Source: Lytechinus pictus (lineage: Eukaryota). Taken from it: a stretch of 64,000 nt of DNA. Made by a program: the position numbers and the translations under genes. The notes under the pieces are model-generated. The model saw only the letters and a list, made by a program, of their open reading frames with translations, did no database searches and had not been told where the DNA came from. Below, piece after piece: positions 1 through 64,000 of this stretch (its first letter is position 1; the number at the start of each line of letters is the position of its first letter). Where the stretch lies: contig NC_087250.1 of assembly GCF_037042905.1 (NCBI RefSeq), positions 23,500,001 through 23,564,000 on the forward strand. The letters are read 5' to 3'.

Positions 1-2226
1 CCCTGGAACTCAAGACACTGCCTAGGAGCCTGTCTTTGAGACATGAGTCATAGATGTTAGCACACACTCATGAATGCATGTTTATCCCCTCTTATCATAT
101 TTGCTGATGCTATCCGTGTTTATTTTCATCTCTCCCATCAGGTCGCTTATGACTGGCATGAGGTTTATTTGAATATTGGGGGAGGAAAATATCATATCTC
201 AGGGCATGTCAGTAGGAAAGAAGGGAATTCATATTTCAGGCTTGTTTTCGATGTGGTTTTATTACTTCCGAACTATTGATTAATATTACATCACTTGAAT
301 TTAAATGAAAACTATAATGTTCCACTGAACTTGTGTTGAGTAAGAATTACATTTCCTCACTTGACTTGCATGTTTTGTTTCCTTCGCTTTTTTCTCTTCA
401 ATCCCCGCCCTTTGTAAGAAGTTGTCTATTTGCCTAGGTACAGTCACAATGCTCTCTCTCTATTTCTCTCTCCTCTTTCTTTCTTTCTCTCTCTCTAGTC
501 CATACATTTCATAACCTTCAATTTACCACCATTACATTACATGTTTAGATCCACTACTTTGAATTGAATTTTTGTAGTTCATAATCCAATGCAATGATAA
601 TAACAATTTACAAGTTTACAGTCAATCAGTAATGAATACATACATTGTAGAAAGCAAGGATAATAGGAACCAGAAAAAAGTATGAATGCTAGTCAAGTCT
701 GGCCCCTTCTAGTTTAGGTAGAGAAAAACATGTTTCTTAACTTGTTAGTTAAGAATGAACAACTCATGCGTCTACTAAATATACCCTGTAATATATAAAC
801 AATGCTTACATAACGATTTAACAAAAACTAACGTATTTATATTTTAATCACCATTTACTTTTAATCATGGACCTCGAGTAGTAGTAGGTCTATGTTTTAA
901 TCAACCGAAAGTTATTCCTCCTTCATTTTCTGTCCATATTCACTTGACCTTTAACAGTAACAGATGTGTCAGTTCCACTCCAGTTCATCAATTACATAAT
1001 AACCCCTCTCCCCTTCCCTCTACTCCATTCTACAGGCTTTTCATTCCCTTTTCTTTCCCATTTTACAATCTTCCTACGAACAATACAGGTGTGTGCACAC
1101 AATTTATACACTTAATACACAGTAGACTGGATCCTACAGGTTCGACGCACAACAAAACTTTTCAGAGACGACAAAAGCCGAGGTTACGATTGATTTTCTC
1201 CCCCTAGACCGTTGTAGGTCATTGTAAGCGATCCCGTACACCTCAGGTATCCAATCATCCAGTCGCATGTATGTTAGTGTATATGTAGCATTACAAATTA
1301 TGCAATTGTAACATATCACTAGCGTGTCAACATGTAATTCACAAGAGTATACATGTAAGGAAGGGGATAAGATAAAAGTAAAAAAATATGTATGAACTAT
1401 GAAAAATAACCATAAGTTTACTAGGTTAATATGAACTTTAATGAAGGTGCTGTGCTTAGCCATGTCTATGGTATGTACAATACAATCTAATTGCATGAAT
1501 GTGTGTGTACTGTACACATAGTAATAAACTGTAAACGGAATCATAAACATATAACCAACAAAAGGTATTATCACTATGATGTAAATGTAAGAAGATAAGT
1601 TTTAATTATTTTAATTTTAAATAATATGAACGATGTAAAACAGCCACATGAAGGGGGGTGTAACTTCGCCCTTGATGTGTCTAGCCATGTCTTTACAGAC
1701 TTAAGTTTACCCCTCCTATAACCAATGGATGACACATAAGATGGCCACGGTGAAATAAATTATGTTTGGAATGGCCGCAGTATGATAACATCATCATACT
1801 GAAATTAACTTTGCATTCTATGTTGGTTTTACATGAGCAATTGAGTAAACAGAAGAAACATATTAATCATGCAATAATGGAAGGCTCTGGAGACTGGATG
1901 AACAGATTGTACCCCCCCCCCTCCTCCCCTCCCACACACACACACACACAATGTGGATCAGGCAAAGAATTTTATTTCATATTTTCAAGGGTGGGGGCTA
2001 CTTTTTTTACAACCTAATCCCTGATTCTACAACTTAAGATACAGCTTTAAGCTTTAACATTGCAATGAATGGAGATTTCCTGGGCTCCTTTTAAATTTTT
2101 CATGGTTCTTTTGAGTATCAACCTGATGAGTCCTCATGTAAAGGTTTCCCTGAAGCAAATAGTACATCTGTACATGAAAAAAAAATCTTGAATTAACAAC
2201 AAAAACCTGGCACATGTTGGCTTTGA

Positions 2227-2623
2227 TACCCCTTTCATAAACCCAATAAAACCCAATTATGCGGCTAATAGCAGCATAATTTGGTCGTAAAATCAGAGGA
2301 CAAGAGTTATCCGCATTATTCTGATGCTGCTATTATCCGCATAATAGCAGCATCGGGACAAGATTTTGAGTTTATGAACGTATTTCCAAATAATGCGGAT
2401 AATTGCCATGGTGCGGTCACAAGGTCACCCTTATCCAACACAACCGCATCGGAGGGGGCGTGTCCAGTTGTCATGAGGATTATCCGCCTTTTTCAGGACG
2501 GGCGCTCGTAAAAATAATGTGGATAATTTTCGGAGTTTGTGAACGCAATTTTTATTGAATTATCCGCATTACTCTTAGGCGGCTAATTGGAGGATAGGTT
2601 TTATTGGGATTATGAAAGGGGTA
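2227..2623. mobile_element. PIF/Harbinger-like MITE
   Basis: 27-bp TIR TACCCCTTTCATAAACCCAATAAAACC (1 mismatch); TGA/TTA flanks; internal ATTATCCGC repeats. Confidence 0.8.
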
Positions 2624-4449
2624 TTAGTTTCATCAATAACTTTCAAACTTGAAAGTTATTGCAATGATGAACATTTTCAGGCAGGTTCCCTGCAGGGAGT
2701 TTAAGGACAGGAGAACTTTTATTTACCAATGATTTTTCTCCCTGCATTTCATGGCTCATCAAAACATAGCTTGAAGCTATTTTTCATCCAGATATATCCC
2801 CCGATTCTTTCTCCTTCCTATTGCACAGCAACCCGCCGGCAACTTCCGCCCTTCTCATCATCTTTACCGAATTAATTAAAGATATCCCCCGTCTCGGCAC
2901 TCGGAATTGAAGCCAAGCGAACTTTTTTTCATGTGCGTGTCGGCCAATCCCTCAAAACAACGTCGCAAGCATGATAGATTGGTCAGGGATATGTATAGAC
3001 CCCCTTTTTCCCCTTCATGCAATATTAGCATCTAATTCAATTTTTAAAAGCCGCTTCGACAACTAATCAAGCACGCCGATAGCCGGGTTCTGACTGGTAT
3101 GTTAAACAATGGATGGGTTCACACCGTTACCATGGAAACTTGGGAGTTTTGGGTAGCTTGGTGTTGTTTACTAGATCATGTTGATTATGGTTCGCTCCAT
3201 CATAGCTTCGCCATGAAGATCAGATTTCTTTGATGAGTAGATGATCACCTTAAATGAGAAAGCCTAGTCTAAAAAAATCTTGAATCAGACATTAATCTTG
3301 CAAAAGATTGATAGTATACTGACAAAATCTTATGTAAACTAAGTTTTTCTTCCTGCAAAAAAATCCTTTCCTATAATTAATTAGGTGTATGATCTTTATT
3401 GACTGCAATTATCTGAAGTTATTTTTCTATTCATAAAAATTCAGAGTATTATTGTTATCCACATTATTTAGTACCACATTCAGGCATTACTAGTAGCAGT
3501 CATGGGGATCCATTGCCTAACTGTTCAACCATCAGACCATGCATGCAGATAATATTTTCATTAATTATTCATGACTGTATTCAAAGATACAACAAATTAA
3601 ACATACATCTACGTGTATCTATCCCCGTAATGTCACTGGAACATGTACATTGAACAGTACATGAGAAATCAGATTGCTTTTACTACATAATTTATGTAAA
3701 AAAGGGGGAAAAAATACGCTATTGCCGGTATGTGAAGATCACAAAGACATAAAAACAATAACCATGGACCAGAAGAAATTTGAACATACATCTATCATGC
3801 ATCTAAGACAAACATATCATCCAATGAATAAGTACAGAAAATAAGTAATCATAATGTATTGATTTCTTCTTCCGAATTCTTCAGCAATAAGAAAAAAATG
3901 CTGATGTGAACATCGCCGAGACACGAACAACGTGACCGTGGTCCCCAAGCTAGAACGCTCCATCACGAGGTGCGAGATCTTGATTGCTCGACGGTTCGAC
4001 CGGGGACCGTCAAAGTCCCCCTCTGTAATTGAGGGGCAGAGAGTTATGAAATATGCAATTTCAGCGAGGCAGCTGCATGCATCGACATGCATGTCTGCGG
4101 GCTTGGTTCAGGTAATAACACGGGCAATGATGGGGGACTGTGTATTATGGAGGGGGGCAGGAGGGAATCCTGATTGGAAATCTGAGTGTCTTGGATAATT
4201 GTATGCAAATTTATGCATGAATCGTGATCATTTTCTATTAATCTCTGTTTGAATAGGAAAGCATGTGAATAAATTCATTAATAATGAAGAGATGTTTAAA
4301 AGACAATCAGTTTACATGTAGCTATCAAATAGTGCTTATGGCGTACATTTATCGTACATGATTAATACAGAGTTTCCAAGAAGCGGTACATGATGTACAT
4401 TAGCTTTGGTGTATTATCACTGTCAGTGTCAGTGCCGTCAAATTCTGGC

Positions 4450-4740
4450 TACTAGGATGGATGTACTTCTCCACTCCCTGGGGAGTATTTCACAGTAGTG
4501 GTTCCATACATGTATATGTGCCAATGCCATGCATCCGCATTTTGTCTAATCAGCCTTCTCTCCATCTTGGCTGTCCATGGCATCGATCAGGCTTTTGTGA
4601 AACTGGGCCTCTGATCACCAAGAATACCTATTTCCACATAACCTGGGTGAAGAGTGGCAAATGGATGCCTTCCCAAAGGATAGTGGTATTGAGCCAAGGT
4701 GGGATTTCATCCAGGGACCTTCTCATCGTAATTCCAGGGT
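4450..4740 (-). mobile_element. Degenerate SINE related to the 50050 element
   Basis: Reverse complement contains TTGCCACTCTTCACCCAGG and CCCAGGGAGTGGAGAAG, both shared with 50050-50780. Confidence 0.5.
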
Positions 4741-6900
4741 TCTTCGGAAACTGATCATCAAGAACACCTCAAAGGTTCTTTTCACAAGTACAAACAACAA
4801 TGAAGAAGTGATAGAAGGAATGTCGACCCAGATGGATAACTCTTGAAGCAGATCCATAAAGCTGAAAACCTGATCGATCAAAGGCTTCAAGTTCAAGATC
4901 CTAACTTATTCATAGCCTCTTCTACTCCACCTAATCATTTTCTGACGAACCGCTGCATCAAAAATTGAAAGGAACTCGCATGGCTGGAATAACAAATTGC
5001 GTAAACTTTGAGAGAGAAAGATTGGTTAATGTTGTCCTGCCATAGAATTAGCCCTGTCCCTGACATAGCAACAGACTGGCAAATAGATTAGTGGGTCAGG
5101 ACGAGAGCAAATGATTTTTTTAGACATTTGACTACTTTACAGTCAAATTGGACCAGAACAGTCATCCCTGTGTGTATTAGCTAGGTACAGATTTGCAAAA
5201 ACAAATTCAGAGTTGCGCAAAACTGACTAGGCCTACATGTAGTTTGTTCTTGGAGTGTACGTGTAGAAGCTTGGTTGTATGAAAGTTCACCATGCCATTT
5301 TGATTTATCTCTTTTCTTGCATTGGATAACTACAACATAAATTCTTACAAAGACATAATTGGAGGACTTAACAATGCTAAACTAGGCAAGAACACAGAAT
5401 CTTCCCTGACTAGACCTTTTAAATCAACTATTTTCCAATCTTGGTAAACCACAGCTGATCCCCCACAAATCCTGACCAACCATTTACTTTAGCTCCACAA
5501 GCCATCCCCCCAAATCAGACCAACCAATGTTTACTTCAAATCACAATATTTGTCCTGAACTTGCCTACTTTTGTTTATTGAGAAGATCCAGAGGTATATC
5601 TTCAAGAGGCCATTGTAAGGGGAAGCCCCAACCTCATTTTACCCCCCCCCCCCTCCACCAAAAGGTAATTTCAAGCAGAGGCAGAGAGTATTCATAATGA
5701 CCCCCCCCCCCTCCTCCCGTACCATAGGCCCACATACATGTACATTCTTGGAATCTTCTACACACTCCCTACATGTATATATTCACAAATTATGATCACG
5801 AATATGGAATTAAAAAGAGAATTTATGTCTTATGACACGAATTCTTCTCATCATATTAGATATGTGATAAGAATGCATGTACAGGTCTTGTACGCTAGTT
5901 TATAGGGTACACCACTGACTACATGTACGTACGTGTACAAAGCAGTGATGCTCAATGATTGTCATACAGCATCATATGCAGCCAAATGACAATCTTGAAA
6001 GGGAATCACAGTTCATGCTTAGCTCTCAAATCATTCAATCCACTCTCAATTTTCCTGACATAATTCCACGCTGACACAAAGCTTTCTATTTTCCGAAGGT
6101 AAACAAACAGAAAGTGGAGGGATAAGAAGAAAACCCTTTAGAAACCTTACAAAAAGTGGGTAGATTTGTTGTATGTAAATGAGTGTTATACTACATAGAA
6201 ACCAATTGGAGTAATTCCCATGATAGATCTTTAAAGGGCTTTTACCATCGCTCTCCAAGGCCGTAGGAATTACTCATCGCTGATTCTTCCAACTCCTGAG
6301 TTTCTTTTGATATGTGATATAAAGGTGCTGCTGCTTGCATTACCAAAAGATTTAGATTTCATTTCAGTTTTTGTATACAAAATTCCTTACAACCATTACA
6401 GTACTACGCCAATAATCATCCTTCACTGTTTAGCCAATCTTTTGCAATTGCTGTTATGTAGCCTTTTTTTTTTCTCTCATTACTTTTGGTACAAATACAT
6501 TGAAACAATCAAAATATTAATTCTTCAAGGCACATTTGGCAATCCGAAGAAAGGGCTTGAGCATCTTAGAACTGAGGCTGGGTATATTCTTCATTTGGAA
6601 ACAAAATTTAACAAATAATTCAAAATAAATAATGTACAACGAATTGAAAAAAAAACTAAGTCCATGTATTGTAAGTATACTTCAGGCCGCAGGTGTATGT
6701 AAAGTCACGTTTTAATTGACAAAATTTGAAAATGGTGAAATTAATGTTTGTCAACCACAAGAAGGGCAATTTTAATAATTTTAGTTTCAACAAATCTAAT
6801 ATTATTTGGGTAGCGAGATCGCTGTTTCATCTTCTTTTGGCATCATTGGTATGCTCTGTTTTTTACAGACAGACATTTCCAAAATACAAATTTGACAACA

Positions 6901-7505
6901 AAGTAGTAGTCTACCCCAGAAAAATGTTTTTTTTTAATCAATAGAGAAAAATCAAGCAAGCATAACACTGAAAATTTTATCAAAGTCAGATGGAAAATAA
7001 GAAAGTTATGACATTTTTAAGTGTTGCTTATTTTTCCCAAATCGGTTCTTTATGCTCAACTCAGTGATATGCAAATGAGAGAGTTGATGATGTCACTCAC
7101 TCACTATTTCTTTTGTTTTTTATTGTTTGAAATATACAATATTTCATTTTTTATGGTTTTGACAATAATGACCATCGTGTTTGAACCACAAAATGTTAAA
7201 GCAATCAAATTCCACATGTTAAGGGAGGAATTAAACTTTGCTCACATGACAATGAGGAGAAAATTCAAATATTTCATATTTCATATAATAAACTACAAAA
7301 GAAATAGTGAGTGGTTGATGTCATCGGTCCCCTCATTTGCCTACTGACCATGATGTGCATATAAACTGTTGGTGAAATTTAACAAAACTTCAAAATGTCA
7401 TAACTTTCTTATTTTAGATCCGATTTTGATGAAATTTACAGTGTTATGCTTCTTTGACTTTTCTTTCTTATTCAAATCAAATTTTTGTTGGGGTGGACTT
7501 GTCCT
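6901..7505. mobile_element. Family A TTAA MITE, inverted relative to the 21540 copy
   Basis: Shares the internal sequence; ends GGACTTGTCCT-TTAA; left end degenerate. Confidence 0.8.
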
Positions 7506-9935
7506 TTAACAAAACCTCAGACTTGTAAGGATAAGTAAAAGTATCTGACTCAAGATAATGATGATAGTGAACCTGGAGTGGCAATGGAATGTTTTTGTTT
7601 TCATTTCAAAACTACACAGAGCCAACAGGGGGAGGCGAGGCGGTAATGACCGAGATTTATTTCTGAGCAAGCACCACAATCCGTCAAGTTACTGAAGTCT
7701 GGACTTTCTCCAAAAGTTTGGAGGAATAAAATGCAAGTAAAGAATTTTGGGAAGAAATGTAGTAAAAACGTCCTCTGACATGAGATATGGGCCTGGTATG
7801 AAGATTTGTGGTTATTTTGTGGAAGGAATGTAGGTAAAAGGTTTTGAAACCATCAATGTTGGAGGTAATCACATGATACAATAATTACTCAATTTGTGTC
7901 TGTGAAGCTTTCATCGATTGAAATAATAATTGTGGATTGTAAATTGAATATTGTTATGGGGACTGTGGTGGATGTCTATTTAAATTCAAATAAACTGGAT
8001 CTAATTTCCTGTGAGAAAAATTAATGTTTTACATGCACATTAAATTGTGTATCTATAGGAAGAAAGGCATACAGGTAGGGAGAAATAGTGCTTGATTGCT
8101 CTGAATTTTCTATCATTATCTCCCCCCACCCCCCCCCCCCAATCTCTCTCTCCCTCATCCCTCATCCCCCATAACCTTACTTAACCTAATTTCTCTCATG
8201 TCTCTTCTTTTGTCCCCATTAACTATTCATCAAATCAACGTCAATTTCACCTCGGAATATGTGGGATTTTACGTTTATGGGAACAATCTAACACAAGCAT
8301 GGACTCACTGTTTTTACCAATTCCATCAATACACTAAACAAGAGAACTGTCAAATCTCTACTCCCAACTCCATGGTCAAATCTACATCTGCACACTGATA
8401 CTGTATCTGGCTCAATACAGGTTTTATAATGCAGTAAAGAAGAAATTCATTATTCATGATATTTGAAACATTTTCAAATTTGATTTTTGTGCTCTAATAA
8501 ACCTTGTTTATCTATCATCACGTCCATGAGAAGTGAGTGAAGAATTCATCACATTTGTTATTTCTTTCTGATTTAGTGACAATAAAAACTTGCTTTGGTT
8601 TTTTTCTGGTACTTTCAAGAATGAACATTGATGATTATCATGAGATTTAGGCCCTTATGTATTACTGAAAACATTGGTAATTATTATCAGAAGTCATACA
8701 ATTTTTTTTACTTTTTTGTGCATAAAAAATAACACAAGTTTGAATATATCATACAATTATTCATTCATTAATTTTTTTTAATAGCAGAGATTACTCAATT
8801 GCAGTGAATTAAATATTTTGGCAAAAAAAAATAGTATTTTGTATTCAGACCAATATACATGAAAACTGTGCTGCTAAAATGTGAAAAGAAATTCGAGTAT
8901 ACAGGGAATAATTTTCCTGGTATCGCATCGCAATTTGCTCCACAATTTTTTTTTATGCTATGCATAAAGTCTTTTGTATCTAGCATATTTTTACATAGGA
9001 CTGTACATTACTTAGTTGAGAGCTTTTCTCTTATGACTAAAAATGCTATTCAAATTTGTAAAGCAAAATTATTCCCAGGTATATTACCTTTATTTTTCTA
9101 TTCATCATGTATTTAGCTGTTACAGTACATCTATGAGAGAAACCTGCCATTTCCAATACTCCCCTTTGGGCTGTAATGATATCACCCACCACAACAAACT
9201 CTTGCTTTCCAAACATTCGTCTACATAGCTCATCTTCCCTAGGAAAACTAAGGAAGAAACCTAAAGCTCCTCTAAATTCCTTCCACCTTCTCAAACAAGA
9301 AGTCGAGAGCGAGGATTACATTAATACGACATCTGCCGGGCAAATGTTCGCAGCGGCATCGCCTATCGCTGGGACATTTGTCAGTAGGTTAGAGACCCAG
9401 CGACCGCTAGGGCAAGCTGGTAGTGTAGTCTAGAGTCAGGTCCTGTCGCTGTCTGGAGTTGAACTTGGCCCAGCGGGTGGCCCATTAGTGGAGACCATGG
9501 TTGATTCTCTACAGGTTTCTGCGGATGTGGATTACGGGTCTACAAGGATCGGGTCTCATTGAATTGTACATGTGGGACTAACACTTGTCTGCCATAATAG
9601 TATTTACACCTATATGATGTATTGTATAGGCCTATACATGTCAGGCTTTTTCTGTAGGATTTGTAGTCAACTGGATGCAATTACTGTGTTATGTATTACC
9701 ATACATTTATTACTCATTACAATGAACTGAAGTAGCATTAAATACCTCAATAAAAATAAAATGCCATTGTTCTCAGTTGGTCATGATGTAACATAAATTG
9801 AAGAAAAGTGTAACTTTTAGTACATACATTGTATATAACAATTGACTTCTCTCCATTTCCTTTTTCAAAAAGCAGTGTCAACAACTTACAAGTAGGTTCT
9901 TCATCACTCAATGATTTGAAATGTCAATTTTCTAA

Positions 9936-10175
9936 CCGCCCTTTCACACAGTAAAAAAAGTCGTAATTTGAATGACGATTCCAGTGAAAAATAAGACTAA
10001 TGTCGAATTTTTTGCACTTGTGAAATGAAACCAAACTAGAACTCCAGAGGTGAATTCCAATTAAGTTTCACTAAAATTACGGTATGAATTTTCCGTGTGA
10101 AAGGTACGATGATTCTAAAGACGAAATTCAATCTTAATTACAATTATGATTCAAGATTCACGTGTGAAAAGGCCC
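9936..10175. mobile_element. PIF/Harbinger-like MITE
   Basis: Imperfect TIR GCCCTTTCACAC / GTGTGAAAAGGC; TAA TSD on both sides. Confidence 0.7.
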
Positions 10176-10270
10176 TAAGACACCCTGTAAACCATTAAGA
10201 AATACATTTTTTTGTAAGAAGGGATAAAGCAACTTTGCCATAATAGGCTACATTAAGATTTTTCTACTCA

Positions 10271-10513
10271 CACTGCAAAAACTCCGGTGTTGATTTAACA
10301 CCAGCCCGGAATCTATATATGTCCACACGCGAGAAGTATTCAAACAACACCAGTTTGGAATCGAACCGATGCTCTTTTAATACAAACTGGTGTTGTATAA
10401 ACACCTATCTGGTGTTAGACTAATACCAAAACCGGTGTTGTTTAACACTTCTCTGGTTTGGACATACATAGATTCCAGGCTGGTGTTAAATCAACACCGG
10501 AGTTTTTGCAGTG
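10271..10513. mobile_element. CACTA/EnSpm-like MITE, long palindrome
   Basis: About 55-bp TIR starting CACTGCAAAAACTCCGGTGTTGATTTAACACCAGCC; 2-bp CA TSD. Confidence 0.85.
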
Positions 10514-11389
10514 CAGTTTTATGATGGTTTAAGCTACTTGTAAGTATATTTTGTACCATCCACCATGCATGTTTTCTATGAACATAATTACACAAAAGGC
10601 ATTCCATTCAATGAACATCTGATGACCGATCAAATCAAGACTTTTTAAAATATATAGGCCTGATCGCATACACTGACTGATTTTCTAATTAGCATACACC
10701 AGAAAATACTGATACTAGATTTTGATTACCAGTACGTAAAATTAATGTGAACAAGTGAACTAACACTGAAATCCATAATAAATAGCATGTAACAAATCTA
10801 CAGTGTAGTAATTCCCATGGTTATGCGCCATTTCACACAACACAATTTTTCTTCCACGTTGATAGATTCAATTGAATAAAAGACCTTCTTCTTGCAAACA
10901 GAGAATATCTGCAGTTCTACTTCAGAGAATTCACAAATTAGACCTACTGGTTGAATACTTCAATTGCATTCACCTTGGATTTGGGGATGAAGCTGGAAAA
11001 AAAGTTGTTGATCGAAATTCAATTTTCACTACAAGTTTGGGGAAGCTATAATGACAGTGTATATTTCCAGATTCAAATTCAATTACACTTTCTCATGAGA
11101 GTTCATTGAGAAATAGGATTTACAGGTGTATAAGTGTTCCATGTATAAAACCAGCAAGTCATCAGATTACTTGAAGTCCTGGTTTAGTTCTAAAATGGTT
11201 TTCTGAACTTGAATTTTCATTTAATAGCAGTAATACTTCTTCCCCTCCATATAACCACCCTAACGATTTCTCTTATATTGTTCTCAAATTAATACACAGA
11301 AATGGCTATTTATATTTGCTACATTCTGTGCCTTACTATTTATTAGGCCTACTTCTTTTAAATTCAAATCCTTGATTCATTCCTTCCTG

Positions 11390-12022
11390 TTTCTCTCCCT
11401 CCTCTCATAGACTGTCTCCTCCTTCTCTTTCTTTTTTTCCTCCTTTCTGCCTTTTCCTATTTTGTATTCCTCATCTTCTATGCTTCTTCTCCATCTCTTT
11501 CATCTTCTCCCCATCTTTTTTTCGCAATCATTCACCTAATTCTCCCTACATGAATCAGCCTCCCCTTTCTCCTTCCATTTCCTCCTCCTTCTTTCAATAC
11601 TTTTATTTCTCCACCTTCACCACCTCACTTTCCCCCTCCATCCCCTTCTCCTTCATTCCCTTCCATTTCTCTTTCTCTCCATCCTCCTTCTCTTTCTTCT
11701 TCCATTTCCTCCTCATTCTCCTCCAGTCCCCCTTCTCCTGTTTCTCCACCTCCTTTCATCTTCACTACCTCACTTTCCCCCTCCCTCCCCTTTTCTTCCA
11801 CTTCACTTTCTCTTCATCCTCTTTCTCTTTCTCCTTCCATTTCCTCCTCATTCTCCTCCAGTCCCCCTTCTCCTCCTCCTTCAGTTTCTCCAGCTTCTAT
11901 TCATCTTCACCACCTCACTTCCCCCTCCACCCCCTTCTCTTTCACTCCCTTCCACTTCTCTTTCTCTTCATTCTCCTTCTTCTCTTCCATCTTTTGTTCC
12001 CCTCTTCACCTCTTCTCACCCT
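11390..12022. repeat. Polypyrimidine low-complexity tract with an internal duplication
   Basis: Almost only C/T; TTCCATTTCCTCCTCATTCTCCTCCAGTCCCCCTTCTCC occurs at about 11700 and 11835. Confidence 0.9.
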
Positions 12023-14086
12023 CAAAGTCATGTTCACAGTGCAAGTACACCAAAGTACACTCAGCTCTGTCCAATAAATATATAACAATAATCCCCAATA
12101 ATATTAAAATTAATGTCCCCCTGACAAGTATTTATAAACACCCTTTTCATCTCCAAAACATTGCATATTTTTTTAAACCATGGGGAGAGGGCCAGCCACC
12201 CACAATGGGATCCAAGTACAATCTATATTATGAGGTCACGAAGGTCAGAAATCAACAAATTCCATGACAAATGACTTACAAAAGGTTTATGCAAACGCAG
12301 GTTTATCAAAATAGTAATTCACTTCGAGAGAAGCAAACCACAAATCCTGATTGAATAACTTTTGGGGGATTCAAATAGCATTTGATAGACCCCAAAATAG
12401 TCAAAGTATTGGAGGAAACTCAAGAAATTCTTTTTATCAAAATTGGTAAAAATATATAAAAAAGCATTTAAAAATACTTTAAATATTCATAAATAAACAT
12501 AAGTTTATGATTTATAAAATAGGATTCAACATTAATAATGAACAATTTCAGTTTTCACTTCATATTATGAAAATTCATGTCAGAACTGAGCAGAAAGAAC
12601 TAAATGAATTTTGAAGAAAAAAAAAGTAAACTTTCATTTATAATCAATCTTGATTTGTTTTATCTAGGACTATACCGATTTTGCACAAATAATACTAGTA
12701 CATCCATAATGTGGGATAAATCCTAAATTTCATCAGTCTTACAAAAATACAAATTCATACTGCAAGTCTGCAACAATTATCAAATTACACAATAGTTATT
12801 AAATCTAGATTGTACAAAAATTAATGATAAAAAATAATTGGAAAATATTGCAAAAATATTACAAACAATTAACAATGTCTAATGAATAATGGCCCTATTC
12901 AAATTACAACAAAATACAGATTAAAATGTCTTAGTAATTTAAGATGATTATCACAAAAGGCATTTCGTATTCAAGAAGAAATACAAAGACCCAATTGAGA
13001 GTTTGAGAATAGTTATCTCGGGAGCTCATTAAAATTCAGTCGAATACAACGGACTCGGATCAGACTCTCCACGGAAAGAAAGGGGTTCATTAATCCTTAT
13101 AATCGCCCACTATCATAACAAATGCCATTGTTTCCCCTACTCTATTAGTAAGGTATCCATTCCCTATAGAACCTGTATAATGCGCTACTCTATCGCCTAT
13201 TTTATCGAACAAAACAGCCTTTGGAATTGGTTATTGAGAGGAGAGAAAGTGGGGAAGAGCGAGAGAGAGTGATGAAGAAAATCGAATCGCATTAGCCGGG
13301 ATACAGCCGTCGGGGTTCGCCGGGGTCAACGAAGCGAATAACTCGTTGGCAATTTTAGCGGCTTGTGGGCAACGCAGCTGTGTGGAGTTTCGACCCAGTG
13401 CAAGTTGAAGCGATGCGGGCCGGAACAAAAACAGTAATGAACTCGTTATAATAGGGGCTTTTTTAAAGAGGTTTTGGGCCGACTAACTTGAATAGTAAGT
13501 GCAGATTAGTTAGAATAACAAAGGAAGATCTAAACTATGGCATCAAGATGAGTAATATAGCTGTCAAAAAGAGATGAAAGAGCGACCTGACTCGCAAAAA
13601 CTTTGGAGTCGTTAAAACCGCGATTACGTCCATGTGGTCGTAAAGAGAAGATCAACATAATGGTGGAAGCAATACAAAGCATTGGCACTTCCGATTGCCG
13701 TAAAAGTGTAATTCAGAGAACAGATTTCGAATCAAAAAGACACATCAATATTGGTCAAAACCCATGCATGTTTAGTCATGATTTCATAAATATCCAAACA
13801 AGAAACAAACTGACGTACATTTCGATTTATCCACAACAATCAAAATGTTTGTGGGTATCAATTTATATTGAAACTTAATGAAAGACCACTACAACTTTTC
13901 AAACAAGTAATGAATTCCTTTTAGTTTTTACAAGTGGTCTAAAAACACCAAGAGTGAAGCCAGAAAACTTTCAGACTGAGCTGAGAACTTATAAAGTTAT
14001 ACAGAACTTCACAAACCAAAGTAATAACGTCAGACATAAAACAAACAGTCTCTAACAAACTGAAACTTGAAATAAAATGAACTTAC

Positions 14087-14247
14087 TTAGAGTTGTTTTT
14101 GTCCCAAGCAATCGGCTGTAGAGTTTTAGCCAGGGTGACGCTCCAAAGTAAAAGCAAAGCGTTCACAAAAAATATGATTCCAGATTTAGCCTTGGGTAAC
14201 GCCATTGGACTTGGCCAGCTGAATTTAGTCCTGGAAAGTTGAGACAT
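14087..14247 (-). CDS. Efn: Ephrin, first coding exon (signal peptide plus start of the ephrin receptor-binding domain); later exons lie beyond the window start
   Basis: Translates (MSQLSRTKFSWPSP)MALPKAKSGIIFFVNALLLLWSVTLAKTLQPIAWDKNNS-K: a hydrophobic signal peptide followed by a motif like ephrin-B KNLEPVSWSSLNPK / VLEPIYWNSSNSK. The exon ends AA|GTAAGT (donor 14086-14081), phase 2 in the Lys codon, matching the ephrin exon-1 boundary as I recall it. Alternative ATG at 14205. Confidence 0.8.
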
Positions 14248-14599
14248 AGTTTTCCTCAAATACCCAGCAAAATTGGGTCCAGTGGAAGCTCCTTGGTCCA
14301 AGCGAAGTGCGTCTAGAATTCCCAGATCAGGTCATCACAATATTTTCAATTTTCGAAAATTCTACCAGCTCGCTCCACGCGCCAACCAAAGCAGCGTCGT
14401 CTGCGCAAGTTCTTCACTTGCAGCGGTAGTATAGATGTACGGTTTTTCACCACCAGCCCGCCCACAGCGCTGGCGAGGATGTCGCTCCGAAGCTCCTGCC
14501 GATTGAAGTAGGCGTTCAAATAAACTTTTCTGTGAGAAAATGTAAATCTGTGTGCTCACAAATGAGGTCCGTGACCTGAAGTAATGTACAAAGTATCCA

Positions 14600-15000
14600 C
14601 GATGTGTAACAGAGTGCAGATGTGGTATTTCCGTAGTATATTATCAGAATGTAGGTTGAGAGGGAGCCGCCAGTATGTTAACCCGAGAGAGCATGCATAG
14701 CATACGCGAATATACAACGTTGGCCGAGTATCTCGTAACCAACGGATAAATTCTGGCGGTGCGGTGGGGATTCGCGATCGCTTGCAGTGTCGCCATGCAG
14801 CGGGATTTCGTCACCGTGCTAGCCGCGAGATGGATCGGGGAGCAACTTATCTCATGAATAATTCATGAGTTACGGTTGAGTGGGAGGGCTTCGAAGAAAT
14901 TTGGAGCACTTTGATTCGTCATCCATCCCGAAGAAGGGTGGAGTCTTGACACTAATTATCTTTCGGCACAGAGGGCGCTTGACCACATACGACTTGGATG
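14600..15000 (-). promoter_or_regulatory. Probable ephrin promoter/5' region
   Basis: CpG-rich stretch just upstream of exon 1; palindrome CTCATGAAT-A-ATTCATGAG (14851-14869); GC-box-like GGGAGGGC and GGGTGGAG motifs. Confidence 0.45.
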
Positions 15001-15443
15001 TTCAACAATGACTGTCGAAAATAATTGCGCAAGAAATAGGAACATTTCGAAATAAAATTACAACTGTTTGCCAAGAGAATGAATTCTACAAAATTGAAAA
15101 CTTTACGAAATAATAGCAGACCGCTCTATTCGTCAGACTTACTTTCAAAGTAAAGTGATGGGAGTCTGTACCTTTTCTGAATTTGAATTTAGGGGTAAAA
15201 TTGTTTTATGACGGACAATGTATTTTTTACTGTTCTAACTTTCATTTTCATGTTCAATTAGTAAATTTTTCACTATCTTCGAACAGTGAATCAGAACCTA
15301 CATCAGGCATTGACTTTCCCCCGTGCAATAAACAAAATGTATCAGTTTTTAATTTGTTTAAATGATTCAAATCTCATAATCTATCGACGATTAGGAATGG
15401 GGCACACACCAGCGATCTATCCCACAATAAATGTTATTTATTG

Positions 15444-15626
15444 AGGAGGGCATTGTGGCGTGCGCCTGTAATCCAAGCTATGTGGGGAAGTTACAAATTG
15501 ATGCAGAGGTTCGAGCCCTGGTCACGTCTTTCGGATGATGACGTTAACGGTCGGTCCCAGACGTAAATAATCATATCTGATTGATACAAGTCTGACAAAA
15601 CTCAAATACACACACACACACACACA
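15444..15626 (+). mobile_element. SINE-like element with 7SL/Alu-like head, B-box, Deu-domain-like core and (CA)n tail
   Basis: Head GGGCATTGTGGCGTGCGCCTGTAATCCAAGCTA (15448-15480); B-box GGTTCGAGCC (15508-15517); core GTCTTTCGGATGATGACGTTAA; CA repeat tail; TTATTG direct repeats on both sides. Confidence 0.65.
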
Positions 15627-16321
15627 TTATTGGCAGAGGGGGGGGGGGGCTTATTATTTTATAAACATTTTCGTTGATTACCATTTATCCTTAATTTTAC
15701 AAGGTGAGTCAGTTGCATGTATATTATTGTGAACGTGAAGCGCGAACGGATGTGTTTTTAATAATGACCTAAAAAAAACCGGGGTATTTTAGACACAGTT
15801 TGAAATCATTAGCAGGATTCGTATCTCCTAAAAAAATGAAAGCGCATCATTTTTTATTTGTAAAGGGGGCTTTCTGAGGACATATTTCTTGGATTTCATG
15901 AACAAGACACGTATTTCACTCACTAATAATAAGTGCATGCCGTAAGTTTGTTTTTGAGACCTGCAAATGTGATACTCTAGGGGCCTGTCTTAATTATTAC
16001 TTATCGAACTAAACAATAATAATGAGAGCACGAATATCGAACTAAAAATGTTTATAAACTGATCTGAAAAGGGAACGTTGAAGTCATAAACACTATACCG
16101 CATCTCTTAATAATACGAATGCAAGGATACACGGGTTGTTCCTAATATATAATAAAAGAAAGTGAAGCATTTTATCAGTTTACGGTAGAATGTTCATGAT
16201 AACACAAACCTTCTTTCAACATACCAGATATTTCATATTGGAAATTGTTAAAGAAATGGAAAGAACATTTTCAGTTTTCCAAGTAGATCCTAATATGGTA
16301 TTATTTTATTGGTAAAGTTCG

Positions 16322-16670
16322 TTATTTGGATGAGTTTCATTCTAGTATTCTGAATAAATCTATAAATAAAAATAATTACTTCTTATGAGCGCTAAATCGA
16401 TAACGAGGAAACTACTTTGTGCCAACCTGTTTTTTTTTATAATTTAAATCGCCTCTTCTTTCGATTCTAGAAAGTACCAGGACTGTTCAGGACTGTTTTG
16501 TATTACTATATAAGTCTTGAACGTTCTTTATTTGGATGAGTTTCACTCCAGTATACTGAATAAATCTATAAATAATGATAATTACTTCTTATTAAGCGCT
16601 ATAGATGACGAGGAAACTATTTTGTGCAAACTTTTTATTCAAATCGCCTGCGCTTTCGATGCTATAAAGT
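16322..16670. repeat. Local tandem duplication of about 205 bp
   Basis: TTATTTGGATGAGTTTCA...GAATAAATCTATAAATAA...AGCGCTA at 16322 and 16528. Confidence 0.85.
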
Positions 16671-16923
16671 AACATCATAACCTATAACGGGGGATATCGC
16701 GACCTGCACGTTTTGTAAGAACGAATGTGGTGTCGGCATACTCTAAACTATGATCAAAAGCTATAGCGCGAAGCACGAGCTAACATTTTTTTTTATCCTG
16801 GTCTAAAAACGGAAACCTTTTAAAAATAAAGACTGTTTGTATAAATTCACGAACCGGTTTTGCATCTATCTGATGCGAGCGTGAAACGCCTGCTGAAATA
16901 GTTTAATACTAAATACTGACCTG

Positions 16924-17010
16924 GGGCCCGTTGCATAAAACTTTTTCCATAAAAAACTCTTGCAATTTTCTTGCCAGTTTTTTATGGCAAAAGTTTTATG
17001 CAACGGGCCC
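16924..17010. mobile_element. Short Harbinger-like MITE
   Basis: TIR GGGCCCGTTGCATAAAACTTTT / AAAAGTTTTATGCAACGGGCCC. Confidence 0.8.
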
Positions 17011-17864
17011 TCCCTGAATAATATCGTTTACAGGGTCGGAATTGCACTAATATAATAATGCTAAAATACAAGCTGGTTGTCTTGAAATCGAATTATTCTA
17101 GTTATGTAATCATGGACAGGTTGTATGGAACTGAAAAAGCCTGCATGTGAGCGCGAATCGCGGGTTGGACTTCGTGGTTTTTTCTTCTTCTTCTCCTCGT
17201 TCTTCTTCTTCTCTTCCTCCTCCCCCTTCATCTTCTCCTCCCTCTTCTTCTCTTCCTTCTTCTTACTCTCCTTCTCCCCTTCTTTTTTTTTTAAAGCTTG
17301 TGGTTCTTACACTTTATTATGCACCATCATAAGAAAGCGTGAAACGCGACATAATTTTGTAAAAATTACAAAATCGGCCCTTATAAAAATGTCAAAGTTT
17401 TTTTTCAAAAGAGAGAAGAAAAAAATATCCACGCTCTATTGTTTACGTAACTGAAATGACAATAGCACCTGCAACAGTAAAGTATTTAATAAGTAGGTTG
17501 AAGATGCCTTTTTATTAGATACGAATTAAATTTTGATAAAAAGAGATGACTTCATATTTTTTTTCTGGATACTGTTCGTCTTTCAACGTAGAGGGCGATG
17601 TTGCACAAATGACTTCTGAGGGCATAAAAATAATGAGGAAACACGTCCTCTGTTCATTCTCATTTTCCTTCTCCTTTGCCTAGTTCTTTTCGTCCCTTCA
17701 AACTTTTGTCCTCTTGATTTATTCCTTTTTTCTTTCATTTTATACGTGTTGCTTTCGCCATAATCACTACCATGTGTCAACATAATCTTCACCCTCCGCA
17801 TCATCATAGATATTGCAGCATGATCACAAACTCCATCATCTTCTCCACTTTAGACATCCTTACC

Positions 17865-17962
17865 AACGATACTATCATCACCATCATTATCATCGCCATC
17901 AGCATCATCATCACCATCACCATAATCATCACCATCATCACCTTCATCATCATCACCATCAC

Positions 17963-17997
<35 letters not shown>

Positions 17998-18318
17998 CCA
18001 TCACCATCACCATCACCATCACCATCACCATCATCATCACCATCACCTTTATCATCACCATCATCACCACCATCATCACCATCACCATCACCTTCATCAT
18101 CATCACCATCATCATCACCTTCATCATCAACATCGTAATCATCACCATCACCATAATCATCATCATCGTCGTCATCATCATCATCGTCGTCATCATCATC
18201 GTCGTCATCACCATCATCATCATCACCATAATCATCACCATTATCATCGTCGTCATCATCACCATTATCATCATCACCATCATCATCATCGCCATAGGCA
18301 TCCTCACCATCATCATCA
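17865..18318. repeat. Imperfect (CAT/CAC)n microsatellite
   Basis: Directly visible; produces spurious poly-His/Ile/Met/Asp ORFs. Confidence 0.95.
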
Positions 18319-19192
18319 AGTAACTCGTAATGAAAATGCATACCTATAATTTTTCCTTGATTTCCTGCTAATTTCCAATACTGGTTCTTTTTCAATTACT
18401 CAAATCATTCTCTCTATAGTCACTGTATTGCAGTGTAACAATGTCGACTTCATATGTGTTGTATGTGTTCTTTTGTTTTATGTATATAATATTGTGCAGG
18501 GCCCTGGTTGACAACAGTGTTTTAATCGCTGAACAGGCTACCCTGGGTAAAGGAGGCGAATAAAATGAATAAAATAAAATCATATTCATCATCATTATCA
18601 TCATTGTCACCATAATTATATTCCCGGCATATATCATTTCATCATGTTCATTACCAGTGTTGATATATAAGAAATTCCCTATTTATTTCAGTTCTTGTAG
18701 TCTGTTCTTTTGTTTTCTTGAAATCCTTGGAGAGGATCTTACGCCATCGGTCCTCTGGTTGCTTGTTTACAAGCATTCATGCTTTCTTAGTAATCAGGTA
18801 AAAAATCACTACCAAAAGAATGTAAGAAACTGCAATTTAAACAACTTTTCTTTCTTTTCTTAAATATTCTTCAATCACCAACTTCCAATATTTCATTCTT
18901 AACTAATGAAAACAAGGTCATAAAGTTACAATAAAATCAATTAATAATATCAACCATAGATTGTAAAAACTACACTATGATTTGAATACAAAATGCAAAT
19001 TTTTCTGATATGGTTTAAAAGAACTCAGTAACCCTGCAGAAAAAAAGGAAAAGAAAAATACACTTGGTATGCAGAGGAAAAACGAACGCATACAAACACA
19101 GTCTGGCAATATTACTGTCTTGTACACAATGAAGACACCAATTGGGGCAAGCACCACGTATTACAAAACTAACCAACTGCCAAGTGCTTCAT

Positions 19193-19755
19193 CCCGGGGG
19201 GGGGGGGGGGCACTTACATTGATGAGTGGATACCATGTGCAACCCCCCCAAAAAAAAAAACACGTAAAAAAGATGTCTTTTTCAAGATAGGGCACATTAC
19301 GTACATAACGTTATAAGGGTGTCAAAAACACTAAAATAATGATAAAAGGGTAACTATTTCGCTAGGAAAGCTACTTGATTAGGGTCAAATTTGTGAGGGT
19401 AAAAAGACTAAAATGTTCTATAAAAGATGTACTTTTTGCCCCAACAGTCAACACTACATGTTTAGAGTATGATTTGCGCGAGGTGTGGCTGTACTAAACC
19501 GGATGTAGGTAAAGGTAAAACTGACGTCCCTGACTTATAACAATTAAATATCGCTGTACTTGTTTAGGGGTTCAATTCAGGAAATACTTGCCAAGAGTAT
19601 TGTTTTGTTTCCAATACTTGTTAAGGGTAGGGTTTCAAAGGCCAATACTTGTTAAGGGGTGCATTTTCAGAATATGGAAAATACTTGTTTAGGGTGCTTT
19701 TTGAGACACCATGGTTGCGCATGGTATCCACTCGTCAATGGAAGTGGCCCCCGGG
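19193..19755. mobile_element. MULE-like non-autonomous element
   Basis: About 45-bp TIR CCCGGG...CACTT.CATTGA.GAGTGGATACCATG.GCAACC; 9-bp TSD GTGCTTCAT/GTGCTTCAC. Confidence 0.85.
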
Positions 19756-19866
19756 GTGCTTCACAAAGATTTTAGTATGGCTAAAAGATGTACAGTTGCG
19801 GTACAAGACGCATTTTGGTCACAACATGCTAAAAGGACAAGACTGTGCATTTAATATCATGTGCGG

Positions 19867-20610
19867 CAGGGGTGGATCCGGGATTTTCACAAAGGGGGAG
19901 GGGCACATTTCCCCATGGAAATTTGACAAGCCCCCCAAAAAGTTTATCACTAAAAAATGAAGGTCATTTGGTCCAAGTAAAATTTGACAAGCAAAAAAAA
20001 AAAAGGCTCGCCTGCATTACGCGATTTGGTATAGCAAAAGTGCTGACTTTGAAAACAGCTATTGAATGATTATTCACAAAAACATTCATATGATATTAAA
20101 TACTATGTCCATTGACCCAAAATGGATTGACTATGATCACGTGACTCAAGACGTGTGCAAAACAATCATTCATATATGATTACCCTTATGTCTATGTTTC
20201 ATGAACTAGATCCATAAACTTTCTAAGTTATGATGCCAATTCAACAAATACCCCTAACACGTACAAAGCTCATTGACCTTAAATGACCTTTGACCTTGGT
20301 CATGTGACATGAAACTCGGGCAAGATGTTCAGTAATACTTGATTACCCTTATGTCCAAGTTTCATGAATTAGGTCAATATACTCTTTTTAAGTTATGATG
20401 ACATTTCAAAAACTTAACCTTGGTTAAGATTTCAATGTTGACGATGCCGCTGTCGGTAAAGTGGCGCCTATTGTCTCGCTCTGCTATGCAGGCGAGACAA
20501 AAACGAAACATTATTACATTACACATTCCCATTAAAAATATTTGTTATGACTTTCAAGGGGGAAGTGGGGGCACTGGCTGGATGTACCCCTCCTGCTGGA
20601 TCCACCACTG
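19867..20610. mobile_element. hAT-like MITE containing a nested element
   Basis: CAGGGGTGGATCC...GGATCCACCACTG ends; imperfect 8-bp TSD ATGTGCGG/ATGTGAGC. Confidence 0.65.
20000..20504. mobile_element. Helentron/HINE-like non-autonomous element
   Basis: Subterminal inverted repeat CTCGCCTGCAT (20007) / ATGCAGGCGAG (20486); terminal hairpin TTGTCTCGC...GCGAGACAA; TGACCTT repeats; A-rich flanks without a TSD. Confidence 0.55.
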
Positions 20611-21539
20611 ATGTGAGCATAGGTACTTAAGTATAAAGTATTACTATAAGTCACGCTTAATGGTATTAACACATGTATTATTGAAAAATAACTATCTGAA
20701 AAATAGCATGATGTCATAAGCATGGGGAGTATTATCAAAAGGGAAAGTCTGAGACAATGTTTGCAAATGAGATCTAATGATACCAACAAACAATTCTTCC
20801 AACACAAACTATCCTTCTAGCAGCTATGTTGAATTTTCTTCTCAACATAGCTGTTTGTTATCCATCCAACAAACTATATTAAATATATTTTTATGGTTTC
20901 AGAGGTTTTCTTTTAGTAAATATTATCAGTGGTAGGGATTTATGTCATGAGAGGGGGTCTGAAAGAGCATTAAAGGTCCCTTTGGTGTGTTTCAACCTAG
21001 GATGTATAATTTAAAACATTTTGGGATTCAATTTCCATCTGCTTTTAATGACATTTCAGAGGTTTTTTTTATTAGGAAATAGTATACATCCCTTTTGTGC
21101 AACCACAATGCATCATTTCAACCTTCCAACATATTGTTACTCTTCAACAATTTAAAAAAATTAGCTAGAAAATGAGCTATCAATACACTATAAAACTAGT
21201 ACTGGCAATACAACAATGTTACATAATCATTAGATCATTAAAAAAATGCCTTATAATAATAATTGTAATAAGAATTCTGCTTTCGCATGGCATGACACAT
21301 ATCTTTAACAATTTATCTACTGTAAAAAATGAAACAATATCAAGTTTTATCTAATTTACAGCAGATTTTGGCAAAGAAAAGGTGGGCTGGAAATCAAAAA
21401 GTCCAAATGCTATAAATATTTATGAAAGTGAAATGAAAAAAAAAGTTTCATGATAAGACTAAGGCAATTTATGGCAATGATATTAATAATGTCACATTTC
21501 TGGTTATGGCAAGAAGATACCAATAGCATGTTAGGTTAA

Positions 21540-22137
21540 AGGACAAGTCCATCCCAACAAAAAATTGATTTGAACATAAAGAAAAAATCAAACAAGGATA
21601 ACACTGAAAATTTCATCAAAATCGGAAGTAAAATAAGAAAGTTATAACATTTTTAAGTTTTGCTTAATTTCACAAAACAGTTATATGCACATCCTGGCGG
21701 CATGCAAATGAGGAGACTGATGACGTCATCCACTCACTATTTCTTTTGTATTTCATTATGTGAAATATGAAATATTCTAATTTTCTCCTCATTGTTAAGT
21801 GAAACAAAGATTAATTCCTCCCTGAACATGTGGAATTACATTGTTTTATCATTTTATGGTTCAGTCAAGTTGGTCTTTATTGTCAAATCTGTAAAAAATT
21901 AAATATTGTATAATTCAAACAATAAAAAAAAAATAGTGAGTGAGGGACATCATCGATTGTCTCATTTGCATGTCACTGAGTTGTACATAATCACTGTTTT
22001 GTGAAAAATAGGCAAAATTTTAAAATGTCATAACTTTCTTATTTTACATCCGATTTTGATGAAACTTTCAGTAATATGCTAGTTTGAATTTTCTCTATTT
22101 ATTCAAATCAACATTTTTCTGGGGTGGACTTGACCTT
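21540..22137. mobile_element. Kolobok/T2-like TTAA MITE, full copy (family A)
   Basis: TTAA-AGGACAAGTCCA...TGGACTTGACCT-(T)TTAA; long imperfect inverted arms; other copies at 6901, 22713, 39750 and 46099. Confidence 0.85.
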
Positions 22138-22712
22138 TTAAAGGGATTGAGAAAATTTGTAGAGGTTTACAATAATCTGGGTAGTGGGGCCCTACATATT
22201 GTCAGTCCAAGCAATGTTTAAAAACGAAACCATGTAAAAATCACTTAATATATAAAGCATCATTACATGCTTGGCTACAAGTAAAATTAAACAATTATTT
22301 TCCATCATTAGCCTACATGGATGCTTCAGATGGTAGCCATCATTATCGCAGAAATTAAGCGACTGATAAGCTTAAAAATCCCAGGTGATTCCTGTTTGAA
22401 CTAAAGGTTTGCAATAATTAAAGCATTAATTGCATGAGAAAAAAAAAAGGATTTAGATCCTAAATGATGTTAAACAATCACTTTAAAAGGAAAATTGGTC
22501 TCCCATTGGGGGTAGTTTGCACAAACTCTTTCGCTCGAGGAAAGAGGTCTGAATATGCAGTCTAAAGCCTCTCCTTTTAGAAAGAAAATTGAAAGTAAAA
22601 CAAGTTGTATTTGTGCGAGTCTTGTCGCAACACCCACTTATTGATGTTTTAATCAGGGTCTATGCCTGTACCAATGCAATTTCACAAAACAGCAATATAT
22701 GCTTAATGCTCA

Positions 22713-23183
22713 ATGCTTAATTTCACAAAACAGTTGTATGCACATCCTGGTTGGCATGCAAATGAGGTGAGTGATGACATCATCCACTATTTCTTTTGTA
22801 TTTTATTATATTAATATAAAATATTCTAATTTTCTCCTCATTGTCAAGTGATACAATTAATTCCTCCCTAAACATGTGGAATTTATATTGTTTAATAATA
22901 TATGGTCAGTCAAGTTGGTCTTTATTGTCAAATCTATAAAAAATGAAATATTGTATAATTCAAACAATAAAAACAAAAGAAATAGTGAGTGAGAGACATC
23001 ATCGACTGTCTAATTTGCATGCCAATGAGTTGTGCATATCACTGTTTGTGAAAAATAAGCGAAAATTTAAAATGTCATAACTTTCTTATTTTACATCCGA
23101 TTTTGATGAAATTTTCAGCACTATGCTAGTTTGATTTTTCTCTATTTATTCAGATCAGCATTTTCCTGGGGTGGACTTGACCT
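22713..23183. mobile_element. Family A TTAA MITE, left end missing
   Basis: Collinear with 21660-22137; ends GGACTTGACCT-TTAA. Confidence 0.8.
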
Positions 23184-23672
23184 TTAATTTTGATTTTGAC
23201 CAATCAATAGCATGAATTTGGAACTTGTATTCAATTGTTTTAAAAAAGCATTTCAAACAAAACTCTTCTTGGTACAGGCACCTGGAAACAAGTTTTAAAA
23301 CCACCAAGTCAAAGTACCTAGAGGTATATACTGGTATGGATACAATTTAATGCATGTCAAAGGTGCAATTGGGTAATTTCTTAGGTGGAATTTTGTAGTA
23401 CTATTGATGCTAACAGTTATAGTGAGTACGTATCATAATCAGCTCCCTCATTTGTGTACAACCCACGATGTGTATATCACTGTTTTTTTTAATAAACAAA
23501 TATAACAAATTTACATCATAATGTTCTAATTTTACATCAATATCGATGACTTTTTCAGTGTTATGCATGTTTGAGTTGTCTCTCTTCATGTCTTTATTTT
23601 AATCTACTTTTGTTCAAGGGATTTGAATTCGATTTAAATGAGGGAGAGATAGGGTAACTCTGACATAGTAAA

Positions 23673-24220
23673 TCAATAATGCATAATGTTTGAGAAATGA
23701 GTGAGAGGTTGGGGCGTGGTCTGGCCCTGCCCTACACCAATCAGAGGGGGCGGTACTGTGACATTATGAGGCATCGGCTGGCTGTGCGATGTGATGGGCG
23801 ATCGGTTGGCCGCTTCCCCTGCTAGGGTTGACAGGTGGTGGTACCCACCCCCTCCTCCGATTGGCCCAATGTTTGGGTGAACGTAATGCATTGTCATATT
23901 TGTCGCGACGGACCGTGGGAATATCGTTGTGGCACTTGTGGAAGCGGGAAGAGTGCTCGGTTGGGGCGTGGTGACTCTCGTGAGGTGGATGGGGTAGCCG
24001 CTGGGGTGTGATAGGAGGGTCTGGTGGTTGGGTTGGTGGAGCTGAGGAGGGCGCATGTTACGGGCGTCGGCCAGTGCCTCCATCATGGCTGCGACGGAGG
24101 AAGTCGCCGCTTTGTCGAGGTTCGTGATCGAGAGACGCTCCACGTCGTGGCTGGGGTCTGAGACGGAACTGATGACCTCGTCGGGAAGTATTGAAGGACC
24201 TTGATGAACATCAGTAGATA
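23673..24220 (-). CDS. C2H2 zinc-finger protein, last coding exon (Pro/His/Thr-rich tail)
   Basis: Acceptor TTTCCTTTCGTAG at 24221; phase 1 gives VSTDVHQGPS..., in frame with ORF 23673-24143; TGA at 23675-23673. Confidence 0.88.
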
Positions 24221-24835
24221 CTACGAAAGGAAAAAGAGAGGATCATAATAATGCTGAGATCACTAAAATTGCCTGTGAATACAGATTTTGTTAAACTCCC
24301 ATAGAAAATTGAATGGACGGATGACTTTTCCCATGACTAGTGATCCTTCTTATGCTAAATGATTTATCCCTGTGTAGCCAAGGGTGGAAATCTCTCCCCA
24401 CAGGTAGGGGGACCATGGGCAGGAAAATTTGACAAGGGAAAAAAAAAAAAAAAAAAAGGTTATCACCCAAGAAAGTAAGGTCATCTCTTCCAAAATACAT
24501 GTTTTATTTCGATATTGAATGATGTGTTTCTTTCCATCATAAAAGACCAAAAATAGTAGGGGGGACATTTGATATTGTGTCACTGTCCCCCCTGAGATTT
24601 CCACCCATGTGTGTAGCTGACTAAGCACTTTTGCTCCAGTCATGCATAAATTGGTGTGTAACTTTACAAACAGCGCTATATGTATGTACCCCACCCTTGA
24701 TCCAGTAAGCAAAACAGTAACAACAGGGATAGAGTCCAAGCCAGCCTGAAAGCAAGATTTTGCCGGCCGAGGCCAAGCCTTTGGGAGGTTTTCACCAGTA
24801 GCCTTGTGGCTCACAACTACCAGCCTTGACTACGT

Positions 24836-25138
24836 GGAGCGTTGTGGCCCTGAGGATTAGTCTCCGGACTTTGAAACAGAGGGTCGTGGGTTCGAATCGG
24901 AATCCCAGCCATGGTGTAATTTCCTTCGGCAAGAAATTCATCCACATTGTGCTGCACTCGACCCAGGTGAGGTGAATGGGTACCCGGTAGGAAGAAATTC
25001 CTCGAATGCTCGAGCGCCCGATCAAGGTATCCGTGCTAAAGCAGGGGTAATAATAATAGCAGGGCCCGCTGGGAGAACAGTTTTCGGAACGGAAGTGGTA
25101 CCCTGGGTAAATAAGCCGTTATTATTGTTATTATCATT
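24836..25138 (+). mobile_element. tRNA-derived SINE in a zinc-finger gene intron
   Basis: tRNA-like head with GGTTCGAATC B-box; central CACTCGACCCAGGTG...AATGGGTACC; (TTA)-rich tail; ACTACGT/ACTACAT TSD. Confidence 0.8.
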
Positions 25139-25881
25139 ACTACATCCCTGATTAATAAGCCCTGACATAGCATTCATCCTTACTGCATGTCAAAATTGCA
25201 AATGGTAAATGACAAAAAGAAATGAATGATTTCATTACAATCATTATCATCATTAATCGATAGCAGTGGCACAACGAGCCAAAAAATTTAAGGGGGCCAG
25301 ATATGGCATGTTGTGCAAAAATTAATATGTTTTTAAAATTAAAATCCAATTTAATGATAAATTTTGACATAATATTCAGAAAATAATATATTCCCCATCC
25401 TCTCTTTCCTTTTCTCTCTGTTTTCCTTGGTTGTAAAAAATTGTGGGTGGGGCAAGTGCTCACCCCCCCCCCCCCCATCTGTACAACACTGGTCAATAGG
25501 TTACCATGCTCTAGGATTGAGCTTAATCGAGAATCAATTTGGCAAGTAATTTAAATATGCAAGAAAAAAAATTAAAGCTAGTAATTTCATTCTAAATGGA
25601 ATCTTTCTGCATTATGTCCTTAACTGTCTGTCAAATTGAGCATGTTTATTTTCATTTCCAGCTAGTAGTGTCCTAAATTTCCCAAGACATCAAATGGTTT
25701 GAGCAATCAATAAACCTGATGAATAGAATTTCAAAGAATAGTATTCTCAGGTCTAATGATTTTATACTGAACTTGCCATAGCTGTTATTCAAACAAGCAT
25801 GCTCATTTTAAAACTAGTATATACTCCTTGCAGGGACTGAGCAGTCAACAGACAAGAAGGAGCGCAAAGAACAGTATTCAC

Positions 25882-26232
25882 CTTGCATCAGTTGCTCCTG
25901 CTTGAATTCCTGAGTACTGCACATGGTTGCCATATTGTACATTGCCGCTGCCACCTGGCCCCCTGCTGTCAGGTTAACCTGCGAGGCCATCTGGCCGAAC
26001 TCCACAGCATTCACGATATCCTCAACAACGCTCTTCTCTGTTCTCTGCTTCTGCTCTTCGCTCACTGCCATCAGGTTCCCATCCTTGGGATCGTTTTTGT
26101 TTGAACGTGGCTTGCGAGTTCTGGAGCTGACCCTTTGGGCCCCGGGGCCGTGGTGACGCTTCTTATGCTTGTAGAGGTTGCTGTTGGTAGAGGTCTCATA
26201 GTCACAGAGGTTACATTTCTTTGGTTTTTCTC
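25882..26232 (-). CDS. C2H2 zinc-finger protein, coding exon 3
   Basis: Acceptor CTCACAG|GA completes the TGEKP linker; finger CNLCDYETSTNSNLYKHKKRHH; 351 nt; donor AAG|GTGAAT. Confidence 0.92.
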
Positions 26233-26746
26233 CTGTGAGAGTGTAAATAAAATAGAAAATCAATGAAAACATCCCAATCAAAATGTTATTAAAATGCAAT
26301 AATTGCTCTGGAAATGCCTTTATAATGGAATAACGATAAGAAAATAGAGGGAAAGTAGTAGAAGTGACAGAAAAAGTGGTAGTAGTCATACACAATCACT
26401 ATAATATCGACACCATAAATAGGGTGCAATATTGCATATCGGGGCATTTGATCAATGAAGTAATGATCTCATACCATTTTTTCAGATCAGAACAGAGATG
26501 GAAGAATAACATTTTAGGAGCGCTGAATTAAAACCCTGCTTTAGCAGGGCTATATACCCTGAAGCTCAAGCACACAAAGAATTCCTTTCTGGGTAGAGAG
26601 TAGAAAATGTTGAGAAACACCTTGATAAAGACTCAAGTGCTGGAGTGAGATGTGAACCATGGACCTTGTGGTCCAAAGTTTAGTGACTGAGCCACAACAC
26701 CTTTACATTGTTATGATTGGAATGAATAAATGAAGAATCATTTTAC

Positions 26747-29254
26747 CTGTATGTTGTCTCATATGATCCATGAGGTAGGTATTGAGTCTGGTTTCAAAGC
26801 CACAGTAGTGACACTTGTAAGGTTTGATCTCCGGGTGTGTCTTCAGGTGGGCTTTGAACCGGTACTGGAACATGAATACTGCAGGACAGATGGGACAGGC
26901 AAAAGGCGTAGGCCGCTGAGTATGCTTCTTCAAGACATGGTTCTTACACTCCGTCTTGGAGAAGAAGCGATGTCCACAGTGCTGACACAAGACTGACTTC
27001 TGCTTGAGGTGCTTCCGCTTCTTATGATTTTGCAGAGTGTTCCGTCTGCGGCACTTGTAATCACATTCATCGCAGCTGAACATCTTGTCGCTGTGGACCT
27101 TACGGTGCATCCTCAGGTTGATGGGACGCTTGAAGGCCATGCCACAATCCTCGCAGAGGTAATCCCGTTCTTCCTTGTGGATCGGCAGGTGGCAGTTCAG
27201 GCTATTGGCATCACGGAAGGCCAAAGGGCACTGGTCGCACTTGTAGGGGCGCTCTTCCGAATGACAACGGAGGTGGCGGCGAAAGTGCGAGAAGCGACCA
27301 ACGATGACCTTGCCACACACGCCACAGGTAAACTCTCCGGACATCTTTTCAAAGTTATGTGCACTCTTCATGTGGCTGTTCAAAAGATGGCTAGAATGGC
27401 AACTGAAATTACAGATACTACAGCGATACACCCGATTGGTGTCCAAGTCCTTCTTCTTCCCTTTGGTTTTAGGCTCTTTGGTTTTCTGTGTTGATTTGTC
27501 ACTATGCAAATGATCAATATGAGAAGCAAGAGTTTTTCGACTTTGGCAAGTGTAGCTGCAATAGTTGCAGCGGAATCCCTTCGAGTTCGGCAAGCTAGTC
27601 ATATGCTCATCTGGCTTATGGAGCTCTATTGCAGAACAGTCTTTGGAAGTGATCTGAGAAACATCAAACACATCATCATTACCATCCACCTCCCTCCCGC
27701 TATCAATTCCTTCACCATCACTAGAGCTCATCTCTGCTGCCTCTGGTACCCAATCCTCATCCTCATTTTCTTTTTGCTCTTCCAATTCATCCTCTGAAGG
27801 CAGTTTATTCCAAGAAGGTTTTCTCTTACATCTAGAAACATTTTTCCTTTGATCATCCTCTTTTTTCAAAAGTCTTCTTCTTGGTTTGGATAGGCTCACT
27901 TTTTGTTGTGATTTGCAAGAATCCAAGACATTTTGTCTCAAACTTCTTCGAGGAAGTGGCTTTCCCTTATCAACAGTTTCACCGCAAAGTTTCAGTTTAT
28001 TCTTTTTCGGGTGGGCTCTCTTTAACTCCGAATCCTTCCCACTCTTTGTATGAACAAGTTTAACATGAACTTTCAAATCTTTCATGAGCTTAAACAGCAA
28101 ATTACACTCTGGGCATGTGTACTTTGGCTTCTCCAAACTAGCCTTAGTCCTCCCTCGGAACCTACAAACTTTTTGTCTGCTTTGTTTTGATGATGGGTTC
28201 TCCTTGCTCTGCGGCACAACAATTTTCAAAGGAGGGACTAACTTTCGCCTTCTACGTCTTCCAAACCCAGAACCTGAATTGGTGGTTCCTTCATTCTCAG
28301 ATTCAGCATCTGACCTATGTTCTTGAGTTCTTACTGCTTTTGTTGCTCCATCTGCTTTGTCTAAATCATTTTCAAAGACATTGTCCATTGTTGAGGATTC
28401 ATGAACATACGCTTCTCTAGGATCGACCTCATTATGGGTAAACCTTTCTTTTGATGAAGATGACGATTGTGGCATCTCGTCCTCTGCTGGTTGAGTCTTA
28501 CTGAATGCTGACGGATGGATAACAAAATGAAAAAGTGGTCGGTTGCTTTTCTTCCCTCTCAACATCTGTGTTTTTCCTGGCTTCTCGAAATGATTTGTAT
28601 CTCTACTTTGAGATGTATAAGTCTTTGTGGTTGCATCAACAGCACAACTGATCCTTTCTTTTTCCTGGACCGAATCGTGTCTCCTGTAATTATTAGGACC
28701 ATTAGCCGTAGAATAATTACCAGAAGATTTCCTAAATTGTTGTTCACTCTCACCACCAGTATCAATATATCCACTGTCTTCTGTTCTTGGATGAATCCTT
28801 GAGCCAGCACAATCCTGATCAACACCAATCCTGGTACTTATGTCTGCACTGTCTTCTATCGCTGTGGACATCACAGCCTGTGATTCTTGACTGCATCCTA
28901 CTTCAAACTGACCATCCCCAACCCCTTGCCCCACAACGCTGAGATCAATTCCCGCAGCATATATCCCAAGAAGGTCCTCTGCAGCCAGAGCACTGGCCCT
29001 TGGTGTGACCACCCGCTCTGTTTTTCTGCCCTGGTGTCCTATGCCTGGAGCATCAACGTGACCACCTGTCCTGCAGGCTTCCTCTACAGAGTTCTGGTTG
29101 GAAGTGCTGCTTGGGTCTTGAAGGTGGTGATGATGATGGTGGTGGTGGGTGTTTTCAGGAGACGAGAGGAGGAGTCGAGAGGCATCGTTAAGGGCAGAGT
29201 CAACAAGAGCTTGGAGGGCAGCATGGTCATCACTTGCAACATGGTTGCTCATTC
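26747..29254 (-). CDS. C2H2 zinc-finger protein, coding exon 2 (10 fingers, poly-His, acidic and basic tracts)
   Basis: Acceptor TGTGTAG|GA at 29255; 2508-nt open frame (phase 1 to phase 1); ten CxxC...HxxxH/HxxxxH units with SEERPY-type linkers; ends HTG at donor AG|GTAAAA. Confidence 0.95.
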
Positions 29255-29800
29255 CTACACAGAGAAAAGAAAAGAAAAAAAAAATCTCTGAATGAATGAT
29301 TTTAATTTCCATGCATGCACCTGTTTGAAAAAGTGGGAATCATATCATATGCATACAATGACAAGCTGCTTCATAAAAAAATTCTCGATATACTTGTACA
29401 TCACAAGGAACAATAAATTAAATTTATATGTATACAATGACTTCTGTCCCAGTGACCCCATTATCTGCTCAGATCATCTCTGCTCCCATACGCGATCCCA
29501 CGACATCTGCTCTGGCGACAATTGCTCCAATGGAAAATCTGCACGTTAAGCCAAACATAAAACTTAACCTCTAAAACTAAATAAAACTCCAATCCTTTTC
29601 TTTACATTTTTCTGAACCAAAACCTCTACTACAAGATTAACTCTAACCCTGTGCTATGCCCCCTGAGATATTAAGACTGGAGCAAATGTCGCAGGAGCAA
29701 ATGTCGTGTCACCCCATATGCACGCTTGTTCAGTTGGGCCAAGCTTGAAGTTGACCCTCAATTCAAACAGTTCATAATCACAAGAAATAGCCTTAACAAG

Positions 29801-30070
29801 CCAACCAGTGTGTTGACTCATTTGGTAGAGCATCCGTCTCACAACCAGGAGGTCGGGGGTTCAAACCCCGGCCGCATCAGAACAAAAGACATTAAAAGAT
29901 GGGAGTTGCTGCTACCCCGTTTGGCGTTCAACAATTCAAGGGATAGAGCTAAATTGATCTTGCGCTGCACAGTGGCTGCCGGGCCCACAATCAATTGGGC
30001 AAAAAGAATTTTTGGAGTATTTCTATTTTTAGATTTCAATTCAATCATAAAATATGGATTAAAAAAAAAA
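29801..30070 (+). mobile_element. tRNA-derived SINE (second family)
   Basis: A-box-like TGACTCATTTGGTAGAGC, B-box GGTTCAAACCC, non-tRNA body, poly-A tail. Confidence 0.75.
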
Positions 30071-30966
30071 TGACCTCTGCAACCTTTGACCTTACGACCC
30101 CCAACCAATAAGGACACATTTACTTCCATTTAAAAAATATAAAGGTCAGGTTTGAAGTTGATCCCTTAAACTGTTCTTCATTTATCATGAGAATGAGATA
30201 GTTAAGTGACCTGGATGGGCATTTCACAAAGAGTTAAAATATGATTTAGAGTCATGATTTGTTATGCTCCATAATGAGTTCAAACAGAATCCAGTAAAAT
30301 TATCACCTAAGTGTTTGTATGTATCAATAAAAAATATGTGCCAAATGGCTGTGGAAGAAAATACATAATTGCTGAGAAATGAGCAACTGTCCCACAGATG
30401 CTTTTCTGTGTTAGTGATCATCAGAATTATCGGTTTTGAGCTAAGATTTCATGAGTTTACAAAGATAAATTTACATTAATGTACCAGATCTAGATATGAT
30501 AATATTATGACAATTAACCTTGACTTAGAAGACTTTCTCATGAAATAATTGTTTGCTGCAACTACTTTTCTTTACCTTTAATACGCAGTAATGCAGTGAT
30601 ACCTTTTATACCACACGCAATTGGGAATTCAAGCACGACTCTAATAATAGCAAACCTTTCAATAGCAAATTTCAGGTGCAAGTTTACAAGTGATAGATCA
30701 ATTTTAAATAAAGCAAATCACTTTAAACTTGTTGATGCAATTAGAAGCAGACCATGTATCAATTGCAAATTGGCGATAGAATGCATGATTTTCAATTGAT
30801 TTGGGGGACCTAAACTTGACTTGTGATTAATTGCAAGTTTCTTTCAACACCCCATAAGCCACACTTAACTCTTCATCATCATCCGTGAAAGTAAAGTCCA
30901 TCGTGTTGGTGTATTGTCGTAAATGTAGAATTGTGTAGGAGTATGCACAGTGCTGTGGAAGATCTG

Positions 30967-31123
30967 GGGAGCGTTTCATCAACATTTTCATCCGACAAGT
31001 TGTCAGATCTGACAACTTTTCCTGATTTTGATTGGCTGAGAGGCATTGTTCCTATGGAAACTGTCGGATAAAATGAGATTTGTCGGATAAAACGTCCGAC
31101 AAGTCCTTGCATGAAACACCACC
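30967..31123. mobile_element. Harbinger-like MITE family B (CWG flanks)
   Basis: GGGAGCGTTTCAT...ATGAAACACCACC with CTG/CTG flanks; TCCGACAAG internal repeats. Confidence 0.8.
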
Positions 31124-31241
31124 CTGTTCTACATGAGGTTAAAGCGAGTCAGTGCAGTTGGATTTTTCGCACCTCTTCGTAAAACGCCTCCGTTTTTTTT
31201 TATAGGTTAAATGCCACTGCTGAATACACCCATATTGTTAC

Positions 31242-31383
31242 CTATGTCATCCCCTGGGCGTTGGTCGTGCTGTTCAGCCGAATGTCTCTGAGCGTGATCC
31301 CTCATGATAGACATACTCTTGGTGCGGAACTCACAGTGGTCACATGACAAACTGAAGGAAAGAACATCCATGTTGCCATCCAT
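31242..31383 (-). CDS. C2H2 zinc-finger protein, coding exon 1 (start codon; exon begins at 31403)
   Basis: Pyrimidine tract and CTAG acceptor at 31404; ATG in context ACCATCATGG. Encodes MDGNMDVLSFSLSCDHCEFRTKSMSIMRDHAQRH... (one C2H2 finger). Donor AG|GTAACA, phase 1. Missed by the ORF track. Confidence 0.85.
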
Positions 31384-32042
31384 GATGGTTGCCTAATGAA
31401 GATCTAGTGGCAAAGAAAAAAAGGGCAAACATTCATCGTCAATAAAACGTTACAAAAATTCAAAACTATTCATTTTGTTTCACATTAATTTGCATAACAA
31501 AAGACAACATTAAAATAGGGCATAGAATGAATAAGATTACAGGCTGCCCACTTTCTTCAAAAACTGTATACAAAATCATAGAAATGACCATCTGACTGTG
31601 ATTTTTTGCATGGTCAGCACCCCCACTTTTTGCCCAGCCCCCCCTCCCCTCCACTTTTAAACCGTTCTGCGACCCCTGGATTACACATGGCACAATTAGC
31701 CTCAGTCTTACATCATTTTGGACAACATTCGACGATACATTGTGGAAATAAGCATCTCAAATGTAGCTTAAGAACTGAACTGAGACAACAACCATAATAT
31801 GTCAGGAGAGCGGGTCAAATGATCAATGATTCAATTAATCTAATCTCATCTATAGCTTAATTCTTTGTAGTTCTTCACCCAGTATTCGAGGATCAGCGAT
31901 TAATACCCACAGGTTGGATATTGAGTTGGACCAAAAAACACATTTTACATTGTCTCAATTTTTTTGGTAAATCTCTTCAACCCTAAATTGTGAATATTTG
32001 GAAGTGTCATTTTTTTTCTTCAATGTGAGTTACAGCCTACTG

Positions 32043-32199
32043 GGGGGCGTTTCATGAAAGGACTTGTCGGACGTTTTATCCGACAAGTCCCATTTTATCC
32101 GACAGTTACCATAGTAACAGTACCTCTCAGCCAATCAACATCAGAGAAAGATGTCAGATCTGACAACTTGTCGGATGAAAATGTTGATGAAACACTCCC
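32043..32199. mobile_element. MITE family B, inverted relative to the 30967 copy
   Basis: Near reverse complement of 30967-31123; CTG/CAG flanks. Confidence 0.85.
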
Positions 32200-32257
32200 C
32201 AGGTGTGCACAAGTTGCTGGATCAATGAATCCCAATAATTTTCTCACAAAAGTTAGT

Positions 32258-32890
32258 AGCCCCCATTCCACAGAACGGAGACCGTTGAAAGACCACTGAA
32301 AGACTTAAAATTGATGAGGTCTTACAGCGGTCTTCAAGATCACTGAAATTTTTCATCTCTGTGGAATGGCTCAGAAAGACTCAAAGAAAGAACTCTGAAA
32401 GACTGATGGATATTTCTTGTCTTACTGGTCTTAGACTAGTCCTATATAGAGATCTTTCAATGGTCTTTCAGAGATCTTTTATGCAACAAGTGATCTTTCA
32501 GAATTCTTTCCATGGACTTTGCCTGGTCTTTCAATGGTCTTTCAATGATCTCTCATGAGTCTTACAGTGATCTCCGCCAAAATCTTGAGAGACTGCCGAA
32601 AGATCATTGAAAGACTATGAAGACCTTTGAAAGTTCATCGAAAGACTGCTGAAAGACCGCTGAATTTAAAGACCACTGAAAGACCATTTTCTTGTAAGAC
32701 CGTTGTAAGACTGTTTTGAACCGTTTCAAAAAGTTTTGGAGCCCATGAAAACCGCTGAAAGATTGGTCAGGACTCGTGTAAGACCTCAAAGACCATTGTA
32801 GGTTCATTGAGAGACCTCCGTAAGATCGACCAAAATTCATGGTCTTTGAAAGGTCTTTCAGCGGTCTTGCTCTCTGTGGAATGGCCCCCG
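32258..32890. mobile_element. MITE/foldback element with internal AAAGACC/GGTCTTT repeats
   Basis: TIR CCATTCCACAGA / TCTGTGGAATGG; many short repeats in both orientations. Confidence 0.65.
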
Positions 32891-32923
32891 ATAGCAAAAT
32901 TGCAAGACTCCTGCGAAATCAGG

Positions 32924-35900
32924 ATCATCATCATCATCATCATCATCTGCTGTAATCTTCAAAGGGCTCTGCAGCCTATCACGAAGATGAACTGAAACTT
33001 GGACGCACGTTATGAGGAGGAGTGAGGAATATTTTCAAGCTGATTTTGCAGAAGTTTTTGAAAGCTGTCAAGCGAGACTGCATTAACTATTTGGAAAGGG
33101 AGTTTATTCCATTCAGGTACAGATCGTTGGGCAAAGGCAAATTTGTCAATATTGCCTCTTGGACGATATGTCTGAAAACACTTGTTGTGATTTTTCCTAG
33201 TGACAGTGGTGCTTAAGGAGAAGAATTTGTCTTGGGGTATTGCAGCAAGGTCATTTACAATCCTATACACCATGCTGAGTCTGCTTACAGTGCGTCGAGA
33301 AGACAGACTAGGCCACTTCAGCTTGGTGAGCATGCTGGTTACGCTGCTGGTTCTACTGTAATCAGCTAAGACATAGCGAGCCGCTTGCCTTTGGATTCTT
33401 TCCAAATTCTGTGTGTCCATGATAGAGTGAGGATCCCAAACACTGCAGCAGTACTCTAAGTGAGGGCGTATAAGGGACTTGTATGCTGCCTCTCTGAATG
33501 ATTGGGGTAGAAACCTTGTATTACGCCTGACAAAGCCTAGTTGTTGGGTAGCTTTCTTGCAGATCATTGAGATATGGGTTGACCATTTGAAGTCGTTGGA
33601 TAGGGTAATTCCGAGATATTTTCCACTCTTGCAAAATTGAAGAGCAGTGTTGTGGATGTAGTAACTGTAGTTCACTGAAGACCGAGAAGGGCAGTACCTC
33701 AGAACAAAGCATTTTCCAGGGTTGAATGACATTAGCCAGGTGTTTTCCCACTTCTGGAGTGCATCAAGATCTTTCTGTAACATCCGAGCATCATAACTGC
33801 TTGAGATTTCTCGATACAACATGCAATCGTCGGCAAAGAGCCGGGTTGCTGATGAAACTTGTTGGGGAAGATCATTAACATACAGCAGAAAGAGTGTGGG
33901 GCCGAGGACAGTCCCCTGGGGGACGCCCGATGCAACGATACATGCTTTAGATGTTACGCCTTCAAGAACTACCGACTGCTCACGATCAGTTAAAAAGCTC
34001 TGTATCCACTTGAGGTTGCGATCTTGGATCCCATAATGTCTCAACTTCAGGATGAGGCGGTTATGTGGGACCTTGTCAAAGGCTTTGCTAAAGTCCAGCA
34101 TAATCATATCAACTTGCTTTTTACTCTTGTACGATTCAGCAAGGTCATGGGATGTTAGCAATAGTTGAGTCTCACAAGAGTGTTTTCTTCTAAATCCATG
34201 TTGGCAGGGGGACAAGATGGAGTGAGAGTCAAGGTGCTTCATCACTGACGACACAACTATGTGCTCCAGTGTCTTGGAGATTATACTGGTTAAAGAGATA
34301 GGACGGTAATTTTCAGCTAACGTCTTGTCGCCTTTCTTGAAGACCGGAGCTATATGCGCTTTTTTCCAATCCTTTGGAAGAACTCCAGATTTCAATGATT
34401 GGTTGAAGATGAAGGTGAGAATAGGACTTACTTCTGAGGCCGTCTCTTTCAAAAGGATGGCTGGGATGTTATCCGGACCAGTGGCTTTGGATGCGTCTAG
34501 TCCCCTCAGAAGCTTCTCAACACCATTGACATGGACTGAAATGTCTTCCATTGATGGATATCGAGAAGGAAGGATGTTAGGCAGAAGGACATTGTCCGGT
34601 TCTGTAGTGAAAACCGATTCAAACTGACGACTAAGGATGTCTGCCTTTTCTTGGCTGCAAGATTTCAGGCATCCTTCAGAAAGGAGTTGCTGAATACCTG
34701 TGGAGTCTTGCCTAAGTCTTTTAACATATTGATAAAAGGCTTTTGGTTTTTCTCTTAGGCTTGGACCAATGACGTCATTAAGGTACTCCCATCTCGCGGA
34801 GCGAAGGGACTTCTGAACCTGGGATCTCAACTTCCTGAAGAGGCTCCAATCTTCCTGAGATTGACTTTTGAGAGCACGGTTATATACACGATGCTTCTGT
34901 CTGATCTTGCTCTTAATTTCCCTAGTGATGTAAGGCAGGTTGAATCTAGTACTGCTCATCTTACTAGGGATATACTTCTCTTTTAGGTATGTCAATTTAC
35001 ATTTCAATGATTCCCACTTCAAATTGACAGACTTGGTACCAGGACTGTTGATGAAGAATTCTTCAGAAAAGGACCAAAGCTCAGTTCTGATCTTATCAAA
35101 GTTTGCCTTCTTATAATTGTAGACTCTGTGAGCTTTACTTTTTTTATGTTTGACAGTACCAGTGAAGTCAATCTGAACAATAGAATCATGATCGCTGATC
35201 CCTGGAATCGGCTTAACAGAGTCAATCAATGTAGGATTAGTAGTAAATAAGAGATCTAGCATATTCTGTTGTCTCGTTGGGAAGTTCACGACCTGTTGGA
35301 GATTATGGTGGCTAGCAATATCAAGAAGAAGGGTGCATGGTTGGGTACTACTTTTGTAGACTCTTGCAGGGCAAGGCTTGACTGAATCAGAGTCCCAATC
35401 AATGTCCGGCATGTTAAAATCACCAGCAAGTACCTTGTAAGCATCAGGAGGAAGTTTACTCAAGGAAACTTCAAGCCCAGGGAGGCCATTGGGATCATTA
35501 TAATGGGGGTTGTAAAACACTCCGAGATATACATCTTTCTGGCCATGGGACCTCAGCTTAGTCCAAAGTACTTCGCAATCAGCGTCATATTCAGGAAGAG
35601 CTACTGCGAGCAGCGTTTTCCTAACTGCAATGAGGACACCTCCATGACCATCATTGCGGTCTTTCCGCCATATGTCATACGTATCAAGATGTGTTAGAAA
35701 AAGCTCCGAGTTAGAAATAGTATCATTTCCCCAAGTTTCAGTTCCAAATATTATATCTGGATGAACAGAATTTATAAGATTGGATAGGGATTCGACTTTG
35801 CTTCTGAGACCTTGGAAATTGATGACTACAGCTCTCAGTTTCCTATTAGTATTAGTATTACCAGATTGCGGGGACTTCTTACGAGAAGGTGAAGGTTTGT

Positions 35901-36156
35901 CACCACTCGTATTCGTTGGTGAGGACATAGCAATTGGTGCGAAGAAGGGAGACTTGTCCTCAAGTAGAGAGGAAAAACTGTTCGAACATTCAATCTCAGA
36001 GGAGCTATCGAATAAGGACGATGCAAAATTTGGCATGCCGCACGAATAGCAGATCCAACTAACATTCGATGCCTGAAGGGCTTCATACGACGGTGTGTGC
36101 ATATTCAGACATTTTACATGGTACCAAATATCACAAGAATCACAGCATATACCACC
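32924..36156 (-). mobile_element. CR1-group non-LTR retrotransposon, 5'-truncated, ORF2 uninterrupted
   Basis: Frame is open from about 36159 to 33010. Short 3' UTR followed by a (GAT)8 tail at 32947-32924. The 5' end falls inside a PHD finger (GICCDSCDIWYHVKC). No TSD seen. Confidence 0.93.
33010..36102 (-). CDS. LINE ORF2: partial PHD finger, APE endonuclease, reverse transcriptase (1030 aa)
   Basis: EN motifs GTETW, GDFN, SDH; RT motifs NYRPISLTS, QHGFR, DFSKAFD, GVPQGTVLGP, FADD, KYLG. Confidence 0.95.
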   Translation of the reverse strand: MHTPSYEALQASNVSWICYSCGMPNFASSLFDSSSEIECSNSFSSLLEDKSPFFAPIAMSSPTNTSGDKPSPSRKKSPQSGNTNTNRKLRAVVINFQGLRSKVESLSNLINSVHPDIIFGTETWGNDTISNSELFLTHLDTYDIWRKDRNDGHGGVLIAVRKTLLAVALPEYDADCEVLWTKLRSHGQKDVYLGVFYNPHYNDPNGLPGLEVSLSKLPPDAYKVLAGDFNMPDIDWDSDSVKPCPARVYKSSTQPCTLLLDIASHHNLQQVVNFPTRQQNMLDLLFTTNPTLIDSVKPIPGISDHDSIVQIDFTGTVKHKKSKAHRVYNYKKANFDKIRTELWSFSEEFFINSPGTKSVNLKWESLKCKLTYLKEKYIPSKMSSTRFNLPYITREIKSKIRQKHRVYNRALKSQSQEDWSLFRKLRSQVQKSLRSARWEYLNDVIGPSLREKPKAFYQYVKRLRQDSTGIQQLLSEGCLKSCSQEKADILSRQFESVFTTEPDNVLLPNILPSRYPSMEDISVHVNGVEKLLRGLDASKATGPDNIPAILLKETASEVSPILTFIFNQSLKSGVLPKDWKKAHIAPVFKKGDKTLAENYRPISLTSIISKTLEHIVVSSVMKHLDSHSILSPCQHGFRRKHSCETQLLLTSHDLAESYKSKKQVDMIMLDFSKAFDKVPHNRLILKLRHYGIQDRNLKWIQSFLTDREQSVVLEGVTSKACIVASGVPQGTVLGPTLFLLYVNDLPQQVSSATRLFADDCMLYREISSSYDARMLQKDLDALQKWENTWLMSFNPGKCFVLRYCPSRSSVNYSYYIHNTALQFCKSGKYLGITLSNDFKWSTHISMICKKATQQLGFVRRNTRFLPQSFREAAYKSLIRPHLEYCCSVWDPHSIMDTQNLERIQRQAARYVLADYSRTSSVTSMLTKLKWPSLSSRRTVSRLSMVYRIVNDLAAIPQDKFFSLSTTVTRKNHNKCFQTYRPRGNIDKFAFAQRSVPEWNKLPFQIVNAVSLDSFQKLLQNQLENIPHSSS

Positions 36157-37118
36157 AATTTAGTTAAAAAGTTGTGGAATTGAAGGGGCAGGAGTTTAAT
36201 GAACACCTCAAGTTAATTTGGGGAAAATAAAGATCTGTTGGACAAGTTTTGGTGGGGGGGGGGGGGGAGATTTAAAGCCTCCATTTCTAAACGCACGTAG
36301 TGACGTAAAGATGAAAGATTTTCAAGTTCAAATTGTCTAGATAATTGTCAATTACCAGAAGTAGCTAGGGCCTATAAAACTTAATTTAAAGACCGGGAAA
36401 TCTACAGATCAAAGTCCTTCATTTCTGTACCTGATGTGATAATTTCATTTTATAGGCTTGTTATGAAAATAAATTAAGTCTATATCTTTTATCGATAGTC
36501 ACAATGCAAATAATCAAAATATTATAATATTCCTAGAATCCTAGTCCTACACTTTTTTTACAATTTAAATCAGAATGTATTCTGCCCCCGTCCCAAGGCA
36601 AGACATGTTGAATGTTCTATCTATCTCTTCCCTCAAATTTGACACTCTTGAGTCTGGGGCTAGTAATCCTATTCCTTGCTTCTTTTGCATCCATGAATAA
36701 TATATTTTTCCTTATTTGAGATTGGGTTATATATCAGTCCACAAAGAACTTTTAAAAGCTAAGCTCTATATACACATAGACCTACATCCATTCTTTTCTG
36801 CTCAGAGTCAAACTTACACGCACACATATCCACACACCACATCCGAGAAACGAACGTGTATTTTCAATATGCCACTACCAGGCACGGTAATGTCACATTA
36901 ACGTTATAACAAAGGCCAACCCTTCCACACACGGCCTATGTAAAAACAACCCATGTTAACCGTACACCCAAAATACAGTGATGCGACGAGCAAGACCTCG
37001 TCAAAATGGACGAGATAACATTACCAAAAATCATCCATTATAAAGATTCATACTTCATCGAAATAAAGTAATGTAAGACATAAAATGTTCAAACACCAGA
37101 GAGGTTAGATTTACTTAC

Positions 37119-37210
37119 CAAAAAGGTGGGATTATAGGCAAGAATCGGGTATTATTACCGCTTGCAATATCATGACTTCGTGAACAGCCGAAGGAGAACG
37201 CGTACATAAG
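37119..37210 (-). other. Probable non-coding exon 1 of the zinc-finger gene (5' end approximate)
   Basis: Strong donor TGG|GTAAGT (37118-37113) in a CpG-richer promoter-like region. Its only ATG opens a short uORF that ends inside the exon. Confidence 0.5.
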
Positions 37211-37641
37211 GGAGAATTGAGAGGGCCAGAGTTGGCGCTAGATTATATAGGCTTCCGATAGAAATAGAACAATAAAGAAGTTAAATTTTGCCAAGAGAGA
37301 TGGCCGGTGCGCAGTTTTGTTATCCGTGTCAATTTCGGAAAGAGAGGGTATTTGTTTACTTGTAGCATCCACATGAGATTTGTTCATCTGTTTGTTTTTA
37401 CATCAATTTAAAGGTTTGACAGCAGAGTTAAAGCAGGGTGAATATTAGACCAAAAGCTTCGGTCTCTGTTATGTTGGTTGTTCAGCTGAACTCCGTTGGC
37501 TTCACTCACCAAATACAGAGGAGAAAAAAAAAAAAAAAAAAGTTAAAAAACTCCTCGAAACAGACGGCTGCCAGCTGTCTAGGTGAATATGAACTTTGGA
37601 ATTGGGACGCCGCGCCGGTGACTCTCAGCTCTGACGCTTAA

Positions 37642-38236
37642 AGGGGAATCCAGCCTTGGCCATAAAATGTTGTGTTGTGTAGGAAAAAATAAATTAAACA
37701 GAATGGTGAAAGTTTGAAAGAAATCGGACAAGCAGTACGAAAGTTATAGCTGTTTTAAAATTGAGATCACTAATACTATGTAGATTTCAAATTGGCAACT
37801 GGGGAAGTCAATTATGACAAGGGGCAAGGACAACTTTCCCATAGGCCATATGTACTTTATTATCAGGGATTTGTGGTTTTCTCCTAAGTACCCATTCCCC
37901 TGGGGCAGTAATCTAAATATAACCCAGGTAGTATATTGTTTTATGTTTTCATGAAAGAAAAATATAACTTGAAATAAAACTTTTAGGAATAATGACATTT
38001 TAGCCATAATATGTATTGGAGTACATGAAAGAGTAGTCCTTGCCTTACATCACTATGACATCCCATATGCGGCCAATTTGAAGTCTCCATGGGTAAAGTG
38101 ATTACCAAGATTTGCAACTTTTAAAAATTCATAACTTTCTTGTTGTTTGTCCAATATTGTTCAAACTTTCACCTATCAATTTGTCAGATTTTCTTTTCCG
38201 TATAAAAACAAGTTTTCATTTGGGTTGGATTTCCCT
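37642..38236. mobile_element. Second Kolobok-like TTAA MITE, upstream of the zinc-finger gene
   Basis: TTAA-AGGGGAATCCAGCC...GGTTGGATTTCCCT-TTAA. Confidence 0.8.
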
Positions 38237-39749
38237 TTAAATTAATGACATCGCGTAGTTTTGCTTGTTTGAATATCAATGTGTACAAACTGATTTCCAC
38301 AACTATGTTTTTTTTTTTTTGCTGTTAATTTTGTTTTGTTTTGCTTGGGTGTCATTTTCTACCCTAATTCTCACACATTTTATTGTCAATCGCAGTGAAA
38401 AGTATTACATACATCCCTAAAGAAAAGGAAGAAAGGGAGAATTAAAGGAAAATAAAGATAGATATAGAAAGATAGAAATTGAAAGAAAATAAAGGGAAAA
38501 TAATGAAATGAAAGAAAAGAACAAAGAAAGAAAAAAGATAGAAAAAAGGATAGATACAAAGAAAGAAAGATCCATAAAACATACAAAGCTCAAAAAGTTC
38601 AATATAATCGCGCTTTGCCTCTTTCATTTATTATGACGTAACAATGAGAGCAATGTTTATAAATACTGGATATGACGTCATAAAGGCGCGTCCTTTTACT
38701 CTAGCGCATACTCAAACGCGCATTTCCGCTTTTTGTAAACAAACGAGCAATGCATGGTGGGAATTACCCACAGAAATACGATACCCCGATCGTTGGCGTC
38801 CGTTCGATGACGTGAATGCACAATTTGCTGTTTCACAAATGAAAATGATATTTCCTTCAATCGTAGGATTTCTTTTCTTACTCGGTCGCTGGGTTCTCTC
38901 ACAAATAATAACACTTATGGGTTTGGTCAAGGAGCCCGCTTCCATCCAATCCCATCATTCATTTGGTGGTTACTATTATACGTTTATAGTGTTAGTTTTA
39001 GATAAAAACATAACAAAGGTGTGTTTTTTTTTTTTTTTGAGGGGGAGGGGGGTTGGGGCTCGGTTGCAATGATCCCCTGCGTCTTCTTGATTTGTATTGT
39101 TTTGTCTTGTCTGGTGATATGGTTGTACATGAAATTAATCTCTACTCTTGAATAATGTTCCGCGATCCCTGCATTGACACTACAATTAGTCGCAATAAAA
39201 AAAAAAATGAAGCCCTGAAATTAAATATAAAAAAAGGCTTCAAAAAGTGAAAATATAAGTAGCCGGATACATTTGTCTAATCTATTCCATATACTTTGTG
39301 TCACAATAATTGTCTCCCTGGAAAAAAAAAATAGAGATTATTTTTTTGTTACAGATGTCTTGAAAGCAGGGACTGTAAAGAGTAAAAAAATGAGGGTGCC
39401 CGACATGGTGTATCTGGAAAAAGTTTCGCTCGCTCGCATTAAATTATGATCTTTTTATTTCAAATTTTTTTGGAATGATTTTGACAAAATATTTAGAAAA
39501 TAATTTAACATGTCACCATTTTCTCATTCCTTTCCTTTCATTTTCTCCCCTTTTTCTTTATCTTAAGTTTTATTACTTAATTATTATTATTATTATTTTT
39601 GGAGGGGGGTGGGGGTCATGGCCTCCACCCCCTGTCTGTACGGCAGTGCTTTAAAGTGTCTTCAGGCGAGTTCTTCCTTTAAATCTACGGTATAAAAATG
39701 GCCGCTGAGATAAAATGGCATTTTGAAACGAATTGAATTGATTATTTAA

Positions 39750-39990
39750 AGGAAAAGTCCACCCCAACAAACATGGGGACGAAAAATGATTTGAATTAAA
39801 AGAGCATAATACTGAAAGTTTCATCAAAATCGAATGTATAATAAGCAGATAAGAAAGTTTATGAAGTTATGCTTATATGCACATCCGGTCAGTATGTAAA
39901 TGAGGAGACTGATGAATTCATTCACTCACTATTTCTTTTATATTTTATTATAGGAAATATGAAATATTCTAATTTTGTCTTCATTGTGAA
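39750..39990. mobile_element. Family A TTAA MITE, left part only
   Basis: TTAA-AGGAAAAGTCCACCCCAAC followed by the family A internal sequence; truncated. Confidence 0.7.
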
Positions 39991-40299
39991 TAATGTCTAT
40001 GCAATTTTAACGGTTGAAATGTTGACGGTCATAAAATAATGAAAGATTGATTAACATAATTACTCTGATTATTTTGAAAAAGGGGCTAAATGATTTAAGA
40101 AGTCAATACTGATGATAGCATTTCTAACAAATATTCCCCTAAAAAATAATTCAATATGTAGGCCTATTTTAATGTTTGTGACTTTTTATGTATTTCTATA
40201 TTTTCTGAACTTGTGTTTTTAATGTCTGTTTCAATGTGTTAATGTGGATTATTACTAACGTGTACACGTGTTATGAAAAAAATAAATGAAACACTCCTT

Positions 40300-43200
40300 T
40301 CTTTATTAAATGATAAAGACAAATGCCAGTTGTGGTAACGATTTCAAAATGAGTTCAAACAGAATCTAAGAAAATGACCAACCATGCATTTATTTCGATA
40401 TTGTTCTTCCAACTAACGGGTAAACAGGCATATATATGCTTGATTTTTTCAACATCATTTGCATCTAAATTCAAATCAAGAAAATGTGTATCACATTTTA
40501 GTTTACCATTATTATCAAAAATATGATGCAATTTATAAACCTCTTTATCGTATAGAATCTTATCAAATATACAACTCCCTTTATATCGAATAAGCTTATT
40601 ATTAAAAATCACCACTTTCCCAAACTCTGTACTTCTAATATGTCTTATATTTACCCACTCTTCTAATAAGTCCATGTAAAATTTGGAAGCTGTTACTTTC
40701 AATAAACCTGGTATATAGTCACATGAAAATATAAAATCTCCACCCAAATGTTTAGTGGCAAAATTAAAGTACTGTTTCCATTTCATATCTTCATCTTTAT
40801 TTAAAAGTCTTTTAATCCACATTATTCGCTGTGCCTTTACCTGCACAGGGAAGTTTAACATCTTTAATCCTCCTTGCTTATAGTCTAAAAACATTGTATT
40901 CCTATTAATTTTGTCTTTCTTACCTTTCCATAAGAAATCAAAAGTTAATTCATCCAATGATTCATAAACCCACTTAGGAACAGGAGTAAGAGACGCTCGA
41001 TAGAGGACTTTAGAATAGATATGCACCTTTAATAGTTGAATCTTCCCCATAAGCGTTATATCCCTTAGCTTCCAAAAGTTCAAGAGTGTTTTAATTTTGC
41101 TTAAGATATCTTTGTAATTTAGATCTTCTTTCTTATGTTCATCTAGGGTGAAAAATACTCCTAAAACTTTAAGAAAATCAACGATCTCGCCGAAGGAGAA
41201 GTCACAATCCAAATGCTGACATGAGCCTAATTTTAATACTTTAGTTTTTTCATTATTGATTTTTAATCCAGAAAGTTTTTCAAAATCTGCAAATAAAACT
41301 TTTAGTCTATCAACTGATTTTACATTACGAGCAAAAACTGTCATATCATCTGCATAAAGTGCTAATTTAATTTCTTTATCTCCAAATTTAATTCCTTCAA
41401 TCAGATTATCTTTCCGTAATTTATGAGCCATTACTTCAATACACAAAATAAAAAGGTAAGGACTAAGAGGATCCCCTTGCCTCACCCCCCTTTTTATTTC
41501 AAAATAACCGGTGGAATTTCCTTCATTTAAAACACAACTTAGAGTATCAGTATACAAAACTTTGACCCATCTCTGAAAGGATATACCAAAACCAAAAGCC
41601 GTCAGAGCCTTTTGAAGAAAATGATGTGATAACGAGTTAAAGGCCTTCTCAAAATCTATAGCTAACAAAAAAACAGGTAGATTAAAATGGGATGTAGGTC
41701 CATTCCATTTCTAATGTTAATTAATGCACATGCCTTACCTGTTGCTCTGCTAGACAAATGTCACTCAAGCTCTTTATATATACATGTACCAATATTACGT
41801 AATTGCGACCAGTTTACTCTGTTATTCAAATGAACTTATCTTCTAATGCCTACATTTCTTCTCCCTCTTCTCCATCTGTGTTTCTTTTTCTACTCTTAAC
41901 TTTCTTATTTATATGCAATTACATATGATGTCATTACAGTACGTAACTTGTTATTTATTTGTATCTGGCGACCCCAACTCAAGCTCTGCTTTCCGGGTTT
42001 TCGCCTCCTTCAAAATTGTGTCGAAATATATACTGTATTCGTTACTATGTCAAATATTATTTTGTATCTGTTTGAAGGAAATAAATGTGATTTTCAATCA
42101 ATCAATCAATGTATGAAAAATAACATCATCTATAGTACGAATGGCTTCACCAATACTTATACCTTGTATGTAACCCACCTGATCCCCCACAACGATTTCA
42201 TTAAGTATTTTCTTGATTCGCTTAGCCAAAATTTTTGTTAAAATTTTATAATCCACGTTAAGAAGGGATATAGGTCTATAATTTTTCAATAAAAGAGGAT
42301 CTTTTCCATCTTTAGCGATTAACGTAATAACTGCTTGTTTTTGCGACGATGCTAATTCCCCGGACCAATATGCCTCATTTAAGGCATCTTTAACTAAATC
42401 TCCAATATCCGGCCAAAAAGTATAGTAGAACTCCGAAGAAAGACCGTCATTTCCAGGTTATTTATTATGTTTCAATTCTTTTAAAATTTCTAGACATTCT
42501 TTGTTACTTATTAACCCTTCACAGAGTTCTCGAGATGTCTCCGCCAATTTAGGTAATCCTTGAAAAAATTCATCAAAGAGGTTATCCGAACACACGCACT
42601 CTACTTTATCATACAACCTACTGTAAAATTTCCCAATTTCTTCACTTATTCTTTTTTCATCACAACAGATGTTTCCATCTGTGGTTTTAATTTTTTTAAT
42701 TGTGGTTTTTCTTTTATTACTTTGCATCAACTGGTTGAAATAACGCGAGTCTCTTTCACCACATTCATACCAGGAGGCACGAGATCAAACCTTAACACCT
42801 TCATTAACATAACTATAAATTTCCCTTAATTTCTCTTTTGTATTTTCTAGTTTTTCTAAAGTATTTGCATCAGTACGATCTTTCAATTGTTCTTCTAAAA
42901 ACTGTATTTCTCTTTCTAAATCCGTTTTCATTTTCCTTCTTTTATCAGCCAATTTTTTCGAAAATTTTTGTGTAAAACTTCGAATTTTCATTTTTAGAAA
43001 ATCCCATAACAACCTCTTATCTTTTATTTCAGATTGCAATTCATTTCTCAATTCACGAATTTCTTTCTTTAATTCTTTAACATAATCTTCATTTTCACAT
43101 AAACTATTATTGAATTTCCAATATGACCTCTTCCTTGCATTAACTTTATTTTTGTTTTGTCGAATAAGTGTACAAAAATTGAATGATGATCAGGGGCCAC

Positions 43201-44200
43201 AGATGGAATTATATCGCACTTTATAACCATTTCCTCTAAACATTCAGAAATTATCCAGTAATCAAGTCTGCTTTGCATGAAGGGGTTCTTTTGCGTGTAT
43301 GTAAATTGTCTTTTCAGGGGATGTCTACATCTCCAAACGTCAAAAAATTCAAAGTCTTCCATAAATTTTCCAAAGTCTCGATTGAATCTATTTGAAATCC
43401 TATTTTGAGATTGTCCGTTATAATCTAAATTATTGTCCCTAATCATGTTAAAATCACCACCTATTATAACAGGGTATTTATCTTTATTCAACTTAGCAAG
43501 GGTATTTCGTATTTTTTGAGAAATTGCAATTGTTCTTTTTCAAAATTTCTTGTAGGGGAATATACATTTCATAAAATCAACCTAACCCCTTGAAACTTAC
43601 AATCTATAAATATAAATCTACCCTCATTGTCTCTTAAGACTTGTAATATCTCCATATCTACCGTTGGCGCAATTAAAACTAATACACCCTTGCTTTGAGC
43701 TGAACCATGACTAAAATAACTGGTGCCGTCCCACGACGATACCATCTATCCTCACATTCCCTAGTACTAAAGGTTTCTTGCAAAAAGACAATATCGGCCC
43801 CTTTATCTTTACACCAAAAAAAGATACGGTCTCTTTTATCACTATCTCTAATTCCTTTCACATTGAGGGAGATCAATTTACAACTAATCTGGAGACTCAT
43901 AAAAAATCTGATACAAAACAAATAGCCTAACACCGGAGCCAATCCCCCACCCAAGGGGATCCCATAAATTAGAGCCCCCGTCCCCTCCCATCCCAGACCC
44001 CCCCAAAACCCAGGGTTACTCCGAAGAGTAAACTTCATGCTATGAGCAAGAGGCAAAGGGGGAACGTCCATGACTATCGTAGGCAAAACCCCCTCCTCCG
44101 ACAATGAAAGAAGACAAAAATAAATAAATAAATAAAATTGATATAATAAGCACTCTAAATTACAGGGATCCAAACAAATTCGGACGGACTACAACCCCAG
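40300..44200 (-). mobile_element. Decayed L1/Tx1-clade LINE (ORF2 from ATG 43900, several frameshifts, 3' part truncated)
   Basis: EN fragments LISLNVKGIRD, VFLQETFST, IIGGDFN, SRLDYW, APDHH; RT fragments YRPISLLNVDYKIL, IDFEKAF, GVRQGDPLSP, YADD, GGLKM, spread over several frames. Ends approximate. Confidence 0.9.
41697..42108 (+). mobile_element. 3' end of a LINE (L2/Crack-like) nested antisense in the L1/Tx1 RT domain
   Basis: Stem-loop-like GGCGACCCC...GGGTTTTCGCC, then AATAAA and a (TCAA)4 tail; flanked by ATGTA direct repeats (41692-41696, 42109-42113). Confidence 0.75.
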
Positions 44201-44650
44201 ACCAAACAAAATCAGGTCCCCACCCCAAACAAATACTATACGTGTACGAGAACCAGAATTTAAATCACAAACAACTCAGACCAAACCCCAACAGATCTAT
44301 AGAATCGATTACAAACAATCTTATCTTGATAACACTGGCCTAAACTTATGCGGCGCATACAACTATTGATTTCCTAAACATGAAATACTAGTAAATACTT
44401 GTATGAATTTATAATCATAGATATCGTGGAGGATTAAAATTTGCTAGATCTGATAATAATTTGGTGAACTTGTTTTAGATTTTTTTTTTTAAATTTTATT
44501 ATTAGAATGCATAAATGTATATTAATAATAAACTGTCATTAGAGTGTAGTCTCCTTTGCAGTTACCGCCTGTGCAGACAGCGCTCTGCAAGAACTTTTGA
44601 AGAGCTCGAATGCAGATCGTCGTGCATTTCGTGCTATCTTGTACTTAAAG

Positions 44651-45062
44651 CAGTGTTTCCACAGCTCCAAAGTAAATTTCCCGAAACTGACTCCCAAACT
44701 TCCTGACATTCATAGATATTTCCTGGAATTTTCAAGTTTGAATTTAAACGAAAATCGGGCAATAATACAGCAAGCCTAAATTTGGTTCAGGTGGCCAAAA
44801 TCAAGGAATTTAGAATTTTTTTGTTCATTCCCTCTTTAAAAATAGGAACAAAATGCGAGCGGAAAATTTTAAGCTACATATGAAGGTAAAAAATTAGTTA
44901 AATATAACCTGAATATTAATAGTTGCTAAACGTTTAATTGTTGTTTAATTGTAATTTTCGGATTTCCCGAAATTTCCTGGAATCTTTTCAGTTCCCGAAC
45001 CTTTCCTGGAAAAGTCAAAATGTCCTGAAATTTCCCGAATTTCGGGAAGAGTGGAAACACTA
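44651..45062. mobile_element. hAT-like MITE
   Basis: AGTGTTTCCAC / GTGGAAACACT ends; TTTCCCGAAA subterminal repeats. Confidence 0.55.
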
Positions 45063-46098
45063 GGTCCTAAAGATAACCAGCCTGGTTTTACCGGCAGAGA
45101 TGTGACGCCAGTTCTTCCAGACAAATTTCCCGAAACTCAATGTCAGGTTTCCTGAAATTTTCTAATATTATTATTTATACAAAAATCGGACAATAACCAT
45201 GATAACAGAGCGAACCTGAACTTGAAAGTTACCTGAAAATTACCAAATGCGAGCGCGGAGCGCGAGCAGAAAATATTGAGTTACGTATGACTCTAACAAA
45301 TTCTTTAATTATAACATGAATATTGAAATTTTCTGCGTTTAACTGTATTTTTCTGATTTCCCAGAATTTCCTGGATTTTTTTTCATTACTTGAAAATTAC
45401 CTGAAAATGATCCAGATTTCAGGTAAGAGCTGAGACCGGGGAGGGGGAGGCTGTGTTTATGATGTCTTGTAAAAATGAAGCCCTGCAATACATAGTTGAT
45501 TAAAGTATATTTTTCTTCAATGGAATCAAAATCGTAACTTAAAAAGGTTTTAAAAAGCATGAAAGAGGAATACTAATGGAGTCAAGCTTTCTGTCATGTT
45601 TATGCCTACTCAATAGGTGACAATTAACAAATATATACTATATCATACCAAATCAGGGTCCATGTAGCGTTCATGATAATACAAACCTGAGTTAAACCAT
45701 GGACCTATTATGGTTAAAGAGAGAGCGAACATATAATAAGTTGGACGAGACAGGACGAAAACTAAAACAACAATTTCAAATGATAAATAAAGATATATAA
45801 AAAAAAACTAAACAGATGTCAAGACAGGAAAGAAGCAAGAAACAAAAAATGACGAGGATTCGATTCCTGATTAATCAAATTACATTCCATGCTTGGTTTA
45901 AACTTGAACAATTTGTTACACTAATTGAAGTAGCAACTCATTAAGTGCATCAGATTTTTAATGCTGCAACTTATTCCATTACAAGGGAGATAATGTTGAT
46001 GGTCTATAGGTAGCATAAAAATGGTTTACCGATAATAAGCTGACACCGAATTTAAAGACAACAATTGATGTGTTACAAGGCACTCGATAATAGCTTAA

Positions 46099-46712
46099 AG
46101 GTCAAGTCCACCCCAGGAAAAATGTTGAATTGAATAAATAGAGTAAAATCATACAAACATAACACTGAAAATTTGATCAAAATCGGATGTGAAATAAGAA
46201 AGTTAACCGGAGAAGTTATGACATTTTGAATTTTCGCTTATTTTTCACAAAACAGTTATATGCACAACCGAGTGGCATGCAAATGAGAGAGTCGATGATG
46301 TCCATCACTCACTATTTCTTTTTTTTTTATTGTTTGAATTATACAATATTTCCATTTTTACCAATTTGACATCATGGACCAACTGAGCTGATCCATAAAA
46401 TGTTATAACAGTGGTAATGTCACATGTTCAGAGAGGATTAAAACTTTGTCTCGCAGGACAATGAGGAGAATTTAGAATAATTCATATTTCATTTAATAAA
46501 ATACAAAAGAAATAGTGAGTGAGTGATGTCTTCAGTCTCATCATTTACATACCGACCGGGATGTGCATATAACTTTTGTGAAAGTAAGTGAAACTTTAAA
46601 TAAAATGCCATAACTTTCTTATTTTACATCCGATTTTGATGAAATTTTCAACGTTATGCTTGTTAGATTTTTAAAAATTCAAATCAACTTGTTATTGGAG
46701 TGGACTTGTCCT
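46099..46712. mobile_element. Family A TTAA MITE, full copy
   Basis: TTAA-AGGTCAAGTCCACCCC...GTGGACTTGTCCT-TTGA. Confidence 0.85.
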
Positions 46713-47607
46713 TTGAATAATATTCTAATCTGTATTTAATACTCTCCAATCAACACATCGAGAGAGTGAAGAAATAAATAAATGAATATCATTCACACAT
46801 GTATCAAAATATTAAACAATTGCGATATCATGTAATATCATACGAGAAAAGGAAAGTGTGGATGTGACCAATGAGACATCATCAGTCCATCTAATGCATA
46901 TTCATGACGACATGCATATAACTGTTTTCACATTTTTTTCTGCTAAACTTTAAAACTCACTAACTTGTCTATTTGTTATTATATTTGATAAAATGTTCAG
47001 CATTTAGCTCTATGAATTTTACTCTTTTTATTTAGATATAAATATTTTCAGCCCGGAGCATCCCTTTAATTTATTTTAGCCACATATATCTTGAAAGTAG
47101 CTGCACGTTTTGTTTGTTTTCTTTTAAATCAATATGATAAATACTAAATAAAACACTGCGAAATGTCGAATTAAAAATATAAATGAAACACTACCCCTAA
47201 AGTGCTTATAAATGATCCAGTTGAGTGAAGATAACACACAAATTATCCCACCCATTGGATTTTACCACATCATACAGTCAATCTATACGAAATTTTGACT
47301 TCACGCCAATTTCTAGAAATATCATAATCGATATTGAATAAGAGTTAATTGGTCAACTGTCTAGAAGAATGGGATTTTAATAATAGATTATTGGAATTTT
47401 CAATATAAATTTTATTTTTTCAGTTTTCTATGTAATTTCAACTGTTTAAATTTCGACCATTTAGAAATAATTGTATAATGATGAATTTAATAATTTTCAC
47501 TAGTTTAAAAGTACAAGATAAAAAAAATATATATATAAATGTCATAGTATTAAAGTAAGATGGCGCTATTCCATTACTGAGTAAAATGTTGTTCGCTTAA
47601 CAACATT

Positions 47608-48470
47608 TGTAATATCTCATGTGTTCTGGGAATGTAAGTCTTTGAGTAAAATTCTTGACTGGGTCGACGATTTTGCAAATCGTCATTTAGGTTTTGATCA
47701 CGCATTAGTTAAATCATTGTTTGTTTATGGATTCCCTAATTCAAATTTGAATGTGGTCACTTGGCCTCGAACCTGGTTTGTTTTTACCGTTGTAAAAAAT
47801 GCTATTTGGGCTAAGCGATGCGGGTTTTTGTTTTCGAAGGAAAGAATAACAGATGACGGGTTAATTTTGAGAATAAAAAATGAGATAAGAGTAAGAATAG
47901 AGATAGATTTTAGCAGAGTAACTAGGAGACAGTTTGAAAAGCTGTGGGTAAAAGGGTCAAGATTATGTTCAATAGAAGGGGGTAAAGTTAGAATATACTT
48001 TGTGTGAGTTATCATGACCTCACAATATGTTTTTATGGCATCTCAGAAATTGCAAGAATGTCACATAATTGGCTGAATGGCCCATTATCCTTGGCAGTCC
48101 TGGCCGGGGCTTTGGGTTTAAAGGGAAAGTAATAAATTTTAGAGAATGGCAAGTGTGCAAGCCTTAATTCATAAGCGGGTATTTTAAAGGGAGGGAGTAG
48201 ATCGCATGGCTTAGAGTAACGGTGTGGGGGGGGGGGGCTTTTCGTTGAATTAGGCTTTGTACAAAGGTGCTAACTTGTTACCGTGGTGGTTTTACACTTG
48301 ACTGTTTACTTTTGTTGATGTTCTTAGTTAAAGTTTTCTGTAATTTATAAGCGTTTTGGAGTGTAGTATTTTACTGAATACATGGTATGAATATTACATG
48401 TACTGAGTGTATGTAAATATTGTATATATGTTGATATTTTGATGAATAAAATTATTGAAAGAAAAAAAAA
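47608..48470 (+). mobile_element. 5'-truncated L1/Tx1-type LINE 3' end
   Basis: C-terminal ORF2 remnant HVFWEC...KNAIWAKRC; AATAAA at 48445; A tail; AACAACATT TSD (47599-47607, 48469-48477). Confidence 0.8.
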
Positions 48471-48894
48471 CAACATTAATTTGTGAAGAGCCCGCAAGGC
48501 AGGCTGTGCTCTGTGGGCTTTAAATTAAAATTTAGACACAGGCTAAGTTCGATAATCTCTACTAAGCACATCTCAATAATTAAGAGATTGAAAAGGGCTG
48601 CAGTCCCCCAAATCAATAGGTTCCAGAATCCAAAGTCACAAATAGCACAATAAGGACCAATGAAAATGAGATGGGATTAAACTTGACAAACTTGCTTGAT
48701 TTCTATTGAGTCCATTAATGCATTATGGGTTTTGACCTCAATAGCTGTGTTTAAAATGTTAGTTTTAACTTCCTGTATCTTCTAAGTTATTGAGGCAGTC
48801 AATTCAGCATGTCGATGGTTATACTGTAAACTTTAATAACGTAAAGCAATCTCGTTTTCTGCGTTCACGTATACCAAGTTGACGTATGGTTTTA

Positions 48895-49165
48895 AGGCGC
48901 CGCATACACTTTTTGGAACAAATCGCTTTTTCCTTGTTTTCTGAAAATGTGAATGAAAAGCATCATGTTATTTGGGGTTCAAAATTGCAAGCCTCTTTTC
49001 GGCAAATGGTAGACGATTTCTATAACTTCATACAATTAGTTATTTTAATTCGCCTTTTTTTTCTAAAAAGAGTGGTAATATAGTCACAGATCTGAACACA
49101 AGTGAATATTGGCATCAAATTTCCAAAATCGGGTCGTAGACCAATCGTAAGTTGTGCAGTGGCCT
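48895..49165. mobile_element. Older, internally deleted, inverted copy of the 49184 MITE
   Basis: TTTTGGAACAAATCGC and CCAATCGTAAGTTGTGCAGTGGCCT match the reverse complement of 49184-49588. Confidence 0.65.
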
Positions 49166-49183
49166 ATAGAATTGTGAGTATTA

Positions 49184-49588
49184 AGGCGACCGCACACCTT
49201 ACGATTGGTCTGCGACTCAAGTTTGGAATAAAGCGTAGTAGAATTTGATGCTAATATTGAGACTTGAAATATCTTACTGTGTAATGTTCTAAATCATCGT
49301 ACGAATACCTATGTTCAAATCTGTGACTATGCTATCATCCTTCTTAGAATAAAAGCAAATTTAATATCTAGTCGTAATGACGTCATAGCAGTCGTACGAT
49401 TGGCTACGATTTTGGCCTGTACTCTAAAATAAAGGCTTGCAATCTTACAAAACGGTTATATTAGTATTCTTTCAATTAATTTTAACCTCAAATAAAATGA
49501 TATGTTCCATTCACATTTTCAGAAAATGAGCAAAATGCGATTTGTTCAAAAATCGGATCGCGAACAGTCGTAAGGTGTGCGGTGGCCT
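49184..49588. mobile_element. Harbinger-like MITE
   Basis: TIR AGGCGACCGCACACCTTACGA / TCGTAAGGTGTGCGGTGGCCT; TTA TSD. Confidence 0.85.
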
Positions 49589-50049
49589 TTATAGTAAACT
49601 TACTTTACGAGATGATGTTATCTTATATTGGATTTTGGCATACCGTGATGAACAATATTGAAGTAAATTTCAAATTAATCTAGAAATCATTATAATCGAT
49701 CTTGAAAAAATAAATCGATTATGGACTTTTCTTTTTAACGTGGAAGATAGGGGTGTATATAGGATTTCAATAAGGGGTCATTTTAATTCTGAATATTCAT
49801 AGTTTCAAATAATTAAAATACCACAATTTTCATGTTAAAATATTGACCGTTTTACAACGATTGAAGATTGATAGAGATAATTGCTTTCACTTTATTAAAG
49901 TAATGAATCAGATTATATAGATAGGTAAAGTCTTCATTTCCGATCAGATGGCGCTGTCGCGCAATGACACGTTGTGCGCATAACAACGACAAATTTATTA
50001 AAAGCTCACGAAGCAGACCGTGCATCTGAGCTTGGGAGATTATTTTATA

Positions 50050-50935
50050 GAAGCGTCGTGGTTGTAGCGGTTCCGACTTATCTTCTCAAATAAGGGGTCG
50101 TGTGTTCGAATCCCACCACGCCCGAGCGTCCTTTGGCAAAACGTCAATCCACACTTTGCCACTCTCATCCCAGGTGTTAAATGGGTACCCGGTAAAACCT
50201 ATTTATATGCCGAGCAATAAGCCAATTCGGAGTTCCATTCTGCGCATGATCAGATGAAGGTCATTAACTCGGACTAAAAGTGACATGGTGATTTAATATC
50301 TAATGAGATAAGCACCAGCTTTGATGTCTTGATTATTCATATATTCTTTTGAATTTTGTTTTTTCATTAGATCCACAAAAACAACAATCCGTCCCCTGTC
50401 TAGCGACTGGTTTTTCACATTTGGCCAATTACATTATTATAGCAACTTGTTAATGCATCAAAAGTAAAAATGCAACAAATACTTTCATGGGGTGTTTATT
50501 GGTGTGCTATTCTAGTCACCTGGTCTATACAATGTCTGCATCCTGCTATGTAAGGCATGCTTAGATACTATCTTGCTTTGAAATATGCCTATCATAATAT
50601 ACAAAAAAGAAAAGGTAATTTGACCAAAAATGCACATGAGGTAATACCGAACTGTTCTAATGAGTCTTGGAACTCTTGTTGGAACACTACCCAGGGAGTG
50701 GAGAAAGTCATACATTGTGTGCGGGCATGTTAGGATCCAACGGCTAAGGTAACATTACTTAGAATGTAAAGCGCTTGTATACACTATGTATACACAGAGT
50801 ATTAAGCATTTTTATTATTATTATTATTATTATTACTATTACTATTACTATTATTATTATTATTATTATTATCATCATCATTGTTTTTATCATTATTATT
50901 ATTATTGTTATTATCATTATAATCATTAGTAGTAT
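50050..50935 (+). mobile_element. tRNA-derived SINE: head at 50050-50195, L2-like 3' end and (TAT)n tail downstream (middle may be unrelated)
   Basis: GTTCGAATCCC B-box; CCCAGGTGTTAAATGGGTACC core; GTAAAGCGCTTG motif at about 50767 followed by (TAT)n. Confidence 0.6.
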
Positions 50936-51084
50936 TTTTATCAGCCTACCAATATAATCCAAAGTCATGCAAAATGAATAATGTAGTCTATCGCGTGTGT
51001 GCTGCCTCTTTCTAACACAACAGTTGCAAATATCCATGCTCTCATAATCGATTATGACATTGGATTGTGAAGTTACTAATACTC

Positions 51085-51123
51085 ATTATTATTATTATTA
51101 TCATTGTTGTTGATATTGTTATA

Positions 51124-51154
<31 letters not shown>

Positions 51155-51160
51155 CTATTA
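51085..51160. repeat. (TAT)n microsatellite
   Basis: Directly visible. Confidence 0.85.
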
Positions 51161-51253
51161 TGACAGAGCCTAGCCACCTAACTTTGCTTAATTCCTCGTC
51201 AAGTGGTGGCTGAGAGGAGACTAGCAGTCGATGAAGACAGTTGGCGAGACCCG

Positions 51254-51391
51254 GGGGGCGTTTCATCAATATTTTCGTCCGACAAGTTGTCAGATCTGAC
51301 AACTTTCCTGGATTCTAATTGGTTGAGAAGCACTGTTACTATAGTAACTGTCGGATAAAACGTCCGACAAGTCCTTTCATGAAACGCTCCC
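51254..51391. mobile_element. MITE family B
   Basis: GGGGGCGTTTCATC...ATGAAACGCTCCC; same internal sequence as other copies. Confidence 0.85.
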
Positions 51392-51674
51392 CAGGGTGAA
51401 CCACTGATCTCTATATTCAGATCAGTGGGGCGAACGCGCGATCAAGAAAAATCAGAGCGACAAAACTCGCATTCATACAGCTTTCACGATTAGTCTGTTT
51501 TCAGTCGTTTGACAGATATAAACATCATAACAGACATAGAGTCTTGTCTAAAGGCTATTCATGATAGGGAGTTTTCACAGTGATGTTCATCTCTTTAGTT
51601 TTAGAACTGCACAATGACAGAGTGAATTCCAGAGATTAACCCATTGCCTACTGGAACTAGGGTTTATTTTCGAT

Positions 51675-52214
51675 TGGTAAAATGCCAATTCGTCCAAATA
51701 CCAACTCTTCTACTATCAATTGATCAACCATCAGTTCGTCCACTATTTACATGGTCTAATTGACATTTCGCCCACTCAGCATTTCGTCTAATAATCAGTT
51801 GATCCAATAGCCAATTAGTCCATACACCATTTGGTCACACTGGACTAATACCTTGGTCACATTTGCTCTACGGCAGCCGTACGGCGAGTCGAAAACAGCC
51901 GTTTTATTAATTCTAATGCAAACCACCTATATAAAGTTAGAACAATAAATGTTAAAACGGCTGTTTTTGACTCGCCGTACGGCCGCCGTAGAGCAAATGT
52001 GACCAAGGTATAAGTGTTTATTGGGCGAAGTTAATGAAAATAAGATAGATATTAGACTTACTGTTTATGAGATGAAATTGTCATAGACGAACTGGGTATT
52101 AGACGAAGTGGTGAGTTGACCAAGTGGTTGTTAGACAAAAGAGCATGAGACTTTGAAGGCAGAAAACGCGGAACGAATGGACGAGTTTGCAATAGACGAA
52201 ATGCCAATTTACCA
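51675..52214. mobile_element. Foldback-type element with subterminal TTCGTC/GACGAA repeats
   Basis: TIR TGGTAAAATGCCAATTCGTC vs GACGAAATGCCAATTTACCA. Confidence 0.6.
51849..52010. mobile_element. Harbinger-like MITE nested in the 51675 element
   Basis: About 58-bp near-perfect TIR TACCTTGGTCACATTTGCTCTACGGC...; TAA TSD. Confidence 0.9.
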
Positions 52215-52468
52215 CGTGTACTACTTTCTTAAATCCGGATCCGGATCCGCAGCGTGAAAGCGATAATTCTTTGAGTTGTTCTAGACAAGTTCGCCATACA
52301 CGGACTGTATGAAGAACTCTTCACAAATTGGATGGCGTTGACACCAATTAGTGACAACGCCAGCTATTGACAAGGTACGAATGAGTTATTTTATTCATAT
52401 ATATTAATTATTTATAAATAAAAACAGTGAGTCAATAAAAAAAAACACATTTACGAAGGAAATTCATT

Positions 52469-55030
52469 GCTCGATCTCTTCATAAACCAGCCAAGTAGCT
52501 GTAAAGTGCTATTGTCTTCAATGAATAAAGGAAAGAAATCAAATAAATCGAGGTTTGATCATAATTGTTTCGGGTGAGCAAGCGGTAGAACTAAGAAATT
52601 ATCCCCCAATTCTCATAATCGATTGGACAAACTGCTTAAACCAGTTAGACATTGCATACTCAAATCTTCAATAGAGAGTGAATCAAAGCTATTTTATTTT
52701 ATTTCTTTCAGTAACACACTCATATTTACTTTTTTTAAACAATTTCTTTTTCGATTTATTGTTTTTATGACATAATTTGTTTTTTTTGTACTTTTTTATT
52801 AACCCTTTTTTTGTATTTACATAGTATTTACATAGTTATAAATAAAACTCCATGCGTTGCACCTCATTTTACACTCTTGTTTGTACAATACGTACTTCCA
52901 TTATTTTGGAGAGTTTGCAATACAGATCGTACGTGAATTGCGAACTAAAATTTGCTACTAACTACGGAGGGCAAATTATATCAAATTACATATGCACTTA
53001 AATTTTACATATGTATCACTGTTGTGATTTTTTCCTCTGTTTCTGTTGTTATTATGTCAATATTTACCATTGCTACTAGTATATCTATTTAATGCCTTGA
53101 TTAAAACTTTGATCAACGTGAGGGTCTTCGCACAAGACTAGCACATATGAAACTTGCCAGTCGATCAAAGAAGAAGAATTTGTTTCAAAGGTAAATCAAA
53201 AGTAAATCTCAAGATCGATTGAAACTAATGCAAATTTACTTGGATTTATTTTAAAAAGCTATCTGTGCAAATAATAGCCTTTAATTATAATCTTCTTAAT
53301 AAGTAGTGGCCAATATGTGATTTAACCGTTGTATGAAACTCTCCACAGCTCATATGCACGAGTTCTTTTGCTCGACCTCTTCATAAACCAAGGTTTAATA
53401 ATATTGTTTGGGTGAAAAGGCGATAGAACTAAGAAATATATCCCCAAATTCTCATAATCGATTCGATAAACTGCTTAAACCAGTAAGACATTGCATACTA
53501 AAATCTTCAAAAGAAAGTGAATCAAAGCTAATTTATTTTATTTTTTTCAGTAACACACTCATAATTACTTCTTTTAAACCATTGTTGTTTTTTTTTTATT
53601 ATCTTTTTAACATATTTTTTTCTTTATTGTACTCATTGTTTTATTAACACATTTTTATATTTATATAGTAATAAATAATTATGTGCACATTGCATAACTT
53701 TGCACTCTCTCGTAATAATAATACATAATTTCCTTTTTTTGAGAGTTTGCAACACAGATCGTACGTGTATTGCGAACTAGAATGTGCTAATAACTACGGA
53801 GGTCAAGTTATATCATATTACATATGCACTTAAATTTTACATATGTAATACTGTTGTGATTTTTTCCTCTGTTTCTGTTATTATTTCAATAATTACCATT
53901 GCTACTAGTATATCTATTTAATGCCTTGATTAAAACTTTGATCAACGAGAGGGTCTTCACACAAGACTAGCACATATAAAACTAACAGTCAACCAAACAA
54001 AGAAGAATTTGTTTCAAAGGTCTTCAGGGGAACGTTTGTGAAAGAACTTGTCAGACGTTTATCCGAGTTACTATGGTAACAGCGCCTCTCAGCCAATCAT
54101 AATCAAGGAAATTGGTCAGAGCGTAGTCGGACGAAAATATTTATGAAACGCTCCCCGGGCACAAATCATTTACAGGCTGCGTATTCGAACAACTTCACTC
54201 TAGTCAAGGGTTTGCACAATAGACTAGGTATGTTCTAAAGGACATTGATTTAAAATAAATCCACGTGGATTGTATTTAGGGACGAATCGAATTTGAGATT
54301 TAGTTTTAATCCTTAAAGATTGTTTTTCTATCCAAAAAGATTGAAATTTGCATCCATCCCTTAAGATTTAAAAGTTTTTTTTAAGATCAAAAGTAAATTT
54401 CAAGATCGATTTGAAACTAATTAAAATTTACTTGGATTAATTTTAAAGAGCTATCTTTGCAAGTAGTATCCTGTAATTATAATCTTCTTAATAAGTAGTG
54501 GCCAATATGTGATTTAACCGTTGTATGAAACACTCCACAGCTAATATGCACGAGTTCTTTTGCTCGACCTCATCATGAACCAGCCTAGGAGCTCAAAAGC
54601 GCTATTATCATCACTGAATAAATTTAAAAACATCAAATAAATTGAGGTTTGATCATAATTTTTCGGGTGAACAAGAACTAAGAAACTACCCCTCAAATTC
54701 TCATAATCGATTCTATTAACTTCGTATTCGATTCAGAAGGTACATACTCGAATCTTTGATAGAAAGTGAATCTAAGTTATTTCATTGATTGTATTCTTTT
54801 TAATACATTAAAAGAACGTCTTTTAAAACAATTCTTTTGATTTACTGTCCCCAAAGCATTCTAATTTTCTTTTTAAAATACTCACTGTTTTAATAATATA
54901 TTTTTATATTTATCAATAAATAAAATCACCCGCAAATGTTGTCAGTAGATAGCGTTTTAACATAACGTTATATGTTTTTTGGAGAGTTTGCAATACAGAT
55001 CGAACGTGTATTGCAAACTAAATATTGTGT
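52469..55030. repeat. Three diverged tandem units of about 0.9-1.2 kb (third partial)
   Basis: TGCTCGA.CTC.TCAT.AACC at about 52469, 53370 and 54561; GAGAGTTTGCAA.ACAGATCG at about 52910, 53741 and 54982. Confidence 0.85.
54028..54155. mobile_element. MITE family B, degenerate
   Basis: GGGAACGTTTGTGAAAG...ATGAAACGCTCCC; internal CTCTCAGCCAATCA. Confidence 0.7.
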
Positions 55031-55559
55031 TAGAGCTTCCACTCTTCATGCATGGAATCCAGGAAGTGAGAAATTCCAGGAAGTTTTCCAAGAAGCGAGA
55101 AATTCTAGGAAATTTTCCAGGAAGTATATCATTTTTGAGAATGATATCTTATATTATCTGAATATTATGTCAAAATCTATCACAAAATTGGATCATTTTA
55201 ATTAAAATGTCAATTTTTTTTGCTCGCTCGCTCGCAACTCTTTATAAACTTTGCCCGTTACGTCATGTTTCACCCCCTCAAAATTTTTGGCTCAATTACG
55301 GCACTGGGCCCTGTATTTCATTTTTTTTGTGTGTATAGAAGATAATTATAACTTATAGAAGACTGGAGAACCGTTCAGAAAATTCCAGGATATTTTGTAA
55401 AATTCCAAGAACTTTCAGAGTAAATTCCAGGAAGTTCCGTTGTGTTACTACCTAGGGGCAAGTTATGTTAAGTTAATACATGAACATACACGTATGTATG
55501 GCATATATTTTGTTGCTGGGTGGTTTTCCCCTTTCTTATATATTTGTTTTAATATAATT

Positions 55560-55935
55560 TATGCTGACGATACCATAACTTCTGCTGAAACGGCTCGAGA
55601 ACTTTAGTCTCCTCTGTCGGCTGTTCGTCAATATTGCTGGAGAGCCAGTGGAAACTCTCTGTTAATGTATCACACTTAAGTTGTTATTTTTTCGCATTGA
55701 CGGGTGCGTAAATATCCAGAGCTTTTGTTTGGGGATGCCGCTCTTGAAGTTGTAGATGATTGTATTCATTTAAGTAACACTTTTAATCACAATGGTTCCT
55801 TCAAAGAAAGCTATGAAAAGCAAGTTAATCGGGTCAGGAGAGCAATGTTTAATCTTAAAAGTAAGGCCAAGGTGTTGAGTTTGCCTTTGGATATTCAATG
55901 TGAACTGTTTAATCAGCTGGTGGTGGGTTTTAGTG
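55560..55935 (+). mobile_element. Degenerate LINE reverse-transcriptase fragment (RTE-X-like)
   Basis: YADDTI at 55560, WKLSVNVS, and NGSFK...RRAMFNLKSK...LPLDIQCELFNQLV, with stops and frameshifts. Confidence 0.65.
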
Positions 55936-55969
55936 ATGTAGATTTGTACTCTCTAAATATCAAGGATTT

Positions 55970-56160
55970 AAAATAAATCCAGATCGGCCGTGAATAGTGA
56001 CCAGCCGAATATTAGATTAAGATTTAAACCAGTGGATTTGAATATAAATCTAAAAGATTTCACTTTAAATCTTTTGAGATTAAGTTAAAAGTTAATTAAG
56101 ATTTAAAATAATTTCCAAATTCGGCTGGTTACTATTCACGGCCGATCTGGATTTATTTAA
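55970..56160. mobile_element. Palindromic MITE-like element
   Basis: About 40-bp inverted repeat AAATAAATCCAGATCGGCCGTGAATAGT.ACCAGCCGAAT. Confidence 0.75.
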
Positions 56161-57084
56161 AGTACACACACGAAGAAAATTCACGAAAGTGATGATTATA
56201 GACAAATTATATATGGATGGAAAGGTCTTGTCTTTTTATACACAAATATGTCACTAAAAAGTCTTATAGATATCGTGGAAATGCAAGAAATGAAATTATT
56301 AGAGACCCTTCTCAGCCCCCCAGCCGCCCCCAGACCGACATTCGCGCACTAGAAAACAGTCGAGAATAATGACGTCACACAATCAACGAGCTCATCATCC
56401 CTCTGTGCCTCACCTTACTGACCTGTTCAATATCTTCCGAATTTACCGTTTTCTTCATGTAATGTGGTATCCGATTTCTGTTTTCGACAACTTCAGACCA
56501 AAAGTGAACCAGAACTGTGTTACTTCGCCCGTTTTTAATGAATTGGGAACTGTTAAGACCAATTTTGTCCACTGGACAGGCGTCGTTGTGTTGCTCCAGT
56601 CAGTCAGTGACTGAGTGAGTGAGTGAGTACGTCAGTGTTTATTGAAAAACTCCAAGCTGTAGCGGGCCATTCACTACTTGCCGCTGGGCCGGGACTGCAG
56701 GGGAGCCGATGTTGCACGTTCCGCTGTTTGATCCATCAACAAAAGGCGTCATAGGTAAGCATGTTTGGAAATTGTACTTGTTCTGGCGTCTGACTGACGA
56801 TGCATTCAGGTCAGATGACAGATACAGATCTAATATAATTTTAGAATCATGCATTATTTCATGCTGTACTACCAATACCATCCATCAGTCCATGGCATGA
56901 CTACGTAAAGTCTTTTAAGAAGGTTTTGCGGCAGATTTTTTCTTCAGTCAGATTTCTAAATAAACTGGCCAGGCAATGGCTTGGCTTGGTTAGACAATAG
57001 AGCTATAGCTCTATGGTTAGATTGAAAAATCTGCCGTTTCAGAGGAATGTTTAATTTTAGTTTAATTTAACGAAAGAAAACCCA

Positions 57085-60000
57085 TCGTCGCCCGATCATC
57101 GTGAAATTTGCGATGTACCGAGCAAGACATTCCATAATGGCAGTGAGGCGCCGACTGAAAAACTCCGGTATATCCATTGCGGAAGACTTAACCTCATCCA
57201 ACTACGAGATATTGAAAGAAGCACGAATATCACCAAAGATATCTGCAGCGTGGTCACAAGATGGACGTATCCTTGTAGCTCTACCAGCAACAAACGGAAA
57301 ATCCATCAGAAAAGTTATCAGTTCTGCACGAAAACTGAGGCGAACGATACGTTATATGATTTGATATCTCCCCTGAGAGGTCTGCGATCTACCTCTCTCT
57401 CGTAATATCTTTAACTGACTTTTTACACCTTATTTTAATTGAAAACATTCCATACCCCCATTCTTTTACGCCTGTTTTTCACTTTTTTTAGTGATTTGTT
57501 AATAGTTGATTACCATATTTGTCTCAAACCCTATGTTAGTTTACTAATGTAATTTACTAATAGATATTCTTTAAAAAGTAGCTGCAATTTCCCTATTTAT
57601 TGCATCTTCTGTTATACCTTTCGTTTCAGTATACTTTTGTATACTTTGAATTTTGTCTTTCCCTGAACATATCCAGTTTATCATATTAATGTTATGACTA
57701 TACAATACCCTTGTGTTTCTTGTGATAAACCAGTTAAAAATAATCAAAGAGGACTACAATGTACACATTGTCTTGTTTAAATGCACTCGTCGTGCGCGGG
57801 AGTTAAAAATGAGCTATATGATGATATAAACCATGAATTCCCAAATTGGGAATGCACAAAATGCATATTTCAATACTTACGTTTTGCAGATTTTCAATCA
57901 AATATATATACAAGTTACAAGCATAAAAAAGTTGTGACTCTTCAAAAAAGTCAAATAAATGTGGGCCTTTCTAACTCGGTTCAGACTATGAAGTTTTCTT
58001 ATTTTGATAATCATGGTATTAAATGTGCACATCTTAATATTCGCAGTCTATACAGAAATATTGATGAAATTCGAGTTTTATTGCATGATAACGACATAAA
58101 CATCCTAGCACTTAATGAAACTCTTCTAGATGAGTCTATTCATGATAATGAACTTCGTATACAGGACTATGAACTAATACGTAAAGACCGTAATCGTAAT
58201 GGGGGCGGTGTTGCTATTTACATTAAATGTTCAATATCGCATGAATTAGTAAATTCACAAGTTCTTGACCCGCTTTAACTCTTATTAATTAAAGTGCGAC
58301 CTAAGTTCTCCACTCCATTCCTATTCATTTCATGGTATCGCCCACCAGACAGTAAAGCTGATATTTTAGATAAGTATGAACATGTCCTTTCGTTTGCGGA
58401 TGCTTTTCACTTAAATATCATTGTGATGGGTGATGTAAACTTTGATATAAGTAAGAGTTTCAAGTCAAATGTTATGAAGCGTTACGAAGAAATAAATAAT
58501 TTGTATTCAATGCAACAGATAAATTGTGATCTGTATACTCGGGTCACTCACAATACTAGGAGCTTAATAGATCACATGCTCACAAACGCAGTTGAGAATA
58601 TTAAATCTCATGGTGTAATCAGTCTCGGGTTAAGTGACCATGACTTGTGCTTTTTGATTTTGAACTTTAGATCTATTCATATTCCTAATACAATCAACTA
58701 TAGAAATCTTAAGTACGTGAATCTAGAATCTTTTCATAGTCATTTGTCCAAACATTCTTGGAATGAAATAAGTGCTTCTAGAACCATTGACGATGCTGTT
58801 AATTTATGGGAATCTTTTTTGATGGATTCTATAAATGAGTTTGCCCCAATTAAAAAGAAACGCATTCGTCACCAACCCGCTCCTTGGCTAAATGCAGATA
58901 TTAAGAAAACGATGACGAAACGGAATGAATTGAAAAAGAAAGCATCAAAGAACAGTGACGAAAGTGTTATGAACATGTATCGTAAAACAAGAAATTTGGT
59001 TACCAAAATGTGTAGGAAAGCAAAAAAGGCTCATTTCTCAAAGCAATTACAAAATATTTCCACTACTTCAAGCAAGAATGTCTGGACTGTACTCAAACCT
59101 TTATTGCCTTCTAAAAAATCATGTAAAAACGGTGCTACTGAAGATAATAATGATTATTTGTTAGCTACAAACTTCAACAATTTCTTTGCTAATGTTGGTT
59201 CTGAACTGGCTTCTGCCATTCCAACTGCAACGAATAATCGTGCAGATTCTGACTATGTTAACAATAGCCCTCTACAATCGTGTTTTGAATTTAATCCAGT
59301 TACCGAGGATGATGTTCAGAAGATGATTTTGGGGTTGAATAATAAAAAATCAACTGGTGTTGATGATATCTCTTTAATGATGTTAAAAATGGCAACGCCT
59401 ACTATTATACAATCTCTCACACTCATTTTTAATAGATCATTATCTGAACACGTGTTTCCTACAAGATGGAAGAAATCAAAGATTGTACCAATTCATAAAT
59501 CGGGTGACAAAAAGTCACCTAACAACTACAGGCCGATATCCATATTACCTTCTGTTTCCAAAATCCTCGAGAAACTCGTTCAAATACAATTAACAGAATA
59601 TTTGAAATGTCACAATGTATTGTCTAAAGCCCAGTCAGGATTTAGGAAAAATCACTCGACTATTACAACACTTGTCAAAGTTACCGATGATTGGCTAAAT
59701 GCAATGGACCACGGTCTGTACACTGGTGCGGTCTTTATAGACTTACGCAAAGCGTTTGATACTGTGGATCCTGATATTCTTTTAAAGAAATTATCTAACA
59801 TTGGTGTATCTTCTGTTTGCTTATCTTGGTTTTCAAGTTATCTAAAGGGTCGTCGTATATATACCCAATTTAACTCATCTACTTCTGCGGACTCCGATAT
59901 AAACTACGGTGTCCCTCAAGGATCTATACTGGGTCCGCTTTTGTTCCTAATTTATATTGATGGTATCGTAAAGCATATTAAAAATTGTTCTATTCACCTA

Positions 60001-61174
60001 TATGCTGATGACACGGTAGTCTATTTCTCCCATAAAAACGTAACAACTATTGAAACCCAACTGAATTCTGAGCTGAAAAGAATAAACACCTGGTTGTGTG
60101 ATTCCAAACTAAGTCTTAACTGTGATAAAACAGTATGTATGCTATTTGGCTCTGGAAAAATGATTGGTAAATGTAATCGGTTGAACTTGAATGTAAATGG
60201 AATACATATAAAACAAGTGGAATCAACCAAATATCTTGGCATTTTGTTAGATCCCAGTTTAAAGTGGAATTTGCATATTGAATATATATGTTTTAGAATA
60301 GGCAAACTCATACGTTTATTAGCCCGACTGCGTCACTATATTGATCAGAAAAATTTGAAAATTGTGTACAATGCCATTATCCTCCCTATATTTGATTATG
60401 GTGATATAGTATATGGTTCAGCAAAATATATGTGCAAAATACATCGAGCCATTGCAGAAACTTCATAACAGAGCATGCAGAAGTATATTAGGAATAAGTC
60501 CATACAGTCGCATGTCTATACGTGAGTTACATGTTCGTTTGGGTTGGAAAACCTTATCAACCAGACGTTGTTGTCATCTAAATACAATGGTCTTTAAGGC
60601 CTTAAATGAACTTGCTCCTCAATATTTAAAAGTATTTTTCCAACATACTAGTAGCCAGTATAATTATTCTCTCAGGTCCCATGGAAATTTAATATTAGCA
60701 AAACCTAAAACAAATTATTGTAAACGTTCATTCTCGTACAGAGGTGCTTCTCAATTCAATAATCTCCCTGCAAATCTAAAGGTCCCTTGTAGTCTCAAAG
60801 TCTTCTTACATAGGCTCAATGCCTTCCTCCCTGATCTATGAAGTATTTTGAATTTGATACTGGAACCCCCCCCCCCATGTCCCCTATTTCCCCCTTATGC
60901 TCTAAGAGATTTTTGTAACAATTTTCTTAATAACTTGTGTTTTAATCATTGGACCCCATGGAAGAACAGTACTGTCTATGGGCAGAGCTGAACTGGGTGT
61001 CCTTCCGATTTCACTATTTCTCATGTCTATCTCATTTTTTTTTTTTGTATATATCTGTTCTAATTTGTTATTCTTTTATACTTTGCTTTTATATGTTCAT
61101 TTGTACATTCATGTTTTTTTTTTTTGTGAATTTCGGAAAATAAATAAATACAAATACAAAATACAAATACAAAT
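57085..61174 (+). mobile_element. L2/Crack-like (CR1-group) LINE: ORF1 C-terminal remnant plus PHD-EN-RT ORF2, inactivated
   Basis: ORF1 remnant (GISIAEDLT...SAAWSQDGRILV). 3' UTR stem-loop GGACCCCATGGAAGAACAG...; tail AATAAAT followed by (AAATAC)n at about 61139-61174. Confidence 0.9.
57694..60841 (+). pseudogene. Disrupted ORF2 of the L2/Crack-like LINE
   Basis: ATG at 57694 opens a PHD finger (CVSC...CTHC..*MHSSC...WECTKC). In-frame stops at 57778 and 58276; frameshift near 60425 (GCAAAATA duplication). Motifs ALNET, YRPP, MGDVN, SDH, GVPQGSILGP, YADD. Confidence 0.88.
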
Positions 61175-61341
61175 TAAGCTATTATTATTCTTGGAATTGG
61201 GATGTCATGAAGCCAGACAAAATTTCAGCACTGCAGTGGTTACCCTGATTCCTGACCGAAATTAGAGTCTGGTGTTTCTTTCAACAATGAAGATAAATGC
61301 ACTCTTTGTAATGACCCAGAGAGCACAGCTCAAGTGATATT

Positions 61342-61434
61342 CGTGTAGGCTCCACTCCGCTTCACTACGCTACACCTATACCCGGGTAGCGTACGTGTAG
61401 TGTAGCGGTAGTGAAGTGGAGTGGAGCCTACACG
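61342..61434. repeat. Compact hairpin/mini-MITE
   Basis: CGTGTAGGCTCCACTCCGCTTCACTAC pairs with GTAGTGAAGTGGAGTGGAGCCTACACG. Confidence 0.75.
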
Positions 61435-61442
61435 GGTTCCAT

Positions 61443-61835
61443 GACAATTGCTCCGCCGACATCTGCTCCGCCGACAATTGCTACGCAAAATACGACAACT
61501 GCTCCGCCGACAATTGCTCCGGACAGTTGCTCCGCCGACAGTTGCTCCGTCGACACTTGCTCCGCCGATATGTGCTCCGTCGACACTTGCTCCGCCGATA
61601 TTTGCTCCGCCGATATTTGCTCCGCCGACATCTGCTCCGCCGACATCTGCTCCGCCGAAAATTGCTCCGCCGACAATTGCTCCGCCGATAATTGCTCCGC
61701 CGACATCTGCTCCGATTATACGACAATTGCTCCGCCGATATTTGCTCCGCCGAAAATTGCTCCGATTATACGACAATTGCTCCGCGACAATTGCTCCGCC
61801 GATATTTGCTCCGCCGTAAATTGCTCCGATAATGC
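61443..61835 (+). repeat. 15-bp tandem array (GACAATTGCTCCGCC)n, roughly 25 units
   Basis: Directly visible; a related motif occurs at 29500-29713. Confidence 0.95.
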
Positions 61836-61895
61836 GACAATGAATTTACAAAGTAAACTTAAACTATGCTTGCATGATATATTACATGTCATACA

Positions 61896-62055
61896 CAGGG
61901 GCCGCGGGACGGTTTTCAAAGTGAGGGCTGAGTCAAAAGTGGGGGGGGGGGGGCTGTCCATGCTAAAAATCACAATCATATGGTCATTCTTACGTTTTTT
62001 GGTACACGGCTTTGGAAAATTGGGGGGCTAAAGCCCCCCGGCTCCGCGGCCCCTG
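61896..62055. mobile_element. hAT-like MITE
   Basis: CAGGGGCCGCGG / CCGCGGCCCCTG TIR; TSD unclear. Confidence 0.65.
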
Positions 62056-64000
62056 ATACATGCATATAGAAAGAAATAGAAAAAAAGGGGTAAGCACAAA
62101 GGAGGGAGAGATATTCTTAATGCTTATTCATGGTGGGGGGGGGGGAGCATTTGTGTAAGTTTTATTACGTGCCTGGCGATTAAAATGAAGAAAAAAAAAA
62201 CGCGTTTTCATGTAATTATTATAACCATATAGCTCCATGTTATAACAGTAGAAACAAATTAGACATACCCCATTCTTAGCGTCAAAGTCGCTCAGACTGG
62301 CGAAATATGCTCCGAAGTGGACATTTGCTCCAGGTGAAATTCAACGGTATACCCCACCTTATTTTGTCGAAAACCTGTACTGTAGTCACGCAAAATGTTT
62401 ACTGTCGGCAAATTTTGTGCCACACAAACATGACCAAGACATTCAGTAAGTAAAAATTAATATTCAAGAAAATACCAACTTGTGAAAGGCTACATGTCGT
62501 GTCACCTTCTCGGCACACCCCTCCACTCTGGTTTCCATATCCTCTCGTACACACAGTGCTCTCAGTCTGGTCTCCACATCCACATCATGTCATACACACC
62601 GTAGGTTTTAGATTATGATAATATTGTATATAATAGTGAGTTGCTTTTTTGTTTTATGTTGATCATGATTGTTTTCTTCACTGATAGAAAAAGGATAATT
62701 AATTTTTTTTAAATAATCCAAAAATAAAATCCATATGTTCTGTTTTATATAGTTATTAGTCAAGGTTACTTTAGTTCGCATTAGTTCTCATTGTTTATAC
62801 CGTTCTAATTCCTATGCATTATTCCGATTGATATTGTACTTTAAATTTGACTATGTATTGTTACTTTGATTATGTTGTGCTTTGTGAACGGAAAATGAAT
62901 AAATCGTAATCTAAATCTAAATATGGTCCGCCAATAGTCGAATTATATTCATTATGATGTTATAATGTAAGTAACAATTTGTTGTTGATGGGGGATATAA
63001 TTTTACACGTAGTTTCAAAAAATAAAAAAAATCAATCAAACAAGATTTTCTTCTATAAATGATATACCTTCATGTGTATATGGCAGCCTATGTATTTTCC
63101 AAAAATGAACTATATGAGAAGAAAACGTGTGTTCATGTACTTATTATCATTATCATTGTACCACCATTATCGTCATCAGCATCTTCATCATCATTATCAT
63201 TGTCGTCGTCGTTTTGCTTATGCGGAAATCAAACAAAAATGATTGTGAAAAGGGTTATGGAGGGAAAGAGAGAGAGAGAGAGAGAGAAAGAGGGGGAGTG
63301 AGTGAGAGCTTGAGGAAAAAAGGAGGTGTATGACTTATTATTTCTGAATATCGCGATTTCTGTTTATTCATGGGATTGAAATAAAAGGATAAACTTAACA
63401 AGTTCTTGTCATTATCATTTTTTTATTTGATTTACTGATCAGAACATGAGATAAATGAAATCATGAAGACTGTACGTTCTCGACAGTTTTATTAACGTTT
63501 TCCAACCAAAACTACACTTTAATGACTGCAAACACCTTCATTTTCACACACTCGCAACTATGGACACAGTATACATGTAATTGAGAGTAGTGTCATTTTC
63601 AAAACCTTTCTTAGCTGCAAGGAATACTGAATCTCATTTCCACAATGTGCATCTGAATGCACAATGCCTGTGTTTTTAACATGTACCCAAATTACCAAAT
63701 TTAAAGAACACATGTTAAGATCTAATGAATCAGCTAAATAATCCACATTCTATCATGATCAGCAGGCATAACAGCCTATATACTCTTCAATACTTCAATT
63801 ACAGTTTGTCGAAAGAAATAACACAAAGAAAAAGAAATATATAGAATTGTAACTCTGGTAAATGTATCAAAAATATTCAATTAACGCATCGTGCTCTCAT
63901 TTCTTTTACGAGATATCTCCCCCCCCCCCGAGATATGCTTCATGTTTACAATTTTAAAAAAGGCGTATAAATGTCCCCTTTCCATGTCAATAACAGCTCG

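Follow-up and report, generated by a model that had tools for sequence, protein, structure and literature searches.

A sea urchin SINE that joins a 7SL-like head to a tRNA-type B box and a short Deu-like body, and its probable membership of a chimeric family

SINEs derived from 7SL RNA are listed only from supraprimates, hagfish and the shrew mole in the parts of two recent accounts that were available (PMC13023118, 2026; PMC10886601, 2024), and the former describes all the known examples as joining both ends of 7SL. In the accessible text of two other sources, 7SL is mentioned in general terms only, or not for invertebrates (PMC11481361, PMC4758252). Across the literature searched, which consisted of listings and the beginnings of abstracts and stopped short of subscription papers, figures and the entries of Repbase, Dfam and SINEBase, there was no 7SL SINE from an invertebrate. 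The element described here occupies 183 bp (15444–15626) of a 64-kb stretch of DNA, hereafter the window, from the sea urchin Lytechinus pictus, and all of its predicted parts lie at their predicted places. The original prediction, made from the sequence alone, was of an independently evolved family with a 7SL head and a Deu core. It named primates, rodents, tree shrews and hagfish as the known hosts of 7SL-derived SINEs, a list to which the shrew mole has to be added (Urop, PMC13023118).

The hagfish element SINE1-1_EBu (Eptatretus burgeri; Kojima, 2020, PMC7245038, as far as its text was available) is like the urchin element in having a 7SL head grafted on an older tRNA-SINE and a microsatellite tail other than poly(A), and the two are identical at 25 of 27 nt at the 5' end (hagfish positions 4–30, by hand count), including an exact run of 20 nt. 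It differs in containing both 5' (96 nt) and 3' parts of 7SL with a 7SL B box, whereas the urchin element has about 43 nt from the 5' end only and a tRNA-type B box; and it ends in a bipartite RTE tail and (AAC)n between target-site duplications (TSDs) of about 17 bp, the counterparts in the urchin element being (CA)n, after a Deu-like remnant, and a TSD of 6 bp. In the Euarchontoglires (Alu, FLAM, B1 and Tu) and in the shrew mole (Urop), the RNA of 7SL-derived SINEs likewise begins with a 5' Alu domain that has a U-turn and loop-loop pairs, but none of their other hallmarks (a central deletion of about 183 nt that joins both 7SL ends, poly(A) and L1) was seen in the urchin element; for the tree-shrew Tu, the same partly available source also mentions a dual 7SL/tRNA unit (PMC13023118).

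The body recalls a different group. DeuSINEs (AmnSINE1, SINE3-1, the sea urchin SINE2-3_SP and BivaDeu-SINE1) share with it the start of the Deu/Nin domain, and head swapping on a shared body has been described within this superfamily; their heads, however, are derived from tRNA or 5S, and no published domain is shorter than about 70 bp, whereas the match in the urchin element covers 35–50 nt (PMC4824008, in the portion available, with the sequence of SINE2-3_SP lying outside the comparison). A further parallel is artificial. SA46, an engineered 46-nt minimal Alu domain (Moldovan et al., PMC11760393, part text), comprises approximately the same stretch of 7SL without its 3' strand, and in HeLa cells this 5' domain bound SRP9/14 and supported 86% of full Alu retrotransposition. 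As its authors point out, SA46 has no B box of its own and depends on an external promoter (PMC11760393); it retains 7SL positions 1–3, which are replaced in the urchin element, where the B box is supplied by the fused part, and its tests used human L1 and poly(A).

The SINE lies between exact copies of TTATTG (15438–15443 and 15627–15632), just as predicted, and this is the longest exact repeat flanking it. With equal tolerance, a flanking 6-mer repeat was found at 190 of 20,000 random position pairs, or about 1%, and one matching the real left flank at 693 of 63,800 right-hand positions. The unit has the usual marks of a SINE, being short, non-coding, flanked by a TSD (a single one, of 6 bp) and provided with a simple-repeat 3' tail, and it is the only copy of its kind in the window. 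The 5' flank together with the left TSD (15422–15446) forms an imperfect palindrome of 25 nt (80%), possibly a feature of the target site.

The nearest gene start, an ATG at 14205 on the minus strand, is about 1.24 kb from the SINE and directed away from it. The corresponding first exon (14086–14205, minus strand) is of signal-peptide type and is the sole exon of that gene inside the window. It had been labelled ephrin, presumably on a likeness to ephrin N-termini, but with no matches for this exon in Pfam or the PDB the label could not be confirmed. Between this exon and the SINE is a perfect 9-bp inverted repeat with a 1-nt centre (14851–14869, found by eye), a candidate promoter element. 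Elsewhere in the window, an ORF (26703–29339) encodes a protein identical over residues 560–870 (100%) to an L. pictus zinc finger protein 814-like, which identifies the host as a sea urchin, and a MITE-like family of self-complementary repeats of about 600 bp, 78–89% alike, is represented at 6908–7510, 21535–22138, 22714–23187 and 46095–46717.

The head opens with a leader of four unrelated bases (15444–15447) in place of 7SL positions 1–3; these do not align to the first three positions of the Rfam model, and the further copy P0052 (see below) is compatible with the window sequence down to 15445. From 15448 to 15490 the sequence corresponds to the 5' Alu domain of 7SL/SRP RNA. When 91 nt of the 5' end were compared with 4,227 Rfam families, Metazoa_SRP (RF00017) had the best E-value of three matches (15.2 bits, E 0.015), in an alignment cut at the 3' end. 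The posterior was at or near its top over the first 35 nt or so and low after about model position 40. Against the Rfam consensus there are 28 identities in 32 positions (model 4–35) and one inserted base by hand count; the predicted figure of 29 of 33 referred to a different 7SL/Alu reference sequence. The score of 15.2 bits is far under the gathering score of 70, the match is absent from an Rfam scan of 701 nt, and at gathering level Rfam gave no matches across the window.

There was no tRNA among the three Rfam matches to the head, and ARAGORN found no tRNA genes. The missing tRNA match is in itself weak evidence, because, of two ordinary SINE heads of the window put through the 91-nt test as controls, only one gave a tRNA match; neither gave SRP. 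Taken together, these sequence comparisons support the view that the head fits SRP RNA, unlike tRNA. The Rfam scans also gave a weak match of the head to mir-1268, which we take to be Alu-derived. We attribute to chance two snoRNA matches in the 701-nt scan (E 0.47 and 8).

At sequence level the head retains the U-turn triad (7SL positions 4, 23 and 24) and the three loop-loop pseudoknot pairs named in PMC12265939, both of which are tied to SRP9/14 binding in the available part of that paper. Helices 3 and 4 can form, with the helix-3 pair list matching the Rfam register in five of eight pairs, and the stretch includes a putative A box that agrees at 7 of 10 positions with the human 7SL A box printed in PMC7245038 (hand count). 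The closing helix 2, helix 5 and the 3' strand of 7SL are absent. As a whole the head folds no better than its shuffles (z +0.7 to +1.3), and the Alu-like fold competes with others (pair probabilities 0.4–0.5). The element is not a plain 7SL retrocopy, because it lacks the S domain and continues into an unrelated body and tail. A 5' part homologous to 7SL RNA makes it a SINE1 by its head. It has neither the full Alu domain, with both 7SL ends joined, of the Alu/B1/Urop/Ebu1-1 type nor the wholly tRNA-derived head of a SINE2, tRNA likeness being confined to the B-box half; as judged from its sequence, then, it is a SINE1 outside that structural type.

A spacer of uncertain origin follows (15491–15507), with low posterior in the Rfam alignment and alignment gaps, and shorter than in the copies P0051 and P0052. 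The Pol III B box had been predicted, and a motif scan places one of tRNA type at 15508–15518, within a T-arm-like hairpin (15508–15524) that is common to the tRNA-headed copies P0053 and P0054. Beyond it, the Deu/Nin-like core remnant (15525–15559) begins with an exact run of 14 nt shared with the start of the AmnSINE1 Deu domain (PMC7245038, Fig. S4; hand count) and continues with a looser match to about 15559; other copies differ from the window at 15538, which reduces the exact run to 13 nt. This stretch also aligns in 31 of 40 columns with a Deu-type SINE from a metagenome assembly (L005), itself chosen through that motif. The likeness to the predicted Deu core is limited to the first 35–50 nt. 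Since published invertebrate Deu/Nin domains are of 70–120 bp, we regard it as a remnant and the element as no more than a possible member of the DeuSINEs.

The 3' part contains a stem-loop (15558–15594; −9.6 kcal/mol, z −3.23, none of 200 shuffles equally stable) which is the best of eight regions folded, the only one to beat its shuffles, and a probable recognition signal for a LINE. It leads into an A-rich linker and the predicted (CA)n tail (15595–15626, with the CA run itself at 15608–15626), which is one of two such runs in the window. This arrangement suggests a LINE that selects its RNA by the hairpin. There is no T4 run within the SINE; the first one downstream (15657–15660) could serve as a Pol III terminator in the flank.

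The suggestion that a LINE might share the 3' end of the SINE found no counterpart in the window, where comparison of the SINE tail with the LINE 3' ends gave no match (score 27, shuffles 22–33). One LINE (33010–36159, minus strand) has an open frame of 1,049 amino acids with a PHD finger, endonuclease and reverse transcriptase, looks intact, and ends in a short 3' UTR and (GAT)n; two broken ones with reverse transcriptase domains (57781–60841, plus strand, and 40355–44188, minus strand) have 3' ends unlike the SINE tail. The window also holds, on the plus strand, an ordinary tRNA-headed SINE with a Meta-type core (29800–30050; tRNA match at 29807–29879, 18.5 bits) and another SINE-like element (24830–25150), whose B box is at 24889 and which had no tRNA match in Rfam.

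DNA scans with body patterns returned no family copies from metagenomes (0), prokaryote genomes (0) or viral contigs (0 and 0). A scan with a broad Deu pattern gave nine loci, again without a family copy and with no tRNA or Rfam match at any of them: seven look like chance matches in microbial DNA, and the other two (L003 and L005) are an unrelated animal Deu-type SINE. These two, both from a metagenome assembly, are related copies; one has a (CAAT)n end, and their long head belongs neither to tRNA nor to any Rfam family. Both the metagenome pattern and the broad Deu pattern would have missed copies like those described next, because both spanned position 15538, which varies among copies.

Since repeats are often translated by mistake, predicted proteins were searched as well. 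A 34-aa antisense reading of the SINE body was used as a phmmer query against 1.84 billion proteins, giving four matches, three of them real and one (P0050) a repetitive protein without an aligned stretch, which was dropped; a second search yielded a fourth copy, and a search of longer proteins recovered only P0053 among seven candidates. The four (P0051–P0054) are single sequences on ENA contigs of 571, 11,411, 1,275 and 606 bases, respectively, with flanks unrelated to one another. They have no Pfam domain and are spurious ORFs, and within the window they match only the SINE (62–76 bits, against at most 26.5 elsewhere). The element is thus not single-copy, which would have told against a family: seen as peptides only, interspersed copies share the body in all four cases and the 7SL-like head in two.

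The evidence for the head comes from C-terminal peptides that extend beyond the query and match the antisense head at 7 of 8 residues in P0051 and 9 of 10 in P0052, agreement reached by none of 2,986 background windows in either case. Both heads depart from the window at 15452 alone; the change is towards the base of Rfam and hagfish and restores the helix-3 pair 8–19, and the window base there looks like CpG decay. At 15589 and 15602 the same two copies have a base in common that differs from the window's, as have three of the four copies at 15538 and 15548. P0053 and P0054 have in common an identical block of 55 aa between different flanks, and their B box, core and tail correspond to window positions 15507–15620. 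Neither matches the 7SL head (for P0053, 1,831 of 2,992 background windows were equally good). The peptides of these two copies instead allow a head that contains a tRNA A box; it would lie 43 nt ahead of the B box, the usual spacing in tRNA. The strict A-box motif, chosen by eye after the peptide had been seen, is passed by 40 of 2,000 shuffles, and a general one by about half. P0053 and P0054 are likely to represent a parent or sister family with a tRNA head.

The modules, their order, and two types of head on one body are what the sequences show. We put at roughly 80% the probability that the SINE is a retrotransposed copy of a chimeric family in which the 5' domain of 7SL replaced the front half of a tRNA-SINE head. 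That it belongs to a 7SL-headed family, and is not a one-off, is very likely, because two more sequences, differently flanked, show the same linkage of head and body; the predicted combination of 7SL head and Deu core is supported to that extent, with the amendments that the 7SL part is only the 5' 43 nt or so, that the B box looks tRNA-derived, and that the Deu likeness is that of a short remnant. In outline, the 5' end of 7SL RNA (about 43 nt) would have replaced the A-box half of a tRNA-derived head through template switching or recombination, as proposed for the hagfish element in the available text of PMC7245038, and the tRNA-type B box, short Deu-like body, tail hairpin and (CA)n would have been inherited from the tRNA-SINE parent. 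We infer the direction of the swap, from tRNA to 7SL head, because tRNA heads are the common state. Transcription by Pol III would be driven by the hybrid A/B promoter and stop at a T run in the flank; the reverse transcriptase of a LINE would then recognize the hairpin together with the (CA)n tail and insert the copy by target-primed reverse transcription, which would account for the 6-bp duplication.

There are about even odds that the head, like that of Alu, also binds SRP9/14 and docks the RNA on ribosomes. It is only this docking step that is contested by the most serious alternative, which accepts the same family and the same 7SL origin but sees the head as no more than the donor of an A box, with the tail hairpin alone recruiting the LINE enzyme. 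We consider this nearly as probable as its opposite. The loss of closing helix 2 and of the 3' 7SL strand, the unremarkable fold of the head, and the tail hairpin being the sole region to beat its shuffles are all in keeping with it, as is a tRNA-headed element that spreads with the same body but without the 7SL part. The intact U-turn triad and loop-loop pairs speak for docking, as does the length of the retained piece, close to that of the 46-nt domain sufficient in HeLa cells (PMC11760393, part text); but this counter-evidence is weak, because a young 7SL copy would keep such bases without selection.

The remaining alternatives contest the chimeric family itself. A rare chimeric retrocopy, made by a single switch of the reverse transcriptase between two templates, 7SL RNA and a tRNA-SINE RNA, and never amplified, would account for the single copy in 64 kb and for the spacer that differs among the window, P0051 and P0052, and comparable chimeras of small RNAs have been described (PMC7245038, in the part available); we nevertheless think it improbable, as three sequences with unrelated flanks have the same order of head, spacer end and body. 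Still less probable is an ordinary tRNA-derived Deu-SINE with a worn head that resembles 7SL by chance. The tRNA-type B box, the low SRP score and the failure of the tRNA test on one of two control heads would suit such an origin, but it leaves to coincidence the 20-nt exact run with a published 7SL-derived head, placed exactly at the 5' end, and the 28 of 32 identities with the Rfam consensus, to which the other copies are nearer still. Human Alu contamination, an assembly mis-join or an Alu fragment acquired from a vertebrate, which the weak mir-1268 match of the head might bring to mind, can be given hardly any weight, for the TSD encloses a head fused to a non-mammalian body, the urchin DNA around it is continuous, and the head-body fusion recurs on separate contigs.

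If the chimeric element does represent a sea urchin family, it would be the first invertebrate case in the literature searched, with a separate origin and a different build. We suggest, with rather less than even confidence, that it marks a SINE1 lineage of invertebrates, perhaps present in several species of sea urchin or echinoderm, which arose by swapping only the 5' Alu domain of about 45 nt onto a tRNA-SINE whose parent form survives. Such a lineage would be the equivalent in nature of the engineered SA46, and it would mean that docking on ribosomes through SRP9/14 also aids a SINE carried by a hairpin-recognizing LINE other than L1. The occurrence of 7SL-type and tRNA-type heads on one body makes them a natural pair for asking what an Alu domain adds to a SINE, and the sea urchin offers a tractable embryo model in which the two heads may be compared.
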